A DNA stretch of 64,000 nt from Thermoplasmata archaeon (lineage in GTDB: Archaea; Thermoplasmatota; Thermoplasmata; UBA10834). Shown in pieces: positions 1 to 64,000 of this stretch. A program made the position numbers and the translations under genes. Each line of letters opens with the position of its first letter. The stretch's first letter is position 1. The notes below the pieces were generated by a model. The model had not been told where the DNA came from. It did not search any database and saw only the letters and a list, made by a program, of their open reading frames with translations. The DNA lies in the NCBI GenBank assembly GCA_038852315.1, contig JAWCKF010000007.1:1148-65147 (forward strand), given 5' to 3'.

Positions 1-184
1 GAGCTTGCGCCTCCTCTCTTCCTGACTCATCTCACCCGCGGGCATGCTACCCCTTAACGGCGCAATACCGCCGCACATAAGGCCTTTTCGGATGACAAGT
101 TCGGTTAGAGGCGATAGGCGCTGGGAACCGGCAAGGATGTTTGTTAGCTCCAGGCCGAACTGATGATGCCCACCACAGTCTGCA

Positions 185-565
185 TCACAGCACGAATGAG
201 CCAACGAGGTACGGGCCCAGAAGAGTTGTGGCCAGGACAAGAATCCATATCCGCCCTTTCAGAATGTTGTAGTCCTCGAGCAGGACCTGCCATGACCTCT
301 TGGCCACCAGACGCCCGAACCCGAACTCGAAAGCTAATGTGAGCACGAGCCAGATGGCGCCCATCGAAAACAGGTCTCCAGCCGAGGGGCACAAGTCCGT
401 GTTCGCGAGGAAGATGTAAGTTGCGAGCAGGATCAGCGACGAGATGGTGATCGAGCTTATCGCGCGGCCCCAGAGTTCGCCGAGACTCGGAACGAGTACG
501 CTTTGTCGGAACAGACCGTTTAGGACTGCGATGACAGCGAACATGGACCAAACGGCGAGGGACAA
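185..565 (-). CDS. small integral membrane protein (about 4 TM), function unknown
   Basis: 126-aa ORF made mostly of helix-length hydrophobic runs (FAVIAVLNGLF, ISSLILLATYIFL, GAIWLVLTLAFEFGF, IWILVLATTLLGPYLVGSFVL). The overlapping ORF 144..551 is an Arg/Pro-rich shadow frame. Confidence 0.55.
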   Translation of the reverse strand: MSLAVWSMFAVIAVLNGLFRQSVLVPSLGELWGRAISSITISSLILLATYIFLANTDLCPSAGDLFSMGAIWLVLTLAFEFGFGRLVAKRSWQVLLEDYNILKGRIWILVLATTLLGPYLVGSFVL

Positions 566-589
566 AGCAACATAGCAGCGTTCAGTCGG

Positions 590-970
590 TCATCTCCCTC
601 CAATGAACTGCTTTCTGGTCGCAACGAGATACGCTGAGATTATCGCCGCTGGCAAGATGCCCATCGCCGCCGAGGACTGCACGGTGGCGAAAGCCCACAG
701 ATCGAACCCTATGGTGTAGACGCTCACGGCTAGTGTGCCCCAAAAACCCCACGGTCGACACTTGTACATGCCCGGCAGCATCACCAGCCCCGAGATTCCT
801 ATTGCCAAGAAGCTGTACACGACGAGAGCTTCGACTGCCGCCGACTGCTCCGATTCGAACTCCATGTCTCCGCTCAAGCTCGCGTAGAAGACAGCCAGAC
901 GGGCTGCATAGTAGACAGCCGCAAACAGCGTGACGAGGGTCAGAACGATCTTCTTGCGTTCCACAGGCAA
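590..970 (-). CDS. small integral membrane protein, function unknown
   Basis: 126-aa ORF with several TM-like segments (IVLTLVTLFAAVYYAARLAVFY, ALVVYSFLAIGISGLVML, WGTLAVSVYTIGFDLWAF, GILPAAIISAYLV). The competing frames are Arg/Gly-rich shadows. Confidence 0.55.
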   Translation of the reverse strand: MPVERKKIVLTLVTLFAAVYYAARLAVFYASLSGDMEFESEQSAAVEALVVYSFLAIGISGLVMLPGMYKCRPWGFWGTLAVSVYTIGFDLWAFATVQSSAAMGILPAAIISAYLVATRKQFIGGR

Positions 971-1111
971 CCTCCTTCCGCTCGTCCCCGTCCACTGATT
1001 CTTTTCATATAAACATTGTCAAGAACACGCGCTGAATCACGTGTTTGCCTTTCATCTGCGCGATACCCGGACCCGAGCTCTGCCAGAGGTTTGCAGTGAT
1101 GCTCAGGTCTC

Positions 1112-1627
1112 TCATTTCTGAGGAACAGACCCGAAAGTCCTGGCTATCGTCTCCTTCGCGAAGATGCGGGCCTTCTCAATACGAGCCTCGTCAGGCTGGC
1201 CTCTGCTGTTGTCTCTTTTGGCGTCGCTCCTCAGCCTCTTGCTCGGAGAGATCCTCATGATGAACTTGACGCCCTTTGCCAGCTCTCCCTGGCAGTCGAA
1301 GAAGCCGACCAGCTCAGCGCCCGCAGCCGCACGCCTGAACTTCTCCATCCATTCCTGGACCTCTGGCTCCTGCTCAGGGGCGGCATGGGTGACGAACAGA
1401 GCGACCTTCCTTCCATCCCTGCAAAGCTTTCTCAGATATCCCTCTGCCTTCTTGTCTGGGCCGTAGCCGTGTGTGGGGAAGCCGAGGAAGGAGATGTCAT
1501 ATCCGCTGAGATCTTCTACCTCCGCTATTGGTTTAATGTCCTTGTCACAGGGTATCTCACCGTATATCGCCTCGGCAATCCTCTTGGTGTTGCCGGTCGA
1601 CGACATGTAGGCAACAAGAGCCTTCAT
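1112..1627 (-). CDS. flavodoxin-family protein
   Basis: N-terminus MKALVAYMSSTGNTKRIAEAIYGEI is the classic flavodoxin FMN phosphate-binding loop (S/T-x-T-G-x-T). Size is 171 aa. Confidence 0.8.
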   Translation of the reverse strand: MKALVAYMSSTGNTKRIAEAIYGEIPCDKDIKPIAEVEDLSGYDISFLGFPTHGYGPDKKAEGYLRKLCRDGRKVALFVTHAAPEQEPEVQEWMEKFRRAAAGAELVGFFDCQGELAKGVKFIMRISPSKRLRSDAKRDNSRGQPDEARIEKARIFAKETIARTFGSVPQK

Positions 1628-1830
1628 CCTGAAAACCTCTGTCGGGCGATGCGCTACTCAGATATAAGTGAACGTGGTGGCCTCAGCGGAGCTCAATGGT
1701 GACCCTCACTGGAAGGTGTTCGCTCTGATCTGCCACCATGATGGTTGTTCAACTCAGAGTCTCTAGGTAGCCATCTTCGGCCCGGGGCGACCCACGCTGA
1801 TCTGGGCGCTGAAAGGGTCTTTCGGAAACC

Positions 1831-2601
1831 TCAGAACCTGTACGTTCCGCCGAATACCAGCCATGCAAGGGTCGACTTCGCTGTCAAGCTTAGGATTATG
1901 TACACCCTCTCGCCGAACAGGTAGTCTGCCCACCTTCCCTTGGCCCTGTACTGCAGCACCATGTTGATCGCGAAGACGTTGAAGAACGCCGCCGTGATCG
2001 GGAATATGAAGTACACGAAGGTCGGCACGGACTCTGCGCTCTGCAACACAGCCCCGAAGAAGTAGATGCCGATCACAATCCAGGGCACGATGCCCGCGAA
2101 GCAGCCGAATATGTAGGCGGTCCAGTCGGTCTTCTTCGTGGTCTGGTTGTGCAACTCCATCATCCATCCGAAGAGGTTCATGGTCGCATTCAGTGCAAAT
2201 ATGAGCATCAGCGTCGACAACTCGAACATCCCGACCTGCATAGCTATCAGGACTATCATTATGGACGAGCTGACGGCGTACTCCGCCCACCTGGCCGGGT
2301 TTATGTGCTGCTTGAGATGCTCAACATACCATCTGTACCCGAAAGTAGAGAGCGAAAAGTGCGCTATGGCAGAGACGAAAAGAAACGAGGCGACGAGCGG
2401 CCCCAGCGATATCGTGGCGATCTGGTCTTTGGCGAACTGCGGTAGTCCGCCCTCGAATCCCGTTATGAAATCGGTGTACACCGGCGCCTTGCCAGGCGGA
2501 CTGAGCCAGAGCATGAGGCCGCCCTGAATCAGGTGCAGGAATCCCATTGCCAGGTTGAAGTTCTTCAGTTTCTTGAACTTGAGTTCTTCTCCAGAAGACA
2601 T
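1831..2601 (-). CDS. heliorhodopsin (7-TM retinal protein, inverted topology family)
   Basis: Full-length resemblance to heliorhodopsin 48C12 as I recall it: LKNFNLAMGFLHLIQ, RWAEYAVSSSIMIVLIA, NATMNLFGWMME, FGCFAGIVPWIVIGIY, GERVYIILSLTAKSTLAW. The TM7 Lys is K242. Confidence 0.9.
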   Translation of the reverse strand: MSSGEELKFKKLKNFNLAMGFLHLIQGGLMLWLSPPGKAPVYTDFITGFEGGLPQFAKDQIATISLGPLVASFLFVSAIAHFSLSTFGYRWYVEHLKQHINPARWAEYAVSSSIMIVLIAMQVGMFELSTLMLIFALNATMNLFGWMMELHNQTTKKTDWTAYIFGCFAGIVPWIVIGIYFFGAVLQSAESVPTFVYFIFPITAAFFNVFAINMVLQYRAKGRWADYLFGERVYIILSLTAKSTLAWLVFGGTYRF

Positions 2602-2682
2602 CGCCGCTCCTCCTGAGGACGGGAGGGGATTTCTCTTAGGGGCTTATTAATGAATCCCCGAAAGGCTCTCGCAGTCCAAAGG

Positions 2683-3246
2683 CTACGGATTCACCTCTAC
2701 GGCCACCTCGTTCCTTCTGAACAAACCAGGTACGAACGGCGGGTTGTATCTCATCAGAAATGGTTTGCTCACAGGCCTAAGGCCGTGTGTGCGCAAGAAT
2801 GCTTGTAGTTCTGCAGTCTTTCTAGAAACAGTCTTGCCAGTGGCGCGGCCACGAAATCTGACCACTGCAAGCCGCCTCTCAGGGAAGGCTTCTATCCTGA
2901 TTCGCTCGTCCAAGGGATCGGGGACGGTCTCAGCGTCGAATGAAGAGGGCAGGACGAACGAGAACGATTCGTCCGTTGATATCACCGGAGAGGTCATCGC
3001 GATCCTCTGCGAGGATATCACAGGTACTGTCATCGGCACCTTACGCCTCGATCTGTTGTGGCCCTGTATGTACTCGAACAGTACGCCGAACGCCTCGTTG
3101 TCTGAAAGACCATAGACAGTTGCAGCCAAGATTCTCGGATAAGCCCTGACCTCGATGTTGCCATCGACTTCGATAACGCTGTATTCGATGCTCTGCGTCA
3201 CAGTTCGGCAAGGTGCCGCATGAGGCAAAAAGCTCGCGCCTAACAT
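2683..3246 (-). CDS. SOUL/HEBP-family heme-binding-like protein
   Basis: IEYSVIEVDGNIEVRAYP...MTVPV...MTSPV...VVRFRGRATGKTVSRKTAELQAFL...LMRYNPPFVPGLFRRNEVAVEV matches the SOUL-family layout. I chose the ATG at 3246. The ORF is open to 3432, but that upstream part does not look protein-like. Confidence 0.7.
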   Translation of the reverse strand: MLGASFLPHAAPCRTVTQSIEYSVIEVDGNIEVRAYPRILAATVYGLSDNEAFGVLFEYIQGHNRSRRKVPMTVPVISSQRIAMTSPVISTDESFSFVLPSSFDAETVPDPLDERIRIEAFPERRLAVVRFRGRATGKTVSRKTAELQAFLRTHGLRPVSKPFLMRYNPPFVPGLFRRNEVAVEVNP

Positions 3247-3446
3247 CGACGGCGCAAGGGCCCGGGTGCAGGGGGCCTCCGAAAATCGGGTTCTACATGG
3301 AAAGAGATGTGGGTGGTCGCGTATCGGGTTCTCTGATGAAGCTCCGAATCTTGACCCCCAGAGCTCTACCAGTTCGCTGATTATCAGACTGGATAACGAT
3401 GCGCATACCAATAAGTATGACCGTAAGTCCATAGAGCACCTCAGCG

Positions 3447-3899
3447 GTGTTCATTATGGGATTCTTGGACAAGGTGAAGTCTGCGGCGTCTGCAGTGACA
3501 GGAGGCGCAGCCAAAGTGAGCATAGAGTTCCCACATCAGCCGACCAGGTCAGGTGACTCCATGCAGGTGAAGGTAACAGTGATGTCCACGGGAAAGGAGG
3601 TCAAGTCAGGCGGCGTCTTCGTTGACATCGAGGCGCGAGAGACGGGGCAGGTAAAGTGCTCCAAGTGCCAGCAGATGGTGCCGATCAACGTCCAGACTGT
3701 GAGGCAGTCTATCCCTATAGGGCCTGCGTTCGTCCTGCAGCCAGGTGAGACGAAGGTCTTCGAAGCCACGATACAGATCCCGCCCGGTCAGCCCACCTAC
3801 AACGGCAACGTGCGCCACGAATGGAAGATCAGGGGCAGGCTGGATGCGTTCGGGAACGACCCGGACTCCGGGTTCCAGCTGCTGGAGATCACGAGATAG
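3447..3899 (+). CDS. SpoOM-like (arrestin-fold) hypothetical protein
   Basis: 150-aa ORF. The N-terminal GFLDKVKSAASAVTGGAAKVSIEF and the beta-rich repeated pattern resemble the SpoOM family. GC3-rich codon usage matches the neighbouring genes. The start could instead be 3456. Confidence 0.55.
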   Translation: MFIMGFLDKVKSAASAVTGGAAKVSIEFPHQPTRSGDSMQVKVTVMSTGKEVKSGGVFVDIEARETGQVKCSKCQQMVPINVQTVRQSIPIGPAFVLQPGETKVFEATIQIPPGQPTYNGNVRHEWKIRGRLDAFGNDPDSGFQLLEITR

Positions 3900-4132
3900 T
3901 CTATCACAATCTCTGAAAAACCACTTCCCAACATCTATCCTACAGCCAGTACCAGAGGTTCAGGTCTACGAAGTGTCGGTTGCACTTGACCTGTGAACTT
4001 CTCATCTGCGTTCAGCAACGGTTTTCAGACCGGTGGAAACCACTGTTCGAAGCTCAACGAGCGAGAGGCTTCGCTAAGGCGTCAAGAAGCAGAGTAGTTA
4101 AGCGCGGTCCTCGCATTACCTGCGCGAACTCG

Positions 4133-6763
4133 ATGCGGTCCATGATGGTCAAGCTAGAAAGCGCGGACGGTTTGGGAGTAGATCAGGTTGGCGGGAAAGC
4201 AGCGAACCTCGCAATTCTCTCGAAGGCCGGCATGAAGGTCCCGGGAGGAATCGTCGTAGTGACAGGTGCCTATGACGCATACTTGGAAAGGCTTGGCCTC
4301 AAAGAGAAGATATCCGATAGTCTCTCAAAGCTCGCCAGGCTCGATGGAGGAGGCCTTAGTGCCTGCTCCTCCGAGATCAGGGAATGGTTCGAGGCGGAAC
4401 CCACGGACCCGGAGCTGTCTGAGAGCATCATCCAGGAGCTACGCAGGTGCAATCCAGAGACTCTCTGGGCGGTGAGGTCCTCGGCCGTGTCCGAGGATCT
4501 GCCTAAGGCATCGTTCGCCGGCCAGCAGGACTCCTATCTTTGCATACCAGCCGACGAAGTCCCAACCTATGTGAGAAAGTGCTGGGCATCCTACTGGAAC
4601 GAGAGGGCTATCGCATACAGATGTGATGCCGACATCGACCACTTCTCCGGCGGCATCGCCGTCGTTGTGCAGGAGATGGTGCCTTCTGACTGCGCGGGCA
4701 TCATGTTCACTGCCGACCCCGTTAGTGGGACGGAGGGGCGGATCATCATCGAATCTACGTGGGGCCTGGGCGAGAGCATAGCATCAGGAATGGTCACACC
4801 GGACAGGTTCATAGTCGACAGGAAAGCTCTGGAGATCGTTGATAGGGCCTTATCCTCGAAGACGAGAGCGGTCTATCTGCAGAACGGCCGGAAGAGCGTT
4901 GTTGAGCTGGATGCGGCGAAGGGGTTGTCACCGTCGCTTGACGATGAGCAGCTGAGGCGCGTCGCCCAGGCTGGTCTTCGCATAGAACGGCTTTTCGGAA
5001 GGCCCCAGGACATAGAGTGGGCGATAGCTGACGGGGTCTTGTACATACTGCAGTCCCGCCCGATAACCGTCCAGGTACGAACCGACGGGGCACTGTGGAC
5101 GAGGGCATACGGCGACGAGTACTGGGCAGATGCAACATCACCGCTTTTCTTCTCGCTGCTGGGCGAGTATCTGACGGAGTACGTCAACCATGAGGGCGCG
5201 AGGATAATGGGCTACAGGGAGCTGACCGGGACGGAGCTTCTCAAGCTCCACAAGTCTCACGTGTACTTCAACACAGAGGTGCTGGAGAAGATCTTCACAT
5301 ACAATCCAAGGTTCTCGAGGACAAAGGAGCTGTTGAGCTACTTCCCCGAGCGGGATCAGGTTAGGATAGCGACGGCCCCGACGAAGATCTTCGGCAGGAT
5401 GATTGCGGAACTCAGGGTGGCGCTGCTGGATCCCGACGGAATGATCTTCCGGACCGACAAGGCTTACAAGGCCTGGGCCGAGCGGTTCCTCTGCTTCCTG
5501 GAGGACTTCGATTCCCTGGACTTGAGGAAGGCGTCGGACCAGCAGTTGCGAGATGTCTTCATCCAGCTGGAGAGGGCATACCTCAAGCACTACAGGCTGA
5601 TCAGGTATGGGATGGTGACGCACAGCATCGGCACGAACCTCATCCTGAGGAAGTGGCTCACTGACTGGTTGGGAGACGCCTCCGGGACACTGTATTCCAA
5701 GCTCGTCTCCGGCCTGCCTGAAAACAAGACGGTTGAGACGAACGCGGCAATCGCACGGCTCGCTGATGCCGCAAGGGATAACCAGGTGGTCAAGACCGCG
5801 CTCCTGTCAATGCCCGCAGACGACTTCCTCGACCGGCTGAACTCGGATGGAGACTTCAAGGGATTCGCAGCCGAGTTCAAGCGGTTCCTGGCGCAGTTCG
5901 GACACAGGTCGCACACGCGGGAGATCCTCTTCCCCCGATGGGCAGACGAACCCAGAATGGTCGTGGAGATTCTCAGGACTCTCGTGGCAGGGTCTGATAG
6001 ACTCAATCTGGGAGCAGTGGAGGAACAAAGAGCCTCAGAGAGGAAGAGGACGGAAGAAGAGGTAATGCGGAAGATAGGAGGAATGAGGCACGGATTCCTG
6101 AGGAAGCTCGTCTTCAGAACAGTCCTACGATACGCGCAGACGTATCTTGCCTTCAGAGAGAACCAGAGGTTCTATCTCGACCACCAGATCGCCAGGCAGA
6201 GGCGCATCTTCATGGAGTACGGCAGGAGGCTGGCTGAGAGAGGCGTCCTGACCTCGCCGGACGATGTATTCTTCCTCTCCAAGGACGAGATATTCGATGT
6301 AATCGGGAACCCTCGCAAAGACATAGCGACGGCGGTGAGAAGGAGGAGAGAGGAGTTCGAGAGATACAGGAATTACCTCCCGGCGAAGTTCCTGCGCGGG
6401 ACGGCTGAGTTCGAGGATGAGGCCTTCGCATTGGACGCCAAGCTGACGCTCACAGGGACTGCCGCCAGCCCGGGCACCTTCACGGGGTACGCAAGAGTGG
6501 TAAGATCCATCGATTACCTAAAGGATGTGAGGCAGGGCGAGGTCCTGGTCGCCTTGAACACAGACCCTGGATGGACCGCGGTGTTCCCCAAGCTCGGTGG
6601 GGTGGTAACGGAGACGGGTGGTATCCTCTCGCACGGAGCGGTGGTTGCAAGGGAGTACGGGATACCCGCGGTGACTGCCGTGAAGAACGCGACCGGCGTG
6701 TTAAAGACAGGACAGCGCATTATCGTCGACGGAAACTCGGGAGTTGTGCGGATTGTCCAGTAG
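4133..6763 (+). CDS. PEP-utilising enzyme with rifampicin-phosphotransferase-like architecture (ATP-grasp N-domain, unknown central domain, C-terminal phosphohistidine swivel domain)
   Basis: The N-terminus VDQVGGKAANLAILSKAGMKVPGG...VRSSAVSEDLPKASFAGQQDS is a pyruvate phosphate dikinase-type ATP-binding domain. The extreme C-terminus LVALNTDPGWTAVFPKLGGVVTETGGILSHGAVVAREYGIPAV is a PEP-utilizers mobile domain. No TIM-barrel PEP/pyruvate domain follows. Start is taken at MRSMMVKLES. Confidence 0.85.
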   Translation: MRSMMVKLESADGLGVDQVGGKAANLAILSKAGMKVPGGIVVVTGAYDAYLERLGLKEKISDSLSKLARLDGGGLSACSSEIREWFEAEPTDPELSESIIQELRRCNPETLWAVRSSAVSEDLPKASFAGQQDSYLCIPADEVPTYVRKCWASYWNERAIAYRCDADIDHFSGGIAVVVQEMVPSDCAGIMFTADPVSGTEGRIIIESTWGLGESIASGMVTPDRFIVDRKALEIVDRALSSKTRAVYLQNGRKSVVELDAAKGLSPSLDDEQLRRVAQAGLRIERLFGRPQDIEWAIADGVLYILQSRPITVQVRTDGALWTRAYGDEYWADATSPLFFSLLGEYLTEYVNHEGARIMGYRELTGTELLKLHKSHVYFNTEVLEKIFTYNPRFSRTKELLSYFPERDQVRIATAPTKIFGRMIAELRVALLDPDGMIFRTDKAYKAWAERFLCFLEDFDSLDLRKASDQQLRDVFIQLERAYLKHYRLIRYGMVTHSIGTNLILRKWLTDWLGDASGTLYSKLVSGLPENKTVETNAAIARLADAARDNQVVKTALLSMPADDFLDRLNSDGDFKGFAAEFKRFLAQFGHRSHTREILFPRWADEPRMVVEILRTLVAGSDRLNLGAVEEQRASERKRTEEEVMRKIGGMRHGFLRKLVFRTVLRYAQTYLAFRENQRFYLDHQIARQRRIFMEYGRRLAERGVLTSPDDVFFLSKDEIFDVIGNPRKDIATAVRRRREEFERYRNYLPAKFLRGTAEFEDEAFALDAKLTLTGTAASPGTFTGYARVVRSIDYLKDVRQGEVLVALNTDPGWTAVFPKLGGVVTETGGILSHGAVVAREYGIPAVTAVKNATGVLKTGQRIIVDGNSGVVRIVQ

Positions 6764-7685
6764 ACCCAGCGTCCCCACGACAGACTCACTCCATCCCTTC
6801 GGGACACACATCGACTGGAACGAGAGCTTCTACTTCAACTTCTACGACAGAGCTGCAGACATCGCCGGTTTCATGAGGATAGGGTTGAAACCGAACAAGA
6901 ACGAGAAGAGCATGCTCTGCTTCCTGATGATGCCTGATGGAACCTCGATGGGCGTCAGGGAAGCGGGGCCAGTCGATACGACAGACCTCCGAATCGGGGG
7001 GCTGTCCTTGGTAAGGGTCAAACCGGACAAGGAATGGCTGCTGGAGTGGTCCGGTCCCATGAAGCACGCTCTCGGAACTCAGACCGTGCGCAGGAACGTT
7101 AACTTCAAACTGAGGTACACCGCGCTGAACGAGGTGTTCGACTACAGGCAGTGCGTGAACGGTACGTCCGAAGAGGTTGCGAGCGTCGCAGCCGCCGAGC
7201 ACACGGAGCAGTTCGGACGAGTCTCGGGGGAACTCACCATTGACGGGCAGGCACTCAAGATAGACGCCCTTGGCGAGAGGGACCATTCTTGGGGAGTGAG
7301 GGACTGGGTCGCGCCGTCGATGTGGATATGGCTGTCCTGCCAGTTCTCGGAGAGGGTGGCCTTCAACATAACCAAGCTCTTCGTGGGCCATGAAGTGGTA
7401 GACGCGGGATTCATCCACGTGGACGGGGAGAATCGACCCATAACGAAGGCCGCCATCGCCACCGTCTACGACGACGGTGGCGGTCCGAAATCCATCGCCA
7501 TCGTGCTTCAGGAGAGGGGCGGACGGACCCACGAGGTAACCGCGGAGGCCCTGAGGGAGAAGAAGCTGCCGTTCAGCACGGAGGCCGAGAAGCATCTCTC
7601 GATCATGCACGAGGCGCTGGCGCGCTATCGGATGGGGGATATGCTCGGGTACGGCATAGCCGAGTACCTCGTCCGCGTGAGATGA
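6744..7685 (+). CDS. hypothetical protein, coupled to the PEP-utilising enzyme; possible beta-barrel (AttH/CrtC-like) fold
   Basis: 313-aa ORF overlapping the upstream stop by 20 nt (TTG start; there is no upstream ATG). It has coherent GC3-rich codon usage. The motif GERDHSWGVRDW is one I associate with uncharacterised AttH-like proteins, but that memory is weak. Confidence 0.6.
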   Translation: MCGLSSRPSVPTTDSLHPFGTHIDWNESFYFNFYDRAADIAGFMRIGLKPNKNEKSMLCFLMMPDGTSMGVREAGPVDTTDLRIGGLSLVRVKPDKEWLLEWSGPMKHALGTQTVRRNVNFKLRYTALNEVFDYRQCVNGTSEEVASVAAAEHTEQFGRVSGELTIDGQALKIDALGERDHSWGVRDWVAPSMWIWLSCQFSERVAFNITKLFVGHEVVDAGFIHVDGENRPITKAAIATVYDDGGGPKSIAIVLQERGGRTHEVTAEALREKKLPFSTEAEKHLSIMHEALARYRMGDMLGYGIAEYLVRVR

Positions 7686-7722
7686 GCCACGGGACGGCGA
7701 TGGATTTCTACGGACCGAGGAC

Positions 7723-8520
7723 ATGTCTGTCAGGTTTGATGCGAGCCAAAGAGGGGAGAAGGGCGTGAGGCCAGGTCCGCTCAAGGATATGCCTGAGGAG
7801 GCGCTGAGGATAATAGACCACGCCAGGTCCAAGGGCGTTGAGCTCAGGCTGATGGGAGGTATAGCGGTCAGGATGCACTGTACCAGCCTTCCGTTCTGCG
7901 AGAGGCCCTACTCTGACATAGACCTCGTCGGACTGAGCGCCCAGGCCGCTGGCATAGAGGAGGTTTTCCGTGAACTCGGTTATGTCCCCGACAAGGAGTT
8001 CAATGCGCTGCACGGCAACCAGCGGCTGAAGTACGAGGATCGTGTAAACCGGCGGCATGCGGAGGTGTTCTTGGACAAGTTCAGAATGGATCACACGCTC
8101 GACTTCAGGGAGAGGCTGCACATCCATCCGTACACCATTTCGCTAACCGACCTGTTCCTCACTAAGGCCCAGGTTGTCAAAACAGCTGAGAAGGATTTTC
8201 ACGACCTGTTCTCCCTCTTCAGAGATCACAAGATAGGTATGGACGACCGTGAAGGCGTGATAAACGCGAGATACGTGGCGAGGCTCTGCGCGCACGACTG
8301 GGGGCTGTACCATACCGTGCTGAAGAACCTCGATCGGTTACCGCAGTTCTACGACTACTTCAAGCTGGACAAGGCCGAGAGGGAGTCGATGGACAGGCGC
8401 ATATGGATACTCAAGCTGATGATCATCGAGGAACCCAAAGGACCGCTGTGGAAGGCCAGGGACCGGCTCGGCGAACGGCTCCCGTACTACGAAGAGGTGG
8501 AGCAGCTCGGGGAGAAGTGA
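7723..8520 (+). CDS. putative nucleotidyltransferase-fold protein
   Basis: LRLMGGIAVRMHC...YSDIDLVG fits the G-[GS]...D-x-D signature of minimal nucleotidyltransferases. Size is 265 aa with good coding statistics. Confidence 0.55.
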   Translation: MSVRFDASQRGEKGVRPGPLKDMPEEALRIIDHARSKGVELRLMGGIAVRMHCTSLPFCERPYSDIDLVGLSAQAAGIEEVFRELGYVPDKEFNALHGNQRLKYEDRVNRRHAEVFLDKFRMDHTLDFRERLHIHPYTISLTDLFLTKAQVVKTAEKDFHDLFSLFRDHKIGMDDREGVINARYVARLCAHDWGLYHTVLKNLDRLPQFYDYFKLDKAERESMDRRIWILKLMIIEEPKGPLWKARDRLGERLPYYEEVEQLGEK

Positions 8521-8540
8521 GCGTTCGACCAGTCTGGTGG

Positions 8541-11297
8541 TCACCCATCCTCTTTGACGGACCTTAGACAGTCACGTGCGACCGAAAGCGCTAGCCTGTC
8601 TCCGACACGCTCAGCAAGCACTGCTGCCTGCTCATAGTGCTCCGCCGCTTCTGAATATGCCCCCTTCTTCTCAAGCACGGTCCCCAACCTCATGTTTGCA
8701 GCTATCAGCCCCTCAGTGTTGCCAGTCGTCCGCAGTATCTCGAGCGCTTCCCGCGACCGCTGAGCTGCCTCGTCCAGGCGGCCAGTTTCTTCCTCCACCA
8801 CAGACTGCGTGAGCTTCGAATCCGCTATCAGAACCGGATCGCCCATCGCCTCCGCCATTGCCGTGTATCTTGCGAGCTCCTTCCTAGCCAGCTTAAGGTC
8901 GCCTGACGCTCGTGCAATCGAAACTATGGTCGACGACAGTTCGAGATCACCCACGTCGAAGGATTGGCCCTTCTCGAACAGTCCCCTCCTCTTCCTGAGC
9001 TCTGGTCTGGTGAGGGCCTTCTCGCACATCTCAACCGCCTCAGCATGCCTGCCGAGGGAGGAGAGCAACAGGGCGGATTTCGCCAGCATGCGCTTGCACT
9101 CCTCGAGTTCTCCCGCCTTCCTGAAGGCCTCGGACGATTCTTGATAGAGGGTCGCGGAATCTGAGGTGCGGCCCAGCAGGCCCTCCAGCCTGGCCAGGTT
9201 CTCCAACCCCCTGGCTTCTCCGCCGAAGTCTCTAACGGCGTGCGCGAGTCTCACGGATTCCTTCATCTTCCGTTCCGCGTCCGCCAGCCTGCCCTGGTCT
9301 AGTTCGACGAGTGCGATGTTGTTAAGACAGGCGGCCTGCAACGCCCTTCTCTCCGCCCTGGTCGCCAGCTCAAGCGCCTTGGCATAGACGCTCAGGGCGC
9401 CCGGCATATCTCCCCGCTGTTTATGGATCCCTCCCATGTGGAGGAGTTCTCTGATCTGTCCATCTATGTCTTCGGACCCCTGATAGAGCCTGAGCGCGTG
9501 CTCATGCCCCGCCATGGCCTCAGAGAGATGCTGGAGGTGCGTGTGAAGCTTGGCAATCGTCTCCACCACCAGGGCGCGTCTCTCCGCGTCGGCATCTGGC
9601 CTCAGTAGTGAAAGGCTGCTTTCGAGATCCGCAAGAGCCTGATCGTGCATGCCCAAATCGTCCCTCAGCTGACCCCTCAGGAAGAGCAGCTCCGCCCTCG
9701 CCTCATCCGGAACGGCCGACAGATCTAGCTTGGAAAGCACTGCCAGAGTCTCGTTCGGAAACTCCCTTGCGAGATCTGAAGCGTTGTCCAGGGCAACCCT
9801 AGCCGCACCTGCCCAGTCTCCAGCCTCTGACACGTGGTACAATCTCTCCAGAACCCACTCAACCCCCTCCTTGCGCGAGCAGTACCGCGCGGCATGCTCA
9901 TGCAGCGCTCTCAGCTCGGCTGCTGACGTGTGCGAAAGGAAGAATTCCCTGATCATGTCATGCGTGGCGATTCCGTCCTCCTGCTCCACGACCAGAGCAC
10001 GGGACCGCAGCGCCGAAATGACTTCGTAGTCTACGCCCTCGAAGGCGTCGAATTGTACTGGGTGGCGGAACACCGACAGCAGCGCCAGAGCTCGCTTCTC
10101 CGCAGCTCCGAGCGTAGAGAACACTTCCTTCTCGATGAACGATGAGATGTCTCCCTTCGTATGACCGAGAATGCCGCCAGCCATAATGGTGATAAGAAGC
10201 GGATGGCCCCCGCCAGCCTGCACTATGCGACCAGCCTCCTTGGCGTTGATGCTGCTGGCCAACTTCCATGCGGAATCCCTGTCGAGTTCCTTCACCTCGA
10301 TGCTGAGGTTCCCGACGGACGCGGGCGAGAACAAGCTGGGGACCGACCTAGATATGAGCACGACCTTTGAAGTGCCTGAGCGTTTCGCGGCCTCCATCAG
10401 CAGTGAGAGCATCACAGACGGCTCCGGCCGAGGTTTCTGGATGTCATCGAGAAAGAAGAGCACGCGGTTATCCGACATGTCAGAGACTAACGCGGATAGT
10501 ACATCTGCTGCGCCCGCGCCCCTTCTTATAGCTGTCTGGAGAGAGGACCTTCCAGTTGCGACCAGGAAATCCGACAGGACGCCCGCGAACGATTGCTCAG
10601 TGTCCCATTCGTGAAAGGAATACCACAAGATCGAGTATTTGCCTGCGAGGGAATCGGCCAACTTCGATGCGAGAGTGCTCTTTCCTATGCCTGGCATACC
10701 CCAGATGAGGACATTGGACACCGAACCGCCTTCCAGGGCCTCCCTGAGCGAGCTCAATTCTGCCTCTCTTCCGAAGAACCTCACGACTTTAGGCTTCCCG
10801 TAAGCTTTCAAGATGAAAGTGCTGGGCGCGGATGTCTCGGATTCGGCCTCTGAAAATGCGGATGATGACACCACGTCGGCAGCTCGTGCGACTTCCACGA
10901 CCTCTGAGAAACCCACGCTCCTGCCCAGCTGCGACGTCAACTTCTTTACGGCTTCATCGACTGAGAGTTCCTGAGCCGTACCTGAGTGCTCCAACACGAT
11001 CCTTCGCTTCGCGAGGTCCGCCCTGACAGAGCCTGCTGCGGCCCTGCCCTTCTCAGTCAGGAAATACGCCCTCCTTCGCTTGGGAGCCCCGCGCACATGC
11101 GCGAGCCTATCGAAGACTAGGCCTTCTGCCTCGAGGGACGAGAGCGCCCTCGATGCGTTGAAGACCTGAATGCCGAGCCTCTGAGCTATCCCTTCTTGGC
11201 TGACACCCAAAGGGACGTCGGGCTCGTCCCTGTACCTATCGAACTCTGCGAGATGGAGCAATATGCGCTCATTCTGCGAGACCGAGAGCTTGGGCAT
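8541..11297 (-). CDS. wHTH - STAND/AAA P-loop NTPase - TPR repeat regulator
   Basis: N-terminal MarR/TrmB-like wHTH (GVSQEGIAQRLGIQVFNASRALSSLEAEGLV). Walker A is LIWGMPGIGKSTLA and Walker B is VLFFLDDIQ. The C-terminal roughly 430 aa consists of TPR-like A/L/E-rich repeats. Confidence 0.85.
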   Translation of the reverse strand: MPKLSVSQNERILLHLAEFDRYRDEPDVPLGVSQEGIAQRLGIQVFNASRALSSLEAEGLVFDRLAHVRGAPKRRRAYFLTEKGRAAAGSVRADLAKRRIVLEHSGTAQELSVDEAVKKLTSQLGRSVGFSEVVEVARAADVVSSSAFSEAESETSAPSTFILKAYGKPKVVRFFGREAELSSLREALEGGSVSNVLIWGMPGIGKSTLASKLADSLAGKYSILWYSFHEWDTEQSFAGVLSDFLVATGRSSLQTAIRRGAGAADVLSALVSDMSDNRVLFFLDDIQKPRPEPSVMLSLLMEAAKRSGTSKVVLISRSVPSLFSPASVGNLSIEVKELDRDSAWKLASSINAKEAGRIVQAGGGHPLLITIMAGGILGHTKGDISSFIEKEVFSTLGAAEKRALALLSVFRHPVQFDAFEGVDYEVISALRSRALVVEQEDGIATHDMIREFFLSHTSAAELRALHEHAARYCSRKEGVEWVLERLYHVSEAGDWAGAARVALDNASDLAREFPNETLAVLSKLDLSAVPDEARAELLFLRGQLRDDLGMHDQALADLESSLSLLRPDADAERRALVVETIAKLHTHLQHLSEAMAGHEHALRLYQGSEDIDGQIRELLHMGGIHKQRGDMPGALSVYAKALELATRAERRALQAACLNNIALVELDQGRLADAERKMKESVRLAHAVRDFGGEARGLENLARLEGLLGRTSDSATLYQESSEAFRKAGELEECKRMLAKSALLLSSLGRHAEAVEMCEKALTRPELRKRRGLFEKGQSFDVGDLELSSTIVSIARASGDLKLARKELARYTAMAEAMGDPVLIADSKLTQSVVEEETGRLDEAAQRSREALEILRTTGNTEGLIAANMRLGTVLEKKGAYSEAAEHYEQAAVLAERVGDRLALSVARDCLRSVKEDG

Positions 11298-11455
11298 CCC
11301 TTCGGGATACGCATGACATTCCTAATACCACTTCCGGCCGGAGACGGCGTCTTCGGCTTGGGTGTGGCGCAAAAGCACTGCAAAACACCGACCTGAGTTC
11401 TTATACTCGCGACAGGAGTAGTCGTTACCAGAACAAACAATAGGAGGCGACTTGA

Positions 11456-12958
11456 ATGATCGCAATAAAAGGAACCACAGGCTTTGGAGCGGTTCTAGTC
11501 GCTGTGCTCATGTTCGCAGGGGCGGTCGCGCTCCCCGCGGGCGTGTCAGCTGGCGAGGAGAACCTCACAGACGAACTGCAGACTGAGACCGGGCCGACGA
11601 GCATCCTAGGCGGAGGGGACCACTTCTTTGTGAAGTTCGGAGACGATGCCGCCTTCGGAATAGTCTGGGGCACTGAGAGCAATCCGAACAACGTCTACTT
11701 TGTGGCTGTGAAGGCGAGGTACCTCGGATACGCCCAGGTCTACGATGACAGCGGCAACCTCGTCGTAAGCAACCACTCAGTGAAGATAGCGACGCTATAC
11801 GCCGTCAAGCTGTCGGACATCCTTGAGTTCAATGATTCGGATGGCTCCGGGGTGCTCCAATACGTGAGGACTTACCAGGGCGGTCAGTTCACGGGCGGGT
11901 ACATGCACCTCGAGGACATCTACAAGAAGGTTGATCTGAACACCTCATGGACACGGTCCGAGGTGGTGGAGGACTCGACCGACGACTCGCGGACCTGGAC
12001 ATTTGACCTGACCGCGTCGAACCTGCCGTATGTGCCCTTGGACAACTATACGGATTCCGCTGGCGACGGAGTCCTCAACAGCCTCAAGCTGACATTCCAC
12101 CTCGAGGCAAGGATGATGCAGATGGACAACATATCCATACCCCAGTGGCGAGTGACCGTCGCCAAGGGCATGATGGGCAACCAGTGGTGGTTCACTGGGG
12201 TAGCTCCCATGGAGCCAAAGGTTGTCTCGGGTGATGTCATCACATACCATGTGAAGTGGGACCAGCTCATAGAAGGCTGGGACTATGACGCAGCCAACTC
12301 CGACCCGAGGCTGCTCATGGAGCTCGAAGCCATCGTCGGCAACTACATCCCGCCCGCGCTCGCTCAGGCCATGAACATGCACATGATGATGTACACCGCC
12401 ATGATCCGGGCCATGAACGAGAACGGCCGGATGATATGCACGACGAACACGGGCGAGACGACCGTTAATGAGACTTCTGGGCCTTTCGGCTCGCCGAGCC
12501 CGCTCACGTCCCCAGCTCTGACCTTCGGTGGTGAGCGGACCAGGATAGGCAGGCTCGAGTGGGTATCGAACGTGACCGTGGACGGGGTGCCCGAGATGAA
12601 TCAGGTGCGCGCGCAAGTCATGGCAGGCGTGCCTGTCGTCGCCGTCGGGGCGAACGGCGCTCTGTTCTCGGGCTTCGCGGCCGTCGCCGGCCTGACGTTC
12701 CCGGGCGGAGGGTTGATAGACCACGACCCGACCTTCTCCTCTGACGCTCTAGTGAACATCGGGGAGGCTACCGGAGGGCAGCTGCCATTGGGGCTCCTCG
12801 GATTCGTGGCAATCGGCCTCGCGGCGCTGGTGGTGATAGTTATCGTCCTGGTCCTAAGGGGCGGGAGGAAGCCGGGCGAGACCGCGCAACAGACCTACGA
12901 CAGGAGCGGCACCACTGATCAGCGGGTTGACTGGACGAAGTACTACGGCAAGAAGTAG
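11456..12958 (+). CDS. secreted / membrane-anchored surface protein, function unknown
   Basis: N-terminal signal/TM segment (GFGAVLVAVLMFAGAVALPAGVSAG), a large extracytoplasmic body with many N-x-S/T sequons, and a C-terminal TM segment (LGLLGFVAIGLAALVVIVIVLVL) followed by RGGRK. Confidence 0.75.
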   Translation: MIAIKGTTGFGAVLVAVLMFAGAVALPAGVSAGEENLTDELQTETGPTSILGGGDHFFVKFGDDAAFGIVWGTESNPNNVYFVAVKARYLGYAQVYDDSGNLVVSNHSVKIATLYAVKLSDILEFNDSDGSGVLQYVRTYQGGQFTGGYMHLEDIYKKVDLNTSWTRSEVVEDSTDDSRTWTFDLTASNLPYVPLDNYTDSAGDGVLNSLKLTFHLEARMMQMDNISIPQWRVTVAKGMMGNQWWFTGVAPMEPKVVSGDVITYHVKWDQLIEGWDYDAANSDPRLLMELEAIVGNYIPPALAQAMNMHMMMYTAMIRAMNENGRMICTTNTGETTVNETSGPFGSPSPLTSPALTFGGERTRIGRLEWVSNVTVDGVPEMNQVRAQVMAGVPVVAVGANGALFSGFAAVAGLTFPGGGLIDHDPTFSSDALVNIGEATGGQLPLGLLGFVAIGLAALVVIVIVLVLRGGRKPGETAQQTYDRSGTTDQRVDWTKYYGKK

Positions 12959-13008
12959 TCGTCCGCCAGATCGAACCTCAAAACCCATTCCATCCTTCTT
13001 TTCCTGCC

Positions 13009-14346
13009 CTACTTCTTTCTTGAGGAGGCTATCTCGGTCAGCGCTCTGAGCAGCGCGATGACCTCCTGGCGGGTGTTGTAGTGTACGAAAGTCGCCCTGC
13101 ACATCGTCTTGTGACCGTACAGGGCAGGCACCCGTGAGTAGTAGTCCTCGGACCCGATGGCTATGGCGTACTTGTCCCAGAGCGTCTGCGCCAGGGCGTG
13201 GTCGTCCCATCCGGCCAACTTGAAGGAGAACGTGGGGTCGCGGCCTACCTTCGGGATCTCGCGCGGCCCGTAGATCGTCAGACCGGGTATGTACCTGAGC
13301 CCGAGAAGCCGCCCGTAGCCGTCAAGAACTATCCTGGTAAGCTCCCTCTCATACTCCTCGATCTGAAGCATCGCGTTCTTGATGCGAGACCGCCTCTCAG
13401 CTCCGGCCCTCGGCGGCGACTTCGCAGAGGGGTCGCCCACCCATGCGAGGTAGTCGACCGCGCCAGTGATGGCCGCGAACATCGCCTGGTCCCTCGTGCC
13501 GAGCTCCCACTTTTCCGGGCCGTGCTTAGGTGACGGGTCGACCTTGTAGGGCACGAGCTCCTCGATCAACTCTGGACGCATGTACATGAAGCTCCCGTGC
13601 CTCGAGAAGATCTTGTATCCCGAGAACACGAGTGCGTCGCAACCCGTCTTTCTGACATCGGTGAGACCATGGGCCACATGGTGCACGGCGTCCACCACGA
13701 AGAGCGCGCCCACCTCCTTGGCCATCTTTCCCACCTCCTTCAGGTCGGTCCTAGTCCCCAGGACGTTGGATGCAGCGGCGACCGTGACGACTTTCGTGTT
13801 CTTGTCTATCAGTCGCTTCATATCCTCCAGGTCCAGCAGGCCCGTGTCAAGGTCGAACTTGGCGAACCTCAGCTCCTTGATGATGCCCACAGAGCCCAGC
13901 TCCGTCCACGGGCTGATGTTGGCGAAGTGCTCGTACCCTGTGGCAACGACGTTCTCATCACCCTTGTACCTCCTGCTGAGGGCGTAGCTGAGCATGAACA
14001 GCAGACTCGTGCACGACTCCCCTGATACGATGGTCTCCGGTCCCTCTGCGTTCAGCAGGTCGGCTACAGCCTTCCTGCCCTCAAGAATGACCTCGCCCGC
14101 ACCCTTGGATTCTAGGAACACGTTGCCCACGTTCGCGCTCCAGTCTATCCTCGCGGAGGCTTCCATCTCAGCGCTCCTGCGGGTGACGAGCGTGCCTGCG
14201 CCGTTGTCTAGAAAGATCCTTTTCCTGCCAGTCGGGTCTTCCTCGACCGCCGGAAACTCCTTCCGGACCCTGGTCACGAACTTGACATCGAATGGCATGC
14301 TTAGGTGAATGGTGAAGGGGTTGATAAGAATTGAGCCCCGAGACAT
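13009..14346 (-). CDS. class V aminotransferase-fold PLP enzyme (cysteine desulfurase-like)
   Basis: VVDAVHHVAHGLTDVRKTGCDALVFSGYKIF carries the His and S-x-x-K PLP-lysine context of the NifS/SufS-like family. The start could instead be 14298 (MPFDVKF). Confidence 0.85.
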   Translation of the reverse strand: MSRGSILINPFTIHLSMPFDVKFVTRVRKEFPAVEEDPTGRKRIFLDNGAGTLVTRRSAEMEASARIDWSANVGNVFLESKGAGEVILEGRKAVADLLNAEGPETIVSGESCTSLLFMLSYALSRRYKGDENVVATGYEHFANISPWTELGSVGIIKELRFAKFDLDTGLLDLEDMKRLIDKNTKVVTVAAASNVLGTRTDLKEVGKMAKEVGALFVVDAVHHVAHGLTDVRKTGCDALVFSGYKIFSRHGSFMYMRPELIEELVPYKVDPSPKHGPEKWELGTRDQAMFAAITGAVDYLAWVGDPSAKSPPRAGAERRSRIKNAMLQIEEYERELTRIVLDGYGRLLGLRYIPGLTIYGPREIPKVGRDPTFSFKLAGWDDHALAQTLWDKYAIAIGSEDYYSRVPALYGHKTMCRATFVHYNTRQEVIALLRALTEIASSRKK

Positions 14347-14467
14347 CGATTCATGAGAGATGTCCGCGAAATCCAGTGCGCGACAATCCGGAGGACGACT
14401 TCCCAGCGGGTGGGTAGGAGCGAGAGGGACTTCCGCGGTTGGCTGGCCATCATCTGACTGCAGCCTA

Positions 14468-14680
14468 TTAGAATATGACGAAAATCAGGAACCCTGCGAG
14501 GAGGCCGGCCGCTACAGTCAACACTACTAGCAATTCCCCAGACAGCTCAACCATCCCCTCCTTCGAATCGTATGCGGCGAGGATGTCACTGAACCTCGCA
14601 TGTGGTCGCTTGGTCTCGACACTGGCAATTGCTGCCTTTGTCGGAGCGTCGTGTAACAGGATGAGATAGTCAGTCGGCAT
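14468..14680 (-). CDS. possible small tail-anchored membrane protein (doubtful)
   Basis: 70-aa version (MPTDYLILLHD...) of ORF 14468..14818, ending in the TM segment LLVVLTVAAGLLAGFLIFVIF. It is the only ORF with protein-like composition in an 820-nt gap. No family was recognised. Confidence 0.3.
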   Translation of the reverse strand: MPTDYLILLHDAPTKAAIASVETKRPHARFSDILAAYDSKEGMVELSGELLVVLTVAAGLLAGFLIFVIF

Positions 14681-15126
14681 ATCCTTCGACTTCCGAGAAG
14701 GGCGCTGCTGGTATTCGCTGTCAATGTGCCTCCTGAGCCTATTTATGTGTTTTCCAGGCCTAGATGGTACGCGCGATTGCCGCATTAGGGCCAAAACGCC
14801 GACTCTGGCCGGCAACAAAGGCCTCAGGCATGTATGGCATGGAACTGATTGTTGTGGCAGGACCTATAGCAAGATAACAAAGAGAGATATCTCGCGGGTC
14901 CTTAGAACTGCGGAGATATCTGGAGCGAGAGCGGAATAGCGGCGCGGGGGCAATTGAATCAATATGCAAAAACAGGCCTGAAGACGGTCGCAACGGCATC
15001 ATCCGCAAGAAAGCGGCCGGGGAACCAAGAGAAACTGCGGCGCGAGAACTTGGTGGAAACGATGTGAACCCGTTCAGGAGATGGCTGAGGATGTTGCCCA
15101 GACAGGACAGGGGAAGAAGATAATAC

Positions 15127-15146
15127 CACGTGAGTCATCTCACGTG
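15127..15146. promoter_or_regulatory. perfect inverted repeat CACGTGAG-TCAT-CTCACGTG just upstream of the ferredoxin gene
   Basis: Read directly: 8-bp arms and a 4-nt spacer. It lies about 20-30 nt upstream of the ferredoxin start codons (15167/15176) and just downstream of an A/T-rich GAAGATAATA stretch. Confidence 0.35.
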
Positions 15147-15166
15147 ATCGACAGCTGGCGCGAGGA

Positions 15167-15415
15167 GTGTGTAAGATGCCCCGATTCAAGCTGGAGATCG
15201 TGCGGCCAGAGTGTACTGGCTGCGAGCTGTGTACGACCACCTGCCCGGACCTGTTCGAGATGGGAGACGATGGCTTCTCATCACTGAAGGGAGGACAGAG
15301 GGAAGGAGACAACGACGTCTTGGAGCTCGCTGATGAGGGATGTGCCAGACAGGCTGCGGAGGACTGCCCTGCCGCCTGCATACACCTGTACGAAGGCGGA
15401 ACCAAGATAGTTTGA
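15167..15415 (+). CDS. small single-cluster ferredoxin
   Basis: CTGCELCTTTCP ... CARQAAEDCPAACI is a typical 7-8 kDa [3Fe-4S]/[4Fe-4S] ferredoxin pattern. The start is GTG 15167 or ATG 15176. Confidence 0.8.
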   Translation: MCKMPRFKLEIVRPECTGCELCTTTCPDLFEMGDDGFSSLKGGQREGDNDVLELADEGCARQAAEDCPAACIHLYEGGTKIV

Positions 15416-15418
15416 GGC

Positions 15419-16369
15419 TCACAGGATCCTCTTTAGGCGGAACACAACCCACATGCCGAAGACCGCCACCACCGATATCGCCACCACCAGCCAGAAAGCT
15501 GAGGGGTCCTGGGCTTCGAGGGGCAGCGCTAGGTTCATGCTGAAGAGCGCTGTGATCATGATGGGTATGAACAGTATCAGGCTGATCGTCGTCAGGGTCT
15601 TCATCACGGTCTGGAGACTGTTCGCAAGGGCGGACTCGTAAGCGCTCAGCAGGTTGGCCACCACCTCACGGTAGATGGTGGTCATCTCGTACAGCTGCGC
15701 CATGTCGTTCTCGAGGTCCTCGGCCATATCCAAGTGGTCCTTCGTCATCCGGAGGTTCTTTGCCCTCGAGGCCATGCTTATGGCGTTCAGGTTGGACAGA
15801 AGGCTGGTGTTGAGAACGATGAGGTTGTTGCTCAGGTAGAACGCCGCGGCCGCTTCCTCGGTCCGCTTCTGAGTGACCAGCTCGGACTGTATCTTGGCTA
15901 TTATCCTCTCCATCGGCCTGACCTTGCGCTCGATGTCGCGGTTGACCTTCCTGATTATGGCGAGGAACAGATCCTCCTTGGTCTCTATCCACAGCTTCCT
16001 CTTGAGGTCCGACGTGAGCTCCTCGTAAGAGAAACCTGGGACCAGCCTCACGGTGACTAGCTTGTCTTTCGTGATGAACATGCCTATGGGCATCGTCTGA
16101 ATGCGCTCATGTCCGTCCTCCCCGGTACGCTCCCCTGTGAGCACTGTCTTGAGGACCACGAGGTCGTACTTCTCCTCGACCTCGACCCTCGCGCGCTCGT
16201 TCGGGTCGAGACAGTCAGCCACGTCCTGGAGGTCGAGGTCGAACGACTTCTGGAGTATCTCGACCTCTTCTGGGGTGGGCGCGACGGCGTCTATCCACAT
16301 CGCCTCTTTCATCTGGCCCGACTCGACACCCTTTAATATGCCTCCCTCGGCCCTGTACAGCCTAATCAT
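15419..16369 (-). CDS. CorA-family divalent cation transporter (non-canonical S-M-N signature)
   Basis: 316 aa with CorA-like cytoplasmic domain pacing and two C-terminal TM helices. The loop motif is FSMNL where CorA normally has YGMNF. Confidence 0.8.
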   Translation of the reverse strand: MIRLYRAEGGILKGVESGQMKEAMWIDAVAPTPEEVEILQKSFDLDLQDVADCLDPNERARVEVEEKYDLVVLKTVLTGERTGEDGHERIQTMPIGMFITKDKLVTVRLVPGFSYEELTSDLKRKLWIETKEDLFLAIIRKVNRDIERKVRPMERIIAKIQSELVTQKRTEEAAAAFYLSNNLIVLNTSLLSNLNAISMASRAKNLRMTKDHLDMAEDLENDMAQLYEMTTIYREVVANLLSAYESALANSLQTVMKTLTTISLILFIPIMITALFSMNLALPLEAQDPSAFWLVVAISVVAVFGMWVVFRLKRIL

Positions 16370-16467
16370 CGGACCTAGCCCCCGGACTAGCCCCCGATGC
16401 CCAGCAACAGGATATAGTGCTTTCCATCACGCCGACCATAAATGACGGGCAGGCCAGGAGGGCGGCG

Positions 16468-17043
16468 CTAGTGCCTCGAAGGATACGGGTTGGCCCACCT
16501 GTCCAGGAAGATGTTCTCTCCGAGCGGCTTCCTCTCGGGCCTGGTCCTCTCAGCCTCCTTCTGTTTGTCTGACAGCAGGGACTCGTCTCCTCCGGGATAG
16601 CCACAGATGACAAGGGTGATGAGAACGTACTCCGCCGGTATCCCTAGCACCTCTTTCACCTTAAGCGGATCGTAGCCGGCAATCGGATGTGCGATTAGGC
16701 CAAGTTCGGTTGCTGCGAGCTCTACCTGGCCGATAGCGAGGCCACAATCGAAGAGGAAATAGTTCCGCCTGTCGCTCAGCCGGCAGTCGTCCTCTTCCTT
16801 CGCTGCCACCGCTATAATCATCGGGGCCCTCGAAGTCCATTCGTTCCCCTTCGACATGGCGGCCTTGACTGCTGCCAGAGATGCTGGATCCCGGACGAAG
16901 ATCAGCCTCCACGGCTGGTTGTTGAAGCATGACGCTGAAAGTCTGGCCGCCTCGACAAGAGCATCTACTTTGTCTTGGTCTATGGCGTCTGTCCTCAGTG
17001 CCCGCCTCGCGCGTCTAGCCCTTATGGCCTCCGCCACTTCCAT
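16468..17043 (-). CDS. nitroreductase-family protein
   Basis: AIRARRARRALRTDAIDQDKVDALVEAARLSASCFNNQPWRLIFV is the canonical nitroreductase N-terminal signature. Confidence 0.85.
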   Translation of the reverse strand: MEVAEAIRARRARRALRTDAIDQDKVDALVEAARLSASCFNNQPWRLIFVRDPASLAAVKAAMSKGNEWTSRAPMIIAVAAKEEDDCRLSDRRNYFLFDCGLAIGQVELAATELGLIAHPIAGYDPLKVKEVLGIPAEYVLITLVICGYPGGDESLLSDKQKEAERTRPERKPLGENIFLDRWANPYPSRH

Positions 17044-17101
17044 GCAGTCACCGTGTGCGTGATAGACGTCGGGAGATTTAGAGCTGCCACCGAATAGTCA
17101 G

Positions 17102-17902
17102 TCAGGCCTTGAACACGCGCCACTTGATCTCGTACCCGCTGGTCTTCTTGAGGTCTGCGACAGCAGCGAGCAGTCTGTCCACTGACTCTCGCGTCCCACA
17201 GAACGCGACGTCGACGCCCTTGCAGAGTGCGCTCATGGTTGATTCGACCGGAGCGTGTATCGTGAAGAGCTCTCCGCTGGCCTTCATCAGGAGCGCCGCC
17301 CCAGTCGTGTCCCCTGCGACCAACAAGCCGGGGGACATCGAGTCGATCCTTTCACGCGCTCTGCGGATGTCTGCGGTCTTGGAACCCCCGTCCACCTCCG
17401 ATGGGGCCTCAAGGACAAGGAGCTCACCCAGCTCAAGGTCCACTATCCCCTCCAGATGGCCAACGAAAACGTCGTCCCCTTCTTCGCAATCCTCGAGCGC
17501 GACTCCCGTTGAGGACGACTTCATGCCAGGGTACGCCATCAGCATCCCATCCTCCATGACGAGGCCCACCTTCTGGCCCTTCTTAATCCTCTTGCCCGCG
17601 ATCGCGACGCACCTGTCTATCACGCTTATCCTCCGAAGCACGGAGTCGACCTGCTCCTTCAGGCCGACAAAGTGCTCCTGGGCCATCTGCATTCCCTTCC
17701 TCGTCGGCCTGAGGCTACCATTCCGCTCGCTGAGCAAGCCCTCCCTCTTCATCTCACTGACGTACTGGCTCACAGCCTGGACGGTTATCCCCAGTGAAGA
17801 CGCGATCTCGCGCAGCCTCGCGGATGGCCTCATCAGGAGCTCAGCCAGTATCAGCATCTCCGTGTTTCTCCTGAGGTCCCTGAGATGGTGCCCGCCCTTC
17901 AT
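17102..17902 (-). CDS. wHTH transcriptional regulator with C-terminal uncharacterised domain
   Basis: ILAELLMRPSARLREIASSLGITVQAVSQYVSEMKREGLL is a MarR/ArsR-like wHTH. The ATG overlaps the stop of the upstream ABC ATPase (ATGA). Confidence 0.7.
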   Translation of the reverse strand: MKGGHHLRDLRRNTEMLILAELLMRPSARLREIASSLGITVQAVSQYVSEMKREGLLSERNGSLRPTRKGMQMAQEHFVGLKEQVDSVLRRISVIDRCVAIAGKRIKKGQKVGLVMEDGMLMAYPGMKSSSTGVALEDCEEGDDVFVGHLEGIVDLELGELLVLEAPSEVDGGSKTADIRRARERIDSMSPGLLVAGDTTGAALLMKASGELFTIHAPVESTMSALCKGVDVAFCGTRESVDRLLAAVADLKKTSGYEIKWRVFKA

Positions 17903-19158
17903 CCGTTCCTTCTCCCTGCGAGTTCGTCGAGCAGCTCCCCTATGCCCTTCACGGGAATCGCGCCTGAGCTAATCAACCCCCTCATTATCTCGTCGGCCCT
18001 GCCACCGACGAAGTCTATTGCCTTGCCAGGATCGGGGGAGAGTATTAGAACTCGCTTCCCAGCCGCGACCGCCTCCTTTGCCGCCTCCAGGTTCCTTATG
18101 TTCCCTGGTCCGACCGGGAACGGTGATACGACGACGACGCTCGAATCAGATATCATCTGAAGGTTCTGCCTGTGCGCCTCATCGCTGATGGGCGCGAACG
18201 GCACCTCCGAGACGGTCGGTATCCTCAGGTCAGCCGCATTCTCGCTATCGGAATCGAGCACGTTTATCACGCCCGCGGAGACGGAGTATCCGTGGTCGAT
18301 GAGCGCCTTCATGACAGGGCCACCTGTGCCTCCCCCGCACAGAACATGCACTCGCGTCCCGTGTCTGCGCGACGGCGAAGCAGACGACCTGGGAAGGACA
18401 TAGACTGCGTCCGAAAAGGGATCCTTCCTGACGACCACCTCTACACCATACACGCTCTCGATGATATCCGGCGTGAGCACTTCTTTGGGGGTGCCGATGG
18501 CCTCTACCCTCCCCCGGTTGAGCATGACTATCCTGTCGCAGTATCTCGCTGCAAGGTTGACGTCGTGCAACACTGAAATGATGGAGAGATCCTCATCGCG
18601 GTTCAGCCCCTTGATGAGGTCCATTATCTCGAACTGGCCGTTTATGTCGAGGTAGACCGTTGGCTCGTCTAAGAGGAGGGCCTTGGGCTGCTGCGCTATG
18701 GCCCGCGCTACGATGACCCTCTGCCGCTCGCCCCCGCTGAGCGTGAAGAACGGGCGCGAGGCGAGCTGCCATGTGTTTGTGCGCCTCATGGCTTCGGCCA
18801 CGACGGCGGCGTCCCGTCTCGTCATGCCCGCCAACCTGCTGGAGACGTGCGGCATCCTGCCCATCATCACGATGTCATACGCCGTGAATGTGAAGTCGGT
18901 GGCTGAGGTCTGGGGCACCACAGCGAAGGTCCTAGCCAACTCTGAAGGGCTCAGCGATGATATGGGGCGGCCGTCAACCCTCACAGCATCTGCCTCCACG
19001 GGGAGGTAGTTCATGAGGCACCTGAGCAGGGTGGTCTTGCCGGAACCGTTCGGGCCCATCAAGCCCAAGAACTCTCCCTCCGCGACCTCGAAACTGACGC
19101 CATCAAGCACGCGCTTCTCGCCGAAGGAGAACGACAGGTCATCGACGCTCAGCCTCAA
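17899..19158 (-). CDS. ABC transporter ATP-binding protein (FepC/BtuD-like) with about 170-aa extra C-terminal domain
   Basis: Walker A is GPNGSGKTTLL, the signature is LSGGERQRV and Walker B is LLLDEPTVYLD. The start is taken at TTG 19158, which overlaps the permease stop and gives MRLSVDDLSFSF. An in-frame ATG at 19218 is the alternative. Confidence 0.85.
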   Translation of the reverse strand: MRLSVDDLSFSFGEKRVLDGVSFEVAEGEFLGLMGPNGSGKTTLLRCLMNYLPVEADAVRVDGRPISSLSPSELARTFAVVPQTSATDFTFTAYDIVMMGRMPHVSSRLAGMTRRDAAVVAEAMRRTNTWQLASRPFFTLSGGERQRVIVARAIAQQPKALLLDEPTVYLDINGQFEIMDLIKGLNRDEDLSIISVLHDVNLAARYCDRIVMLNRGRVEAIGTPKEVLTPDIIESVYGVEVVVRKDPFSDAVYVLPRSSASPSRRHGTRVHVLCGGGTGGPVMKALIDHGYSVSAGVINVLDSDSENAADLRIPTVSEVPFAPISDEAHRQNLQMISDSSVVVVSPFPVGPGNIRNLEAAKEAVAAGKRVLILSPDPGKAIDFVGGRADEIMRGLISSGAIPVKGIGELLDELAGRRNG

Positions 19159-20249
19159 GTCCTCTCGCCCCCGGTCCTGCTCCGCCTGAGCAAGTAGATG
19201 AAGAACGGCCCGCCACACATCGCGGTGATGATGCCCACGGGAAGTTCCGTGGGGGCGACGACGGTCCTCGCAGCCGAATCAGCCAGTATCAGGAATATCG
19301 CGCCAGTCACGGTCGCCGACGGAACCAGCATCCTGTGGTCGGCGCCAACTACCAGCCTGACCATGTGCGGGACTATCAGCCCGACGAACCCGATGACGCC
19401 CGTGAAGGCGACTGCTGCTGCAGTCATCACGGCTGCGGCGACCAGCATGTCCGTCTTGAGCCGCTCCGGATCGGTCCCGAGGTTGTGTGCTGTCTCCTCA
19501 CCCAGCAGGAGGGCGTTGAGGTCCCTTCCGAAGAGGAACACGACCGTCGCGCCTATGACCACGACGATGAAGAGCACTGCCACGGCCGGCCATGTAGAGA
19601 GCGAGAGGCTCCCGAGGAGCCAGAAGACCAGCCTGTGGTACTCCTGCCGCGCGTAATAGATCATGAACGAAACTATCGCGCCGAGGAAGGCTGCGACTGC
19701 GACGCCCGACAACAGGAGGGTGTCCACATAGACCTTACCGCTGACGGTTCCGAGCCTGTACACGATGAACACCGTCACCAGGGCCGTGGCGAATGCGAAA
19801 ACCGGGCTTATGAACGAGCCTATGATGGCGACACCTGCGAGGCCCATGAGGCTCGCGGTTACGGCACCTAGAGAAGCCCCCGTCGAGACGCCGACGATGA
19901 ACGGGTCCGCCATCGGGTTCCTGAACACAGCTTGCATCGCCGTCCCAGCGCACGCGAGCGCGGCGCCCACGAGGCCGGCGAGCAAGACGCGCGGTATCCG
20001 CACATCCCAGAACACACGCTCATAGTAGTCTGGCCGCTCCCCAGGCAACCTGAATATCACGCGGAGAGCATCATCGAAGGATACCCTATCAGGCTCTCCC
20101 GGGCCTATCGGGCCCACTGTGCCGACCATCATCGAGAAGATGGCCGTGCCCGCCAGACACACGAGCAGCGCCCCGAGTATCAACCTGCGTCTGCGCATCA
20201 GGAGAGGGAAGTCGACGCCCCCGTCCTCCCTTCGGCTCAGTTGTATCAC
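19155..20249 (-). CDS. FecCD/BtuC-family ABC permease
   Basis: 364 aa with about 9-10 TM segments and typical FecCD motifs (IPRVLLAGLVGAALA..., FIVGVSTGASLGA, GVIGFVGLIVPH, GGPFFIYLL). Confidence 0.9.
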   Translation of the reverse strand: MIQLSRREDGGVDFPLLMRRRRLILGALLVCLAGTAIFSMMVGTVGPIGPGEPDRVSFDDALRVIFRLPGERPDYYERVFWDVRIPRVLLAGLVGAALACAGTAMQAVFRNPMADPFIVGVSTGASLGAVTASLMGLAGVAIIGSFISPVFAFATALVTVFIVYRLGTVSGKVYVDTLLLSGVAVAAFLGAIVSFMIYYARQEYHRLVFWLLGSLSLSTWPAVAVLFIVVVIGATVVFLFGRDLNALLLGEETAHNLGTDPERLKTDMLVAAAVMTAAAVAFTGVIGFVGLIVPHMVRLVVGADHRMLVPSATVTGAIFLILADSAARTVVAPTELPVGIITAMCGGPFFIYLLRRSRTGGERT

Positions 20250-20258
20250 CCGCTCGTC

Positions 20259-21218
20259 TCACGGGAACAGCTCAGGGTGTATGATTGCTGCCAGCTGCTC
20301 GAGCCCGTCAACTATGCGGGGCCCGTACCTGCTAACGAGGTTGTCGTCTATGCCGTAGATGGCACCGTTAACGACGGCCGTGATGTTCTCCCATCCTGGC
20401 CTGGAGGCGATGCTCTCAGCTGTAGTCGTGGACATCACACCTGTCGTGAACACGATTATCTCTGGGTCTTGACCTATCACGAACTCGCTCGCAACGTTCG
20501 GGTACTCGGAACTCGTGTTGTGAGCTATGTTCTCGCCCCCGGCCAGAATGATAAGGTCGTCGCCGAAGGACCCCGGACCGTAAGTCCAGTACGGATAGTA
20601 CTCCAGATACACCCTCGGCTTGGTGACGTTCTCTGCAAGAGTCTTGCTGGTGACTGCCTCGACCCTTGAGGCGAGGGAAGCAGCCAGCGCATCTGCCTCG
20701 TCAACATGGCCTGTGATGAGGCCTGCGAGCCTGATCGTCTTGAAGACGTCCTCGAGCGTCCTGTCAGCGAAGATGACATAGGGAATCCCCTGAGACCTGA
20801 GTTGCTCGAGCTGTGCCCTCGGCACGAGGTCGCTCGCAACGATGAGGTCAGGCTGCAGGGCCACTATCGCCTCTAGATTGAGCGTGTAGGAGCCGACCCT
20901 TGTGAGGTGCTCCACTTCGGCTGGATAGTCGCTGTAGTCGTCCACGCCCACGACCTGGTCGCCCGCGCCTACCGCGAACAGAATCTCAGTGGGTGTGGGT
21001 GCTACGGAAACAATCCTCTGGGGTATGCCAACAAGTGTGACCACGCGCCCATAGTCATCAATGATGGTGAACGCACCGCCATCCTCCTCGGTCGCGCCAT
21101 TATCCTTGCTCATCGCTCCTACGAAATAGCCTCCCGTGAAAGCGAGGACGGCCGAAAGCGTCACAGCAATGGCCATCGTCATCGCCATATCGGGTGCTCC
21201 GCGTCTTGTCGAACCCAT
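20259..21218 (-). CDS. ABC substrate-binding protein (BtuF/FhuD-like, class III periplasmic binding fold), membrane anchored
   Basis: N-terminal TM anchor, then RIVSVAPTPTEILFAVGAGDQVVGV...YPAE...LEAIVALQPDLIV, which is typical of cobalamin/siderophore/heme binding proteins. The ATG at 21218 is preceded by GGAGG. Confidence 0.85.
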   Translation of the reverse strand: MGSTRRGAPDMAMTMAIAVTLSAVLAFTGGYFVGAMSKDNGATEEDGGAFTIIDDYGRVVTLVGIPQRIVSVAPTPTEILFAVGAGDQVVGVDDYSDYPAEVEHLTRVGSYTLNLEAIVALQPDLIVASDLVPRAQLEQLRSQGIPYVIFADRTLEDVFKTIRLAGLITGHVDEADALAASLASRVEAVTSKTLAENVTKPRVYLEYYPYWTYGPGSFGDDLIILAGGENIAHNTSSEYPNVASEFVIGQDPEIIVFTTGVMSTTTAESIASRPGWENITAVVNGAIYGIDDNLVSRYGPRIVDGLEQLAAIIHPELFP

Positions 21219-21367
21219 GGTAGTGCCTCCGGTTTTAAAGCGCACTTGAAATATTGAAAGCATATTTGAACATTTGTACCGGGGCACCGCCGCCTAGGCG
21301 GATCAACTGCCAGAAAGTGTCTATAAGACAAGAGAAGGGTGGCGGGGAAGAGGTTTTGGCGAATCTG

Positions 21368-22711
21368 TCACTGGACCTTGGTCCCTTCTTCCAGGCTCGC
21401 TTCAAGGATGTCCATGGCCTGCTCGAGCAGCGCCGTCGGCATCGCGAGCGACGGGTGCATCCTTATCACATTGTCGTATGTGCCGCACGTCAGCAGGATC
21501 ATCCCGCGCTTGAAAGCGGCGGCCTTGACCGCCTTGGTCTCCTTGGCGGCCGGCGTCTTCGACTTCGGGTCGCTGACCAGCTCGATGGCCATCATCGCCC
21601 CGATCCCTCTGATGTCGCCGATGATGGGGAACCTCTGCCTCATCTCGTTCAAGCGCTTCGTCATGTACGAGTTTATCTTGGGGACCCTCTTCATGCTCTT
21701 CTCGATTATCGGGAACTGGGCCAGTGCCGCGGCACAGCCTACCGGGTTCCCCCCGAACGTGCCTCCCAGGCCTCCTGGCTGCACGACGTCCATTATCTCC
21801 GGACGCCCTGTGCAGGCGGATATGGGGAAACCGCCTCCTATGCCCTTCCCGCTCACGAGGATGTCGGGCTCTACCCCTGGCCAGTGCTGTATGCACCACA
21901 TCTTCCCGGTCCTCCCGGCGCCGGTCTGTATCTCGTCGTCGATGTAGAGCACGCCGTGCTTCCTGCATATCTTCGTGATCTTCGCGTAGAACTCCTTCGG
22001 CGGCACTATGAAGCCCCCCTCGCCGGCGATGGGCTCCCCTATGATGCATGCGACCTTTCCCTGGAACTGGGGCTGCGACCATATCTCGTCGATCTTGTCG
22101 GCGCATGCGACGCCGCACCCGGGGTATTCCATGTTGAACGGGCAGCGATAGCAATACGCGTACTCGACCTTGTACGACTCCGGCAGCGGCCCGAAGCCGG
22201 CCTTGTAGGGCATCTCCTTCGATGTGAGGGCCATGGCCATCATCGTCCTGCCATGGAACGCGTGCACGAACGAGAACACGGCAGGCCTCTTCGTGAAGGA
22301 CCGAGATATCTTCACGGAGTTCTCCACCGCCTCAGCGCCCGCGTTGAATATGGCCGACTTTGAAAGGCCAGGGTGCGGGGCGACCTGTGCTAGCTTTTCG
22401 GCCAGCCTCACGTAGCCCTCGTACGGGGTAACCATGAAGCAGAGGTGGGTGAACCTCTCCGCCTGCTTCTTTATCGCCCTGACGACCGCCGGGCTTGAGT
22501 GGCCGACGTTCATCACGCCGATCCCGCTGCCCATGTCTATGAACGAGTTGCCGTCTATGTCGTAGAGAAGCGACCCCTTCGCCCTGTCGATGAATACGGG
22601 TTGCCCAACACTAACGGCCTTAGACACGTACTTCTCCTTCAGGCTCATCAGCTCCTTCGACCTCGGTCCCGGGACCTCGGCCGTGGTTATTGAAGCTCTT
22701 TCCGCTGCCAT
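21368..22711 (-). CDS. class III aminotransferase (4-aminobutyrate / omega-amino acid transaminase-like)
   Basis: GNSFIDMGSGIGVMNVGHSSPAVV, FHGRT, DEIQTGAGRTGKMW and GKGIGGGFP are class III PLP transaminase signatures. Start is taken at MAAERAS. Confidence 0.9.
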   Translation of the reverse strand: MAAERASITTAEVPGPRSKELMSLKEKYVSKAVSVGQPVFIDRAKGSLLYDIDGNSFIDMGSGIGVMNVGHSSPAVVRAIKKQAERFTHLCFMVTPYEGYVRLAEKLAQVAPHPGLSKSAIFNAGAEAVENSVKISRSFTKRPAVFSFVHAFHGRTMMAMALTSKEMPYKAGFGPLPESYKVEYAYCYRCPFNMEYPGCGVACADKIDEIWSQPQFQGKVACIIGEPIAGEGGFIVPPKEFYAKITKICRKHGVLYIDDEIQTGAGRTGKMWCIQHWPGVEPDILVSGKGIGGGFPISACTGRPEIMDVVQPGGLGGTFGGNPVGCAAALAQFPIIEKSMKRVPKINSYMTKRLNEMRQRFPIIGDIRGIGAMMAIELVSDPKSKTPAAKETKAVKAAAFKRGMILLTCGTYDNVIRMHPSLAMPTALLEQAMDILEASLEEGTKVQ

Positions 22712-22917
22712 GTCAATCCCTCGAACTTCGTGCGATGAACGGGCTATGTGCTCGTGCATGGTTGAAATCCTAGATATTTGTTTGGAACTACGTTCTTATC
22801 ACAGTACGTTCCAAGTACGTTCCAAGCCCCGACAGGTACACGCCCACCCTGGCACCATCTGACGAAACTCGTCACAGCGGTTCTGCGAGGAAGGGGCAGG
22901 GTGAATACGAGAGAACC

Positions 22918-23691
22918 TCATCCGTAGGCGGGCTCGGTCCCTCCGACGGCAGGCTTGCTCTTCCTCGCTGCCTCCTTGTGCAAGACCTTCAGCTGCGCTT
23001 CGAGCCGCTCGGCCTCTCTGCACAGCGGCTCCACGTTGAGATTCATGTGGAGCACCATCTGATCTATCGCGGCGAGTATCAGCGCCGCAGCGCGCGCGTC
23101 TGCAACATCAGGGCGCGCCTCCGCGAGGAGCGTCACCACATCGAAATGCCTCCTTTTGCCCTCGTTGAGGAGAACGCCTGCGGTGCCGGATATGACACCC
23201 TCGACGAAAGGTTCCGCGTCGGCACTCTCCAGCGCCTTCTCCGCGGCCTCGGTGCTGCCTATCCCATAGACGGCTACCTCGCTCGCGCCCTCTTCCTCCT
23301 CGGCCTCGTCACGCTCGATTATGAGCCCGCCAGCGGAGATGACCATCCTGCACCTCTGGGCTATCGCGAAGTCCATGATCGCAGTCCCTATGTCTCTCAG
23401 AAGGTTCGCCGAGGGCTGAAGCTCGGTCGAGAAAACCACGACCTGCTGCTCGCCCTCCCTGAGGTCTGGACGCGCATAGACCCTCGCCGGCCCGAGCGGC
23501 TCTCCTCCTCTTATCAGAGAGAGCGTGGGGAATGAATCCGAGTCCATCACCGCTATGTACTCCATCTTCAGGAGAGCGATCAGATAGTTCGCCACGATAG
23601 AGCTCACGAGGCCGACGCTCGGGAAGCCGTCGATGACTACGGCGTTCCTGAGGTCCATCTTCTTGAGCTCGAAGATCTCGACCTTCGCCAT
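22918..23691 (-). CDS. PAC2-family proteasome assembly chaperone
   Basis: MAKVEIFELKKMDLRNAVVIDGFPSVGLVSSIVANYLI matches the archaeal PAC2-family N-terminus. Confidence 0.8.
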   Translation of the reverse strand: MAKVEIFELKKMDLRNAVVIDGFPSVGLVSSIVANYLIALLKMEYIAVMDSDSFPTLSLIRGGEPLGPARVYARPDLREGEQQVVVFSTELQPSANLLRDIGTAIMDFAIAQRCRMVISAGGLIIERDEAEEEEGASEVAVYGIGSTEAAEKALESADAEPFVEGVISGTAGVLLNEGKRRHFDVVTLLAEARPDVADARAAALILAAIDQMVLHMNLNVEPLCREAERLEAQLKVLHKEAARKSKPAVGGTEPAYG

Positions 23692-24020
23692 TGTGTCAAG
23701 GTCATGCGACTCATACGATATAGAACTATACCGGGACTGTTCAGGGGTTCGGCGGAGAATGCTTGGCCTCATCCCCAGGGCGCCCCAGCCAACATTTAAT
23801 AGAACTGTGCCGCATGTCCGAGATGGCCAGCTGGGCCGGTGGCTTAGCCAGGATATAGCACTGGCCTTCTATGAGCGACGGCGTCTCGGAGATAGCCAGT
23901 GGTCTCGGGTTCGAAAGGCGCTCACCGCGCCCGAAACTCCCGACCGGCCCGCTCGCCCCTGCCAAAAGGCATATAAAAAGGGAGCGATGTACAGCAGGAG
24001 CGCGGAAGGGAGTCAGTCGC

Positions 24021-24128
24021 ATGAAGCGAAGCTCTAGGGCCTGGAAGAAGCGCGGCAAGCAGCGCTGGAAGTGGCGCAAGAAGAAGATGAGGAGGAGGAA
24101 GAGGGCCCAGAAGCTGCGGAAGAAGTAG
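24021..24128 (+). CDS. rpl41e: 50S ribosomal protein L41e (eL41)
   Basis: 35-aa peptide MKRSSRAWKKRGKQRWKWRKKKMRRRKRAQKLRKK. The WRKKKMRRRKR core matches eL41 (WRKKRMRRLKRKRR). Confidence 0.75.
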   Translation: MKRSSRAWKKRGKQRWKWRKKKMRRRKRAQKLRKK

Positions 24129-24153
24129 GCTCCCTCGAGGCGGCGACCCATCC

Positions 24154-24325
24154 GGGGGTATGGGGTAACCTGGTATCCTTACGGGCTCCAGTTATGGGAA
24201 TGATTTCCGAGGGGTTTGCTGACCAGTGATGACTGACTGGAGCGATGACCCGTGTTCGAAACGGGCGGAGTCGCTCTCCGCCTGGTGGAAACCCGTCGAT
24301 GAGGGTTCAAATCCCTCTGCCCCCA
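24154..24325 (+). tRNA. trnW: tRNA-Trp (anticodon CCA at 24188..24190) with a 99-nt intron (about 24192..24290)
   Basis: Folded by eye. The acceptor GGGGGTA pairs with TGCCCCC. The anticodon stem ACGGG pairs with CCCGT, which lies across the intron. The anticodon loop is CTCCAG with the intron following it. The T-arm is GAGGG-TTCAAAT-CCCTC and the discriminator is A. Confidence 0.85.
24196..24251 (+). ncRNA. box C/D guide sRNA embedded in the tRNA-Trp intron (predicted targets C34 and C39 of the same tRNA)
   Basis: The order is C-like AUGAUUU (24200-06), a 12-nt guide (24207-18), D' CUGA (24219-22), a 3-nt loop, C' GUGAUGA (24226-32), a 12-nt guide (24233-44) and D-like AUGA (24245-48). A GGG/CCC terminal stem closes the element. 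Both guides are complementary to the host pre-tRNA. Confidence 0.65.
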
Positions 24326-24696
24326 CTTTTCGCACAACGAGTAATCTAGTTTCGCGAGAAATCAATCGCTCACGCCTATGCATCTCTGCGCAATCTTCTT
24401 TGCGCATAACGTGATACGGGTGCGAGAGATAAGAGGCACAGACCGTGGGAGGCGGAGGGCGCGAGACGACTGAAACAGGCCTCTGAATGACTCGTAGCCT
24501 CCTCAAGGTATGATGCACAAGAATCGAGCACCAGGCAGGCACTGATTGCGGGTAAGAAACCTGCCGAGATCTGCAACTGCGCGTTGGAGTTGCATTCGCA
24601 AGTTCCCAATCTGTCCCGAGAGAATCCTTTGACGCTTGTTCCAAAATCGCTATTTAGCGCAACCAAGCATCCCCACCGCACGGGGGAAGACAGACT

Positions 24697-26124
24697 ATGA
24701 GGAAGATCTTGCACCTGATAGCCGTTGTCGGATTGGTTGTGGCCGCCATGTTCTCTGCCGTCAGCATGGATGTTTCTGCTTACATGAAGAAGGGTGCAGA
24801 GCCTGCCGTGCCAAAGACCGATGAAAAACAAACGTACTTGCCAGAGACACCACAAGTCGACGCCAAATGGACCGTGATGGTGTATCTCGACGGGGACAAC
24901 AATTTGGAATCCGCCGCCTTGGATGACCTAGCCGAGATGGAGGCTGTCGGGTCAAGGAACGGCGTCAACGTCGTGGTGCTCATGGACACGCAGTCCCTGA
25001 TCGAAGGCACACACTGGTATTTCCTAGGGGAGGGCAACACGCATGTGAAACTGACTGACTCGTCCGTCACAACACATTACTGCGACTGCGAACTCGTGAC
25101 AGGCCAGCCCTGTCCCGGTGAGCTGAACATGGGCGATGGCGCTACGCTGACCTATTTCGTCAAAGAGGCGATGGAGTTCGCGCCCGCAGATAACTACATG
25201 CTGGTACTTTGGGACCACGGCGGAGGGTGGTACGGTGTATGTTGGGATGACAGCTCCGAGTTGTTCCCGGATTCTGGTAGGGCGGACCGGCTGACGATCC
25301 ACGAAGCCGCAGAGGCGCTCTATGCGGCTGGGCTAGGCGCTGACAAGAGATTGGCAATCCTCGGGTTTGATGCATGCATGATGTCCATGGTTGAAATCGG
25401 ATACGAATTCAGAGGACTTGCTGATTACATGCTAGCATCTGTGACGAGCATCCCATTCGCCGGTTGGGACTACACCCCGATACTGCGAGAGCTCACGGCT
25501 AGTCCTCAGATGGACCCTGTCACTCTCGGGCAGATAGTCGTGGACAGCTATGTTGCATACTATGACAAGTGCACCGGAGCCGGCTTCAAGGGCATGACCT
25601 GGGCGGGCCTGTCCCTCGTAGACCTCTCTAAAGTAACCGACCTTGTGCTTGGTCCAGCCGGAGAAGGTGGTATGAACGCTGTGGCTACCGAGCTGATGAC
25701 TATCGTACAGGACTCGAAGTACCGCGGGTATGTCGCTCAGGCGATACAGTCTCTCACGCCTGTTATACTCACCTACGGACAACAGTTCGCATTCGTTGAT
25801 ATCGGCAACCTCCTAGAGCAGCTTGGCGAGAAGATTCCGGGCATCCAGGTAACCACGGGCAGGGCACTGGACCTGTTGGCGCCGGCGATCCTGTACGTGA
25901 GGTACGTTGAGAATGACAACTGGGGCACTATGGTGGACACGTGCGGGCTGTCCGTGTACTTCCCGATCGGCTGGAACTACGTCTACGAGGACTACGGCTT
26001 CGAGACCTACGAGGAATCGGAGGCGGCTGGAGCCCTCCCGTACTACGGGCTGGACTTCGCCTCGGACACACTCTGGGACGAGATGATCCTTGAGTTCTCG
26101 CAAGCGTACGATGCTGGCACATGA
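24697..26124 (+). CDS. secreted clostripain-family (C11) cysteine peptidase
   Basis: Signal peptide, then WTVMVYLDGDNNLE, LVLWDHGGGWYGV (catalytic His region) and LGFDACMMSMVE (catalytic Cys region). Confidence 0.85.
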   Translation: MRKILHLIAVVGLVVAAMFSAVSMDVSAYMKKGAEPAVPKTDEKQTYLPETPQVDAKWTVMVYLDGDNNLESAALDDLAEMEAVGSRNGVNVVVLMDTQSLIEGTHWYFLGEGNTHVKLTDSSVTTHYCDCELVTGQPCPGELNMGDGATLTYFVKEAMEFAPADNYMLVLWDHGGGWYGVCWDDSSELFPDSGRADRLTIHEAAEALYAAGLGADKRLAILGFDACMMSMVEIGYEFRGLADYMLASVTSIPFAGWDYTPILRELTASPQMDPVTLGQIVVDSYVAYYDKCTGAGFKGMTWAGLSLVDLSKVTDLVLGPAGEGGMNAVATELMTIVQDSKYRGYVAQAIQSLTPVILTYGQQFAFVDIGNLLEQLGEKIPGIQVTTGRALDLLAPAILYVRYVENDNWGTMVDTCGLSVYFPIGWNYVYEDYGFETYEESEAAGALPYYGLDFASDTLWDEMILEFSQAYDAGT

Positions 26125-26408
26125 GCGAGATGCGAAGGAGACCCTGAAAATGCGAATGAATCACGGGAGGGTACGTGACAGGCATCACAGTGCCTCCTCC
26201 CCACGTATCCTCCCGCTTCCTAAATCGGCACGTCTTTCCGCTCACCCGTGGACTCCCCGGTTCAGTAGCCGAGCGTGCGATTTGAGCAGAACATCTAAAA
26301 GAACATCTAGATCATCACTACAAAATCTGCAGTATGTGGAGGGGCCGTGGAGTCCGAGGACGCACAATCAAAGTCTTGATGGGCAGAAGACTGCTATGAT
26401 TGTGCCGT

Positions 26409-26885
26409 TCAGACGCTCTTTGCCATCAGCAGTATGTCCAAGCCATTCAGCTCGGCAACAAGCCTTCCGCTGTTGTCCACCACCGGCAGGTCGTTCAAGT
26501 GGTTCTCGACCATGAGCTTCGTAACGTTCAGGATGAGCTCGTCCTCAAGGACCTTGACAGGTTTGGCCATGGCCTCGCTGACCTTGTCATCTGAGATCTC
26601 CGCCAGCATCCTTATGAATGACGTCATCCCGGTCCCCCTTACGCCCAGCCTGTAGCCCGCGTGCCTCAGCAGCGTCTCCAGCGTCAAAGTCCCCAGAAGC
26701 TTGTTGTCCTTGTCGACCACGTACACCTTCCTTGTCTCGCGGTTTTTCAGCAAGGCATCGGTCGCCGCGCTCAGGCTCGCATCCGGGCCGACCGTCGCAG
26801 GCTTCTTGCGCCTTCCAGCGAGAGCCAGGACATCGCTCACCCTCATATCCTTGATTGGCTTGTCCTCATCCACCATCTCCCTCAC
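26409..26885 (-). CDS. CBS-domain pair protein
   Basis: Two CBS-like units are present (VSDVL...TVGPDASLSAATDALLKNRETRKVYVVDKDNKLLGTLT and VSEAMAKPVKVLEDELILNVTKLMVENHLNDLPVVDNSGRLV). Confidence 0.8.
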   Translation of the reverse strand: MREMVDEDKPIKDMRVSDVLALAGRRKKPATVGPDASLSAATDALLKNRETRKVYVVDKDNKLLGTLTLETLLRHAGYRLGVRGTGMTSFIRMLAEISDDKVSEAMAKPVKVLEDELILNVTKLMVENHLNDLPVVDNSGRLVAELNGLDILLMAKSV

Positions 26886-26912
26886 CTCGATACCGACACG
26901 GCCACATAACGC

Positions 26913-28457
26913 TCACTTCTGCTTCATCCACACGACCCTCTGCGGGAACGGTATCTCGATACCCGCCTCGTTGAGTTTCCGGTATATCTCCTCGAGCAAC
27001 CTGTCCCTCGCCTTCATCCTGTCGTCCCTGTCCTTTATCCACACAAAGACCTTGAACATCAGCGCCGAGTCGCCCATCTCGTCGAAGAGTATCATCGGCT
27101 GTCTGTCTTTGTCAGTCAGAAGCGAGTACGGGGTCTCCCTGATGGCCTTCATAATCGCTTCCCTTGCTTTCGAAGGGTCGGTCCCGTAGGCGACGCCAAC
27201 GTTTATGTTGATCCTTGCGGGGTCGGAGACGTTGCTCATCCTCGCTATCTTCTCATTGACCAGTCTGTTGTTGGGTATCGACACTATAGAGGCGTCCGAG
27301 TAGCGATAGAGTCGCGTTGTGCGGAGACCGATCCGGCGGACCTCACACCAGTCTCCGTCGGATAGAATGATCATGTCTCCTTCGGCAAACGGACGATCCA
27401 GGAGTAAGAACACCCCGCTGAAGAAGTTGGAGATGGTTTCCTGAGCGGCGAATGCGAGGACCATCGAGACGACGACGCCGCCGGCGACGAACATAGTCAG
27501 ATCAACATTCAGCACTCCGAGCACATAGCCGACGGCGGCGAGACCTATCACGACGATGCCGACCTTCTCGACCACGGGTATCAGCACGTCGTCGACCTTG
27601 CTCGCAGTCTTCTTGGCTATCATCTTGCCATAGTAGATCAAGATCTCCTTGAATAGCTTGTAAACCAGATAGAAAACCACAAAGACGAGGATAATCCTGT
27701 ACGTGGCGAACACCATGTCCCTGATTTCCTCAGGTATGTGCTTATGGAGTGCGTCGAGGGACTGTACCACTCCGAAAGCAAAGACTAGGAGCAGCATCGG
27801 CGTCCTGATGATACCGATGATTATGTCGTCAATCATCGTCGCAGTCTTCTTGACGAAGGCGTGCTTGAGAAGGTCCATCGCATAAGCTACAAAGAAGGCA
27901 ATCGCGAGCCACAGCACCGCATCGAGTAGAAACACCCCCCACTCGTTGTCGAGAGGACTCGGCAACGGGTTTTGGAACACACCGAGGACCTTGTCGGCGG
28001 CTCCCCACGCTCCCTTCACCGACGTGATTGCGAACACAGTGGTGACCTGTATGAGTACGCCATCCTGGCGGATTTCGAACTGGAGCGTCAGATTTGATGT
28101 CATCGCCCCTCCCGTGAGCGGGGAGTGTACGGTCGCAGTCACAGGTGCGAGACCCTGAGGAATCAGCGTAATCTCCGTGCAATCGAGCTCGAAACTCCAC
28201 CCCTTGCCAGAAAGCTGACCTTTGACAAACACTGATAGCGTGTGGGACGACTCCACGCTTCTCAGAGTCCAGTTGTACGTAACCGAATCTCCGGGATGCA
28301 CCTCCTTCGAGTAATCATCGATGCCAAGGATTTGAACGAATTCGAACTCCTGAGAAGAACCCAATTGGGCGATGCAGACCATGACTAGGACGAGCATCGC
28401 CGATGCAAAGCCGAGAATACCTGTTGAAGGACCCCATTCTCTGCGCGACGACGACAT
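26913..28457 (-). CDS. MscS-family mechanosensitive channel with large N-terminal extracytoplasmic domain
   Basis: ISNFFSGVFLLLDRPFAEGDMI...CEVRRIGLRTTRL...SIPNNRLVNEKI is the MscS pore-helix/beta-domain signature. It has a signal peptide and several TM segments. Confidence 0.85.
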   Translation of the reverse strand: MSSSRREWGPSTGILGFASAMLVLVMVCIAQLGSSQEFEFVQILGIDDYSKEVHPGDSVTYNWTLRSVESSHTLSVFVKGQLSGKGWSFELDCTEITLIPQGLAPVTATVHSPLTGGAMTSNLTLQFEIRQDGVLIQVTTVFAITSVKGAWGAADKVLGVFQNPLPSPLDNEWGVFLLDAVLWLAIAFFVAYAMDLLKHAFVKKTATMIDDIIIGIIRTPMLLLVFAFGVVQSLDALHKHIPEEIRDMVFATYRIILVFVVFYLVYKLFKEILIYYGKMIAKKTASKVDDVLIPVVEKVGIVVIGLAAVGYVLGVLNVDLTMFVAGGVVVSMVLAFAAQETISNFFSGVFLLLDRPFAEGDMIILSDGDWCEVRRIGLRTTRLYRYSDASIVSIPNNRLVNEKIARMSNVSDPARININVGVAYGTDPSKAREAIMKAIRETPYSLLTDKDRQPMILFDEMGDSALMFKVFVWIKDRDDRMKARDRLLEEIYRKLNEAGIEIPFPQRVVWMKQK

Positions 28458-28699
28458 GCAAGATCCTCTGAACCTGCTCCGGATTGCACATATTCGTCTT
28501 AAACACTTTGCGTCGCGATGGAGAATAGCATAGACATCCTTGCCACATCATTGTTGGAGGTTCATCTGAGCCGCCAATCTGAACGGCAATCGGCCGAGCT
28601 CCCCTTTGCCGAAGGAGAGGTCATCAACATTCGTTCAACGAGGCCTTTCGAAGAGACCGAAGCCAAGAAGACGATGGCAAGAATGCACCGGTTTGCCAC

Positions 28700-29584
28700 T
28701 CACACGGTCGAAGCCAGCACTATTCCGAGGATGACCGCGCTAACCAAGCCCCATTCCAGCCGCGTCATCCTCTCGCGGAGAAAGACGTAGGCCAGAAGCA
28801 CGACGACGAGCGGGCTCGTTGCGACCAGCGGGAACACTATGGATGCTGGCCCCAAGGAGGCCGCATTGACTTCGAGGAAGAATGCGATGTTCCCAACCTC
28901 GCTGGACATTATCGCTATCATCAGGGGCACAGACCACCCAGGAATCGATTCCCTGATGCCCAGCCTCTTGAACCTGAAGTACACGACCGTAGTAGGCACT
29001 ATCACCAAGGAATATATCCCGAGGAACAGCAGGGGCGGGATCCTGTTCAGCGTCAGCTTGGTGAAGATTGCCCACAAACCCCACAGAGTCACTGTGACTA
29101 TGCACAGGGCGAAGTATCCGCCCGAAAACCCCGACTTGGTCCCTGTGTTCCCGTGAACGAAAGTGAGAGCGATCATCGAGAGCGTGACCGTCAGCACGCC
29201 TGCGAGCTGGAGATTGGTCGGAGTCTCACCCAAGAACATGATCGCGACGACTATCACCATGATCGGGTACGCGGCCGTGACGCTTCCGACAATGGATATC
29301 GGCCCTCTCTCTGCGGCCTCGACATAAACATAGTACCCCGCCTGTCCAAAGGTCGCTGCAGCAAGGCCGAGCAGCATGGCCCATGGCTCAACCTCCGTTA
29401 TCTCTCCGGACACGAGATACGGAGACAAGCATACGACATAGATCGGGACGGCTATGAACAGCGAGAGCGTGATCATCTGCGGGGCGGTCAGGTCTCTGAG
29501 GGCCAGCTTCTGGGCGACCTGAGAAGTGCCGTACAGGACTATCGCCGCCAGTGCCATGGGCACCCAAAGCTCTGCCACTCGCAC
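28700..29584 (-). CDS. EamA/DMT-family transporter
   Basis: 294 aa with about 10 TM segments arranged as two EamA-like halves. Confidence 0.8.
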   Translation of the reverse strand: MRVAELWVPMALAAIVLYGTSQVAQKLALRDLTAPQMITLSLFIAVPIYVVCLSPYLVSGEITEVEPWAMLLGLAAATFGQAGYYVYVEAAERGPISIVGSVTAAYPIMVIVVAIMFLGETPTNLQLAGVLTVTLSMIALTFVHGNTGTKSGFSGGYFALCIVTVTLWGLWAIFTKLTLNRIPPLLFLGIYSLVIVPTTVVYFRFKRLGIRESIPGWSVPLMIAIMSSEVGNIAFFLEVNAASLGPASIVFPLVATSPLVVVLLAYVFLRERMTRLEWGLVSAVILGIVLASTV

Positions 29585-29660
29585 CCGCTCCCGAGCAGAT
29601 CCGCACAGGCGTATGGCTAGGCACTATTTGTCGTTGATTGTGCCTAGGAGGCCAATGGCT

Positions 29661-30356
29661 TCAGGCCGGATTCGTTTGAATCTGAGTCGATTCCAGGGTC
29701 AGCACATAGATGATACCTTTTGCCGGCCGCCCCACCCAGAACGACGCCACGTTGTCGAAGAACTCCGCTGCACGAGTGAAACCGATCCGCTCATAGAACC
29801 TCCAGTTGCTCGACTGATCATCTGTGTAGACTGTGACCGCAGACGCGCCCCCGGCCTTGGCAACATCGATGAACCTTTCGACAAGAAGTCTCCCATATCC
29901 CTTCCCTCTGTGAGCCGCATCGACGATCAGCATCGTTATCTCCGCATCCGAGTGAGGGCGGTTCAGATACAACTTCAGCTCTGTCATCGCCATGTGCCAC
30001 ATCATCCTGAGGAACCACAGCGGCCGCTCGCGTCTGGAGGCGATGAACGCAGATACAGCGGAAAACCGCGAGCGCTTTGGCATCAGCCTCATACCGGCCT
30101 TCCAGTGCTTATCAATCCTTCCGTACAGGAACCCGACGACGCGTCCGGATTCCTCCAGAACCTCCGCCCATGTGGAAGCGGCCAGCGTTGACATCATGTA
30201 GCCCTCCATGCCCGCAACCTGGTCGTTCCAGGACATCGAGGAGGTCCTTGAGGGCCATGCCTGGGCTGCGAGCTCTGCACATGCTCGGAGGTCGGAGGCA
30301 GCGCATCTCCTGATTGTGACGTCCTCGGACGCGCCCGTCTTGGAGGCGCTATTCAT
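29661..30356 (-). CDS. GNAT-family N-acetyltransferase
   Basis: MLIVDAAHRGKGYGRLLVERFIDVAKAGGASAVTVYT...FYERIGF is the acetyl-CoA binding motif A (R-G-x-G-x-G). Confidence 0.8.
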   Translation of the reverse strand: MNSASKTGASEDVTIRRCAASDLRACAELAAQAWPSRTSSMSWNDQVAGMEGYMMSTLAASTWAEVLEESGRVVGFLYGRIDKHWKAGMRLMPKRSRFSAVSAFIASRRERPLWFLRMMWHMAMTELKLYLNRPHSDAEITMLIVDAAHRGKGYGRLLVERFIDVAKAGGASAVTVYTDDQSSNWRFYERIGFTRAAEFFDNVASFWVGRPAKGIIYVLTLESTQIQTNPA

Positions 30357-30441
30357 CAGGCAGATATTCCACCCACTTTCGAATTAGGCTGTCGGTCGTG
30401 CGGAGCCGGGGCAGAAGGTTTCAAGTCAGTGCAAACCAACT

Positions 30442-30822
30442 ATGTCGAGAAAAGAGGGGTGGCCAGGATTGAGATGCCGCAAGTGCGGGAAGCGGATAGG
30501 GCTCAACCAGAGGGACAACACGTGCCCTAGGTGCGGAACATGGCTGCTCTCGCATCCTCCTAGCGAGCACATGCTAGAACATATGAGGCATGAGGAGCAG
30601 GGCAGGGATGACTTTCTGAACGACTTCCCGTGGATAGGTGGCACTCCGGGAAGGCGTGCCATGATTTTCACATCCGTCTGGGTAGCAGCTCTCGTCGCAT
30701 TCGCACTGGCTATCGTGCTGTCCTTCGTGACCCGGCACTTCATCTCCGCGGCTGTGCTCATCTTCTTGACGACTGTGGTGGCCACTCTGCCAAGGCTTTT
30801 CCTCGAAGGCTCTAGGATTTGA
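30442..30822 (+). CDS. zinc-ribbon membrane protein, function unknown
   Basis: CRKCGKRIG...CPRCG zinc ribbon followed by two TM segments (IFTSVWVAALVAFALAIVLSFV, AAVLIFLTTVVATL). Confidence 0.5.
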   Translation: MSRKEGWPGLRCRKCGKRIGLNQRDNTCPRCGTWLLSHPPSEHMLEHMRHEEQGRDDFLNDFPWIGGTPGRRAMIFTSVWVAALVAFALAIVLSFVTRHFISAAVLIFLTTVVATLPRLFLEGSRI

Positions 30823-30947
30823 TGGGCCGGCCCTCGGTCAAATGATGCCCTTGGTGCGCCTGGTTGCGATTACCCTCGTCATGCGAGTCCAAAGGCAGCA
30901 CCATGTCAATGTAGGAACTTCGGATATAGGATGACGGACCTGCGATT

Positions 30948-31361
30948 TCACGGATTCTTTGCCGAATCCTGCGCCTTGAAGTGCAATGCAACAGAGTTGA
31001 TGCAGTAGCGGAGGACCGTCGGCTCAGGACCGTCGCCGAAGACGTGTCCGAGATGGCCCCCACAACTGGCACACAGTACCTCAGTACGAGTCATGAACAG
31101 GCTCCTGTCGACCTTTTCCGTGACGCTGTCGTCGGAGATGGTGGCGTAGAAACTTGGCCAGCCGGACCCTGAGTCGAACTTCGCCTCTGAGTCGAACAGC
31201 TCGTTGCCGCAGGCCGCGCACACATATACGCCCTTCCTCTTGTTGTTCAGCAGCTTGCCCGTGAAGGGCCTTTCAGTGCCCTTGGCCCGCAGCACAGCAT
31301 ACTCCTCCGGACTGAGCTGCGCCCTCCACTCCTCATCGCTCTTCTCGACCCTGCGCCTCAT
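30948..31361 (-). CDS. msrB: peptide-methionine (R)-S-oxide reductase
   Basis: [27 protein letters not shown] ... [16 protein letters not shown]...RYCINS is the MsrB signature. Confidence 0.9.
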
Positions 31362-31370
31362 CTGACTACC

Positions 31371-31850
31371 TCACCGGAACCCGCACGATGACAGCCTGTG
31401 CTTCTCGTAGTATCTCTGATGATACTCCTCTGCCCTGTAGAACTCATCCGCAGGGAGTATCTCAGTCACGATCTTCCTTGAGCCCAACCTTCCGCTCTCC
31501 TCGAGCCTCCTCTTGGATTCGAGAGCGATCCTGCGCTGCTTCTCGTCATGGTAGAATATGGCCGACCTGTACTGTGTCCCCAAGTCCGGACCCTGTCTGT
31601 TCTTCGTCGTCGGATCGTGGATGCCCCAGAAGACTTCCAGGAGCTGTTCGTAGGACACCTCTTCCGGATCGAACTCCAGTTGCACGGCCTCTGCGTGCCC
31701 AGTCTTGTCAGTGCACACATCCTCATACGTCGGATTCCTGGTGTGCCCTCCCGTGTATCCGACCACGGTGGATTTCACTCCCTTGACCTTCCTGAAATCT
31801 GCTTCGACATGCCAGAAGCAGCCAGCTGCGAACGTCGCTTTCTCTGTCAT
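31371..31850 (-). CDS. msrA: peptide-methionine (S)-S-oxide reductase
   Basis: [15 protein letters not shown]...GYTGG...[24 protein letters not shown] is the MsrA GCFW signature. Confidence 0.9.
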
Positions 31851-31989
31851 CGACTATCGTCTGTTTGACAGGTCGACAAGGCGGGATTTCAGTTTAGCCG
31901 AACTGGTACGCCAGCCCTCGATCTCGACAACGGATGTCTGGCCGGGACGGGGAAAAGATTAATCGTAAGGCCATGTTACCCAGAACCTG

Positions 31990-32640
31990 ATGCACAAGGT
32001 CGTCACTGTCGACATGGAGAAGGACATACTCGCGGAGAACAGGAGAATCGCGAACGACAACAGGGCGAGACTTGACAGGAGCCGGGTTGTTGCGTTCGAC
32101 TTCCTGGGTGCGATCGGTTCCGGGAAGACGCTCATAATAGAGAAGCTGATTGACATGCTGAAGGCCAGGGGGAAGAGGGTGGGGGCGATAGCCGGGGATG
32201 TTTCCGGAGACGACGACTATCAGAGGTTCGTCTCCCACGGGATACCGGCAGCAAACATCAACACGGGCAAGGAGTGCCACCTGGATGCTCATCTGGTGGA
32301 GCACGCACTGGATGACCTTCCCTTGGAAGAGCTCGACTACCTGTTCATCGAGAACGTCGGGAACCTCGTGTGTCCGGTGGACTTTCCTGTAGGCTCGCAC
32401 AAGCGAGTCGTCGTCATAAGCGTAACCGAAGGGGACGACATGGTGAGGAAGCACCCGTCGATATTCGCGTTCTCCGACGTCATAGTCATCAACAAGGTCG
32501 ACCTGGCGGACGCGATGGAGGTCGACCCTAGGATACTCGAACGCGATGCGCGCAGAATCAACCCAGGCGCGAGGATAGTCATGACGGATGCTAGGCACGG
32601 CACGGGGTTGGACGAGCTCGCGAGCGCGCTCGGGCTGTGA
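31990..32640 (+). CDS. hypB: hydrogenase nickel incorporation GTPase HypB
   Basis: GAIGSGKT P-loop, ENVGNLVCP and INKVDL motifs. Confidence 0.9.
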   Translation: MHKVVTVDMEKDILAENRRIANDNRARLDRSRVVAFDFLGAIGSGKTLIIEKLIDMLKARGKRVGAIAGDVSGDDDYQRFVSHGIPAANINTGKECHLDAHLVEHALDDLPLEELDYLFIENVGNLVCPVDFPVGSHKRVVVISVTEGDDMVRKHPSIFAFSDVIVINKVDLADAMEVDPRILERDARRINPGARIVMTDARHGTGLDELASALGL

Positions 32641-32674
32641 AGTGGGCGACAGGAGAAAGCGAAAGGAGCTTCAG

Positions 32675-34885
32675 ATGAAGATCACTGTCTACGGCATCGT
32701 CCAGGGCGTGGGGTTCAGGCCCACGGTGTACAGGGTCGCCAAGTCGATGGGGCTCAAAGGTTATGTCTTGAACAACGGGTCGAACGTGGAGATCCATATT
32801 GACAAGGACGCCGAGGAGTTCCTGAGGAGACTCAAGGAGGCGCTGCCGGCGCTCGCGAGGATCGACCGGGTGGAGCTGGAAGAGGTCGATGAGCGCCTTG
32901 GCGAGTTCGTCATAGCCCAGAGCCAAGACGGCAGGAGAGTCTCCCTGATACCCACAGACACAGCGATATGCAGACAGTGCGTCGAGGACTTCAGAAGCGC
33001 TGGTAACAAGCGCCACCTGTTCCCCTTCACCAACTGCACAGAGTGCGGCGCGAGGTTCACTGTGATCGAGGACCTGCCCTTCGACCGCTCACGAACGAGC
33101 ATGTCGGATTTCCCCATGTGCCCATCCTGTACCGAGGAGTACTCCTCACCCGAGGACAGGAGATTCCACGCCCAGACGATATCCTGCCCGGCGTGTGGCC
33201 CGAAGTACACGCTCTACGACAGGGACGGGCAAGAGGTCGCGGGAGAGCCCTTCAAGGAGTTCGCAGCCAGGATAGACGGAGGTCAAGTGGGGCTCCTGAA
33301 AGGCTGGGGCGGCATGCACATCATATGCACCTTCAAGAACGCGTCCCGCCTGAGGAAGATATACAGGCGGGGCGACAAGCCCTATGCCGTCATGATGCGG
33401 GACCTGGAGACAACGAAGAAGTACGCGTTGATGAACGAGATTGAGGAGAGGCTCCTGACCTCTCCACAGCGGCCGATTGTACTGCTGCACAAGCGACCTG
33501 AGGCGTTCGACCTGCTCGAGAAGGTTTCGCCCGGGTTGGGGAACGTAGGGGTGATGCTGCCGTACTCAGGCGCCCACCTGCTGATGTTCCATCACCTCAG
33601 AGCGGACGGCGTCATCATGACATCCGCGAACCCGCCCGGGGAGCCGATGGTGATAGAGAACGAGAAGGCGTTCGAGCTGGGGCTCGACTGCTACCTCATG
33701 CACAACAGACGCATTGTGAACAGGTGTGACGATTCTGTAGTGAAGGTCAACTCCGGCAGGACCAACTTCACGAGGAAGTCCCGCGGATTCGTCCCGCTCC
33801 CGCTGAGAGCCAACCACGAGCACTCGGTCATAGGAGTGGGGGCACAGTGGGACGTCACCGCCTCGATATCGAGGAATGGCGAGATCTTCCTGACGCAGTA
33901 TGTCGGCGAGTCACAGCAGTACCCCACTCTACAGTATCTCGACGATGCGATACACCACCTCGCGAGACTCCTGGGATCGAGGCTGTTCGAGGCTGTGGGT
34001 CTCGACAAGCACCCCAGGTACTCTACGAGGATCGTCGCGAAACGCCTGGCAAGGGAGTACGGCGCCCGGCTGATAGAGGTGCAGCACTACCACGCTCATG
34101 CGGCTGCCCTGAAGATAGACCAGGGGATCGAGGGGCCCATCGTCTGCCTCACGTGGGACGGGACCGGATACGGCGACGACGGCACCTCGTGGGGCGGCGA
34201 GACGCTCCTCGCGGACTTCTCGCACTACACGAGGCTGTGCACCCTCGAAGGCATACCCCTGCTCGGAGGAGACAGGGCGGTGATCGACCCGAAGCGCGTC
34301 GTGACGGCCATAGAGCTAAAGCTGGGGAGGGAACCCCGACTCGTGGACCCGGAGGCCGCAGAGGTTTATTCGAAGATGATGGGGAACAGCGTCCCAGCAT
34401 CCAGCATGGGCAGGGTGCTCGATGCGGTCTCGTGCATCGTCGGAGTCTGCTGCAAGCGGACATACGAGGGTGAGCCAGCCATAAAGCTGGAGAGATGGCT
34501 CGAGCTCGGCGATCCGACGGTCAAGTTCGAGCTGGACTTCGGCAGCAGGGCCGGGGTGGAGTATGCGAAGACCCTTCCCATGTTCGACCAGCTATTGTCC
34601 ATGAGGCTCGAGACCGAGAGGCAGAGGGCGGATGCAGCGACCTCCTTCGTCAAGACGCTGGTGACGGCGTTAGCGCAACGCGCGTGCGCGTATGCGGACC
34701 GCGAGGGTCTTAATCGGGTGGGACTGAGCGGCGGGGTCTCGTACAGCGGTCCGATCACCGCATGGGTGAAGGAGACCGTCGAACAGGAGGGGCTTGAGTT
34801 CGTCGGGCATGAACGGGTATCCAACGGGGACGGCGGCATCTCCACCGGCCAAAACGCGGTCGCGGGGTCACTGCTCCAGGACTGA
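32675..34885 (+). CDS. hypF: carbamoyltransferase HypF
   Basis: Acylphosphatase-like start MKITVYGIVQGVGFRP, zinc-finger pairs CRQC...CTEC and CPSC...CPAC, and YrdC and Kae1-like regions. The ATG at 32675 is preceded by GGAG. The ORF track extension overlaps hypB. Confidence 0.9.
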   Translation: MKITVYGIVQGVGFRPTVYRVAKSMGLKGYVLNNGSNVEIHIDKDAEEFLRRLKEALPALARIDRVELEEVDERLGEFVIAQSQDGRRVSLIPTDTAICRQCVEDFRSAGNKRHLFPFTNCTECGARFTVIEDLPFDRSRTSMSDFPMCPSCTEEYSSPEDRRFHAQTISCPACGPKYTLYDRDGQEVAGEPFKEFAARIDGGQVGLLKGWGGMHIICTFKNASRLRKIYRRGDKPYAVMMRDLETTKKYALMNEIEERLLTSPQRPIVLLHKRPEAFDLLEKVSPGLGNVGVMLPYSGAHLLMFHHLRADGVIMTSANPPGEPMVIENEKAFELGLDCYLMHNRRIVNRCDDSVVKVNSGRTNFTRKSRGFVPLPLRANHEHSVIGVGAQWDVTASISRNGEIFLTQYVGESQQYPTLQYLDDAIHHLARLLGSRLFEAVGLDKHPRYSTRIVAKRLAREYGARLIEVQHYHAHAAALKIDQGIEGPIVCLTWDGTGYGDDGTSWGGETLLADFSHYTRLCTLEGIPLLGGDRAVIDPKRVVTAIELKLGREPRLVDPEAAEVYSKMMGNSVPASSMGRVLDAVSCIVGVCCKRTYEGEPAIKLERWLELGDPTVKFELDFGSRAGVEYAKTLPMFDQLLSMRLETERQRADAATSFVKTLVTALAQRACAYADREGLNRVGLSGGVSYSGPITAWVKETVEQEGLEFVGHERVSNGDGGISTGQNAVAGSLLQD

Positions 34886-34940
34886 TCCTGCTAGGGTCTG
34901 GCCAAAGTCTTATAACACACCCCTGCATACATTCGGGCCG

Positions 34941-35168
34941 ATGTGCCTCGCCGTGCCAGCCCTGGTCAAGTCGATTGACGGCCAAACCGCCACCGTCGAC
35001 TACGGTGGGCTCACCAGGAAGGCCAACATATCGCTGGTGGAGGCCAAGGTCGGCGACTACGTCATAGTCCATGCGGGCTACGCGATAGAAGTGCTGGACA
35101 GGGAGGAAGCGGAGAAAACCCTGGAGCTGTTCAGGGAGATGCTGGACCTCGACAGCGCCGGAGCGTAG
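34941..35168 (+). CDS. hypC: hydrogenase assembly chaperone HypC
   Basis: MCLAVPALV N-terminus (essential Cys2), 75 aa. Confidence 0.9.
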   Translation: MCLAVPALVKSIDGQTATVDYGGLTRKANISLVEAKVGDYVIVHAGYAIEVLDREEAEKTLELFREMLDLDSAGA

Positions 35169-35172
35169 TCCG

Positions 35173-35550
35173 ATGCACGAGTTCTCAGTAATGAGCCAGA
35201 TCGTCGACAGCATACTCGATGAGGCTGAGAAGCGGGGCGCTAAGAGGATCGAGCAGGTCGACCTCGATATAGGTGAGTACACGATGCTGGGAGAAGAGCA
35301 GCTGAGATTCGCCTACGAGGTCCTCTCGAAAGACACGATTCTAGAGGGCTCCACACTCCAGGTGGGCCGCATCCTTGGCAGGGTAAGATGCCCTTCGTGC
35401 GGATTCGAGGGGCCCGTCCCAGTGGCCACCGACGCACCCCATAGGATCACGCCTGTGCTGGAATGCCCCGTGTGCAGGTCGCCTTCGGAGATCATCGAGG
35501 GGAGGGAGTGCGTCATAAGGAGGGTCAGGATGGTGGTCCCGGATGTTTAG
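35173..35550 (+). CDS. hypA: hydrogenase nickel insertion protein HypA
   Basis: MHEFSVM N-terminus (MHE Ni site) and a CPSCG...CPVC zinc site. Confidence 0.9.
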   Translation: MHEFSVMSQIVDSILDEAEKRGAKRIEQVDLDIGEYTMLGEEQLRFAYEVLSKDTILEGSTLQVGRILGRVRCPSCGFEGPVPVATDAPHRITPVLECPVCRSPSEIIEGRECVIRRVRMVVPDV

Positions 35551-36634
35551 GCTGCGCGACCAGGAACTCTCAAGGAGGATCATGGAGAAGCTCGAGCGCA
35601 TGCACCTCGAGCTCACTCTTATGCACGTCTGTGGCACGCACCAGGATACACTCGTCAGGTTCGGCCTCGACTCCGAGTTCAGACGTGTGGGCATAGACAT
35701 CAGGCAGGGCCCCGGATGCCCGGTCTGCGTGACGCCGCCCGCTGAGATAGAGGAAGTGCTAGCCATAGCGAGGGCGGGGGTTACCGTGGCGGCCTTCGGC
35801 GACCTTATGAAGGTGCCCGGAGAAAGCGGCAGCCTGAACGATGCGAAGACAGAAGGCGCCGATGTAAGGATAGTGCTTGGAGTGGATGATGCGGTCGCGC
35901 TCGCGAGGAAATCCAAGAAGGAAGTGGTCTTCGCAGGGATAGGTTTCGAGACGACGGCGCCGACTACTGCCTCCGCCCTTCTGTCCGACCCGCCGGAGAA
36001 CTTCTCCGTGCTGAGCCTCCACAGGACCGTTCCCCCCGCCCTCGAAGCGATAGCGACTATGGGGGAGATCGCCCTCGACGGAATGATACAGCCTGGACAT
36101 GTGAGCACGATCATAGGCACGAGACCGTACGAGTTCCTCTCGAGCAGATACCACATACCACAGGTGGTCGCTGGGTTCGAACCGCTCGACCTGATGATGG
36201 GCGTGCTGATGCTGGCAAGGCAGGTTCAAGAGGGGCGAGCCGAGGTCGAGAACGAGTACTCCAGGGTCGTGAGGAAGGAGGGCAACAAGGCCGCGCTCAG
36301 AGCCCTGAACGAAGCATTCGAAGCGAGCGATGTGGTCTGGCGGGGCTTCCCTGTGATCCCGGGCAGCGGGCTCGCCATACGTCAGAAACTCCAGGAACAC
36401 GACGCCCGCAGGAGATACGAGGACCTCCTACGGCCAGTCCATGAGAGGGACTACGTGGAGCCGGAGGGGTGCAGGTGCGGAGAGATGCTGCGGGGAGTCG
36501 CTACGAGCCAGGAATGTCCGCTATTCGGCGAGGTTTGCACCCCTGACAGGCCGGTCGGACCCTGCATGGTCTCCAGGGAGGGCAGCTGCTACATATCATA
36601 CAGGTACCAGAAGGCGAGGTCACGAAAGGCGTGA
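35543..36634 (+). CDS. hypD: hydrogenase formation protein HypD
   Basis: MHVCGTHQD, GPGCPVCVTP and the C-terminal Cys-rich CRCGEMLRG...CPLFG...C region. Confidence 0.9.
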   Translation: MFRLRDQELSRRIMEKLERMHLELTLMHVCGTHQDTLVRFGLDSEFRRVGIDIRQGPGCPVCVTPPAEIEEVLAIARAGVTVAAFGDLMKVPGESGSLNDAKTEGADVRIVLGVDDAVALARKSKKEVVFAGIGFETTAPTTASALLSDPPENFSVLSLHRTVPPALEAIATMGEIALDGMIQPGHVSTIIGTRPYEFLSSRYHIPQVVAGFEPLDLMMGVLMLARQVQEGRAEVENEYSRVVRKEGNKAALRALNEAFEASDVVWRGFPVIPGSGLAIRQKLQEHDARRRYEDLLRPVHERDYVEPEGCRCGEMLRGVATSQECPLFGEVCTPDRPVGPCMVSREGSCYISYRYQKARSRKA

Positions 36635-36794
36635 TCTGCGCTCCCTCCGCGCTTTACATCTGAAAGCTGGGTGACTCCGCAACATCGACTTGTAGAAACA
36701 ATGGTAGAGAAAGAGAGGCCACGCCACACAGGGCCTTCGGTAACCGGCACAGAGCGGGCTGCGCATCGACGGGTTACAGAAAAGCCGGATTAAC

Positions 36795-36810
36795 CGAATT
36801 TCGAAATTCG
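36795..36810. promoter_or_regulatory. perfect 16-bp palindrome CGAATTTCGAAATTCG in the 469-nt gap upstream of the hdr/mvh operon
   Basis: Read directly from the sequence. It is followed by the inverted repeat GCTATA-N13-TATAGC (36815..36839), which contains TATA-like elements on both strands. Confidence 0.35.
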
Positions 36811-37103
36811 AGCCGCTATATTGTAACGGAATCTATAGCGATGCGACAAGCTCTAACGATTATCGCCGACTATCCCACGCCTTTCGAATCGAAGTACCGA
36901 AACGTATATGAACGGGACCTCTATTAACGCCCAACTGCGAGAGACGATACTGGCCGAGTGTATGAGCCAGAAGGTGCAGGTTCGGGCATTTTCGCGGGGC
37001 ACTCGGACAGGCCCGAGCTCCGTGGGAGTTCGGTGGGAGGTACGACCATGACCGCGCCCGCACGAGGGATCCGCATCTTGCTGGCACAGAAGGGAGGTGC
37101 TGA

Positions 37104-40100
37104 ATGAGCGAGAGCGAGGGCTTCGGCGCCGCCTTGGTGATAGGCGGGGGGCCCGCAGGGATGCAGGCCGCGCTCGACCTGGCGGATTCCGGCTTCAGGG
37201 TGTATCTCGTGGAGAGCACGCCGAGCATAGGCGGAAGGATGGCCCAGCTGGACAAGACATTCCCCACGAACGACTGCTCCCTCTGCATCCTGTCTCCGAA
37301 GATGGTCGCGGTCGGAAGGCACGAGAACATCACTCTCCTGACATATGCGGATGTGGAGGAGGTCCAGGGTTCAGCTGGCAGGTTCAAGGTAAGGGTGAGG
37401 AAGAAGGCCAGATACGTTCACGAGGACAAGTGCGTCGGCTGCGGGGCGTGCGCTGCCGTCTGCCCGTCGAAGGTGGACAGCGAATTCGAAATGGGCATGG
37501 CCAAGCGGAAGGCGATCTACGTGCCGTTCCCGCAGGCCGTACCGCTCAAGTACACCATTGACAGGGAGAGATGCCTGCACTTCAAGACAGGCAAGTGCCT
37601 TCTGTGCGTGAAGGCGTGCGAGGCCAAGGCAATCGACCACAAGATGGAAGACCAGATTCTGGACCTCGAGGTCGGTGCGATCATTGTGACCTCTGGCTAC
37701 GATCTCTTCGACGCTTCCAAGAAGGCCGAGTTTGGGCACGGCCTCTACAAGAACGTGGTCACGAACCTCGAGTTCGAGAGGATGTTGAGCGCATCAGGCC
37801 CGACCGAGGGGCACATACTGAGGCCGTCCGATGGAAAGCCGCCAAAGAGCATCGCGTTCATACAGTGCGTCGGCTCGAGGGACGTACAGACTGGCAACAC
37901 CTACTGCTCGTCATACTGCTGTATGGCGGCCATAAAGGAAGCTGTCATCGCAAAGGAGCACTCGCCCGACCTTGAAGCGACCATCTTCTTCATGGACACG
38001 CGGGCATTCGGAAAGGAGTTTGAGGAGTACCTCACCAGGGCCGAAAGCGAGTACGGCGTGATAGTCTACAGGAACAACCGTGTGCCGAAGGTCCAGGAGG
38101 ATCCCGGGACAGGCAACCTCATTCTCACATTCCATGCGGGCGCCGAGCTGCTCGAGGAGCACTACGACATGGTCGTGCTATCAGCGGGAGCACGCCCGCC
38201 CGCTTCGATGACTGACCTTGCCAGGAAGCTCGGAATTCAGCTCAATAAGTTCGGATTCGTCGACACGGACGATCTCACCCCCGTGGACACCTCAGTTCCC
38301 GGCATATACGTCTGCGGTGTCCTCTCGGGCCCGAAAGACATCCCCGATTCGATAGCTCAGGCGAGCGGTGCTGCGGGCAAGGTGGCCGCATCCCTGTCAA
38401 AGGAGCGGGGCAAGCTGGTGACCAAGAGAGAGTATCCGCCCGAGCGGGACGTTTCGAACGAGCCTCCCAGGATAGGGGTCTTCGTGTGCCACTGCGGGAT
38501 CAACATCGCGTCTGTGGTGGACGTCCAGAAGGTGGCCGAAGTCGCGTCGACGCTGCCCGGTGTGGTGCACTCCGAGAAGATGCTGTATGCCTGCTCGGAG
38601 GATGCTCAGAAGCGCATCAAGGAGATGGTGGAGAAGCACGGCTTGAACAGGGTCGTGGTCGCGAGCTGCACCCCTAGGACTCATGAACCGCTGTTCCAGA
38701 ACACGCTCAGGGAGGCCGGACTGAACAAGTACCTCTTCGACATGGCCAACATAAGGGACCAGTGCTCATGGGTGCACAGGAAGGAACCCGAGAAGGCGAC
38801 GGAGAAGGCGATCGACCTCGTGAGGATGGCTGTCGCGAAGGCGAGTTCTCTGGAGGCTCTGCCACAGCCGAGGATACCTGTCCATCCTGCAGCCCTCGTG
38901 CTCGGGGGCGGGTTGAGCGGACTCACAGCAGCGCTTGAGATCGCAGATGCTGGCTTCGAGGTTCACCTTGTGGAGAAGGACAAGGAACTGGGAGGCCATC
39001 TCAGGAACATCTATCACAAGACGCTCGCGGGCGTCGACCCTCAGGAGGTCCTGCGGGAGCTCAAGAAACGCGCATCCGAGCACCCGAAGATAAGGCTGCA
39101 CATGCAGGATGAGCTAGCAGAACTCAAGGGCTACATAGGCAACTTCGAGGCCACGCTCAAGAGCGGCGAGAAGGTGAAGCACGGGGCCATAGTCGTCGCC
39201 ACCGGCGGGGAGGAGTACGAGCCTGTCGAGTACCTGTACGGCCAGCACCCGCGGGTCATACGGCAGTCCCGGCTGAGCGAGATGCTTGCCAAGGGGGAGT
39301 TCAAGGCCAAGAACGTGGTCATAATCCAGTGCGTCGGCTCGAGAAACGGTGAACACCCTAACTGCTCTAGGATATGCTGCCAGACGGCAATGGCGAACGC
39401 CATCAGAATCAGGAAGGAACATCCCGATACCAACGTGTTCATACTCTTCAGGGACATCAGGACATATGGCTTCGCTGAGGAGCATTACAACGAGGCCGCC
39501 AGGCTCGGCGTCACGTTCCTCAGATACGATCCCTCGCAGCCCCCGCAGGTCTCCGCCGATGGGGACAAGCTCGTGGTCGAGGTGGAGGAGCAGTTCATCG
39601 AGGAGACCGCACGCATAGTGGCCGACTACCTTGTCCTCAACGCGGCGGTCCATCCGAACCCTGACAACCAGGAGCTACACAAGCTGCTCAAGGTGCCCCT
39701 GACGAGAGAAGGGTTCTTCCTCGAGGCGCACATGAAGCTGAGGCCGGTGGATTTCGCGACCGACGGAATATTCCTCTGCGGGCTCGCGCATTCGCCCAGG
39801 CTCATCGGGGAGAGCATCTCCCAGGCCCTCGCCGCTGCCGCGAGGGTTAACACCGTCCTGTCGAAACAGTATCTCGAGGCCGAGGGCGCCGTCTGCGTCG
39901 TCGACGAAGACAAGTGCATCGCGTGCGGCAGATGCGAGGAGGTCTGCAAGTACGGCGCTCCGAGGCTCGATGAGGTCAGACCTGGCGTTGTGAAGTCGCG
40001 CATAAACGAGGCGTTGTGCAAAGGATGCGGGTCGTGCGCCGTCGCCTGCTGCTCACACGCCATAACTGCGAGGCACTTCAGGTCAGACCAGATCGAGAGA

Positions 40101-40154
40101 ATGATCGAGGCGGCTCTGAGGCGGGAGCTCCCGAAGGAGGAGGCAAAGGCATGA
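37104..40154 (+). CDS. hdrA: fused double HdrA-like flavoprotein (QmoA-like N-module + canonical HdrA core), module 1
   Basis: Two dinucleotide-binding sites ([16 protein letters not shown] and [17 protein letters not shown]), [19 protein letters not shown], several CxxCxxCxxxCP ferredoxin motifs, the HdrA N-domain motif [14 protein letters not shown] and [23 protein letters not shown] precedes the start. Confidence 0.9.
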
Positions 40155-41749
40155 CCGATGCGACATTCGAGCCCAGGATAGTCGCGTTCTGCTGCAACTG
40201 GTGCTCGTATGCCGGTGCGGATCTGGCCGGCGTGTCGAGATTCCAGTATCCCCCCAACGCCCGGGTGATAAGGGTCATGTGCTCGGGCAGGGTGGAGCCG
40301 TACTTCGTGCTGAGGGCTCTTGAGCAGGGAGCGGACGGCGTCCTGATCACAGGATGCCACATAGGGGACTGCCACTACATATCCGGCAACGAGGAGGCCC
40401 AGAAGCGCATGGAGATGACCATGGAGCTTCTGGACAAGCTCGGGCTGGGAAGGGACAGGATGCGGCTAGAATGGATCTCCGCCTCCGAGGGTCAGAAGTT
40501 CGCGAAGACCATGACCGAGTTCACGGAGCAGATCCGCAAGCTGGGCCCAAACCCGCTCCAGCCCCAGCCACCGAAGAAGAAGGGGGACGCTTCGAAGCTG
40601 AAACAGGTCATGGACGAGATAATCGAGGGAACGGGTGCGTTCGACTGCGTCGAGTGTGGCAAGTGCACGACCGTTTGCCCAGTGGCCAAGTACAACACCG
40701 AGTTCGCGCCCAGGACAATCGTCCTCAAGGCCATGGAGGGAGTCGCTGAGAACGTCTCGTCGAACAAGGACGTGTGGACGTGCATAACATGCGAGCAGTG
40801 CAACTCGATGTGCCCCTACAAGGTCGATTACTCCGGCTTTATAAGGGACATGAGGAAAGAGGCCACCGGCTTCGGCAACGTCCCTACCTGCTCCCAGGGT
40901 GGGCTGATGCACTCGGTGATGAGGATACAGGCCAACAGCAGTCTAAGGCAGGACCGGTTGCGGTGGCTGACAGACGACCTGAGGATCTCGGACAAGGGTG
41001 ATGTGTTCTTCTTCGTGGGCTGTGTGACCTACTTCGACACAATATTCAGAGAGCGCAAGAACCTCTCCCTGGCTAGCATACCCCAGGCTGCAGTAAAGAT
41101 TATGAACAAGGGGGGTATTGTCCCCGTGGTCAGCAACGACGAGGTATGCTGCGGGCACGATCTCAACTGGACCGGGGACGAGTACAACCTCAGGAAGCTG
41201 ATGAAAAGGAACATCGAGTTGATACGCGCCTCCGGGGCCAAGAAGGTCGTGTTCTCATGCCCCGAATGCCTCAGGACCTTCAGTCTAGACTACCAGGACA
41301 TAATGGGGGACCTGGAGTTCGAGATGGTGCACATCTCGGAGCTGGTGGACGAGCTCGTCCAGGAGGGCAGGCTGAAGTTCAAGAGGGAGGCCCGGAAGCT
41401 CACCTTCCAGGACTCCTGCAGGCTCGGGAGACATCTCGGGACATACGACCCGCCCAGGAGCGCCCTGGCCGCGACGGGCGCTGCGGTTGTCGAGATGGAG
41501 AACACGAAGGACAAGGCACTGTGCTGCGGAGTGAGTGCGTGGGCCACATGCGACGAGATCTCCCGCAAGCTCCAGGTCGCGAGGCTGACGGAGGCGAAGC
41601 GCACGGGTGCCGAGTGCCTGATCACTGGGTGCTACAAGTGCCTGATACACCTGAGCTGCGTGCAGGAGAACAAGACCCAGGTGCCCAAGGAGCAGATCGA
41701 CATCCCGATAAAGGATCTCAGTGTCGTGTTGGCTGATTCGCTTGAGTAA
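40151..41749 (+). CDS. MvhD - HdrC - HdrB triple-domain fusion protein
   Basis: The MvhD domain has [13 protein letters not shown]...GCHIGDCHY. The HdrC-like 2x[4Fe-4S] region has [12 protein letters not shown] and [12 protein letters not shown]. Two HdrB-type CCG domains follow (FFFVGC...VCCGHD and FQDSC...LCCGVS...GCYKC). The start overlaps the hdrA stop (ATGA). Confidence 0.85.
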
Positions 41750-41772
41750 CGGACGGGAGGACTGAGGCAGAG

Positions 41773-42153
41773 ATGACAGACAAGGACCAGAAGGCGCCGC
41801 CGAAGGGTGAGGAGAGGTATCTGCTCGTCGAGCTGTCGTGCAAGGACCTCAAGTGCTCGCCCTGCACCTATCCGAACTGCCAGAGGTTCGTCAGGTCCGT
41901 TCCGAAGAAGAAGCCGTTCGAAACACGCATGACGAAGATGTTCGAGGTGAAGAAGCCGATATCGGCACCCGGCGACACGAGAGAGCGCATACTGCTGGTC
42001 GAATTGTCATGCAAGGACAAGAAGTGCTCGCCGTGCACCTATCCCAACTGCCAGAGGTTCGCGAAAATATCTGGCAAGGGAAAGGCGCCTTTCAAGGTCA
42101 AGGTCACTGAAGTCAAGGGCGACAGGGAGGTGCAGAGCCTCCTGAACAAGTGA
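41773..42153 (+). CDS. small Lys-rich protein with tandemly duplicated CX4CX2CX4C motif, no family recognised
   Basis: 126 aa. ERYLLVELSCKDLKCSPCTYPNCQRF (aa 14-39) is repeated as ERILLVELSCKDKKCSPCTYPNCQRF (aa 71-96). GAGG lies 5 nt upstream of the ATG. Codons are GC3-rich like the flanking hdr genes. The gene begins 23 nt after the previous gene. Confidence 0.65.
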   Translation: MTDKDQKAPPKGEERYLLVELSCKDLKCSPCTYPNCQRFVRSVPKKKPFETRMTKMFEVKKPISAPGDTRERILLVELSCKDKKCSPCTYPNCQRFAKISGKGKAPFKVKVTEVKGDREVQSLLNK

Positions 42154-42229
42154 CAACGACAAAACCCTTAGGAATGCTGCTCGAGGAGAATGATTGCGAG
42201 GGCACGAGGAACCGAGAGGAGGTCTGAGA

Positions 42230-43525
42230 ATGGAGAAGGCCGTGATGGTGATCGGGGGAGGCGTCGCCGGAATACAGGCGGCACTGGACCTGGCTGACAA
42301 GGGGATTATCGTCCACCTGGTCGAGAAGACTCCCAGCATAGGCGGGAGGATGGCGCAGCTGGACAAGACTTTCCCAACGAACGACTGCTCGATATGCATA
42401 CTTGCGCCGAAGATGGCGGACTGCTTCAGCCATCCCAACACGAACGTGATAACCTACGCCGAGGTCGTCGGAGTCGAGGGGAAGGCGGGTGCGTTCAAGG
42501 TCAAGGTACTGAAGAAGGCCAGATACGTCGACGAGTCGAAGTGCACGGGCTGCGGGGAGTGCCTCGAGAAGTGCCCGTCCAAGGTCCCGAACGAGTTCGA
42601 GATGGGGCTCTCCACGAGGAAGGCGATCTACATGCCTTTCATGCAGGCGGTCCCGAGAGTCATGACCATCGACAAGGACCACTGCCTGATGCTCACCAAG
42701 GGCAAGTGCGGCAACTGCAAGAAGGCCTGCAAGAGGGAGGCCATCAACTACGAGATGAAGGACCAGATACTGGAGATCGATGTCGGGGCGATCATCGTCG
42801 CGACGGGGTTCGATTCGTGGGACCCGTCCTCATCAACCGAGTACGGCTATGGCAGGTTCCCGAACGTCTTCACCGCACTCGAGTACGAGCGCATGATAAA
42901 CGCGGCAGGCCCGACGCACGGCCACATCGAGAGGAGGTCTGACAAGAAGCGCCCGCAGAAGATAGCGTTCATACAGTGCGTCGGATCGAGGAATCCGACC
43001 ACGGGTCATCCCTACTGCTGTGCCGTCTGCTGCATGCACTCCACCAAGGAGGCCATGCTGGCCAGGGAGCACCACGACGATATGGAGTCGACGATATTCT
43101 ACAAGGACATGCGCGCCTGCGCGAAGGGGTTCTGGGAATACGTCGAGCGAGCCAAGAGGGATTACGCGGTTAGGTACATCAACTCCGACGCGACCGTACA
43201 GGAGAATCCCGAGAACCACAACCCGATCGTAGTGTACGACGTGGGCGGACGGCAGATGTCGGAGGAGTTCGACATGGTCGTGCTCGCGACCACCCTCGTC
43301 CCGAGGAAGGAGACCCTGGAGCTGGCTAAGGTCCTGGGCCTCAAGGTGGACGAATTCGGCTTCCTCGAGTCCGCCGACCGGATACTCGACCTCGGCCGGA
43401 CGGTCGTGCCAGGCATCTACGTCGCGGGGTACTGCGCCGGCCCTGCTGACATCCCCGAGTCGGTCGCTCAGGGCTCGAGCGCGGCGGCGAAGGCGGTCGA
43501 GACGCTCGCTCAGGCGGGAGTGTGA
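42230..43525 (+). CDS. HdrA/QmoA-like flavoprotein (stand-alone N-module), module 2
   Basis: [35 protein letters not shown] and CTGCGECLEKCP, colinear with residues 1 to about 440 of the fused proteins. The ATG at 42230 is preceded by GGAGGT. Confidence 0.85.
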   Translation: MEKAVMVIGGGVAGIQAALDLADKGIIVHLVEKTPSIGGRMAQLDKTFPTNDCSICILAPKMADCFSHPNTNVITYAEVVGVEGKAGAFKVKVLKKARYVDESKCTGCGECLEKCPSKVPNEFEMGLSTRKAIYMPFMQAVPRVMTIDKDHCLMLTKGKCGNCKKACKREAINYEMKDQILEIDVGAIIVATGFDSWDPSSSTEYGYGRFPNVFTALEYERMINAAGPTHGHIERRSDKKRPQKIAFIQCVGSRNPTTGHPYCCAVCCMHSTKEAMLAREHHDDMESTIFYKDMRACAKGFWEYVERAKRDYAVRYINSDATVQENPENHNPIVVYDVGGRQMSEEFDMVVLATTLVPRKETLELAKVLGLKVDEFGFLESADRILDLGRTVVPGIYVAGYCAGPADIPESVAQGSSAAAKAVETLAQAGV

Positions 43526-43530
43526 TCTTG

Positions 43531-45396
43531 ATGGCGGAGAAGACGATCGACAAGAACGAGAAGCCGAGGATAGGCGTGTTCGTTTGCCACTGTGGCGCCA
43601 ACATAGGCGGGTTCGTGGATGTGCCGTCGGTCGCGGAGTACGCGAAGACGCTGCCTGATGTGGTGTACGCGACAGACAACCTGTACACCTGCGCCGAGGA
43701 CGGCCTTGCGAGCATCAGGGAAGGCATAAGGAAGCACAACCTCAACAGGGTCATCGTCGCGAGCTGCACCCCGAGGACCCATGCCCCGCTGTTCCAGGCG
43801 ACTTGCGAGTCTGCCGGGCTGAACAAGTACATGTTCACGTTCGTCAACATCAGGGAGCACTGCTCCTGGGTGCACATGAAGGAGAAGGAGCGGGCGACCA
43901 AGAAGGCCAAGGACCTCATCCGTATGGGCGTTGCCAGGGCGAGGCTGTTGGAGCCGCAGGTAGAGGCGAGGGTCGACGTCACGCCCGTGGGATTGGTCAT
44001 CGGGGGCGGCGTGTCAGGCATGACGGCAGCCCTGTCGCTGGCCAACATGGGGTTCCCAGTACACCTGGTCGAGCGCGAGAACGAGCTCGGCGGGTTCGTC
44101 AGGAACCTGAACAACCTCTATGTGACGGAGAAGAGCGCCGTCGAGACCATCAGGCCGCTCATCGAGAAGGTCACGTCCCACAAGAACATCACACTGCACC
44201 TGAACTCTCAGGTCAAGAGCGTCGAGGGGTTCATCGGCAACTACGATGTGGTCATAGGGACAAAGGGTGCTGAGGACACCAAGGTCAAGGTCGGGACGAT
44301 AATCGTCGCGACAGGGGCGCTGGAGTTCATGCCCGAGGGGCTGTACGGGTACAACCAGTACCCGAACGTCGTCACGCTGACGGAGTTCGAGATACTGTGC
44401 AAGAAGAAGACCTTGCCGAAGCTGAAGAGCGTGGCGTTCATACAGTGCGTCGGCTCGAGGGGTCAGGTGAAGTCGTACTGCTCGCGGATATGCTGCAACG
44501 TGGCGATCAAGAACGCCATCAACATAGTGGACAACTACGACAACATGCTCGGGCTGGCCGAGAGACAGGGCACTGTCGTGGAGAAGATACCGGTCGAGCA
44601 GAAGGCCACTGACGAGATACTCGAGAGGAGGCGCAGGAGGCGCGGAAGGGAGAGGGGCGAGGAGGCTGGCGCTGAGGAGGTCAAGCTCGGCCCCGCAGAG
44701 AAGATCGAGGTGACCGTGTTCAACAGGGACGTCATGGCATACGGCGTCGAGCACGAGCTGGCGTACAACAAGGCAAGGGAGAAGAGGGTCAAGTTCATCA
44801 GATACACTACGGACCACCTCCCGAAGGTCTACATGGAGGGCAACCAGCTGATGGTCGCCTACTTCCACGAGACCCTGAAGCTCGAGAGGACGATGCCCGT
44901 GGACATGGTCATCCTCTCGACGCCGCTAGTGCAGCAGACCGGAGCTGCGGAGCTGTCCCAGATGCTGAAGGTGCCGCTCGGACAGGAGGGGTTCTTCCTC
45001 GAGGCGCACGTGAAGCTCCGGCCAGTGGACTTCGCGACGGACGGCATCTATGTTTGCGGCACCTGCAGGGGGCCGGCCGACATAACCGAGTGCACCTACC
45101 AGGCCGCGGCGGCGGCTTCGAGGGCCGCGATACCCATGGCCAGGGGTTATGTGCAGGCTGAGGCGCTCACCTCGGTCGTGGACGAGAACAAGTGCACTGG
45201 CTGTGGCACGTGCATACAGGTCTGCCCGTACGGCGCCCTCAGGAAGAACGACAGGGGCTTCGCCGAAGTCATTGTCGCAGCGTGCAAGGGCTGTGGCTGC
45301 TGCGGCGCGACCTGCCCGGAGGGCGCGATCACCATGACGAACTACACGGACGCGCAGCTGCTCGCGGAGGCGAAGGCCGCGCTCGAGGAGGTGTGA
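43531..45396 (+). CDS. hdrA: HdrA core protein (stand-alone C-module), module 2, with a 55-aa charged insertion
   Basis: [50 protein letters not shown]...CSRICC and the C-terminal CTGCGTCIQVCP / CKGCGCCGATCP. The start could instead be GTG 43522, which overlaps the upstream stop. Confidence 0.85.
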   Translation: MAEKTIDKNEKPRIGVFVCHCGANIGGFVDVPSVAEYAKTLPDVVYATDNLYTCAEDGLASIREGIRKHNLNRVIVASCTPRTHAPLFQATCESAGLNKYMFTFVNIREHCSWVHMKEKERATKKAKDLIRMGVARARLLEPQVEARVDVTPVGLVIGGGVSGMTAALSLANMGFPVHLVERENELGGFVRNLNNLYVTEKSAVETIRPLIEKVTSHKNITLHLNSQVKSVEGFIGNYDVVIGTKGAEDTKVKVGTIIVATGALEFMPEGLYGYNQYPNVVTLTEFEILCKKKTLPKLKSVAFIQCVGSRGQVKSYCSRICCNVAIKNAINIVDNYDNMLGLAERQGTVVEKIPVEQKATDEILERRRRRRGRERGEEAGAEEVKLGPAEKIEVTVFNRDVMAYGVEHELAYNKAREKRVKFIRYTTDHLPKVYMEGNQLMVAYFHETLKLERTMPVDMVILSTPLVQQTGAAELSQMLKVPLGQEGFFLEAHVKLRPVDFATDGIYVCGTCRGPADITECTYQAAAAASRAAIPMARGYVQAEALTSVVDENKCTGCGTCIQVCPYGALRKNDRGFAEVIVAACKGCGCCGATCPEGAITMTNYTDAQLLAEAKAALEEV

Positions 45397-45399
45397 CCG

Positions 45400-46236
45400 A
45401 TGACGGAGGTCGCGCACACCCAGATGCTGGAGAAGAAGGAGCTCGAGAGCCCGGCGCAGAGCAAGGAGTGGGAGCCGAAGATAATCGGGTTCCTGTGCAA
45501 CTGGTGCTCGTACGCGGGCGCGGACCTGTGCGGTGTCAGCAGGTACCAGTACCCGACGAACATCAGGCCGGTCAGGGTCATGTGCTCCACCAGGATAAGC
45601 CCGCACCTCGTGCTGGAGCTGTTCGAGGCCGGGGCGGACGGTGTGCTCCTGGGAGGCTGCCACATAGGCGACTGTCACTACATCACGGGGAACTACTACA
45701 CGGAGAAGCGCGTCAGGCTGATGAAGAGGCTGCTCGAGGACGCGGGGATAGAGCCTGAGAGGCTCCGGCTGGAATGGGTCTCCGCCTCTGAGGGTGAGAA
45801 GTTCTCCAAGGTGGTCACGGAGTTCACGGAGCAGGTGAGGAGGCTCGGCCCGAGCAAGGTCAAGAAGGACCAGCTCGCCAAGGTGCGGGTGGCGGCGGCC
45901 GACGAAGCCTCTGAGACCTTCAGGTTGAAGGCGCTCGTGGGCAAGGAGCTGAACCTCGAGACCAAGGGGAACGTGTACAACAACAAGCTCGACAGGGCGG
46001 AGCTGGAGAAGCTCATCGATGCGGCCGCCAGGGACGAGTTCGAGAGGGCGCTCATACTCGAGCTGGCGAAGGAGAGGCCGCGGTCCGTCAAGGAGCTGGG
46101 GAAGATCATGCAGGTGCCCACGGACAAGGTCCTGAGACACATCGTCGTGCTGAGGCAGAAGAACCTCATCGCGATGGATCATCCGGAGGGCTTCACGCCG
46201 ACCTACAGGACGATAGTGATAGGGGGTGAGCAGTGA
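45400..46236 (+). CDS. MvhD-domain protein fused to a C-terminal winged-helix-like domain
   Basis: [12 protein letters not shown]...GCHIGDCHY is the MvhD domain. The C-terminal SVKELGKIMQVPTDKVLRHIVVLRQKNLI resembles an ArsR/TrmB-type wHTH. Confidence 0.8.
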   Translation: MTEVAHTQMLEKKELESPAQSKEWEPKIIGFLCNWCSYAGADLCGVSRYQYPTNIRPVRVMCSTRISPHLVLELFEAGADGVLLGGCHIGDCHYITGNYYTEKRVRLMKRLLEDAGIEPERLRLEWVSASEGEKFSKVVTEFTEQVRRLGPSKVKKDQLAKVRVAAADEASETFRLKALVGKELNLETKGNVYNNKLDRAELEKLIDAAARDEFERALILELAKERPRSVKELGKIMQVPTDKVLRHIVVLRQKNLIAMDHPEGFTPTYRTIVIGGEQ

Positions 46237-49200
46237 TGGCAGCGACCGACAAGATAGGCGCGGTCATGATAGTCGGTGGAGGGATATCCGGCATGCAGTC
46301 CGCGCTGGACCTGGCAGACTCCGGATACAAGGTGTACCTGATCGAGAAGCAGCCGAGCATAGGCGGGACCATGGCGCAGCTCGACAAGACCTTCCCAACG
46401 AACGACTGCGCCATGTGCATCATGGCGCCCAAGCTCGTGGCCACGGGCAGGCACCACAACATCGAGCTCATCACTAACGCCGAGGTCGCGATAGTCGACG
46501 GCGAGGCAGGGAACTTCAGCGTCACCGTGAAGCAGAAGGCCTTCAGAGTGGACCCGAAAAAGTGCACTGGCTGCGGCAGCTGCGCTCAGAAGTGCCCCAT
46601 CGAGACGACAAACGAGTACGACGAGCATACGAAGACCCGTAAGGCGATCTACGTCCGCTACCCGCAGGCCGTGCCGCTCGTGTACTCCATCGATCCCGAC
46701 AGGTGCATCGGGTGCGGCATATGCGCCGAGGAGTGCAAGGCCAAGGCCGTGGACTACGACCAGAAGGAGAAGGTGCTCGAGATCAAGGTCGGGTCGATCA
46801 TACTCTCCCCTGGGTTTGACGAGTTCAACGCTCGCCTGAAATCCGAGTACGGCTACGGCGTGTACAAGAACGTCGTGACGAGCATAGAGTTCGAGCGGAT
46901 ACTCTCCGCCACAGGGCCATACATGGGGACCGTTCTGAGGCCCTCGGACGGGGACATCCCTGAGAAGATAGCCTTCATACAGTGTGTCGGCTCCAGAGAC
47001 GAGCACTGTGGGAACGAGTACTGCTCGAGCGTGTGCTGCATGTATTCCATCAAGGAGGCTGTCATCGCCAAGGAGCACGGCGGGAACATCAAGCCATCGA
47101 TATTCTTCATGGACATGAGGGCCTTCGGCAAGGAGTTCGACGAGTACTACAGCCGCGCGGAGAAGGAGTACGGCGTCAGGTTCGTCCGCTCCAGGGTCGC
47201 GGCCATCAGCGAGGACCCGAGGACGAACGACCTGATAGTGAAGTACGTCGAGAACGGCGAGCCCAAGGAGGAGGTGTTCAACATGGTCGTGCTCGCGGTC
47301 GGGCTCAGGCCTCCTGCCGATGCCGAGGCCCTCAGCAGGATCATGAAGTTCAAGCTGAACGAGGACGGGTTCGCCTCGACGAGCGTGTTCGCCCCGGTGG
47401 AGACATCGAGGCCTGGGATATTCGTCAGCGGCGCGTTCTCCGCCCCGAAGGACATACCGATGACCGTCGCTGAGGCCTCAGGCGCCGCCGCGAAGGCAGG
47501 GACCGAGATAGCCGCTGCCAGGAACACCCTGGTCACGAAGAAGGAGTACCCGCCGGAGATCAACATCGAGGGGCAGGAGCCAAGGATAGGCGTGTTCGTG
47601 TGCCACTGTGGCATAAACATCGGGGGCGTGGTGAACGTGCCCGAGGTGATGGAGTACGCGAAGACCTTGCCCAACGTCGTTTACGCCGAGCAGAACCTGT
47701 ACACGTGCTCTCAGGACACCCAGGAGAAGATCAAGGAGAAGGTCAAGGAGCTGAAGCTGAACCGCGTGGTGGTCGCCAGCTGCACGCCGAGGACTCACGA
47801 GCCGCTGTTCCAGAACACCATCCGGGAGGCGGGGCTGAACGCCTACCTCTTCGAGATGGCGAACATAAGGGACCAGTGCTCCTGGATACACATGCACGAG
47901 CCGAAGGCCGCCACGAAGAAGGCCAAGGACCTCGTCAGGATGGCCGTCGCGAAGGCGCGTCTGCTCGAACCTCTGGAGAACCTGACGCTGAAGGTCAACC
48001 AGTCAGCGCTGGTGCTCGGCGGCGGCGTCAGCGGCATGACCGCCGCGCTCGAACTAGCAAGGCAGGGCTTCAAGGTGCACCTGGTCGAGAAGGAGAAGGA
48101 GCTAGGTGGCAACGCGAGGAAGCTGCACTTCCTCCCGTCCGGCGACGACCCGGTTGCCTTCGCCAAGCAGCTCGACAGGCAGGTGACCTCTAACCCGAAC
48201 ATAACGGTCTACACGGGGGCGAGGGTGAAGTCCATCGACGGCTATGTCGGGAACTTCAAGACGACCCTCGAGAGCGGGGAGCAGCTTGAGCACGGTGTGG
48301 TGATAGTCGCCATCGGTGGCGAGGAATACAAGCCGAACGGCGAGTACCTCTACGGGAAGAACAAGAACGTGATGACGCTGCTCGAGTTCAAGGAGAAGCT
48401 GTCGAGTGGCCAGGCGAAGGGACACGAGTACGTGTTCATCCAGTGTGTAGGCTCCCGCGAGGACAAGCATCCGAACTGCTCACGCGTCTGCTGCACGGGC
48501 ACGATGAGCGCAGCGAAGAAGATCAAGGAGCTGGACCCGAACGCGAAGGTCTACGTCCTGTACCGGGACATCAGGACCTACGGCTTCAGGGAGAAGTACT
48601 ACAAGGAGGCCGCGAACGCTGGCGTGAAGTTCATCAGGTTCGAGGACGACCAGAAGCCCAAGGTCGAGGAGAAGAACGGCAAACTCGAGGTGACCGTCGA
48701 GGATGAGGACACCGGAAAGCTCGTGGTCCTGAAGCCCGACTACCTCGTGCTGGCGGCCGGGACGCGCCCGCAGGCGGATGCGGAGAAGCTCGCGCCCATG
48801 CTGAAGGTGCCCATGACCAAGGAGGGCTTCTTCCTGGAGGCGCATATGAAGCTCAGGCCTGTTGACTTCGCGACGGAAGGGGTGTACCTCGCCGGCCTGG
48901 CGCACGGCCCTAAGTTCATCGACGAGAGCATAGCCCAGGCCCTCGCGGCCGTGTCGAGGGCCACCACGGTCCTGTCGAAGACCGAGCTCGAGGCCGAGGG
49001 CATAGTCGCGAGCGTGGACGAGAAGCTGTGCGACGGCTGTGGCATATGCGTGCCCACGTGCGAGTACAGGGCGCTGGAGATCGTGCCGAACAAGGAGGAC
49101 CCGAAGAAGAAGCTCGTCAGCGTCAACGTCGGGCTGTGCAAGGGCTGCGGAGCTTGCGTGGGCGCCTGCCCGGCTGGCGCGCTGACCCAGAAGGGCTTCA

Positions 49201-49274
49201 GGGACGCGCAGATCTACGCGATGATAGATGCCGCGCTCGAGGGCGAGACACCCAAGCAGGAGGTGAGGCAATGA
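46236..49274 (+). CDS. hdrA: fused double HdrA-like flavoprotein, module 3
   Basis: Colinear with 37104..40154 ([80 protein letters not shown]-terminal CDGCGICVPTCE / CKGCGACVGACP). The ATG overlaps the upstream TGA. A GTG at 46233 is the alternative start. Confidence 0.9.
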   Translation: MAATDKIGAVMIVGGGISGMQSALDLADSGYKVYLIEKQPSIGGTMAQLDKTFPTNDCAMCIMAPKLVATGRHHNIELITNAEVAIVDGEAGNFSVTVKQKAFRVDPKKCTGCGSCAQKCPIETTNEYDEHTKTRKAIYVRYPQAVPLVYSIDPDRCIGCGICAEECKAKAVDYDQKEKVLEIKVGSIILSPGFDEFNARLKSEYGYGVYKNVVTSIEFERILSATGPYMGTVLRPSDGDIPEKIAFIQCVGSRDEHCGNEYCSSVCCMYSIKEAVIAKEHGGNIKPSIFFMDMRAFGKEFDEYYSRAEKEYGVRFVRSRVAAISEDPRTNDLIVKYVENGEPKEEVFNMVVLAVGLRPPADAEALSRIMKFKLNEDGFASTSVFAPVETSRPGIFVSGAFSAPKDIPMTVAEASGAAAKAGTEIAAARNTLVTKKEYPPEINIEGQEPRIGVFVCHCGINIGGVVNVPEVMEYAKTLPNVVYAEQNLYTCSQDTQEKIKEKVKELKLNRVVVASCTPRTHEPLFQNTIREAGLNAYLFEMANIRDQCSWIHMHEPKAATKKAKDLVRMAVAKARLLEPLENLTLKVNQSALVLGGGVSGMTAALELARQGFKVHLVEKEKELGGNARKLHFLPSGDDPVAFAKQLDRQVTSNPNITVYTGARVKSIDGYVGNFKTTLESGEQLEHGVVIVAIGGEEYKPNGEYLYGKNKNVMTLLEFKEKLSSGQAKGHEYVFIQCVGSREDKHPNCSRVCCTGTMSAAKKIKELDPNAKVYVLYRDIRTYGFREKYYKEAANAGVKFIRFEDDQKPKVEEKNGKLEVTVEDEDTGKLVVLKPDYLVLAAGTRPQADAEKLAPMLKVPMTKEGFFLEAHMKLRPVDFATEGVYLAGLAHGPKFIDESIAQALAAVSRATTVLSKTELEAEGIVASVDEKLCDGCGICVPTCEYRALEIVPNKEDPKKKLVSVNVGLCKGCGACVGACPAGALTQKGFRDAQIYAMIDAALEGETPKQEVRQ

Positions 49275-49732
49275 GCTCAGAGGCCGCGCACAAGTCCGAT
49301 GCCGGACACGGGGAGACGGGCGAGTGGGAGCCTAAGATACTGGTGTTCTGCTGCAACTGGTGCTCGTACGCCGGGGCGGACCTGGCTGGCGTGAGCAGGT
49401 TGCAGATGCCCCCGTACTTCCGCGTGATAAGGGTCATGTGCTCCGCCAGGGTCGACCCCGAGTTCGTCATGCGGGCGTTCCAGAAGGGTGCCGACGGCGT
49501 GCTCGTCGCGGGGTGCCACCCGGCAGACTGCCACTACATAGGCGGCAACTACAGGACGCGCAGGAGGATGGCGCTCATGAAGATGCTGATACAGCAGTTC
49601 GGGTTCGACCCCGACAGGCTGAGGCTCGAATGGATATCGGCAGGCGAGGGCGAGAAGTTCCAGAAGACCATAATCGAGTTCACCAACACCATCAAGGAGC
49701 TGGGCCCATCGCCCATCAAGGGAGGTGCGTGA
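49271..49732 (+). CDS. mvhD: F420-non-reducing hydrogenase iron-sulfur subunit D (MvhD)
   Basis: [18 protein letters not shown]...GCHPADCHY, 153 aa. It has an ATGA overlap with hdrA and lies directly upstream of mvhG/mvhA. Confidence 0.9.
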   Translation: MSSEAAHKSDAGHGETGEWEPKILVFCCNWCSYAGADLAGVSRLQMPPYFRVIRVMCSARVDPEFVMRAFQKGADGVLVAGCHPADCHYIGGNYRTRRRMALMKMLIQQFGFDPDRLRLEWISAGEGEKFQKTIIEFTNTIKELGPSPIKGGA

Positions 49733-49733
49733 G

Positions 49734-50750
49734 ATGGCCGAGAAGATAAAGATCGCGCAGTACTGGGGCGCCGGGTGCGGAGGGTGCGACGTCGCGCTCC
49801 TGGACATAGACGCGAAGATACTCGATGTGCACGCGATAGCCGATGTCGTGTTCTGGCCGATCGGCTTCGACGGCAAGCTCCACGAGATAGAGAACATGCC
49901 CGACAAGTCGATCACCGTGAGCTTCTACAACGGCGCGATAAGGAACTCCGAGAACGAGCACATAGCCAAGGTCCTGAGGCAGAAGTCGGTCATCATGATA
50001 GCCTTCGGGTCGTGTGCGTGCTACGGAGGCACGCCCGGGCTCGCGAACGTGACCAACAGACAGGAGGTCTTCGAGACGGTGTACAAGCAGACGCCTTCCA
50101 CCGACAACCCCGAGGGCGTGTTGCCCCAGCCGCGGGTGAAGGTCAAGGAGGGAGAGCTCGAGCTGCCCGAGTTCTGGGACACCGTCAAGACGCTCGACGA
50201 GGTCGTCGACGTCGACTACTTCATGCCGGGCTGTCCGCCCACGGTCAACCTGATCGCGATGGCGGTCGATGCGGTCGTCGCGCACGTCACGAAGGGCGCA
50301 CCGCTGCCCCCGAAGGGGACGGTCATCGCGTCCGACAAGACGCTCTGCGACGAGTGCAAGAGGGAGAGGGTCGAGAAGGGCAGGAGGATCGAGAGGATCT
50401 ACCAGGCCTACGAGATAAAGCCCGACCCGAAGAAGTGTCTGCTCGACCAGGGCATAATATGCCTGGGGCCGGCCACGAGGGCCGGGTGCGGCGCGATGTG
50501 CCCGAACGCGCAGATGCCCTGCAGGGGCTGCATGGGCCCGACGAAGGCCGTGACGGACCAGGGCGCGAGCATGCTGAGCGCGGTGTCGTCCCTGCTCAAC
50601 ATCACGGATTCGGAGTCAAAGTTAAGTGAGGAGCAGATAATGGAACTCATGATGCAGGTGAAGGACCCGTTGGGCACGTTCTACGCGTTCTCCCTGCCGA
50701 AGTCGCCTCTGAAGAGGACTGTGACGGAGCGCAAGAAGAGGAAGGGGTGA
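49734..50750 (+). CDS. mvhG: [NiFe] hydrogenase small subunit, Mvh/F420-non-reducing type (MvhG)
   Basis: IAQYWGAGCGGCDVALLD N-terminal cluster motif and further Cys clusters (GSCACYGG, PGCPP, CDEC, CLGPATRAGCGAMCP...CRGC). RBS GGAGGTG precedes the start. Confidence 0.9.
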   Translation: MAEKIKIAQYWGAGCGGCDVALLDIDAKILDVHAIADVVFWPIGFDGKLHEIENMPDKSITVSFYNGAIRNSENEHIAKVLRQKSVIMIAFGSCACYGGTPGLANVTNRQEVFETVYKQTPSTDNPEGVLPQPRVKVKEGELELPEFWDTVKTLDEVVDVDYFMPGCPPTVNLIAMAVDAVVAHVTKGAPLPPKGTVIASDKTLCDECKRERVEKGRRIERIYQAYEIKPDPKKCLLDQGIICLGPATRAGCGAMCPNAQMPCRGCMGPTKAVTDQGASMLSAVSSLLNITDSESKLSEEQIMELMMQVKDPLGTFYAFSLPKSPLKRTVTERKKRKG

Positions 50751-50756
50751 GCACCA

Positions 50757-52271
50757 GTGACAGGACCAGTGATCAACGACACGCCGACGAAGACAAAGGA
50801 GAAGAGGATAACGATAGACCCCATCACCAGGCTGGAGGGCCACGGGAAGATAGAGATCTTCCTGAACGATGCGGGCGATGTGGAGAACGCCTACCTCCAG
50901 ATACCGGAGCTGAGGGGGTTCGAGAGGTTCTGCATAGGCAGGCACGTGATGGAGCTGCCCGTGCTCACGAACAGACTCTGCGGCGTCTGTCCAGCGGCGC
51001 ACCACATGGCAAGCACGAAGGCGCTCGACGCGGTGTTCGACGCCGAGCCCACGCCCACGGCGAAGAAGCTGCGGGAGCTGTTCTACATGGGCCAGTACAC
51101 GCACAGCCACATAGCCCACTTCTACGCGCTCGCTGCTCCGGACTTCGTCCTTGGCCCGGCCGCTCCCGCTAACAAGAGGAACGTCCTCGGCGTCGTGGAC
51201 GCCGTAGGCGTTTCAATAGGTGCGGAGGTCATAAAGCACAGGTCCTACGGGCAGAAGATCCAGGAGATCGTCGGCGGGAGGGCCACGCACCCCGTGTTCG
51301 GGTTGCCAGGGGGCGTCTCGAAGCAGATAAGCGAGGAGGAGCGGGCACAGATGGAGGCCATGGCGAAGAGCTGCGTCGAGTTCGGCAAGTTCACCATCAA
51401 GCTCTTCCACGACGTGGTGCTCGGCAACAAGGACTACATGAACATCGTGCTCAACAAGGACGCGTACTACCTCGAGACCTACTACATGGGCATGGTCGAC
51501 AAGAACAACAAGAGCAACTTCTACGACGGCGACGTGCGCGTGGTGGACCAGGCCGGCAAGGAGGTCGTGAGGTTCAAGCCGAGCGAATACCTGGACGTCA
51601 TCGCCGAGCATGTGGAGCCATGGACCTACATGAAGATGCCCTACCTGAAGAAGGTTGGCTGGAAGGGGTTCGTGGACGGCGCCTCGAGCGGCATATACAG
51701 GGTCGGTCCGCTGGGCAGGATCAACGTCTGCACGGGCTACACCACGCCACTGGCGCAGAAGGAGTATGAGGTCTTCAAGAAGACGATGAAGGACCTGGGC
51801 GTCACGGGGCCCGCACACCACACCATGGCGTACCACTGGGCGCGCGTCATAGAGCTGCAGTACGCGGCCGAGCGCATGCTGGAGCTCGCGAGCGACAGGA
51901 GCATAACCAGCGACGACATCAGGGGGCCGTACAAGCAGCCGAAGGAGGGCGTGGGCATAGTCGAGGCCCCGAGGGGCACGCTGATACACCACTACGCCTC
52001 CGACAAGGACGGCCTGTGCACGAAGATAAACATGATCGTCGCGACGACGAACAACTACGCCGCGATCAACACCAGCGTAAGGCAGGCCGCGAAGGCGCTG
52101 ATAAAGGGCGGGCACGTCTCGCCAGGTCTCCTGAACAAGGTGGAGATGGCCTTCAGGTGCTACGACCCGTGCAACTCCTGCGGCACGCACTCCCTGAGCG
52201 GCGGGCCGGCGCTGGAGATAGTCGTGCGCAGGAAGGACGGGTCTGTGCTCACGACCCAGAGAAACTTCTGA
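50757..52271 (+). CDS. mvhA: [NiFe] hydrogenase large subunit, Mvh type (MvhA)
   Basis: N-terminal RLCGVCPAAHH (RxCGxCxxxH) and C-terminal DPCNSCGTH (DPCxxCxxH), followed by a cleavable extension. GTG start. Confidence 0.9.
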   Translation: MTGPVINDTPTKTKEKRITIDPITRLEGHGKIEIFLNDAGDVENAYLQIPELRGFERFCIGRHVMELPVLTNRLCGVCPAAHHMASTKALDAVFDAEPTPTAKKLRELFYMGQYTHSHIAHFYALAAPDFVLGPAAPANKRNVLGVVDAVGVSIGAEVIKHRSYGQKIQEIVGGRATHPVFGLPGGVSKQISEEERAQMEAMAKSCVEFGKFTIKLFHDVVLGNKDYMNIVLNKDAYYLETYYMGMVDKNNKSNFYDGDVRVVDQAGKEVVRFKPSEYLDVIAEHVEPWTYMKMPYLKKVGWKGFVDGASSGIYRVGPLGRINVCTGYTTPLAQKEYEVFKKTMKDLGVTGPAHHTMAYHWARVIELQYAAERMLELASDRSITSDDIRGPYKQPKEGVGIVEAPRGTLIHHYASDKDGLCTKINMIVATTNNYAAINTSVRQAAKALIKGGHVSPGLLNKVEMAFRCYDPCNSCGTHSLSGGPALEIVVRRKDGSVLTTQRNF

Positions 52272-52341
52272 AGGCGTGCCGGGGGCCAGGGCCCTTCGAG
52301 TGTCTTTCCAGTCACGCTTAACTTCCCAGAGTCAGTTATCC

Positions 52342-52818
52342 ATGACCGTGAAGGCGCTGGTGCTGGGCGTGGGCAACCCTATAAAGTCCGACGACGGCGT
52401 CGGTGTCCGCGTAGCCCGCTTGCTGAAAGAAAGGAGCATCCCGGGCGTCGATGTCGAGGAGCTCCCTGCCAGCGGACTCGAGCTCCTGGACTGCGTGCTC
52501 GGATACGACCTCGTGGTCGTGATCGATGCCATCCAGACCAAGGGCGGGCGTCCCGGGGACTTCTACGAGCTCGGAGAGGATGACTTCGAGAGGACTGTGC
52601 ACGGGGCGTCCCCTCACGGGGTGAACATAGCCACCGCTTTGGCTCTTGGCAGGAGGATCGTGCCAGAGAGGATGCCCAAGAAGGTGGTGTTCGTCGCGGT
52701 GGAGGCTTCGGACCTCGTCAACGTGAGCGAGAAGCTCACGCCCGATGTCGAGGCCCAGGTGCCGAGAATAGTGGATTTCGTGGAGGACAAGGTCCGCGCC
52801 CTGCTCTCGAAAGGATGA
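52342..52818 (+). CDS. hydrogenase maturation endopeptidase (HycI/FrhD/HyaD family)
   Basis: LVLGVGNPIKSDDGVGVRVA ... VVVIDA ... SPHG are the conserved Asp/His metal-ligand contexts of this protease family. Confidence 0.85.
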   Translation: MTVKALVLGVGNPIKSDDGVGVRVARLLKERSIPGVDVEELPASGLELLDCVLGYDLVVVIDAIQTKGGRPGDFYELGEDDFERTVHGASPHGVNIATALALGRRIVPERMPKKVVFVAVEASDLVNVSEKLTPDVEAQVPRIVDFVEDKVRALLSKG

Positions 52819-52842
52819 GCGCGCTCTCGAAATCCAAGGGGT

Positions 52843-53892
52843 TCAGCATATCCTCGGGACCGGGTCTCCCACGGGTGGCTCGATAACTCGCTTGCCACCC
52901 GTGTGCGTGACCATCATCACGCCCTGTATGTCCCTCGTGGCCTCGCCTATGATCCGTGCCCCCCGGCCCTCAGGAGTGGTCCTGAGCGCTGCCAGAACCG
53001 CCTCAGCCATCTCGGGAACGACCGCGAGCACGGCCTTCCCCTCGTTCCCTATCTCGAGAGGGTCGATGCCGAGCATCTCGCATGCCGAGAGCACGGGCCC
53101 GTCTATGGGAAGGTCCACTTCGCGTATCCTCATGCCGACCCTCGACTTGTCCGCCCACTCGTTGAGGAGGTTGGCCAGGCCGCCGCGCGTGGGGTCCTTC
53201 ATGGCCACGATGCCACCCACCTTGAGGCACTCCGATATCATCCTGTTGAGCGGTGCCGCATCGCTCTTGATGGATGTCTCGAACCCGTAGCCCTCCCTGA
53301 AGGACAGCAGAGCGACGCCGTGGTTCCCGATGGGGCCCGAGACGATCATGACATCACCGTCGGCCACAGCCGAGTCGTTCGGCCAGCTCCACCTGAATTC
53401 CCTAGAAGACCTCACGACCTCGATGTTGTGGTCAAGGTATGGGGAGCGCCTGCCTATCCCGCTCGTGTTGATGAACAGACCGTCGGCCGCCCCCTTCTCG
53501 ACCACCTTCGTGTCGCCTGTCACGATTTCGACCCCGGCCTCCCTCGCCGTGTCGTTCATGCTCCTCAGTATCCTGCGGAGGTCGTCTGTTAGGAACCCCT
53601 CCTGGATTATCATGGCGCACGATAGCGCAACTGGTTCCGCACCCATCACGGAAAGGTCATTGACCGTGCCCGCGACCGCCAGTCTGCCGATGTCGCCGCC
53701 GGGGAAGAACAGAGGCTTGACCGTGTAGGAATCAGTGGTGAAGGCGAGGCCGTTTACTATCGCAGAATCGTCCAGAGACGCCAGGGGTATCTCGCCGAAG
53801 TCGTGGTCGAGCTCCTTCAGCACGAACTCGCGGATGAACTCCTGCATCCGCTCCCCGCCTGCGCCGTGAGCGCTTGTTATCCTTTCCGCCAT
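52843..53892 (-). CDS. hypE: hydrogenase expression/formation protein HypE
   Basis: ITSAHGAGGERM N-terminus, PurM-like fold motifs and the C-terminal PRIC motif. Start is taken at MAERITS. Confidence 0.9.
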   Translation of the reverse strand: MAERITSAHGAGGERMQEFIREFVLKELDHDFGEIPLASLDDSAIVNGLAFTTDSYTVKPLFFPGGDIGRLAVAGTVNDLSVMGAEPVALSCAMIIQEGFLTDDLRRILRSMNDTAREAGVEIVTGDTKVVEKGAADGLFINTSGIGRRSPYLDHNIEVVRSSREFRWSWPNDSAVADGDVMIVSGPIGNHGVALLSFREGYGFETSIKSDAAPLNRMISECLKVGGIVAMKDPTRGGLANLLNEWADKSRVGMRIREVDLPIDGPVLSACEMLGIDPLEIGNEGKAVLAVVPEMAEAVLAALRTTPEGRGARIIGEATRDIQGVMMVTHTGGKRVIEPPVGDPVPRIC

Positions 53893-54006
53893 GTGCAGCC
53901 CCGGCCGCCCATTCGTAGCCAATGGCCGGTAATAACGCTTTTGGTGGCCAGGAACGGGCGCCATGGTGGCGGAAGGGATAGATAGGGATCTGTGGTTCCC
54001 GAATTC

Positions 54007-54633
54007 ATGCTCTCAGGTATAGTCCTCTCGGGGGGCGCTAGCTCACGCATGGGCCGCGAGAAGGGACTGACGGAACTTGCGGGTAAACCCCTCGTAGGCA
54101 TCGTAGCTGAAGTCCTGCTTCAGGTCGCGGATGAGGTGATAATCTCGGTCGCGAGAGGGATGACCAAGAAATACCTCCGGTTCGTGACCGCCAACGTGAG
54201 ATTGGCAGAGGACAAGCACGAGGGGCTCGGCCCTATGGAGGGCCTGGTACGGTCGCTCACGATGTGCAAAGGAGAATACGCCGTGGTCGCGCCATGCGAC
54301 GTGCCTTTCTTGCGCGTGGCAGTGTGCAGGACCGTTGCCGAGGCCGCCTCGGGCCACGACGGAGCGGTCCCGATAGTGCGCGGATTCGCGGAGCCGTTGC
54401 ACGGAGCGTACCTGAGAAGAAGGGCGATCGAGGTCTTCGAAAGACATCTTGTGGAAGGCCGTCTCAAGCTCCAGGATGCATGTGCAGAGCTCGACTTGGT
54501 CGCGGTTCCGGAAGAGCGCATCAGGATGGCCGACCCGGTGCTTGACAGCTTCTGGAACCTGAACTCGGCCGAGGAACTCGGCAGGGCCGAGATAAGGTTT
54601 CGGAAGTCAGACTCTGGCACTATACCTTCTTGA
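54007..54633 (+). CDS. mobA: molybdenum cofactor guanylyltransferase-like (MobA family)
   Basis: MLSGIVLSGGASSRMGREKGL is the MobA/nucleotidyltransferase LAGG-x-S-x-RMG signature, and APCDVPF is also present. Confidence 0.75.
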   Translation: MLSGIVLSGGASSRMGREKGLTELAGKPLVGIVAEVLLQVADEVIISVARGMTKKYLRFVTANVRLAEDKHEGLGPMEGLVRSLTMCKGEYAVVAPCDVPFLRVAVCRTVAEAASGHDGAVPIVRGFAEPLHGAYLRRRAIEVFERHLVEGRLKLQDACAELDLVAVPEERIRMADPVLDSFWNLNSAEELGRAEIRFRKSDSGTIPS

Positions 54634-55252
54634 TGATCTTTGCGAAGCGTTCCTTGGCCTCCTCGATGTCGAGCGGCTCCAGGAAGTGCTCAGGAGTGGT
54701 ATGCCTGAGGTAGTGGGCTCCGATCGATGCGACTATGAATCCCCCGAAGCAGTCGAAGAGAAGGTCTCTCATCGTGTCGTCAAGGCCGTACTGCATCCTC
54801 GAACCTAACAGCTGGTCTGTGGCGAACTCCATTATCTCCCATAGCACACCGAAGGCCATGGTGAACATGACCAGGAAGAACACCAGGAACCGCGGCGGAA
54901 GGTATATCGAGTCGACGTACTTGTCGATCGTCACTACGGCGACAAAACCCAGCATCGCGACGAGAGATGCAGAGAAGCCGTGAGTGATGTGGTCCCAGCC
55001 CGGAACGTCGTCGTAGAACCCGGAGAACCCTCCGACGACATGCAGGAACAGGGCGAGGACCACTAGGAAGTTCAGCTCCACTGGCAGGACGAGCTTCAGG
55101 TCTTTCCGTAGAATCGAGGGTACCTCGCTGACGAACAAAGATGCCACCGAGGCTGGGACCCAGGTGAGGTTTCCAGTCACGACGCCCGCGACTGCGACAG
55201 AGGCCATGCCTGCCTGCATCGCCCTGGACAGCAGTCTCAGCTTTTCTTCCAT
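54620..55252 (-). CDS. integral membrane protein, function unknown
   Basis: 210 aa with about 5-6 TM segments. It overlaps the stop of the upstream membrane-protein gene by 16 nt, which implies co-transcription. Confidence 0.6.
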   Translation of the reverse strand: MEEKLRLLSRAMQAGMASVAVAGVVTGNLTWVPASVASLFVSEVPSILRKDLKLVLPVELNFLVVLALFLHVVGGFSGFYDDVPGWDHITHGFSASLVAMLGFVAVVTIDKYVDSIYLPPRFLVFFLVMFTMAFGVLWEIMEFATDQLLGSRMQYGLDDTMRDLLFDCFGGFIVASIGAHYLRHTTPEHFLEPLDIEEAKERFAKIIKKV

Positions 55253-55953
55253 CCAGCCACCTCATATATGTGTATGAATCCGAGGGTCCTCTGCCTGCTC
55301 TCAGACATCGCTCGCAGGTAAAGGTCGTAAACGAACCCCATCACCAGGCCCCCTACGAGGCTCCAGGTCATGCTCTTCATAGCGTCAGTGTTGGTGCCGA
55401 TGTGATTCGTGCCGTTCACGACATCGCCCACATACTCGCCCACGAACCAGAGCCCTGTGGCACCCAAAGTGAAGATTATCACGAAGAACACCGCGAAGGG
55501 CCTGTTCATCCTCAGATCGGTGTACATGTGCAACTCGACAGTCAGCAGGAACCCGAGAGTGGCGAGCGAGAATGCGAAAGCAACGGATGTGAAGTCGGAC
55601 CACCAGGAGAGGCTCTCTGTCAGGGCCTTAGAGCCCTCGGAAATGTGCAGGAGAAGAGGGGCAGCCAGAAGCAAAGTCATCTCCCAGGGGAGGGCGTGGA
55701 AGGGATCCTTCAGAGACACGATTGGCAGGATGTACAGCGATATCGCGGTGATCCCGAAAACGATCCACAGCACATCGAATCTAACGGTAACGTACACCGT
55801 TGCGAAGAACAGTACCAAACTGGCTATCCAAGAGAGCTCTGCCTCGAGTATCTCTTCCGGCTTGCGCCCTCTCAAAGGACTCCTCCCTGAACTTGCAGTG
55901 CCTCCCAGACCGGTCACCAAGAAAGCCCCTAGCGAAGTGCTCCTATAAGCCAA
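55237..55953 (-). CDS. integral membrane protein, function unknown
   Basis: 238 aa with about 6 TM segments. It overlaps the histidine kinase stop by 11 nt. The start is uncertain. Confidence 0.55.
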   Translation of the reverse strand: MAYRSTSLGAFLVTGLGGTASSGRSPLRGRKPEEILEAELSWIASLVLFFATVYVTVRFDVLWIVFGITAISLYILPIVSLKDPFHALPWEMTLLLAAPLLLHISEGSKALTESLSWWSDFTSVAFAFSLATLGFLLTVELHMYTDLRMNRPFAVFFVIIFTLGATGLWFVGEYVGDVVNGTNHIGTNTDAMKSMTWSLVGGLVMGFVYDLYLRAMSESRQRTLGFIHIYEVAGWKKS

Positions 55954-58900
55954 TGCGCTGAGAGCGGGTCTTGCGGTCCCTGTTCATCCGGTACTTGTCC
56001 TTCGGCGCACGAATCTCGAATCTCGCTCCTTTGCCGGGGATCCCCTTTTCCTGGATTGTTATGCCCGTGATACCGAGTATGGCGCGCGCCAGGAACAGAC
56101 CGTAGCCCTTGTGCCTTCCCCTGCCAGCCTCGAAGATCAGTTCCTTGTGCTCGTTCGCTACGCCGACGCCGTCGTCTTCGTACACGAGCGTGAGACCTTC
56201 AGGGGTCTCATTGTAAGAAACCCTGATGGAACTCACCTTCCCTCCATGTCTGAGGGAGTTGTCGATAAGGTTGTGGAAGACCTTGTCCAGCAGAGGGTCG
56301 CAGTACAGTTCCAGACCTGCTACATCCTGCTCGAAGGTGATGCCCGCCATGCCAAGGCCGGTCATGCCGCGGTTGAGCGAACCCTCGACATCGATCCACG
56401 AAGCCCCACGGACGCCCATCTCCTGATAGTCTGCCGTGAACTCGAGCTGCGACCTTATTGTGTCGGCAGCATCCCTCATACGCTTGAGGTAGCCCTTCAG
56501 CGGCTCGGAATTGGCGCCCTGGGACGCGATATCAAGCCAGCCGTACAGCACGCTGAGCTGATTGAGCGCGTCGTGCCTCGTTATGCTCCCCATTAGCTGG
56601 AGTTTCTCATTGGCCTTCCTGAGAGCGTCCTCGTAGAGCCTGCTCTCGGAGACGTCCCTGACATACTCGATCACGCCCATCACCTGGCCGCTGGCCGGAT
56701 CCCTTTGCGGGAACGTGTACAACTCGAGCCATCCCACGACATCCCTGTTCGGCCCCACCTTGGGCACCACGCTCCGAGCGACTGCGCCCGTCTTGATCGT
56801 GGCGGAAGTCGGGCAGGTATCACAGGGTTCGTTCCGCCCGTGATACGCCTCGTAGCATCTCTTACCGACGAGGGGCATCGCATGAGAGTACCACTGCTCC
56901 ATCGCCCGATTGACCCGCACGATCCTCATGTCCGTGTCCAGCACGCTGATGCCATCCTGGATGCTGGAAAAGACCGACGAAAGGAACCTCTCGCTCTCGG
57001 CGACGGCCATCTCGGCCTTCTTCGCGGCCGTCACGTCGTGGAACACCCCTATGCTCTTCTTTGTGCCCGGTACCATGGACATGTTCGCCCTGACATCTAG
57101 GATCCGCCCGTCCTTCGCGATGAACCTGAATTCGTAGGAGCTCGGGGCCTTGCCAGGATCAGACCTCCTGAGCACGTGATAGCCTGCCATCCGCTGGACG
57201 TCCTCTGCGTGGACGAACTCGGGCCATCTATGTCCGATGATCTCCTCCTTCTTGTAGCCGGAGATCCTCTCGAACTCGGAGTTCACGAGCGATATGGTCA
57301 TGTCGTCTTCTATTATAGCGGTCGCGGAGCCCGTGTTCTCGAAGAACGAACGGTATCTCTGCTCGCTCTCTTGCAGCTGCGCCTCGGCCCTCTTTTGGCT
57401 GACCAAAGCCATGAGCATCCTGGATATGGATAGCAGGAGATCGATGTCCTCACCAGACCACCTGCGGTTCGTGTCGCACTGGTCCAGGCCCAGAAAGCCG
57501 AACAGCGTGCCATCTGCAGAACGGAGTGGAACCGCGACCGTCGACTTGGCTCCCTGGGCGAGCAGCCTCTCCCTCTCAAGGTCGCTCGGAATATCCTCCA
57601 CCCGTTCGAAGGATATCGCCTCACCCTTGCTGAGCCTCTCCATCCAGTAAGGGAATTGAGATTCCGGCAAGCGCTGAAGATTGTCCTTGTTAGCACGGAC
57701 ACCAGTGGCAACCCATTCGTGGGTGTTGCTCCATGTGCCCGTGGCGCTATCGTAACTGAACACATAAGCCCTTGAAGCGTCGAATCCGCCACCTACGATC
57801 CCCGTGCTCAGTCCCAAGATCTCGTCGACGCTGTCAAGACGCATACCCATCGAGGATATCTCGTTGAGCAGGCTCTCGTACCTCAGCCTCAGCTTCATCT
57901 TCTCTTCGTACTGTTTTCTCTCCGATATGTCGAAGGCCAGGCCTATGATCCCGACCACCTTCCCATCGGCATCCCTGACGGGGACCTTCCTGGTGGCAAC
58001 CGTCACCTTCTCCCCGCCCCTGACCATCTGCTCCTCGCCCACATAGAGCTCCTTTCCCGTCGACAGGACCTTTTCATCGTCGCTCCTGTACTTCCTGGCT
58101 AGGTCCCTCGGGAAGAGGTCGAAATCTGTCTTGCCTGGGACTTGTTCCTTCGGGCATCCGACAGCCTCGCTGAAGGGCTGGTTGGCCATGACATACACGC
58201 CTTGGGCATCCTTGAAGAAGGCGTATCCTGGGAGGCTGTCCAACAGGGCGACGACGCTCCTGAGGTTCTTCTGGAGTGCCTCGGACACGAGCCTGCGCTC
58301 AGTGACATCCCTCGACACACCGTTGAGCGCGACTACCTCTCCGGACGGATCCAGGTCAGGCGTCAGCTGCATCTCTGTCCAGATGACCTTTCCGTCCTTA
58401 CGGATCCATCGGATCGCTATCGGCTTGCTTGTGTCGAAGGGCGGGCGCAGCATGGCTTCCAGAAGGGCGCGGTCATCGGGATGCACGATCTTCAATCCGA
58501 GCTGGGGGTCGGCATAGTGCTCCTCAGGCGTGTAGCCCGTTATCTCGGTGGCTGACGGGCTGACATACTCGAAGCCAGGATTAGGCTTGAACCGATACCT
58601 GAAGACAAGATCTCTGGAGTTCTCAGCAAGGAGCCGGAAGAAGTCCTCTCTCTTCCCGGCAGCGTCATCTCCTCTGATCACATCAGGGACATCCGAGCCT
58701 ATGCCCACGAAGCTGACAGGCTGTCCCCTCGCATCCAGCGGGGCGAATCGCCAGGACAGATCCAGCGGCCGACTATCTTTGCACCTCATCCGAAGCTTGA
58801 TACGTCGCCTAGGCGGCTCAGCTTCTGTTCTCATCGCCTCCATCAGCCGCTTCACATCAGGACCGTCCGGCTTCGACGGCGTCAGCATGTCGGATATGTT

Positions 58901-59119
58901 CTTTCCGAGCAGCTCAGATACTGTCCATCCACTCGCCTTTGCCATCGCGTCGTTGACGTGTCTGATCACTCCATCGGAGTCGAAAAGAACGACCGGATTC
59001 GGAATCGCCTCGAGGATGGCCTTGAAGAGACCATCTGAATCAGTGCTAGATTCCTCGCGCTGCTTCTTGCCGCTCGTGCCGGACACGGACCTCCTCCGAG
59101 TCGACTTGGCTATCGACAT
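55943..59119 (-). CDS. multi-sensor histidine kinase (5 PAS, 1 GAF, HisKA-like, HATPase_c)
   Basis: Five PAS-like units are present (e.g. FKAILEAIPNPVVLFD, FRLLAENSRDLVFRY, YRSFFENTGSATAII, FLSSVFSSIQDGISVLD), together with a GAF-like block. The H-box is ITRHDALNQL. The ATPase motifs are NLIDNSLRHG, DDGVGV and GYGLFL. Start is taken at MSIAKST. Confidence 0.85.
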   Translation of the reverse strand: MSIAKSTRRRSVSGTSGKKQREESSTDSDGLFKAILEAIPNPVVLFDSDGVIRHVNDAMAKASGWTVSELLGKNISDMLTPSKPDGPDVKRLMEAMRTEAEPPRRRIKLRMRCKDSRPLDLSWRFAPLDARGQPVSFVGIGSDVPDVIRGDDAAGKREDFFRLLAENSRDLVFRYRFKPNPGFEYVSPSATEITGYTPEEHYADPQLGLKIVHPDDRALLEAMLRPPFDTSKPIAIRWIRKDGKVIWTEMQLTPDLDPSGEVVALNGVSRDVTERRLVSEALQKNLRSVVALLDSLPGYAFFKDAQGVYVMANQPFSEAVGCPKEQVPGKTDFDLFPRDLARKYRSDDEKVLSTGKELYVGEEQMVRGGEKVTVATRKVPVRDADGKVVGIIGLAFDISERKQYEEKMKLRLRYESLLNEISSMGMRLDSVDEILGLSTGIVGGGFDASRAYVFSYDSATGTWSNTHEWVATGVRANKDNLQRLPESQFPYWMERLSKGEAISFERVEDIPSDLERERLLAQGAKSTVAVPLRSADGTLFGFLGLDQCDTNRRWSGEDIDLLLSISRMLMALVSQKRAEAQLQESEQRYRSFFENTGSATAIIEDDMTISLVNSEFERISGYKKEEIIGHRWPEFVHAEDVQRMAGYHVLRRSDPGKAPSSYEFRFIAKDGRILDVRANMSMVPGTKKSIGVFHDVTAAKKAEMAVAESERFLSSVFSSIQDGISVLDTDMRIVRVNRAMEQWYSHAMPLVGKRCYEAYHGRNEPCDTCPTSATIKTGAVARSVVPKVGPNRDVVGWLELYTFPQRDPASGQVMGVIEYVRDVSESRLYEDALRKANEKLQLMGSITRHDALNQLSVLYGWLDIASQGANSEPLKGYLKRMRDAADTIRSQLEFTADYQEMGVRGASWIDVEGSLNRGMTGLGMAGITFEQDVAGLELYCDPLLDKVFHNLIDNSLRHGGKVSSIRVSYNETPEGLTLVYEDDGVGVANEHKELIFEAGRGRHKGYGLFLARAILGITGITIQEKGIPGKGARFEIRAPKDKYRMNRDRKTRSQRIGL

Positions 59120-59324
59120 CCAGGGTATAAAAGCTGAACACGGCACGATTGTGAGCGCTGAGGGGGAGATTTGAACTCCCGAGGCGCAAAGCGCCACGAG
59201 CTACCTGGCTGAAGCCAGAAGACTCCAGGCTCGCGCCTTACCGGTCTGGGCCACCTCAGCCTGGACACCATCAGAAGTGAGACCGTATTTAAGAATATCC
59301 CAGAGGATGAGACCGTCCAGCGGG

Positions 59325-60152
59325 TCACCGTCGTTCGCCCTTCATCATGGAACCTATCTCCTCCAGCAGCTCGACCCTTGTATCTCGGACCGTCGGTCGG
59401 AATCGCCGCGAAACGTCGATATCCGAGAGGTCGATCTGCGCCTCGACGACGTCCTCCTCGAGGTCCTTAGCACGGATGATCTCCTCACCGCGAGGGCTGA
59501 GCAGCACGCTGCCTCCGGAGAATACGAGGCTGCCGTGCACTCCTACCAGATTGCAGTACGCGACGAAGACGCCGTTCTCTATCGCACGCGCGGGCATGAC
59601 GCGCCTGAAGAACGGCCTCGAAGTGGTCGGAGCGGCCGATATGTTGACAACGATCTGAGCGCCCATCAGCGTCTCGAGCTTCGCTAGCTCAGGGAAGAAC
59701 ATGTCGTAGCAGACCATCAGGCCTAGCTTGGCGTGAAGCCCCTCTCCCACGACTGCGCTCCTGCCCTCAGCGAAGAAGACCTTCTCCTCGAATGGCCCGA
59801 AAGTAGGCAGGTACATCTTGTCATACCTGAACAGCCTTCCCTTCCCACTGGCGAGCAGGCAGGAGTTGTAAACGAGTCCGGGCACCCTATCATCCCGCAT
59901 CGGGCATCCGAAGATGATATCCTTCTTCGTTGTCTTGGCCAGCCGGAGGACCGACCTCACCGTCGGGCCGTTCATGGTCTCCGCCTGGCGAAAGAGGTCG
60001 TCCCTTGGGAGATAGCCCGTCAGGCTAAGCTCAGGGAAGATGACTATCTTCCCGCGGGTTCTCCTGACGATATCCCTCATCCGCCTGAGATTGCCTTCCT
60101 TGTCGTGCAGTTGACAGATGACCTGCGCGAGCGTTATAGTGACCTTCGACAT
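59325..60152 (-). CDS. carbon-nitrogen hydrolase (nitrilase superfamily amidase)
   Basis: IVIFPELSLTGY (Glu), the Lys region and LMVCYDMFFPE (catalytic Cys) form the CN-hydrolase triad contexts. Confidence 0.85.
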   Translation of the reverse strand: MSKVTITLAQVICQLHDKEGNLRRMRDIVRRTRGKIVIFPELSLTGYLPRDDLFRQAETMNGPTVRSVLRLAKTTKKDIIFGCPMRDDRVPGLVYNSCLLASGKGRLFRYDKMYLPTFGPFEEKVFFAEGRSAVVGEGLHAKLGLMVCYDMFFPELAKLETLMGAQIVVNISAAPTTSRPFFRRVMPARAIENGVFVAYCNLVGVHGSLVFSGGSVLLSPRGEEIIRAKDLEEDVVEAQIDLSDIDVSRRFRPTVRDTRVELLEEIGSMMKGERR

Positions 60153-60251
60153 TCAGACCCACAACCGGGTGCCGATACATTATGCTTTACGGAAGAGTGG
60201 TTCGGGCCCGTACCATAACTGCTATATCGGGACCGCCCCATTCAAGCGGCA

Positions 60252-61070
60252 ATGATACTCCCTCAGCTGAAGGAGGGCACTGAGCAGATAGTCGAGAAGT
60301 TCCTCGCAGAGAAGCTGAGGAAGGTCGGGGCGAAGGGGTTTGTGCTCGGTGTGAGCGGCGGCATAGATTCGGCCGTCTGTCTTCGGCTGTGCGCGCGCGC
60401 AGTTAGTCCCAGAAAGGTGCTGGGGCTACTCATGCCCGAGAGGGAATCCCCCAAGCAGGACCTCGAGGACGCGAAGGAGTTGTGTGAGGTCGAGGGAGTG
60501 CCGCACAAAGTAATCGACATCACGGGCCCTGTCGAGTCGTTCGTCGAGGCACTCGACAGAAAACCCGACAAGAAATCGCTCGCGAACATCAAGGCACGGT
60601 GCAGGATGATTGTGCTCTATCACTTCGCGAACACGGAGCAGAGGCTAGTGGTGGGCACCAGCAACAAGAGCGAGTTGCTCGTGGGCTACTTCACGAAGTT
60701 CGGCGACGGCGGCGCCGACCTCGAGCCCATAGGGGACCTTTACAAGACCGAGGTCCGCCAGCTGGCCCGGGAGCTTGGCATCCCGAAGAAGATCGTCGAC
60801 AAGGTCCCGAGCGCGGGACTCTGGGATGGTCAGACGGACGAGGGTGAAATGGGCATCTCCTACGAAAGGCTAGATGCCATACTCTTCGGCATAGAACTGG
60901 GGCTCGCCGACAAGGAGATAGCCGAGAGGGCGGAGACCACCACGAAAGAGGTGGCGAGGATAGCGCGTATGGTGAGGCTGTCCTCGCACAAGCGCAAGTT
61001 CCAGCCCGCCGCTAAGCTGGGATTCCGGACTCCTGGCCTAGATTGGCGCGAGGGGGACGAGGACATCTAG
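60252..61070 (+). CDS. nadE: NH3-dependent NAD+ synthetase
   Basis: GFVLGVSGGIDSAV PP-loop (SGGxDS), 272 aa, single-domain NadE layout. Confidence 0.9.
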   Translation: MILPQLKEGTEQIVEKFLAEKLRKVGAKGFVLGVSGGIDSAVCLRLCARAVSPRKVLGLLMPERESPKQDLEDAKELCEVEGVPHKVIDITGPVESFVEALDRKPDKKSLANIKARCRMIVLYHFANTEQRLVVGTSNKSELLVGYFTKFGDGGADLEPIGDLYKTEVRQLARELGIPKKIVDKVPSAGLWDGQTDEGEMGISYERLDAILFGIELGLADKEIAERAETTTKEVARIARMVRLSSHKRKFQPAAKLGFRTPGLDWREGDEDI

Positions 61071-61082
61071 GGCTGCTCACGC

Positions 61083-62000
61083 TCACAGATACCTTTTGGA
61101 GATCGACATCCTGGCGGCCATCAGCGGGTCGACAACCTGGGATATCCTGAGGTTCGCCGCGACGCTGGCGAGCATGTAGGCCTCCTCAAAATCGACACCC
61201 CGAGCGTTCGAAATGAACCTTACGAGGTCGTGCGTCGCCTTCCTGGCCGCCTCATCGAGTGTCTTCGCGGCCGCAAAGGCAACCCACTCGGTCGGCGTTT
61301 CGATCATGGGCCTCTGAAGGACCAGCTCCTCGCTAACTGAGAGCTTTGCCGTCACTTCAGCGGGCACCTCGATGCCCGTGCCGCAGACCTCTCCATCGCC
61401 CATAGCTGCATGAACATCGCCAATTGCCAGCATCCCCCCGTCGACGAATGCGGGGAGATAGACCTTGGCGCCAGCCCTCACGTCCACGGTGTCCATGTTG
61501 CCGCCGTGGTCCCCGGGATAGAACGTCGGGACATCGCCGTCCGCCGGCGCTACGCCTATGACACCCACGTGCGGGTTGAGGTCGATCCACAGGTCTTCCG
61601 AGAACCTAGCCCTGCCATCCTTTATCTCGATGATCTTGGTCCTGGATCTCCTGACCTCCCTCCCAAGCTGTCCGAGCTCGGGAGAGCACATAATCACGCC
61701 CCTCCTCCCGCATCTGATCCCGTCAATAGAAACAATCAGCGTCTGCCCCCGGCGGAGACCCGTGACGGCTATAGGGCCTGTTGCGGGGTTGACCTTGTCC
61801 ATCGAGAGGTCTTCGAAGAGAGTCCTGACACTTCTCACTAGGTTTGAGAAGGCATCCTTTGTTTCGATTACGATCCTGTCACCGTCATCAACGACACAAG
61901 CAGGTTTGTTCCTCTTAGAGAAGCTGCGTACAGTCCTGTTGGATCTCAGCCTCTTCACAGGCTCCACCCGATGGCGTGGCATATCATGTGGCCTGCGCAT
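61083..62000 (-). CDS. acetamidase/formamidase-family amidohydrolase
   Basis: PGDHGGNMDT...GAKVYLPAFVDGGMLAIGDVHAAMGDGEVCGTGIE is the FmdA/AmdA signature. The start is set at ATG 62000 (or 61979) because the longer ORF runs through the tRNA-Glu gene. Confidence 0.85.
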   Translation of the reverse strand: MRRPHDMPRHRVEPVKRLRSNRTVRSFSKRNKPACVVDDGDRIVIETKDAFSNLVRSVRTLFEDLSMDKVNPATGPIAVTGLRRGQTLIVSIDGIRCGRRGVIMCSPELGQLGREVRRSRTKIIEIKDGRARFSEDLWIDLNPHVGVIGVAPADGDVPTFYPGDHGGNMDTVDVRAGAKVYLPAFVDGGMLAIGDVHAAMGDGEVCGTGIEVPAEVTAKLSVSEELVLQRPMIETPTEWVAFAAAKTLDEAARKATHDLVRFISNARGVDFEEAYMLASVAANLRISQVVDPLMAARMSISKRYL

Positions 62001-62070
62001 GTACTTTCTCCCTGGAGCAGGAGCCACCAAAGCTTTATGTAAACCCTTTCTTTTTGGTTGGAGCCACAAT

Positions 62071-62173
62071 GCTCCCGTAGTGTAGTCCGGCCAATCATTC
62101 GAGCCTCTCGCGGCCGCTGCCCGCGGCAGGCCGGTGAAAGCTCGATACCCGGGTTCAAATCCCGGCGGGAGCA
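62071..62173 (+). tRNA. trnE: tRNA-Glu (anticodon CTC at 62107..62109) with a 28-nt intron (about 62111..62138)
   Basis: Acceptor GCTCCCG/CGGGAGC, D-arm GTGTAGTCCGGCCAATCAT (typical of archaeal tRNA-Glu), anticodon stem CGAGC/GCTCG split by the GC-rich hairpin intron CGGCCGCTGCCCGCGGCAGGCCGGTGAA, and T-arm CCGGG-TTCAAAT-CCCGG. Confidence 0.85.
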
Positions 62174-62243
62174 CTCACTGCATCTCTAGCAGCTTCGTGA
62201 GCGGGTCGGCACTGTCCGGTTCCGAGCAATTACCTTGTAACCG

Positions 62244-64000
62244 CTATCGCCTCGGCCTATTTCTCTTGAGCCTCAGCCTCGACGAACGCACAAGGAGTAC
62301 AGTGGCCAAGACCGAGACGATAACTGGGATCAGCGATCCGAACTCCGGGATCTCGACGTCGCGTACCTCAATCTGCATGGAGGTCTCGCCGACGAGACCG
62401 CCTCTATCCCTGACCTGGAGCCGGACTTCGTAGACCCCCGGAAGCAGGAACTGGTGACTAACGACCGGCGTTGACAGCCAGTCTGTGTCCCACTTGCCGT
62501 CGCCGTCCCAGTCCCATCTGAAAACCAACTCAGACGTCGGGTCCTGAGCGTCGCTCGACGGGGATGCGTCGAAGACGAACACCTTGGTTATGTTGCCCAG
62601 CGACGAATCCACGACGAACGATGCAATGGGAGGCGAGTTCGGCGGGGGGACCTCGTCGGAGAATGTCAGATACACAGCCGAGGATGAGTTCCAGAAATAT
62701 GACACATATGCGGTTCCGCCTCTGATATCGTACCCGACGTCCATAACCCGCTTCCCATCAAGATCCCGCAGAGTGCCCTGGGAAATCGACAGGGTGCGCT
62801 CACCCTCCGCTACCGTGATGTCAGCAAGTATCCTCCCAGTAATGTTGAAGGCGAGTGTCACGGGCACACGCCAGTATCCGGCCGCTACAGGATCCGCCCT
62901 CGACACGCGATACGACGCCACCGTCGCGTTAGATTTCTGGAGGTCGAGCTCGACATCGGTCGACCACCTCCCGTACACGTAGCTCGCAACCTCGCCGTCC
63001 GTCGCCTTCCAATTCTCCCTGGAGAAGTTCGTCTTCGGGTCGCACATCCAGTTCAACAGGGCCTCGGCACTCTCACTGATGATGCCGTGGTTGTACACCC
63101 GCCGAACGCCTCCGTGCTCGGCGACCCAGAAGGTGAGGTTCCACTCGCCAACTGGTAGCGGGTAGTCTGTGTTGGGTCCGCGAGCCGCGTCCATCAGGTC
63201 CAGCGGAGAGAAGGGATACCATTGCGAGTAGGGAGCCGCCCAGCTCGCTCCTTCGGTCATGTCTGTCTGCACCCACCAGGAGCCCAGCAAAGACGCATTC
63301 CCCGGGGCCCCGTTGAAGAGGTTGCTCGAGACTCCCATGATACGCGTGCCCCTGGCATATTGCGCGAACACCTGGGCCCAGGAAGCGGAGTTGCCTGGCG
63401 ACGCCAGCGAGATGTATGTGTCTCCAACACCGACGTATCTTGGGTCGTCCCACCTGCTGGCGAACTCGAACGACTTCTCCAGAACGGCATGTCCCTGGTC
63501 CGAGGATAGTACTGCCTCGTCCCAGAACTTGGTAGGCCACTGCTGGTAGTCGTGCGGATAGTGGATCGCTATCTCAGATTGTGTTCTCAGCAATGCATCA
63601 GAAGTGCCGCTAGGCCTGCTGACGAGTATGTAGCTCGTGGTCGGATGTGAGAACCTCAGGTATGTGTCGGCTGCCGTGGTAGCCGATGATGAATCATCCC
63701 TTCCAAAGACCGTGACCCAGTCCCAGCCGTTCCACCAGAGAGGCAGCGAAACACCCGTTCCCTCGAGATCTGGCATCACCGTTACAAGGATACGGTCGCT
63801 GATGGTGCTCCCGTCGACCTGGACGGTGTAGTTCACGGCATGGGCCCAGCCGACTCCGAGTGAAACAAACGCTTCGTATCTCTTCGCGGCCTGGTTGTAT
63901 GTGGCTGACTGGCCACATATCTCAACCTTCGCATCATCGATTACGTCGCCGTCGGCCTCCTTGACTGTCAACCATGCCGGTTTGCCCTTGTACACGTATT
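62244..64000 (-). CDS. extracellular protein with PKD domain and PEF-CTERM sorting signal (N-terminus outside window)
   Basis: The C-terminus FRWDWDGDGKWDTDW...GVYEVRLQVRDRGG is a PKD domain. It is followed by IPEFGSLIPVIVSVLATVLLV and RSSRLRLKRNRPRR, that is PEF, a TM segment and a basic tail. The reading frame stays open to the window edge. Confidence 0.8.
   Translation of the reverse strand, partial: YVYKGKPAWLTVKEADGDVIDDAKVEICGQSATYNQAAKRYEAFVSLGVGWAHAVNYTVQVDGSTISDRILVTVMPDLEGTGVSLPLWWNGWDWVTVFGRDDSSSATTAADTYLRFSHPTTSYILVSRPSGTSDALLRTQSEIAIHYPHDYQQWPTKFWDEAVLSSDQGHAVLEKSFEFASRWDDPRYVGVGDTYISLASPGNSASWAQVFAQYARGTRIMGVSSNLFNGAPGNASLLGSWWVQTDMTEGASWAAPYSQWYPFSPLDLMDAARGPNTDYPLPVGEWNLTFWVAEHGGVRRVYNHGIISESAEALLNWMCDPKTNFSRENWKATDGEVASYVYGRWSTDVELDLQKSNATVASYRVSRADPVAAGYWRVPVTLAFNITGRILADITVAEGERTLSISQGTLRDLDGKRVMDVGYDIRGGTAYVSYFWNSSSAVYLTFSDEVPPPNSPPIASFVVDSSLGNITKVFVFDASPSSDAQDPTSELVFRWDWDGDGKWDTDWLSTPVVSHQFLLPGVYEVRLQVRDRGGLVGETSMQIEVRDVEIPEFGSLIPVIVSVLATVLLVRSSRLRLKRNRPRR

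What the first reader, a model, noticed from the sequence alone, without database searches (positions are those of the whole stretch)
41773..42153. Unrecognised small protein with a tandemly duplicated four-cysteine motif inside the hdr operon
This 126-aa, very Lys-rich ORF sits between module 1 and module 2, 23 nt after the previous stop, with GAGG 5 nt before its ATG. Its GC3-biased codon usage matches its neighbours. Residues 14-39 (ERYLLVELSCKDLKCSPCTYPNCQRF) are repeated 57 residues later (aa 71-96, ERILLVELSCKDKKCSPCTYPNCQRF). The DNA shows this as two roughly 80-nt direct repeats (41812..41889 and 41983..42060) with scattered, mostly synonymous-looking differences. That pattern argues for selection at the protein level. 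Each repeat has the motif CX4CX2CX4C, giving 8 Cys in total, enough for two Zn sites, two Fe-S clusters or redox-active disulfides. I recognise no family. Given its position, it could be an electron carrier, a thiol/disulfide substrate protein for the CCG domains (analogous in logic to DsrC), or an assembly factor.
Basis: partly seen in the sequence, partly recalled or inferred. Interest (0 to 1): 0.7.

Follow-up and report, generated by a model that had tools for sequence, protein, structure and literature searches.

The report
Conserved eight-cysteine protein in hdr operon
This is a real, strongly conserved small protein from an undescribed family found only in uncultured Thermoplasmata archaea; it carries two copies of a four-cysteine metal-binding-type motif, almost always sits just after the HdrC-HdrB gene of a giant heterodisulfide-reductase/hydrogenase cluster, and is therefore a candidate missing component of an enzyme whose substrate in these non-methanogens is unknown.

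Summary
ORF 41773-42153 encodes a 126-aa basic protein (pI 9.6, 21 Lys) with two copies of a ~50-aa module. Each module carries an invariant E-x2-C-x4-C-x-P-C-x-Y-P-x-C-x-R signature.

- **Selection:** the gene is under purifying selection. More than 200 homologue clusters exist, and every one that carries a taxon label is a Thermoplasmata-type archaeon.
- **Family status:** it matches no Pfam, NCBIfam or PDB family above threshold. An exhaustive profile search of 1.84 billion representatives found only 29 relatives, all stand-alone proteins of 48-151 aa.
- **Gene context:** across species-level genomes, 39 of 40 two-domain copies with enough flanking sequence lie directly before a split HdrA. 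About 37 of 39 lie directly after (MvhD-)HdrC-HdrB. Single-domain versions occupy the same slot.
- **Paralogues:** shorter paralogues follow pyrD-pyrK, or neighbour NifU/HdrC-like or TusA-DsrE-IscS-NifU genes.
- **Closest resemblance:** the only resemblance to a known family is a 20-column match to the CX2CX4C loop of the RnfB/CFeSP [4Fe-4S] domain (hhalign 46%). The fourth cysteine is placed differently.

Best reading (about 0.4): a two-centre Fe-S or other metal accessory subunit of the HdrA1/MvhD-HdrCB module. A structural Zn adaptor or a DsrC-like thiol/disulfide substrate cannot be excluded. Structure prediction failed.

The parts
41773..42153 (+). Gene for the 126-aa two-module Cys4 protein (stop codon included)
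   Evidence: sequence and translation. (in-frame GC3 0.83 against 0.41-0.47 off-frame). (214 homologue clusters). (pN much lower than pS against orthologues).
41756..41767 (+). Shine-Dalgarno-like GGAGG (41756-41760) and GAGG (41764-41767), the latter 5 nt before the ATG
   Evidence: Read directly. That it works as a ribosome-binding site is inferred.
41809..41958 (+). Module 1 (aa 13-62): hydrophobic strand-like RYLLVELS, the Cys knuckle, a basic linker, then PFETRMTKMFEV
   Evidence: Alignments A1 and A3. The profile built from A3 matches the ORF twice.
41839..41880 (+). Cys knuckle 1: C23-x4-C28-x2-C31-x4-C36 (CKDLKCSPCTYPNC)
   Evidence: Invariant in all aligned homologues.
41980..42135 (+). 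Module 2 (aa 70-121): RILLVELS, the Cys knuckle, a basic linker, then PFKVKVTEV
42010..42051 (+). Cys knuckle 2: C80-x4-C85-x2-C88-x4-C93 (CKDKKCSPCTYPNC). Residues 85-106 give the sub-threshold PF04060 match.
41812..41889 (+). DNA direct repeat, copy 1 (codons 14-39)
   Evidence: 41821-41890 vs 41992-42061, 87% identity. (14/78 nt differ; 7 synonymous and 2 non-synonymous codons).
41983..42060 (+). DNA direct repeat, copy 2 (codons 71-96)
40148..41749 (+). Upstream partner gene: MvhD-HdrC-HdrB fusion (FlpD + Fer4_8/17 + two CCG domains). It ends 23 nt before the small ORF.
   Evidence: Pfam. The same gene, or split MvhD + HdrCB, lies directly upstream of the small gene in relatives.
37104..40154 (+). 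HdrA1, a 1016-aa HdrA-like flavoprotein and first gene of module 1
   Evidence: Pfam. Synteny.
42230..45396 (+). Downstream partner: split HdrA2 (N part 42230-43525, C part 43522-45396)
   Evidence: Pfam. HdrA2N follows the small gene in 39 of 40 two-domain loci with enough downstream sequence.
42154..42175 (+). Degenerate remnant (CAACGACAAAACCCTTAGGAA) of a box that relatives conserve between the small gene and hdrA2N, (C)AACGAAAC[AC][GC]ATAA[AT]A. It looks like an archaeal BRE/TATA.
   Evidence: Alignment A4. Promoter function is inferred, not shown.
36896..36909 (+). BRE/TATA-like box ACCGAAACGTATAT about 195 nt upstream of hdrA1; candidate promoter of the unit that ends with the small gene
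   Evidence: It is a 2-mismatch match to a pattern for which chance hits are expected, so this is weak evidence.

Best explanation
The ORF encodes a lineage-specific, stand-alone metal-binding protein made of two copies of a previously undescribed ~50-aa Cys4 module. The module signature is E-x2-C-x4-C-x-P-C-x-Y-P-x-C-x-R, followed by a basic linker and a short strand.

It is made together with HdrA1 and the MvhD-HdrC-HdrB fusion, as the last gene of that unit, and acts as an accessory subunit of this Hdr module.

Each knuckle most likely ligates one iron-sulfur centre, either [4Fe-4S] or [2Fe-2S]. The protein would then provide two extra one-electron relay centres. These would connect the HdrC/HdrB end of module 1 to a neighbouring module (HdrA2/HdrA3-MvhD-MvhGA) or to an external partner. 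Its strong positive charge would dock it on acidic surfaces of the complex.

- Shown: the gene is real, is under purifying selection, has invariant Cys4 signatures, is a family of its own, and has a conserved position after HdrCB.
- Inferred: metal binding, the identity of the metal, physical association with the complex, and electron transfer.
For: 1. **Purifying selection and invariance.** All 8 Cys and the surrounding T-Y-P-N/Q-R-F residues are invariant across homologues down to ~30% overall identity. pN/pS is about 0.05-0.3.
2. **Conserved position.** In GTDB species representatives the two-domain gene lies after (MvhD-)HdrCB in about 37 of 39 loci with enough upstream sequence, and before HdrA2N in 39 of 40. 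The same holds for metagenome contigs at 32-66% identity. Single-domain 70-74-aa versions occupy the same slot.
3. **Tighter link to HdrCB than to HdrA2.** The gap to the HdrCB stop is about 12-29 nt and carries a Shine-Dalgarno motif. The gap to hdrA2N is 100-220 nt in relatives and contains a conserved BRE/TATA-like box.
4. **Independent association.** A divergent 49-aa relative lies between NifU_N and an HdrC-like gene in a 43%-GC contig.
5. **Redox or Fe-S neighbours of other paralogues.** These include pyrD-pyrK (FAD/[2Fe-2S]) in 21 loci and TusA-DsrE2-IscS-NifU.
6. **Local match to a known Fe-S loop.** The match to the RnfB/CFeSP [4Fe-4S] loop is C-x2-C-x-Y-P-x-C-x2-[FY]-[AV]. Pfam PF04060 gives E=6e-4 and 19.9 bits. 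Four of the 120 listed homologues carry a precomputed PF04060 hit. hhalign against an RnfB alignment gives 45.6% over 20 columns.
7. **Precedent for the spacing.** CX4CX2C is also the first part of the [2Fe-2S] motif of plant-type ferredoxins (established knowledge). PyrK has the same spacing: CGIGVCDSC...C, seen in L074.
Against: - No metal, cofactor or protein-protein contact has been shown.
- The PF04060 match is below the gathering score, and only 5 of 27 members reach E<0.1. The zinc-binding IBR domain matches equally often.
- The fourth Cys of PF04060, about 16 residues downstream, is absent. Here the fourth Cys lies 5 residues upstream.
- Prokaryotic Fe-S electron carriers are usually acidic. 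This protein is very basic (pI 9.6), which is more typical of Zn-knuckle, nucleic-acid-binding or 'glue' proteins.
- Both AlphaFold runs were of low confidence and contradicted each other, so no fold supports the model.
- Some copies lie outside any redox context: L055 and L004 next to a THUMP gene.
- One hdr cluster (L062) has an HdrCB-HdrA2N junction without the gene.
Confidence: 0.4

Rival explanations
1. Structural zinc adaptor. Each CX4CX2CX4C knuckle binds Zn(II). The two-module basic protein is a non-redox 'clamp' that staples two (pseudo)symmetric surfaces of the Hdr super-complex together or stabilises HdrCB. Candidate surfaces are two protomers, two modules, or the two CCG domains of HdrB.
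For: - Four closely spaced invariant Cys in a ~50-aa module with flanking strands is typical of small Zn knuckles.
- The module is strongly basic and Lys-rich.
- Sub-threshold matches to zinc-binding families are as frequent as those to PF04060: IBR, Ribosomal_L37ae, Zn_Tnp_IS91, DUF3268. The only PDB profile hits are C2H2 zinc fingers, at E about 0.7-0.8, which is not significant.
- The conserved operon position fits a stoichiometric subunit.
Against: - The spacing is not that of known Zn ribbons, rubredoxin knuckles (CxxC...CxxC) or CCHC knuckles.
- The non-ligand residues T-Y-P-N and Q-R-F are invariant, which is unusual for purely structural Zn sites.
- Paralogues recur next to Fe-S/flavin enzymes and Fe-S biogenesis genes.
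- None of the Zn-family matches is significant.
Confidence: 0.25
2. Protein thiol/disulfide (or persulfide) substrate or relay, working like DsrC or TusA. The conserved cysteines, notably the invariant C-x-P-C pair, cycle between dithiol and disulfide or carry sulfane sulfur. The noncubane clusters of the adjacent HdrB part reduce them. This would give these CoM/CoB-independent archaea a protein-borne 'heterodisulfide'.
For: - The gene sits immediately after the HdrB-containing gene in nearly all loci.
- The host lineages are described as non-methanogens that keep hdrABC/mvhADG with an unknown disulfide substrate (10.1101/2020.03.09.984617).
- No hit occurs in any cultured methanogen genome in the GTDB scan.
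- One relative lies upstream of TusA-DsrE2-cysteine desulfurase-NifU. The pyrDK-linked paralogue has an Aminotran_5 (cysteine-desulfurase-type) gene upstream.
- C-x-P-C has the same spacing and proline position as the thioredoxin CGPC motif (established knowledge).
Against: - There is no similarity to DsrC/TusE, TusA, DsrE or thioredoxin folds at E<=10.
- There is no flexible C-terminal Cys arm; the C-terminus is ...EVQSLLNK.
- Four invariant Cys within 14 residues, with invariant aromatic and Pro neighbours, look like a metal site.
- The TusA context comes from one lineage only, with a 258-nt gap, and involves a truncated 55-aa relative.
Confidence: 0.15
3. Fe-S maturation or cluster-delivery factor. 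It would transiently bind a cluster and hand it to neighbouring Fe-S enzymes: the noncubane clusters of HdrB, HdrC, or PyrK.
For: Relatives lie next to NifU_N, cysteine-desulfurase-type and FeS_assembly_P genes. The neighbours in the main contexts are all cluster-rich proteins.
Against: - CCG-domain and PyrK proteins are matured without such a factor in nearly all other organisms (established knowledge).
- The family is restricted to one archaeal class.
- A fixed position inside the structural operon, with tight spacing, fits a subunit better than a catalytic chaperone.
Confidence: 0.08
4. Nucleic-acid-binding Zn-knuckle protein, acting as a regulator or RNA-binding factor of the hdr and pyr operons.
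For: - The protein is very basic (net charge about +14).
- One paralogue lies beside THUMP and ribosomal protein genes.
- The hdr clusters also carry HTH elements: an HTH_5 gene in L001 and weak HTH hits in the MvhD-long tail.
Against: - There is no match to any DNA- or RNA-binding family.
- Invariance of a 20-residue core across the family, and a fixed position between structural genes, are atypical for regulators.
- No conserved operator-like repeat was noticed near the gene; this was not searched for systematically.
Confidence: 0.07

Closest known systems
N-terminal [4Fe-4S] domain of RnfB/RsxB and of the corrinoid Fe-S protein large subunit (Pfam PF04060 'FeS', CX2CX4CX16C)
   Same: It shares a gap-free local motif, C-x2-C-x-Y-P-x-C-x2-[FY]-[AV]: CSPCTYPNCQRFA here against CGQCGYPGCRPYA in E. 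coli RsxB. Three of the four ligand positions coincide. Both are small Cys4 modules attached to flavin/Fe-S electron-transfer machinery.
   Different: - The score is below the Pfam gathering threshold: 19.9 against 23 bits.
- hhalign probability is only 22-46%, over 19-20 columns.
- The fourth Cys is 5 residues upstream rather than about 16 downstream.
- There is no membrane anchor and no fused ferredoxin or corrinoid domain.
- The module is tandemly duplicated, free-standing and very basic.
MvhB polyferredoxin of Methanobacteriales mvhDGAB operons (from established knowledge; not tested here)
   Same: It is an operon-encoded, dedicated small or multi-cluster Cys-rich protein of uncertain role that accompanies Mvh/Hdr genes.
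   Different: MvhB has twelve canonical CX2CX2CX3CP ferredoxin motifs. This protein has none (no Fer4 hit) and shows no sequence relationship to it.
DsrC (substrate of the HdrD/HdrB-like DsrK) and the TusA/DsrE sulfur relay feeding sHdr complexes
   Same: The logic is the same: a small Cys protein encoded next to a CCG-domain disulfide reductase. One relative neighbours TusA-DsrE2.
   Different: There is no DsrC/TusE or TusA fold match and no C-terminal CX10C arm. The cysteines here form a compact CX4CX2CX4C knuckle, repeated twice.
[2Fe-2S] sites of plant-type ferredoxins and PyrK (CX4CX2CXnC)
   Same: The first three Cys have the same CX4CX2C spacing. PyrK in L074 reads CGIGVCDSC-x7-C. The short paralogue lies directly after pyrK.
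   Different: The fourth Cys here is only 4 residues away, against 7-29 or more. There is no beta-grasp or FNR-type domain and no detectable homology.
Compact [4Fe-4S] loop of Endonuclease III/MutY (CX6CX2CX5C) (established knowledge)
   Same: It shows that four Cys within about 15-17 residues, in a basic loop, can ligate a [4Fe-4S] cluster.
   Different: The spacing, fold (HhH glycosylase) and function (DNA repair) are all different, and there is no homology.

Membership tests
Pfam PF04060 'FeS' (RnfB/CFeSP-type 4Fe-4S domain) | Profile score at or above the gathering threshold (23 bits) | tested here: not met
   19.9 bits, E=6e-4 for the whole protein. Only 5 of 27 diverse members reach E<0.1. 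Four of the 120 listed homologues carry a precomputed PF04060 hit.
Pfam PF04060 'FeS' (RnfB/CFeSP-type 4Fe-4S domain) | CX2CX4C triad with the conserved following aromatic-Ala | tested here: met
   C85-x2-C88-x4-C93-QRFA aligns without gaps to CGQCGYPGCRPYA of RsxB. The same holds for C28/C31/C36 in module 1.
Pfam PF04060 'FeS' (RnfB/CFeSP-type 4Fe-4S domain) | Fourth cluster ligand Cys about 16 residues downstream of the third | tested here: not met
   No Cys follows C36 or C93 within the module. The invariant fourth Cys (C23/C80) lies 5 residues upstream of the first aligned Cys.
Pfam PF04060 'FeS' (RnfB/CFeSP-type 4Fe-4S domain) | Profile-profile homology over the domain | tested here: inconclusive
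   hhalign of A3 against RsxB alone gives 22%. Against an 18-sequence RnfB N-domain alignment it gives 45.6%, pairwise E 2e-4, over only 20 columns. A profile search of PDB sequences did not recover RnfB or CFeSP.
DsrC/TusE | DsrC/TusE fold (Pfam PF04358) and a C-terminal arm with two conserved Cys about 10 residues apart | tested here: not met
   No such hit at E<=10. The C-terminus ...GDREVQSLLNK has no Cys.
Bacterial-type 2x[4Fe-4S] ferredoxin / polyferredoxin (Fer4 families) | CX2CX2CX3CP motifs and a Fer4-family profile match | tested here: not met
   No Fer4 family is listed at E<=10. The motif is absent from the sequence.
Rubredoxin / zinc ribbon / IBR | Two CxxC(G) knuckles separated by 10 or more residues, or a profile match above threshold | tested here: not met
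   There is only one CxxC per module, embedded in CX4CX2CX4C. IBR scores 17.6 bits against a cut-off of 24.3. No rubredoxin hit was found.
HypA (Ni/Zn hydrogenase maturation factor; no hypA ORF lies between msrA and hypB, the stretch of this window's hyp cluster that was checked) | N-terminal MHE Ni site, a CX2C-X12-13-CX2C Zn site, and a PF01155 match | tested here: not met
   There is no HypA hit at E<=10. The N-terminus is MTDKDQ and the Cys spacing differs. The gene keeps its hdr slot in clusters without adjacent mvh or hyp genes, such as L012.
The new family itself (Thermoplasmata Hdr-linked Cys4 module) | Signature E-x2-C-x4(5)-C-x-P-C-x-Y-P-x-C-x-R in a stand-alone protein of 48-160 aa | tested here: met
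   It is present twice in the window protein. These columns are invariant in A2 and A3. The A3 profile hits the ORF at 4.9e-46 with two domains.
The new family itself (Thermoplasmata Hdr-linked Cys4 module) | Gene order (MvhD-)HdrC-HdrB > small gene > split HdrA | tested here: met
   Window. Relatives.

The most novel reading that the evidence does not exclude
The protein is the physiological, protein-borne disulfide (or persulfide) substrate of this methanogenesis-independent Hdr. The two noncubane [4Fe-4S] clusters of the adjacent HdrB part would reduce a disulfide formed by the invariant cysteines, either within a knuckle or between the two homologous modules. The cell would then carry out H2-driven flavin-based electron bifurcation with a genetically encoded 'heterodisulfide' in place of CoM-S-S-CoB.
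Probability: 0.12. Interest if true: 0.85.

Novelty: new variant of a known kind. Interest (0 to 1): 0.58.

Why it matters
Non-methanogenic Thermoplasmata basal to the Methanomassiliicoccales keep large hdr/mvh clusters. The published genome analysis states that their electron acceptor is unknown (10.1101/2020.03.09.984617).

This cluster is unusual. It has three ~1000-aa HdrA units, three MvhD units, one HdrCB and a [NiFe] hydrogenase. A small protein that is almost always encoded right after HdrCB, has an invariant double Cys4 signature and has no relatives elsewhere is the obvious uncharacterised component.

If it is an extra Fe-S relay, it changes the wiring model of a multi-module bifurcating complex. 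If it is a thiol/disulfide carrier, it would identify the missing substrate. Either way it defines a new Cys4 domain family that could be added to domain databases, and it is small enough to test quickly in vitro.

Tried and rejected
- **Structure prediction.** AlphaFold2 with 20 close homologues gave pLDDT 35. With 27 diverse homologues it gave pLDDT 64 and pTM 0.26, with secondary structure opposite to the first run. Foldseek of the better model against the PDB gave nothing. No structural inference is drawn.
- **PDB sequence searches.** The single-sequence search gave no hit. The profile search gave only insignificant C2H2 zinc fingers.
- **NCBIfam.** Only insignificant RsxB-type fragments were found.
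- **Rfam on 41400-42600.** Nothing was found, so it is not an RNA gene.
- **Literature search for the motif spelling.** No paper was found.
- **Split-off piece of an Hdr/Mvh subunit?** The A3 profile hits no other ORF in the window.
- **Gene fusions that could betray function.** None were found. All relatives are stand-alone proteins of 48-160 aa.
- **HypA substitute.** Rejected; see the membership test.
- **RiPP precursor or metallothionein.** Rejected. Pfam scans of the hdr/mvh neighbours listed no radical-SAM or peptide-modification family. The protein is only 6% Cys, and the non-Cys residues are strongly conserved.
- **Apparent start/stop overlaps with HdrCB.** These appeared in my automated distance table but were artefacts of an upstream in-frame ATG. 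Inspection shows gaps of about 20 nt.
Full report
**1. Observation**

The window holds an ATG-initiated ORF at 41773-42153 (+). It encodes MTDKDQKAPPKGEERYLLVELSCKDLKCSPCTYPNCQRFVRSVPKKKPFETRMTKMFEVKKPISAPGDTRERILLVELSCKDKKCSPCTYPNCQRFAKISGKGKAPFKVKVTEVKGDREVQSLLNK.

- The preceding gene stops at 41749, so the gap to the ATG is 23 nt. GAGG lies 5 nt before the ATG, and a GGAGG lies a little further upstream.
- The repeat finder reports a direct repeat, 41821-41890 vs 41992-42061, at 87% identity and 171 nt spacing.
- Over codons 14-39 vs 71-96, 14 of 78 nt differ. Seven codons differ synonymously and two non-synonymously (pS 0.47, pN 0.10).
- In-frame GC3 is 0.83, like the flanking hdr genes (0.81-0.89). 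The other two frames give 0.41-0.47.
- The protein has pI 9.6, with 21 Lys and 8 Cys.

**2. It is a real, conserved gene of an undescribed family**

A word-seeded search of 5.8 billion proteins found 214 clusters at E<=0.01.
- The 120 listed are 118-157 aa long and 66-98% identical.
- Every source name among them is 'hypothetical protein', and every named organism is a Thermoplasmata archaeon MAG.

In 20 aligned homologues, all eight Cys and the blocks ELSCKDxKCSPCTYPNCQRF are invariant in both repeats. So is a second element in each repeat, KKxPF(E/K)x(R/K)(M/V)T(K/E).

An exhaustive HMMER profile search of 1.84 billion cluster representatives found only 29 proteins at E<=1e-3. All are 48-151 aa long, and they include single-module versions. 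A domain-level profile search found only stand-alone proteins of 48-93 aa, with no fusions.

The columns invariant across the whole family give the signature E-x2-C-x4(5)-C-x-P-C-x-Y-P-x-C-x-R. Orthologue comparisons give pN far below pS.

No known family is matched above threshold.
- Pfam gives only sub-threshold hits: PF04060 'FeS' at 19.9 bits (cut-off 23) and IBR at 17.6 bits (cut-off 24.3).
- NCBIfam gives only insignificant RsxB fragments.
- PDB sequences give nothing.
- Rfam finds nothing in the region.

**3. Genomic context in the window**

Pfam scans and ORF listing give this order:

1. hypB, hypF, a 125-aa ORF (35173-35550; hypC by position only, not scanned) and hypD, at 31990-36634. 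These names come from reading the translations; hypD is supported because the syntenic upstream gene in relatives carries PF01924.
2. HdrA1 (1016 aa, 37104-40154).
3. MvhD-HdrC-HdrB fusion (40148-41749; FlpD + Fer4_8/17 + two CCG domains).
4. The small ORF.
5. A split HdrA2 (42230-43525 and 43522-45396).
6. An MvhD with a ~130-aa tail (45400-46236).
7. HdrA3 (1013 aa, 46233-49274).
8. MvhD (49271-49732).
9. MvhG (49725-50750).
10. MvhA (50757-52271).

Each HdrA unit is therefore followed by an MvhD-containing protein. Only the first of these carries the HdrC/HdrB disulfide-reductase part, and the small gene follows exactly that one.

**4. Conserved synteny**

A scan of one genome per GTDB species returned 73 loci.
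- 72 are labelled Thermoplasmata, Thermoplasmatota, Euryarchaeota, Methanobacteriota or Methanomassiliicoccales MAGs. They include UBA10834 and the RBG_13_57_23 and RBG_19FT_COMBO_56_21 genomes.
- One is labelled Paceibacterota. Its motif ORF is near-identical to that of Thermoplasmatota locus L076, so it is probably mis-binned.
- None comes from a cultured methanogen.

I annotated all loci against the window's proteins. There are 45 two-module copies.
- 39 of the 40 with enough downstream sequence are followed by HdrA2N.
- About 37 of the 39 with enough upstream sequence are preceded by (MvhD-)HdrCB.
- The exceptions are L054, which lacks HdrCB, and L055, a second copy in an unrelated neighbourhood.

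Metagenome contigs with proteins only 32-46% identical keep the same slot. So do single-module proteins of 70-74 aa.

The gap to the HdrCB stop is short, about 12-29 nt on inspection. The gap to hdrA2N is 100-220 nt in relatives. It contains a conserved box, (C)AACGAAAC[AC][GC]ATAA[AT]A, followed about 11 nt later by TTACGG.
- I read this box as an archaeal BRE/TATA plus initiator. This is inference.
- On that reading, the small gene is the last gene of the HdrA1-MvhD/HdrCB unit.
- In the window itself the box is degenerate and the gap is only 76 nt.

**5. Contexts of the shorter paralogues**

- The same genomes carry a ~50-aa single-module paralogue (..WNxxYExIETSC....CxPCTYPNCQR..). In 21 loci it lies directly downstream of pyrD-pyrK. 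An Aminotran_5 gene lies further upstream and an HMGL-like gene is on the other strand.
- A 49-aa relative in a 43%-GC contig lies between NifU_N and an HdrC-like gene, which is 33% identical to the window's HdrC part.
- A 55-aa relative lies 258 nt upstream of TusA-DsrE2-Aminotran_5-NifU_N/FeS_assembly_P.
- A 48-aa relative lies beside a THUMP gene.

The recurring theme is flavin/Fe-S enzymes and Fe-S or sulfur trafficking. The lineages are related and several of these contexts are single observations, so this is supportive evidence, not proof.

**6. What the motif resembles**

The segment C-S-P-C-T-Y-P-N-C-Q-R-F-A aligns without gaps to C-G-Q-C-G-Y-P-G-C-R-P-Y-A of E. coli RsxB. That segment is the CX2CX4C part of the RnfB/CFeSP [4Fe-4S] domain.
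- hhalign gives 22% probability against RsxB alone and 45.6% against an 18-sequence RnfB alignment. Only 19-20 columns align.
- The fourth ligand of that domain, about 16 residues downstream, is missing. Here an invariant Cys lies 5 residues upstream.
- The first three Cys (CX4CX2C) also match the spacing of the [2Fe-2S] sites of plant-type ferredoxins (established knowledge). PyrK shows the same spacing, CGIGVCDSC in L074.

Compact Cys4 ligation of an Fe-S cluster is therefore plausible. Membership of PF04060 is not established, and zinc-binding families match about as weakly.

**7. Structure**

Two AlphaFold2 runs gave pLDDT 35 and 64 (pTM 0.23 and 0.26), with mutually inconsistent secondary structure. 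Foldseek found nothing. I draw no structural conclusions.

**8. Interpretation**

*Shown:*
- It is a selected, lineage-restricted, stand-alone two-module Cys4 protein.
- Its gene is tied to the HdrCB gene of a triple-HdrA/Mvh cluster.

*Inferred, best reading (about 0.4):*
- Each knuckle binds an Fe-S centre.
- The protein is an accessory electron-relay subunit of the HdrA1/MvhD-HdrCB module.

*Rivals:*
- A structural Zn adaptor (0.25). Its basic charge and knuckle-like size favour this.
- A DsrC/TusA-like thiol or persulfide carrier reduced by HdrB (0.15). The unknown Hdr substrate of these non-methanogens and the TusA/IscS neighbours favour this. Nothing in the sequence ties it to those families.
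- An Fe-S maturation factor (0.08).
- A nucleic-acid-binding regulator (0.07).

**9. Novelty and score**

No database family, name or paper covers this module. In kind, it is a small Cys-motif protein accompanying a redox complex, which is familiar. It differs in having a new signature, a tandem architecture and a specific link to an unusual Hdr super-cluster.

I classify it as a new variant of a known kind and score interest at about 0.58. The most novel reading still open is a genetically encoded disulfide substrate for Hdr. I give that about 0.12 probability; it would be of high interest if true.

Noticed in passing
window 42154-42229; relatives L014-L036, region between the small gene and hdrA2N (alignment A4): Relatives have a 100-220-nt spacer with a conserved box, (C)AACGAAAC[AC][GC]ATAA[AT]A, followed about 11 nt later by TTACGG. 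It looks like an archaeal BRE/TATA plus initiator, about 100-150 nt upstream of hdrA2N. The window keeps only a degenerate remnant directly after the stop codon, and its spacer is 76 nt. Module 2 may therefore have lost its own promoter here.
   Followed up: partly
window 36896-36909: A BRE/TATA-like ACCGAAACGTATAT lies about 195 nt upstream of the hdrA1 start and may be the promoter of the hdrA1-mvhD/hdrCB-small gene unit. It is only a 2-mismatch match, and chance matches are expected.
   Followed up: partly
window 45400-46236: The second MvhD-like protein (278 aa) has a ~130-aa C-terminal extension with weak, sub-threshold ArsR-type HTH matches (HTH_20 E=0.003, HTH_5 E=0.03). Relatives additionally carry a separate HTH_5 gene between mvhD and mvhG (L001), which the window lacks.
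   Followed up: partly
window 37104-49274: There are three paralogous ~1000-aa HdrA-like units. One is split into 431-aa and 624-aa parts whose reading frames overlap by 4 nt at 43522-43525. Each unit is followed by an MvhD-containing protein. This multi-module architecture is conserved across the family's genomes.
   Followed up: partly
L065-L086 (GTDB Thermoplasmata genomes), around position 8000 in each locus: A ~50-aa single-module paralogue (..WNxxYExIETSC....CxPCTYPNCQR..) lies directly downstream of pyrD-pyrK in 21 loci. An Aminotran_5 gene is upstream and a homocitrate/isopropylmalate-synthase-like gene is on the opposite strand. This may be a dedicated partner of the PyrK electron-transfer subunit.
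   Followed up: partly
L008 and L010, gene after the small ORF (8628-11384 in L008): In one divergent lineage the gene after the small ORF is a 918-aa protein with a Fer4_20 (GltD/NfnB-type) domain, in place of the 431-aa HdrA2N. This hints at an NAD(P)H-linked variant of module 2.
   Followed up: no
L068 (DATEYD010000314.1, labelled Candidatus Paceibacterota): This contig's motif-bearing ORF is near-identical to that of Thermoplasmatota locus L076. It is probably a mis-binned archaeal contig in a bacterial MAG.
   Followed up: no
L024, L027, L029, L032 and others vs window 41812-41889 / 41983-42060: In several genomes the two repeats are more alike at the DNA level within a genome than each is to its orthologue in the window. 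In L029 the figures are 92% against 76-78%. This suggests occasional gene conversion between the repeats, or strong codon bias.
   Followed up: partly
window 30948-31850 and 31990-36634: The hyp cluster has no hypA-like ORF in the stretch immediately upstream of hypB, the only place checked. msrB-like and msrA-like genes lie there on the opposite strand (names from reading the translations, not scanned).
   Followed up: no
L062 (VGTL01000012.1): This locus contains two HdrCB > HdrA2N junctions. Only the second carries a (single-module) small gene, so the protein is not obligatory for every such junction.
   Followed up: no
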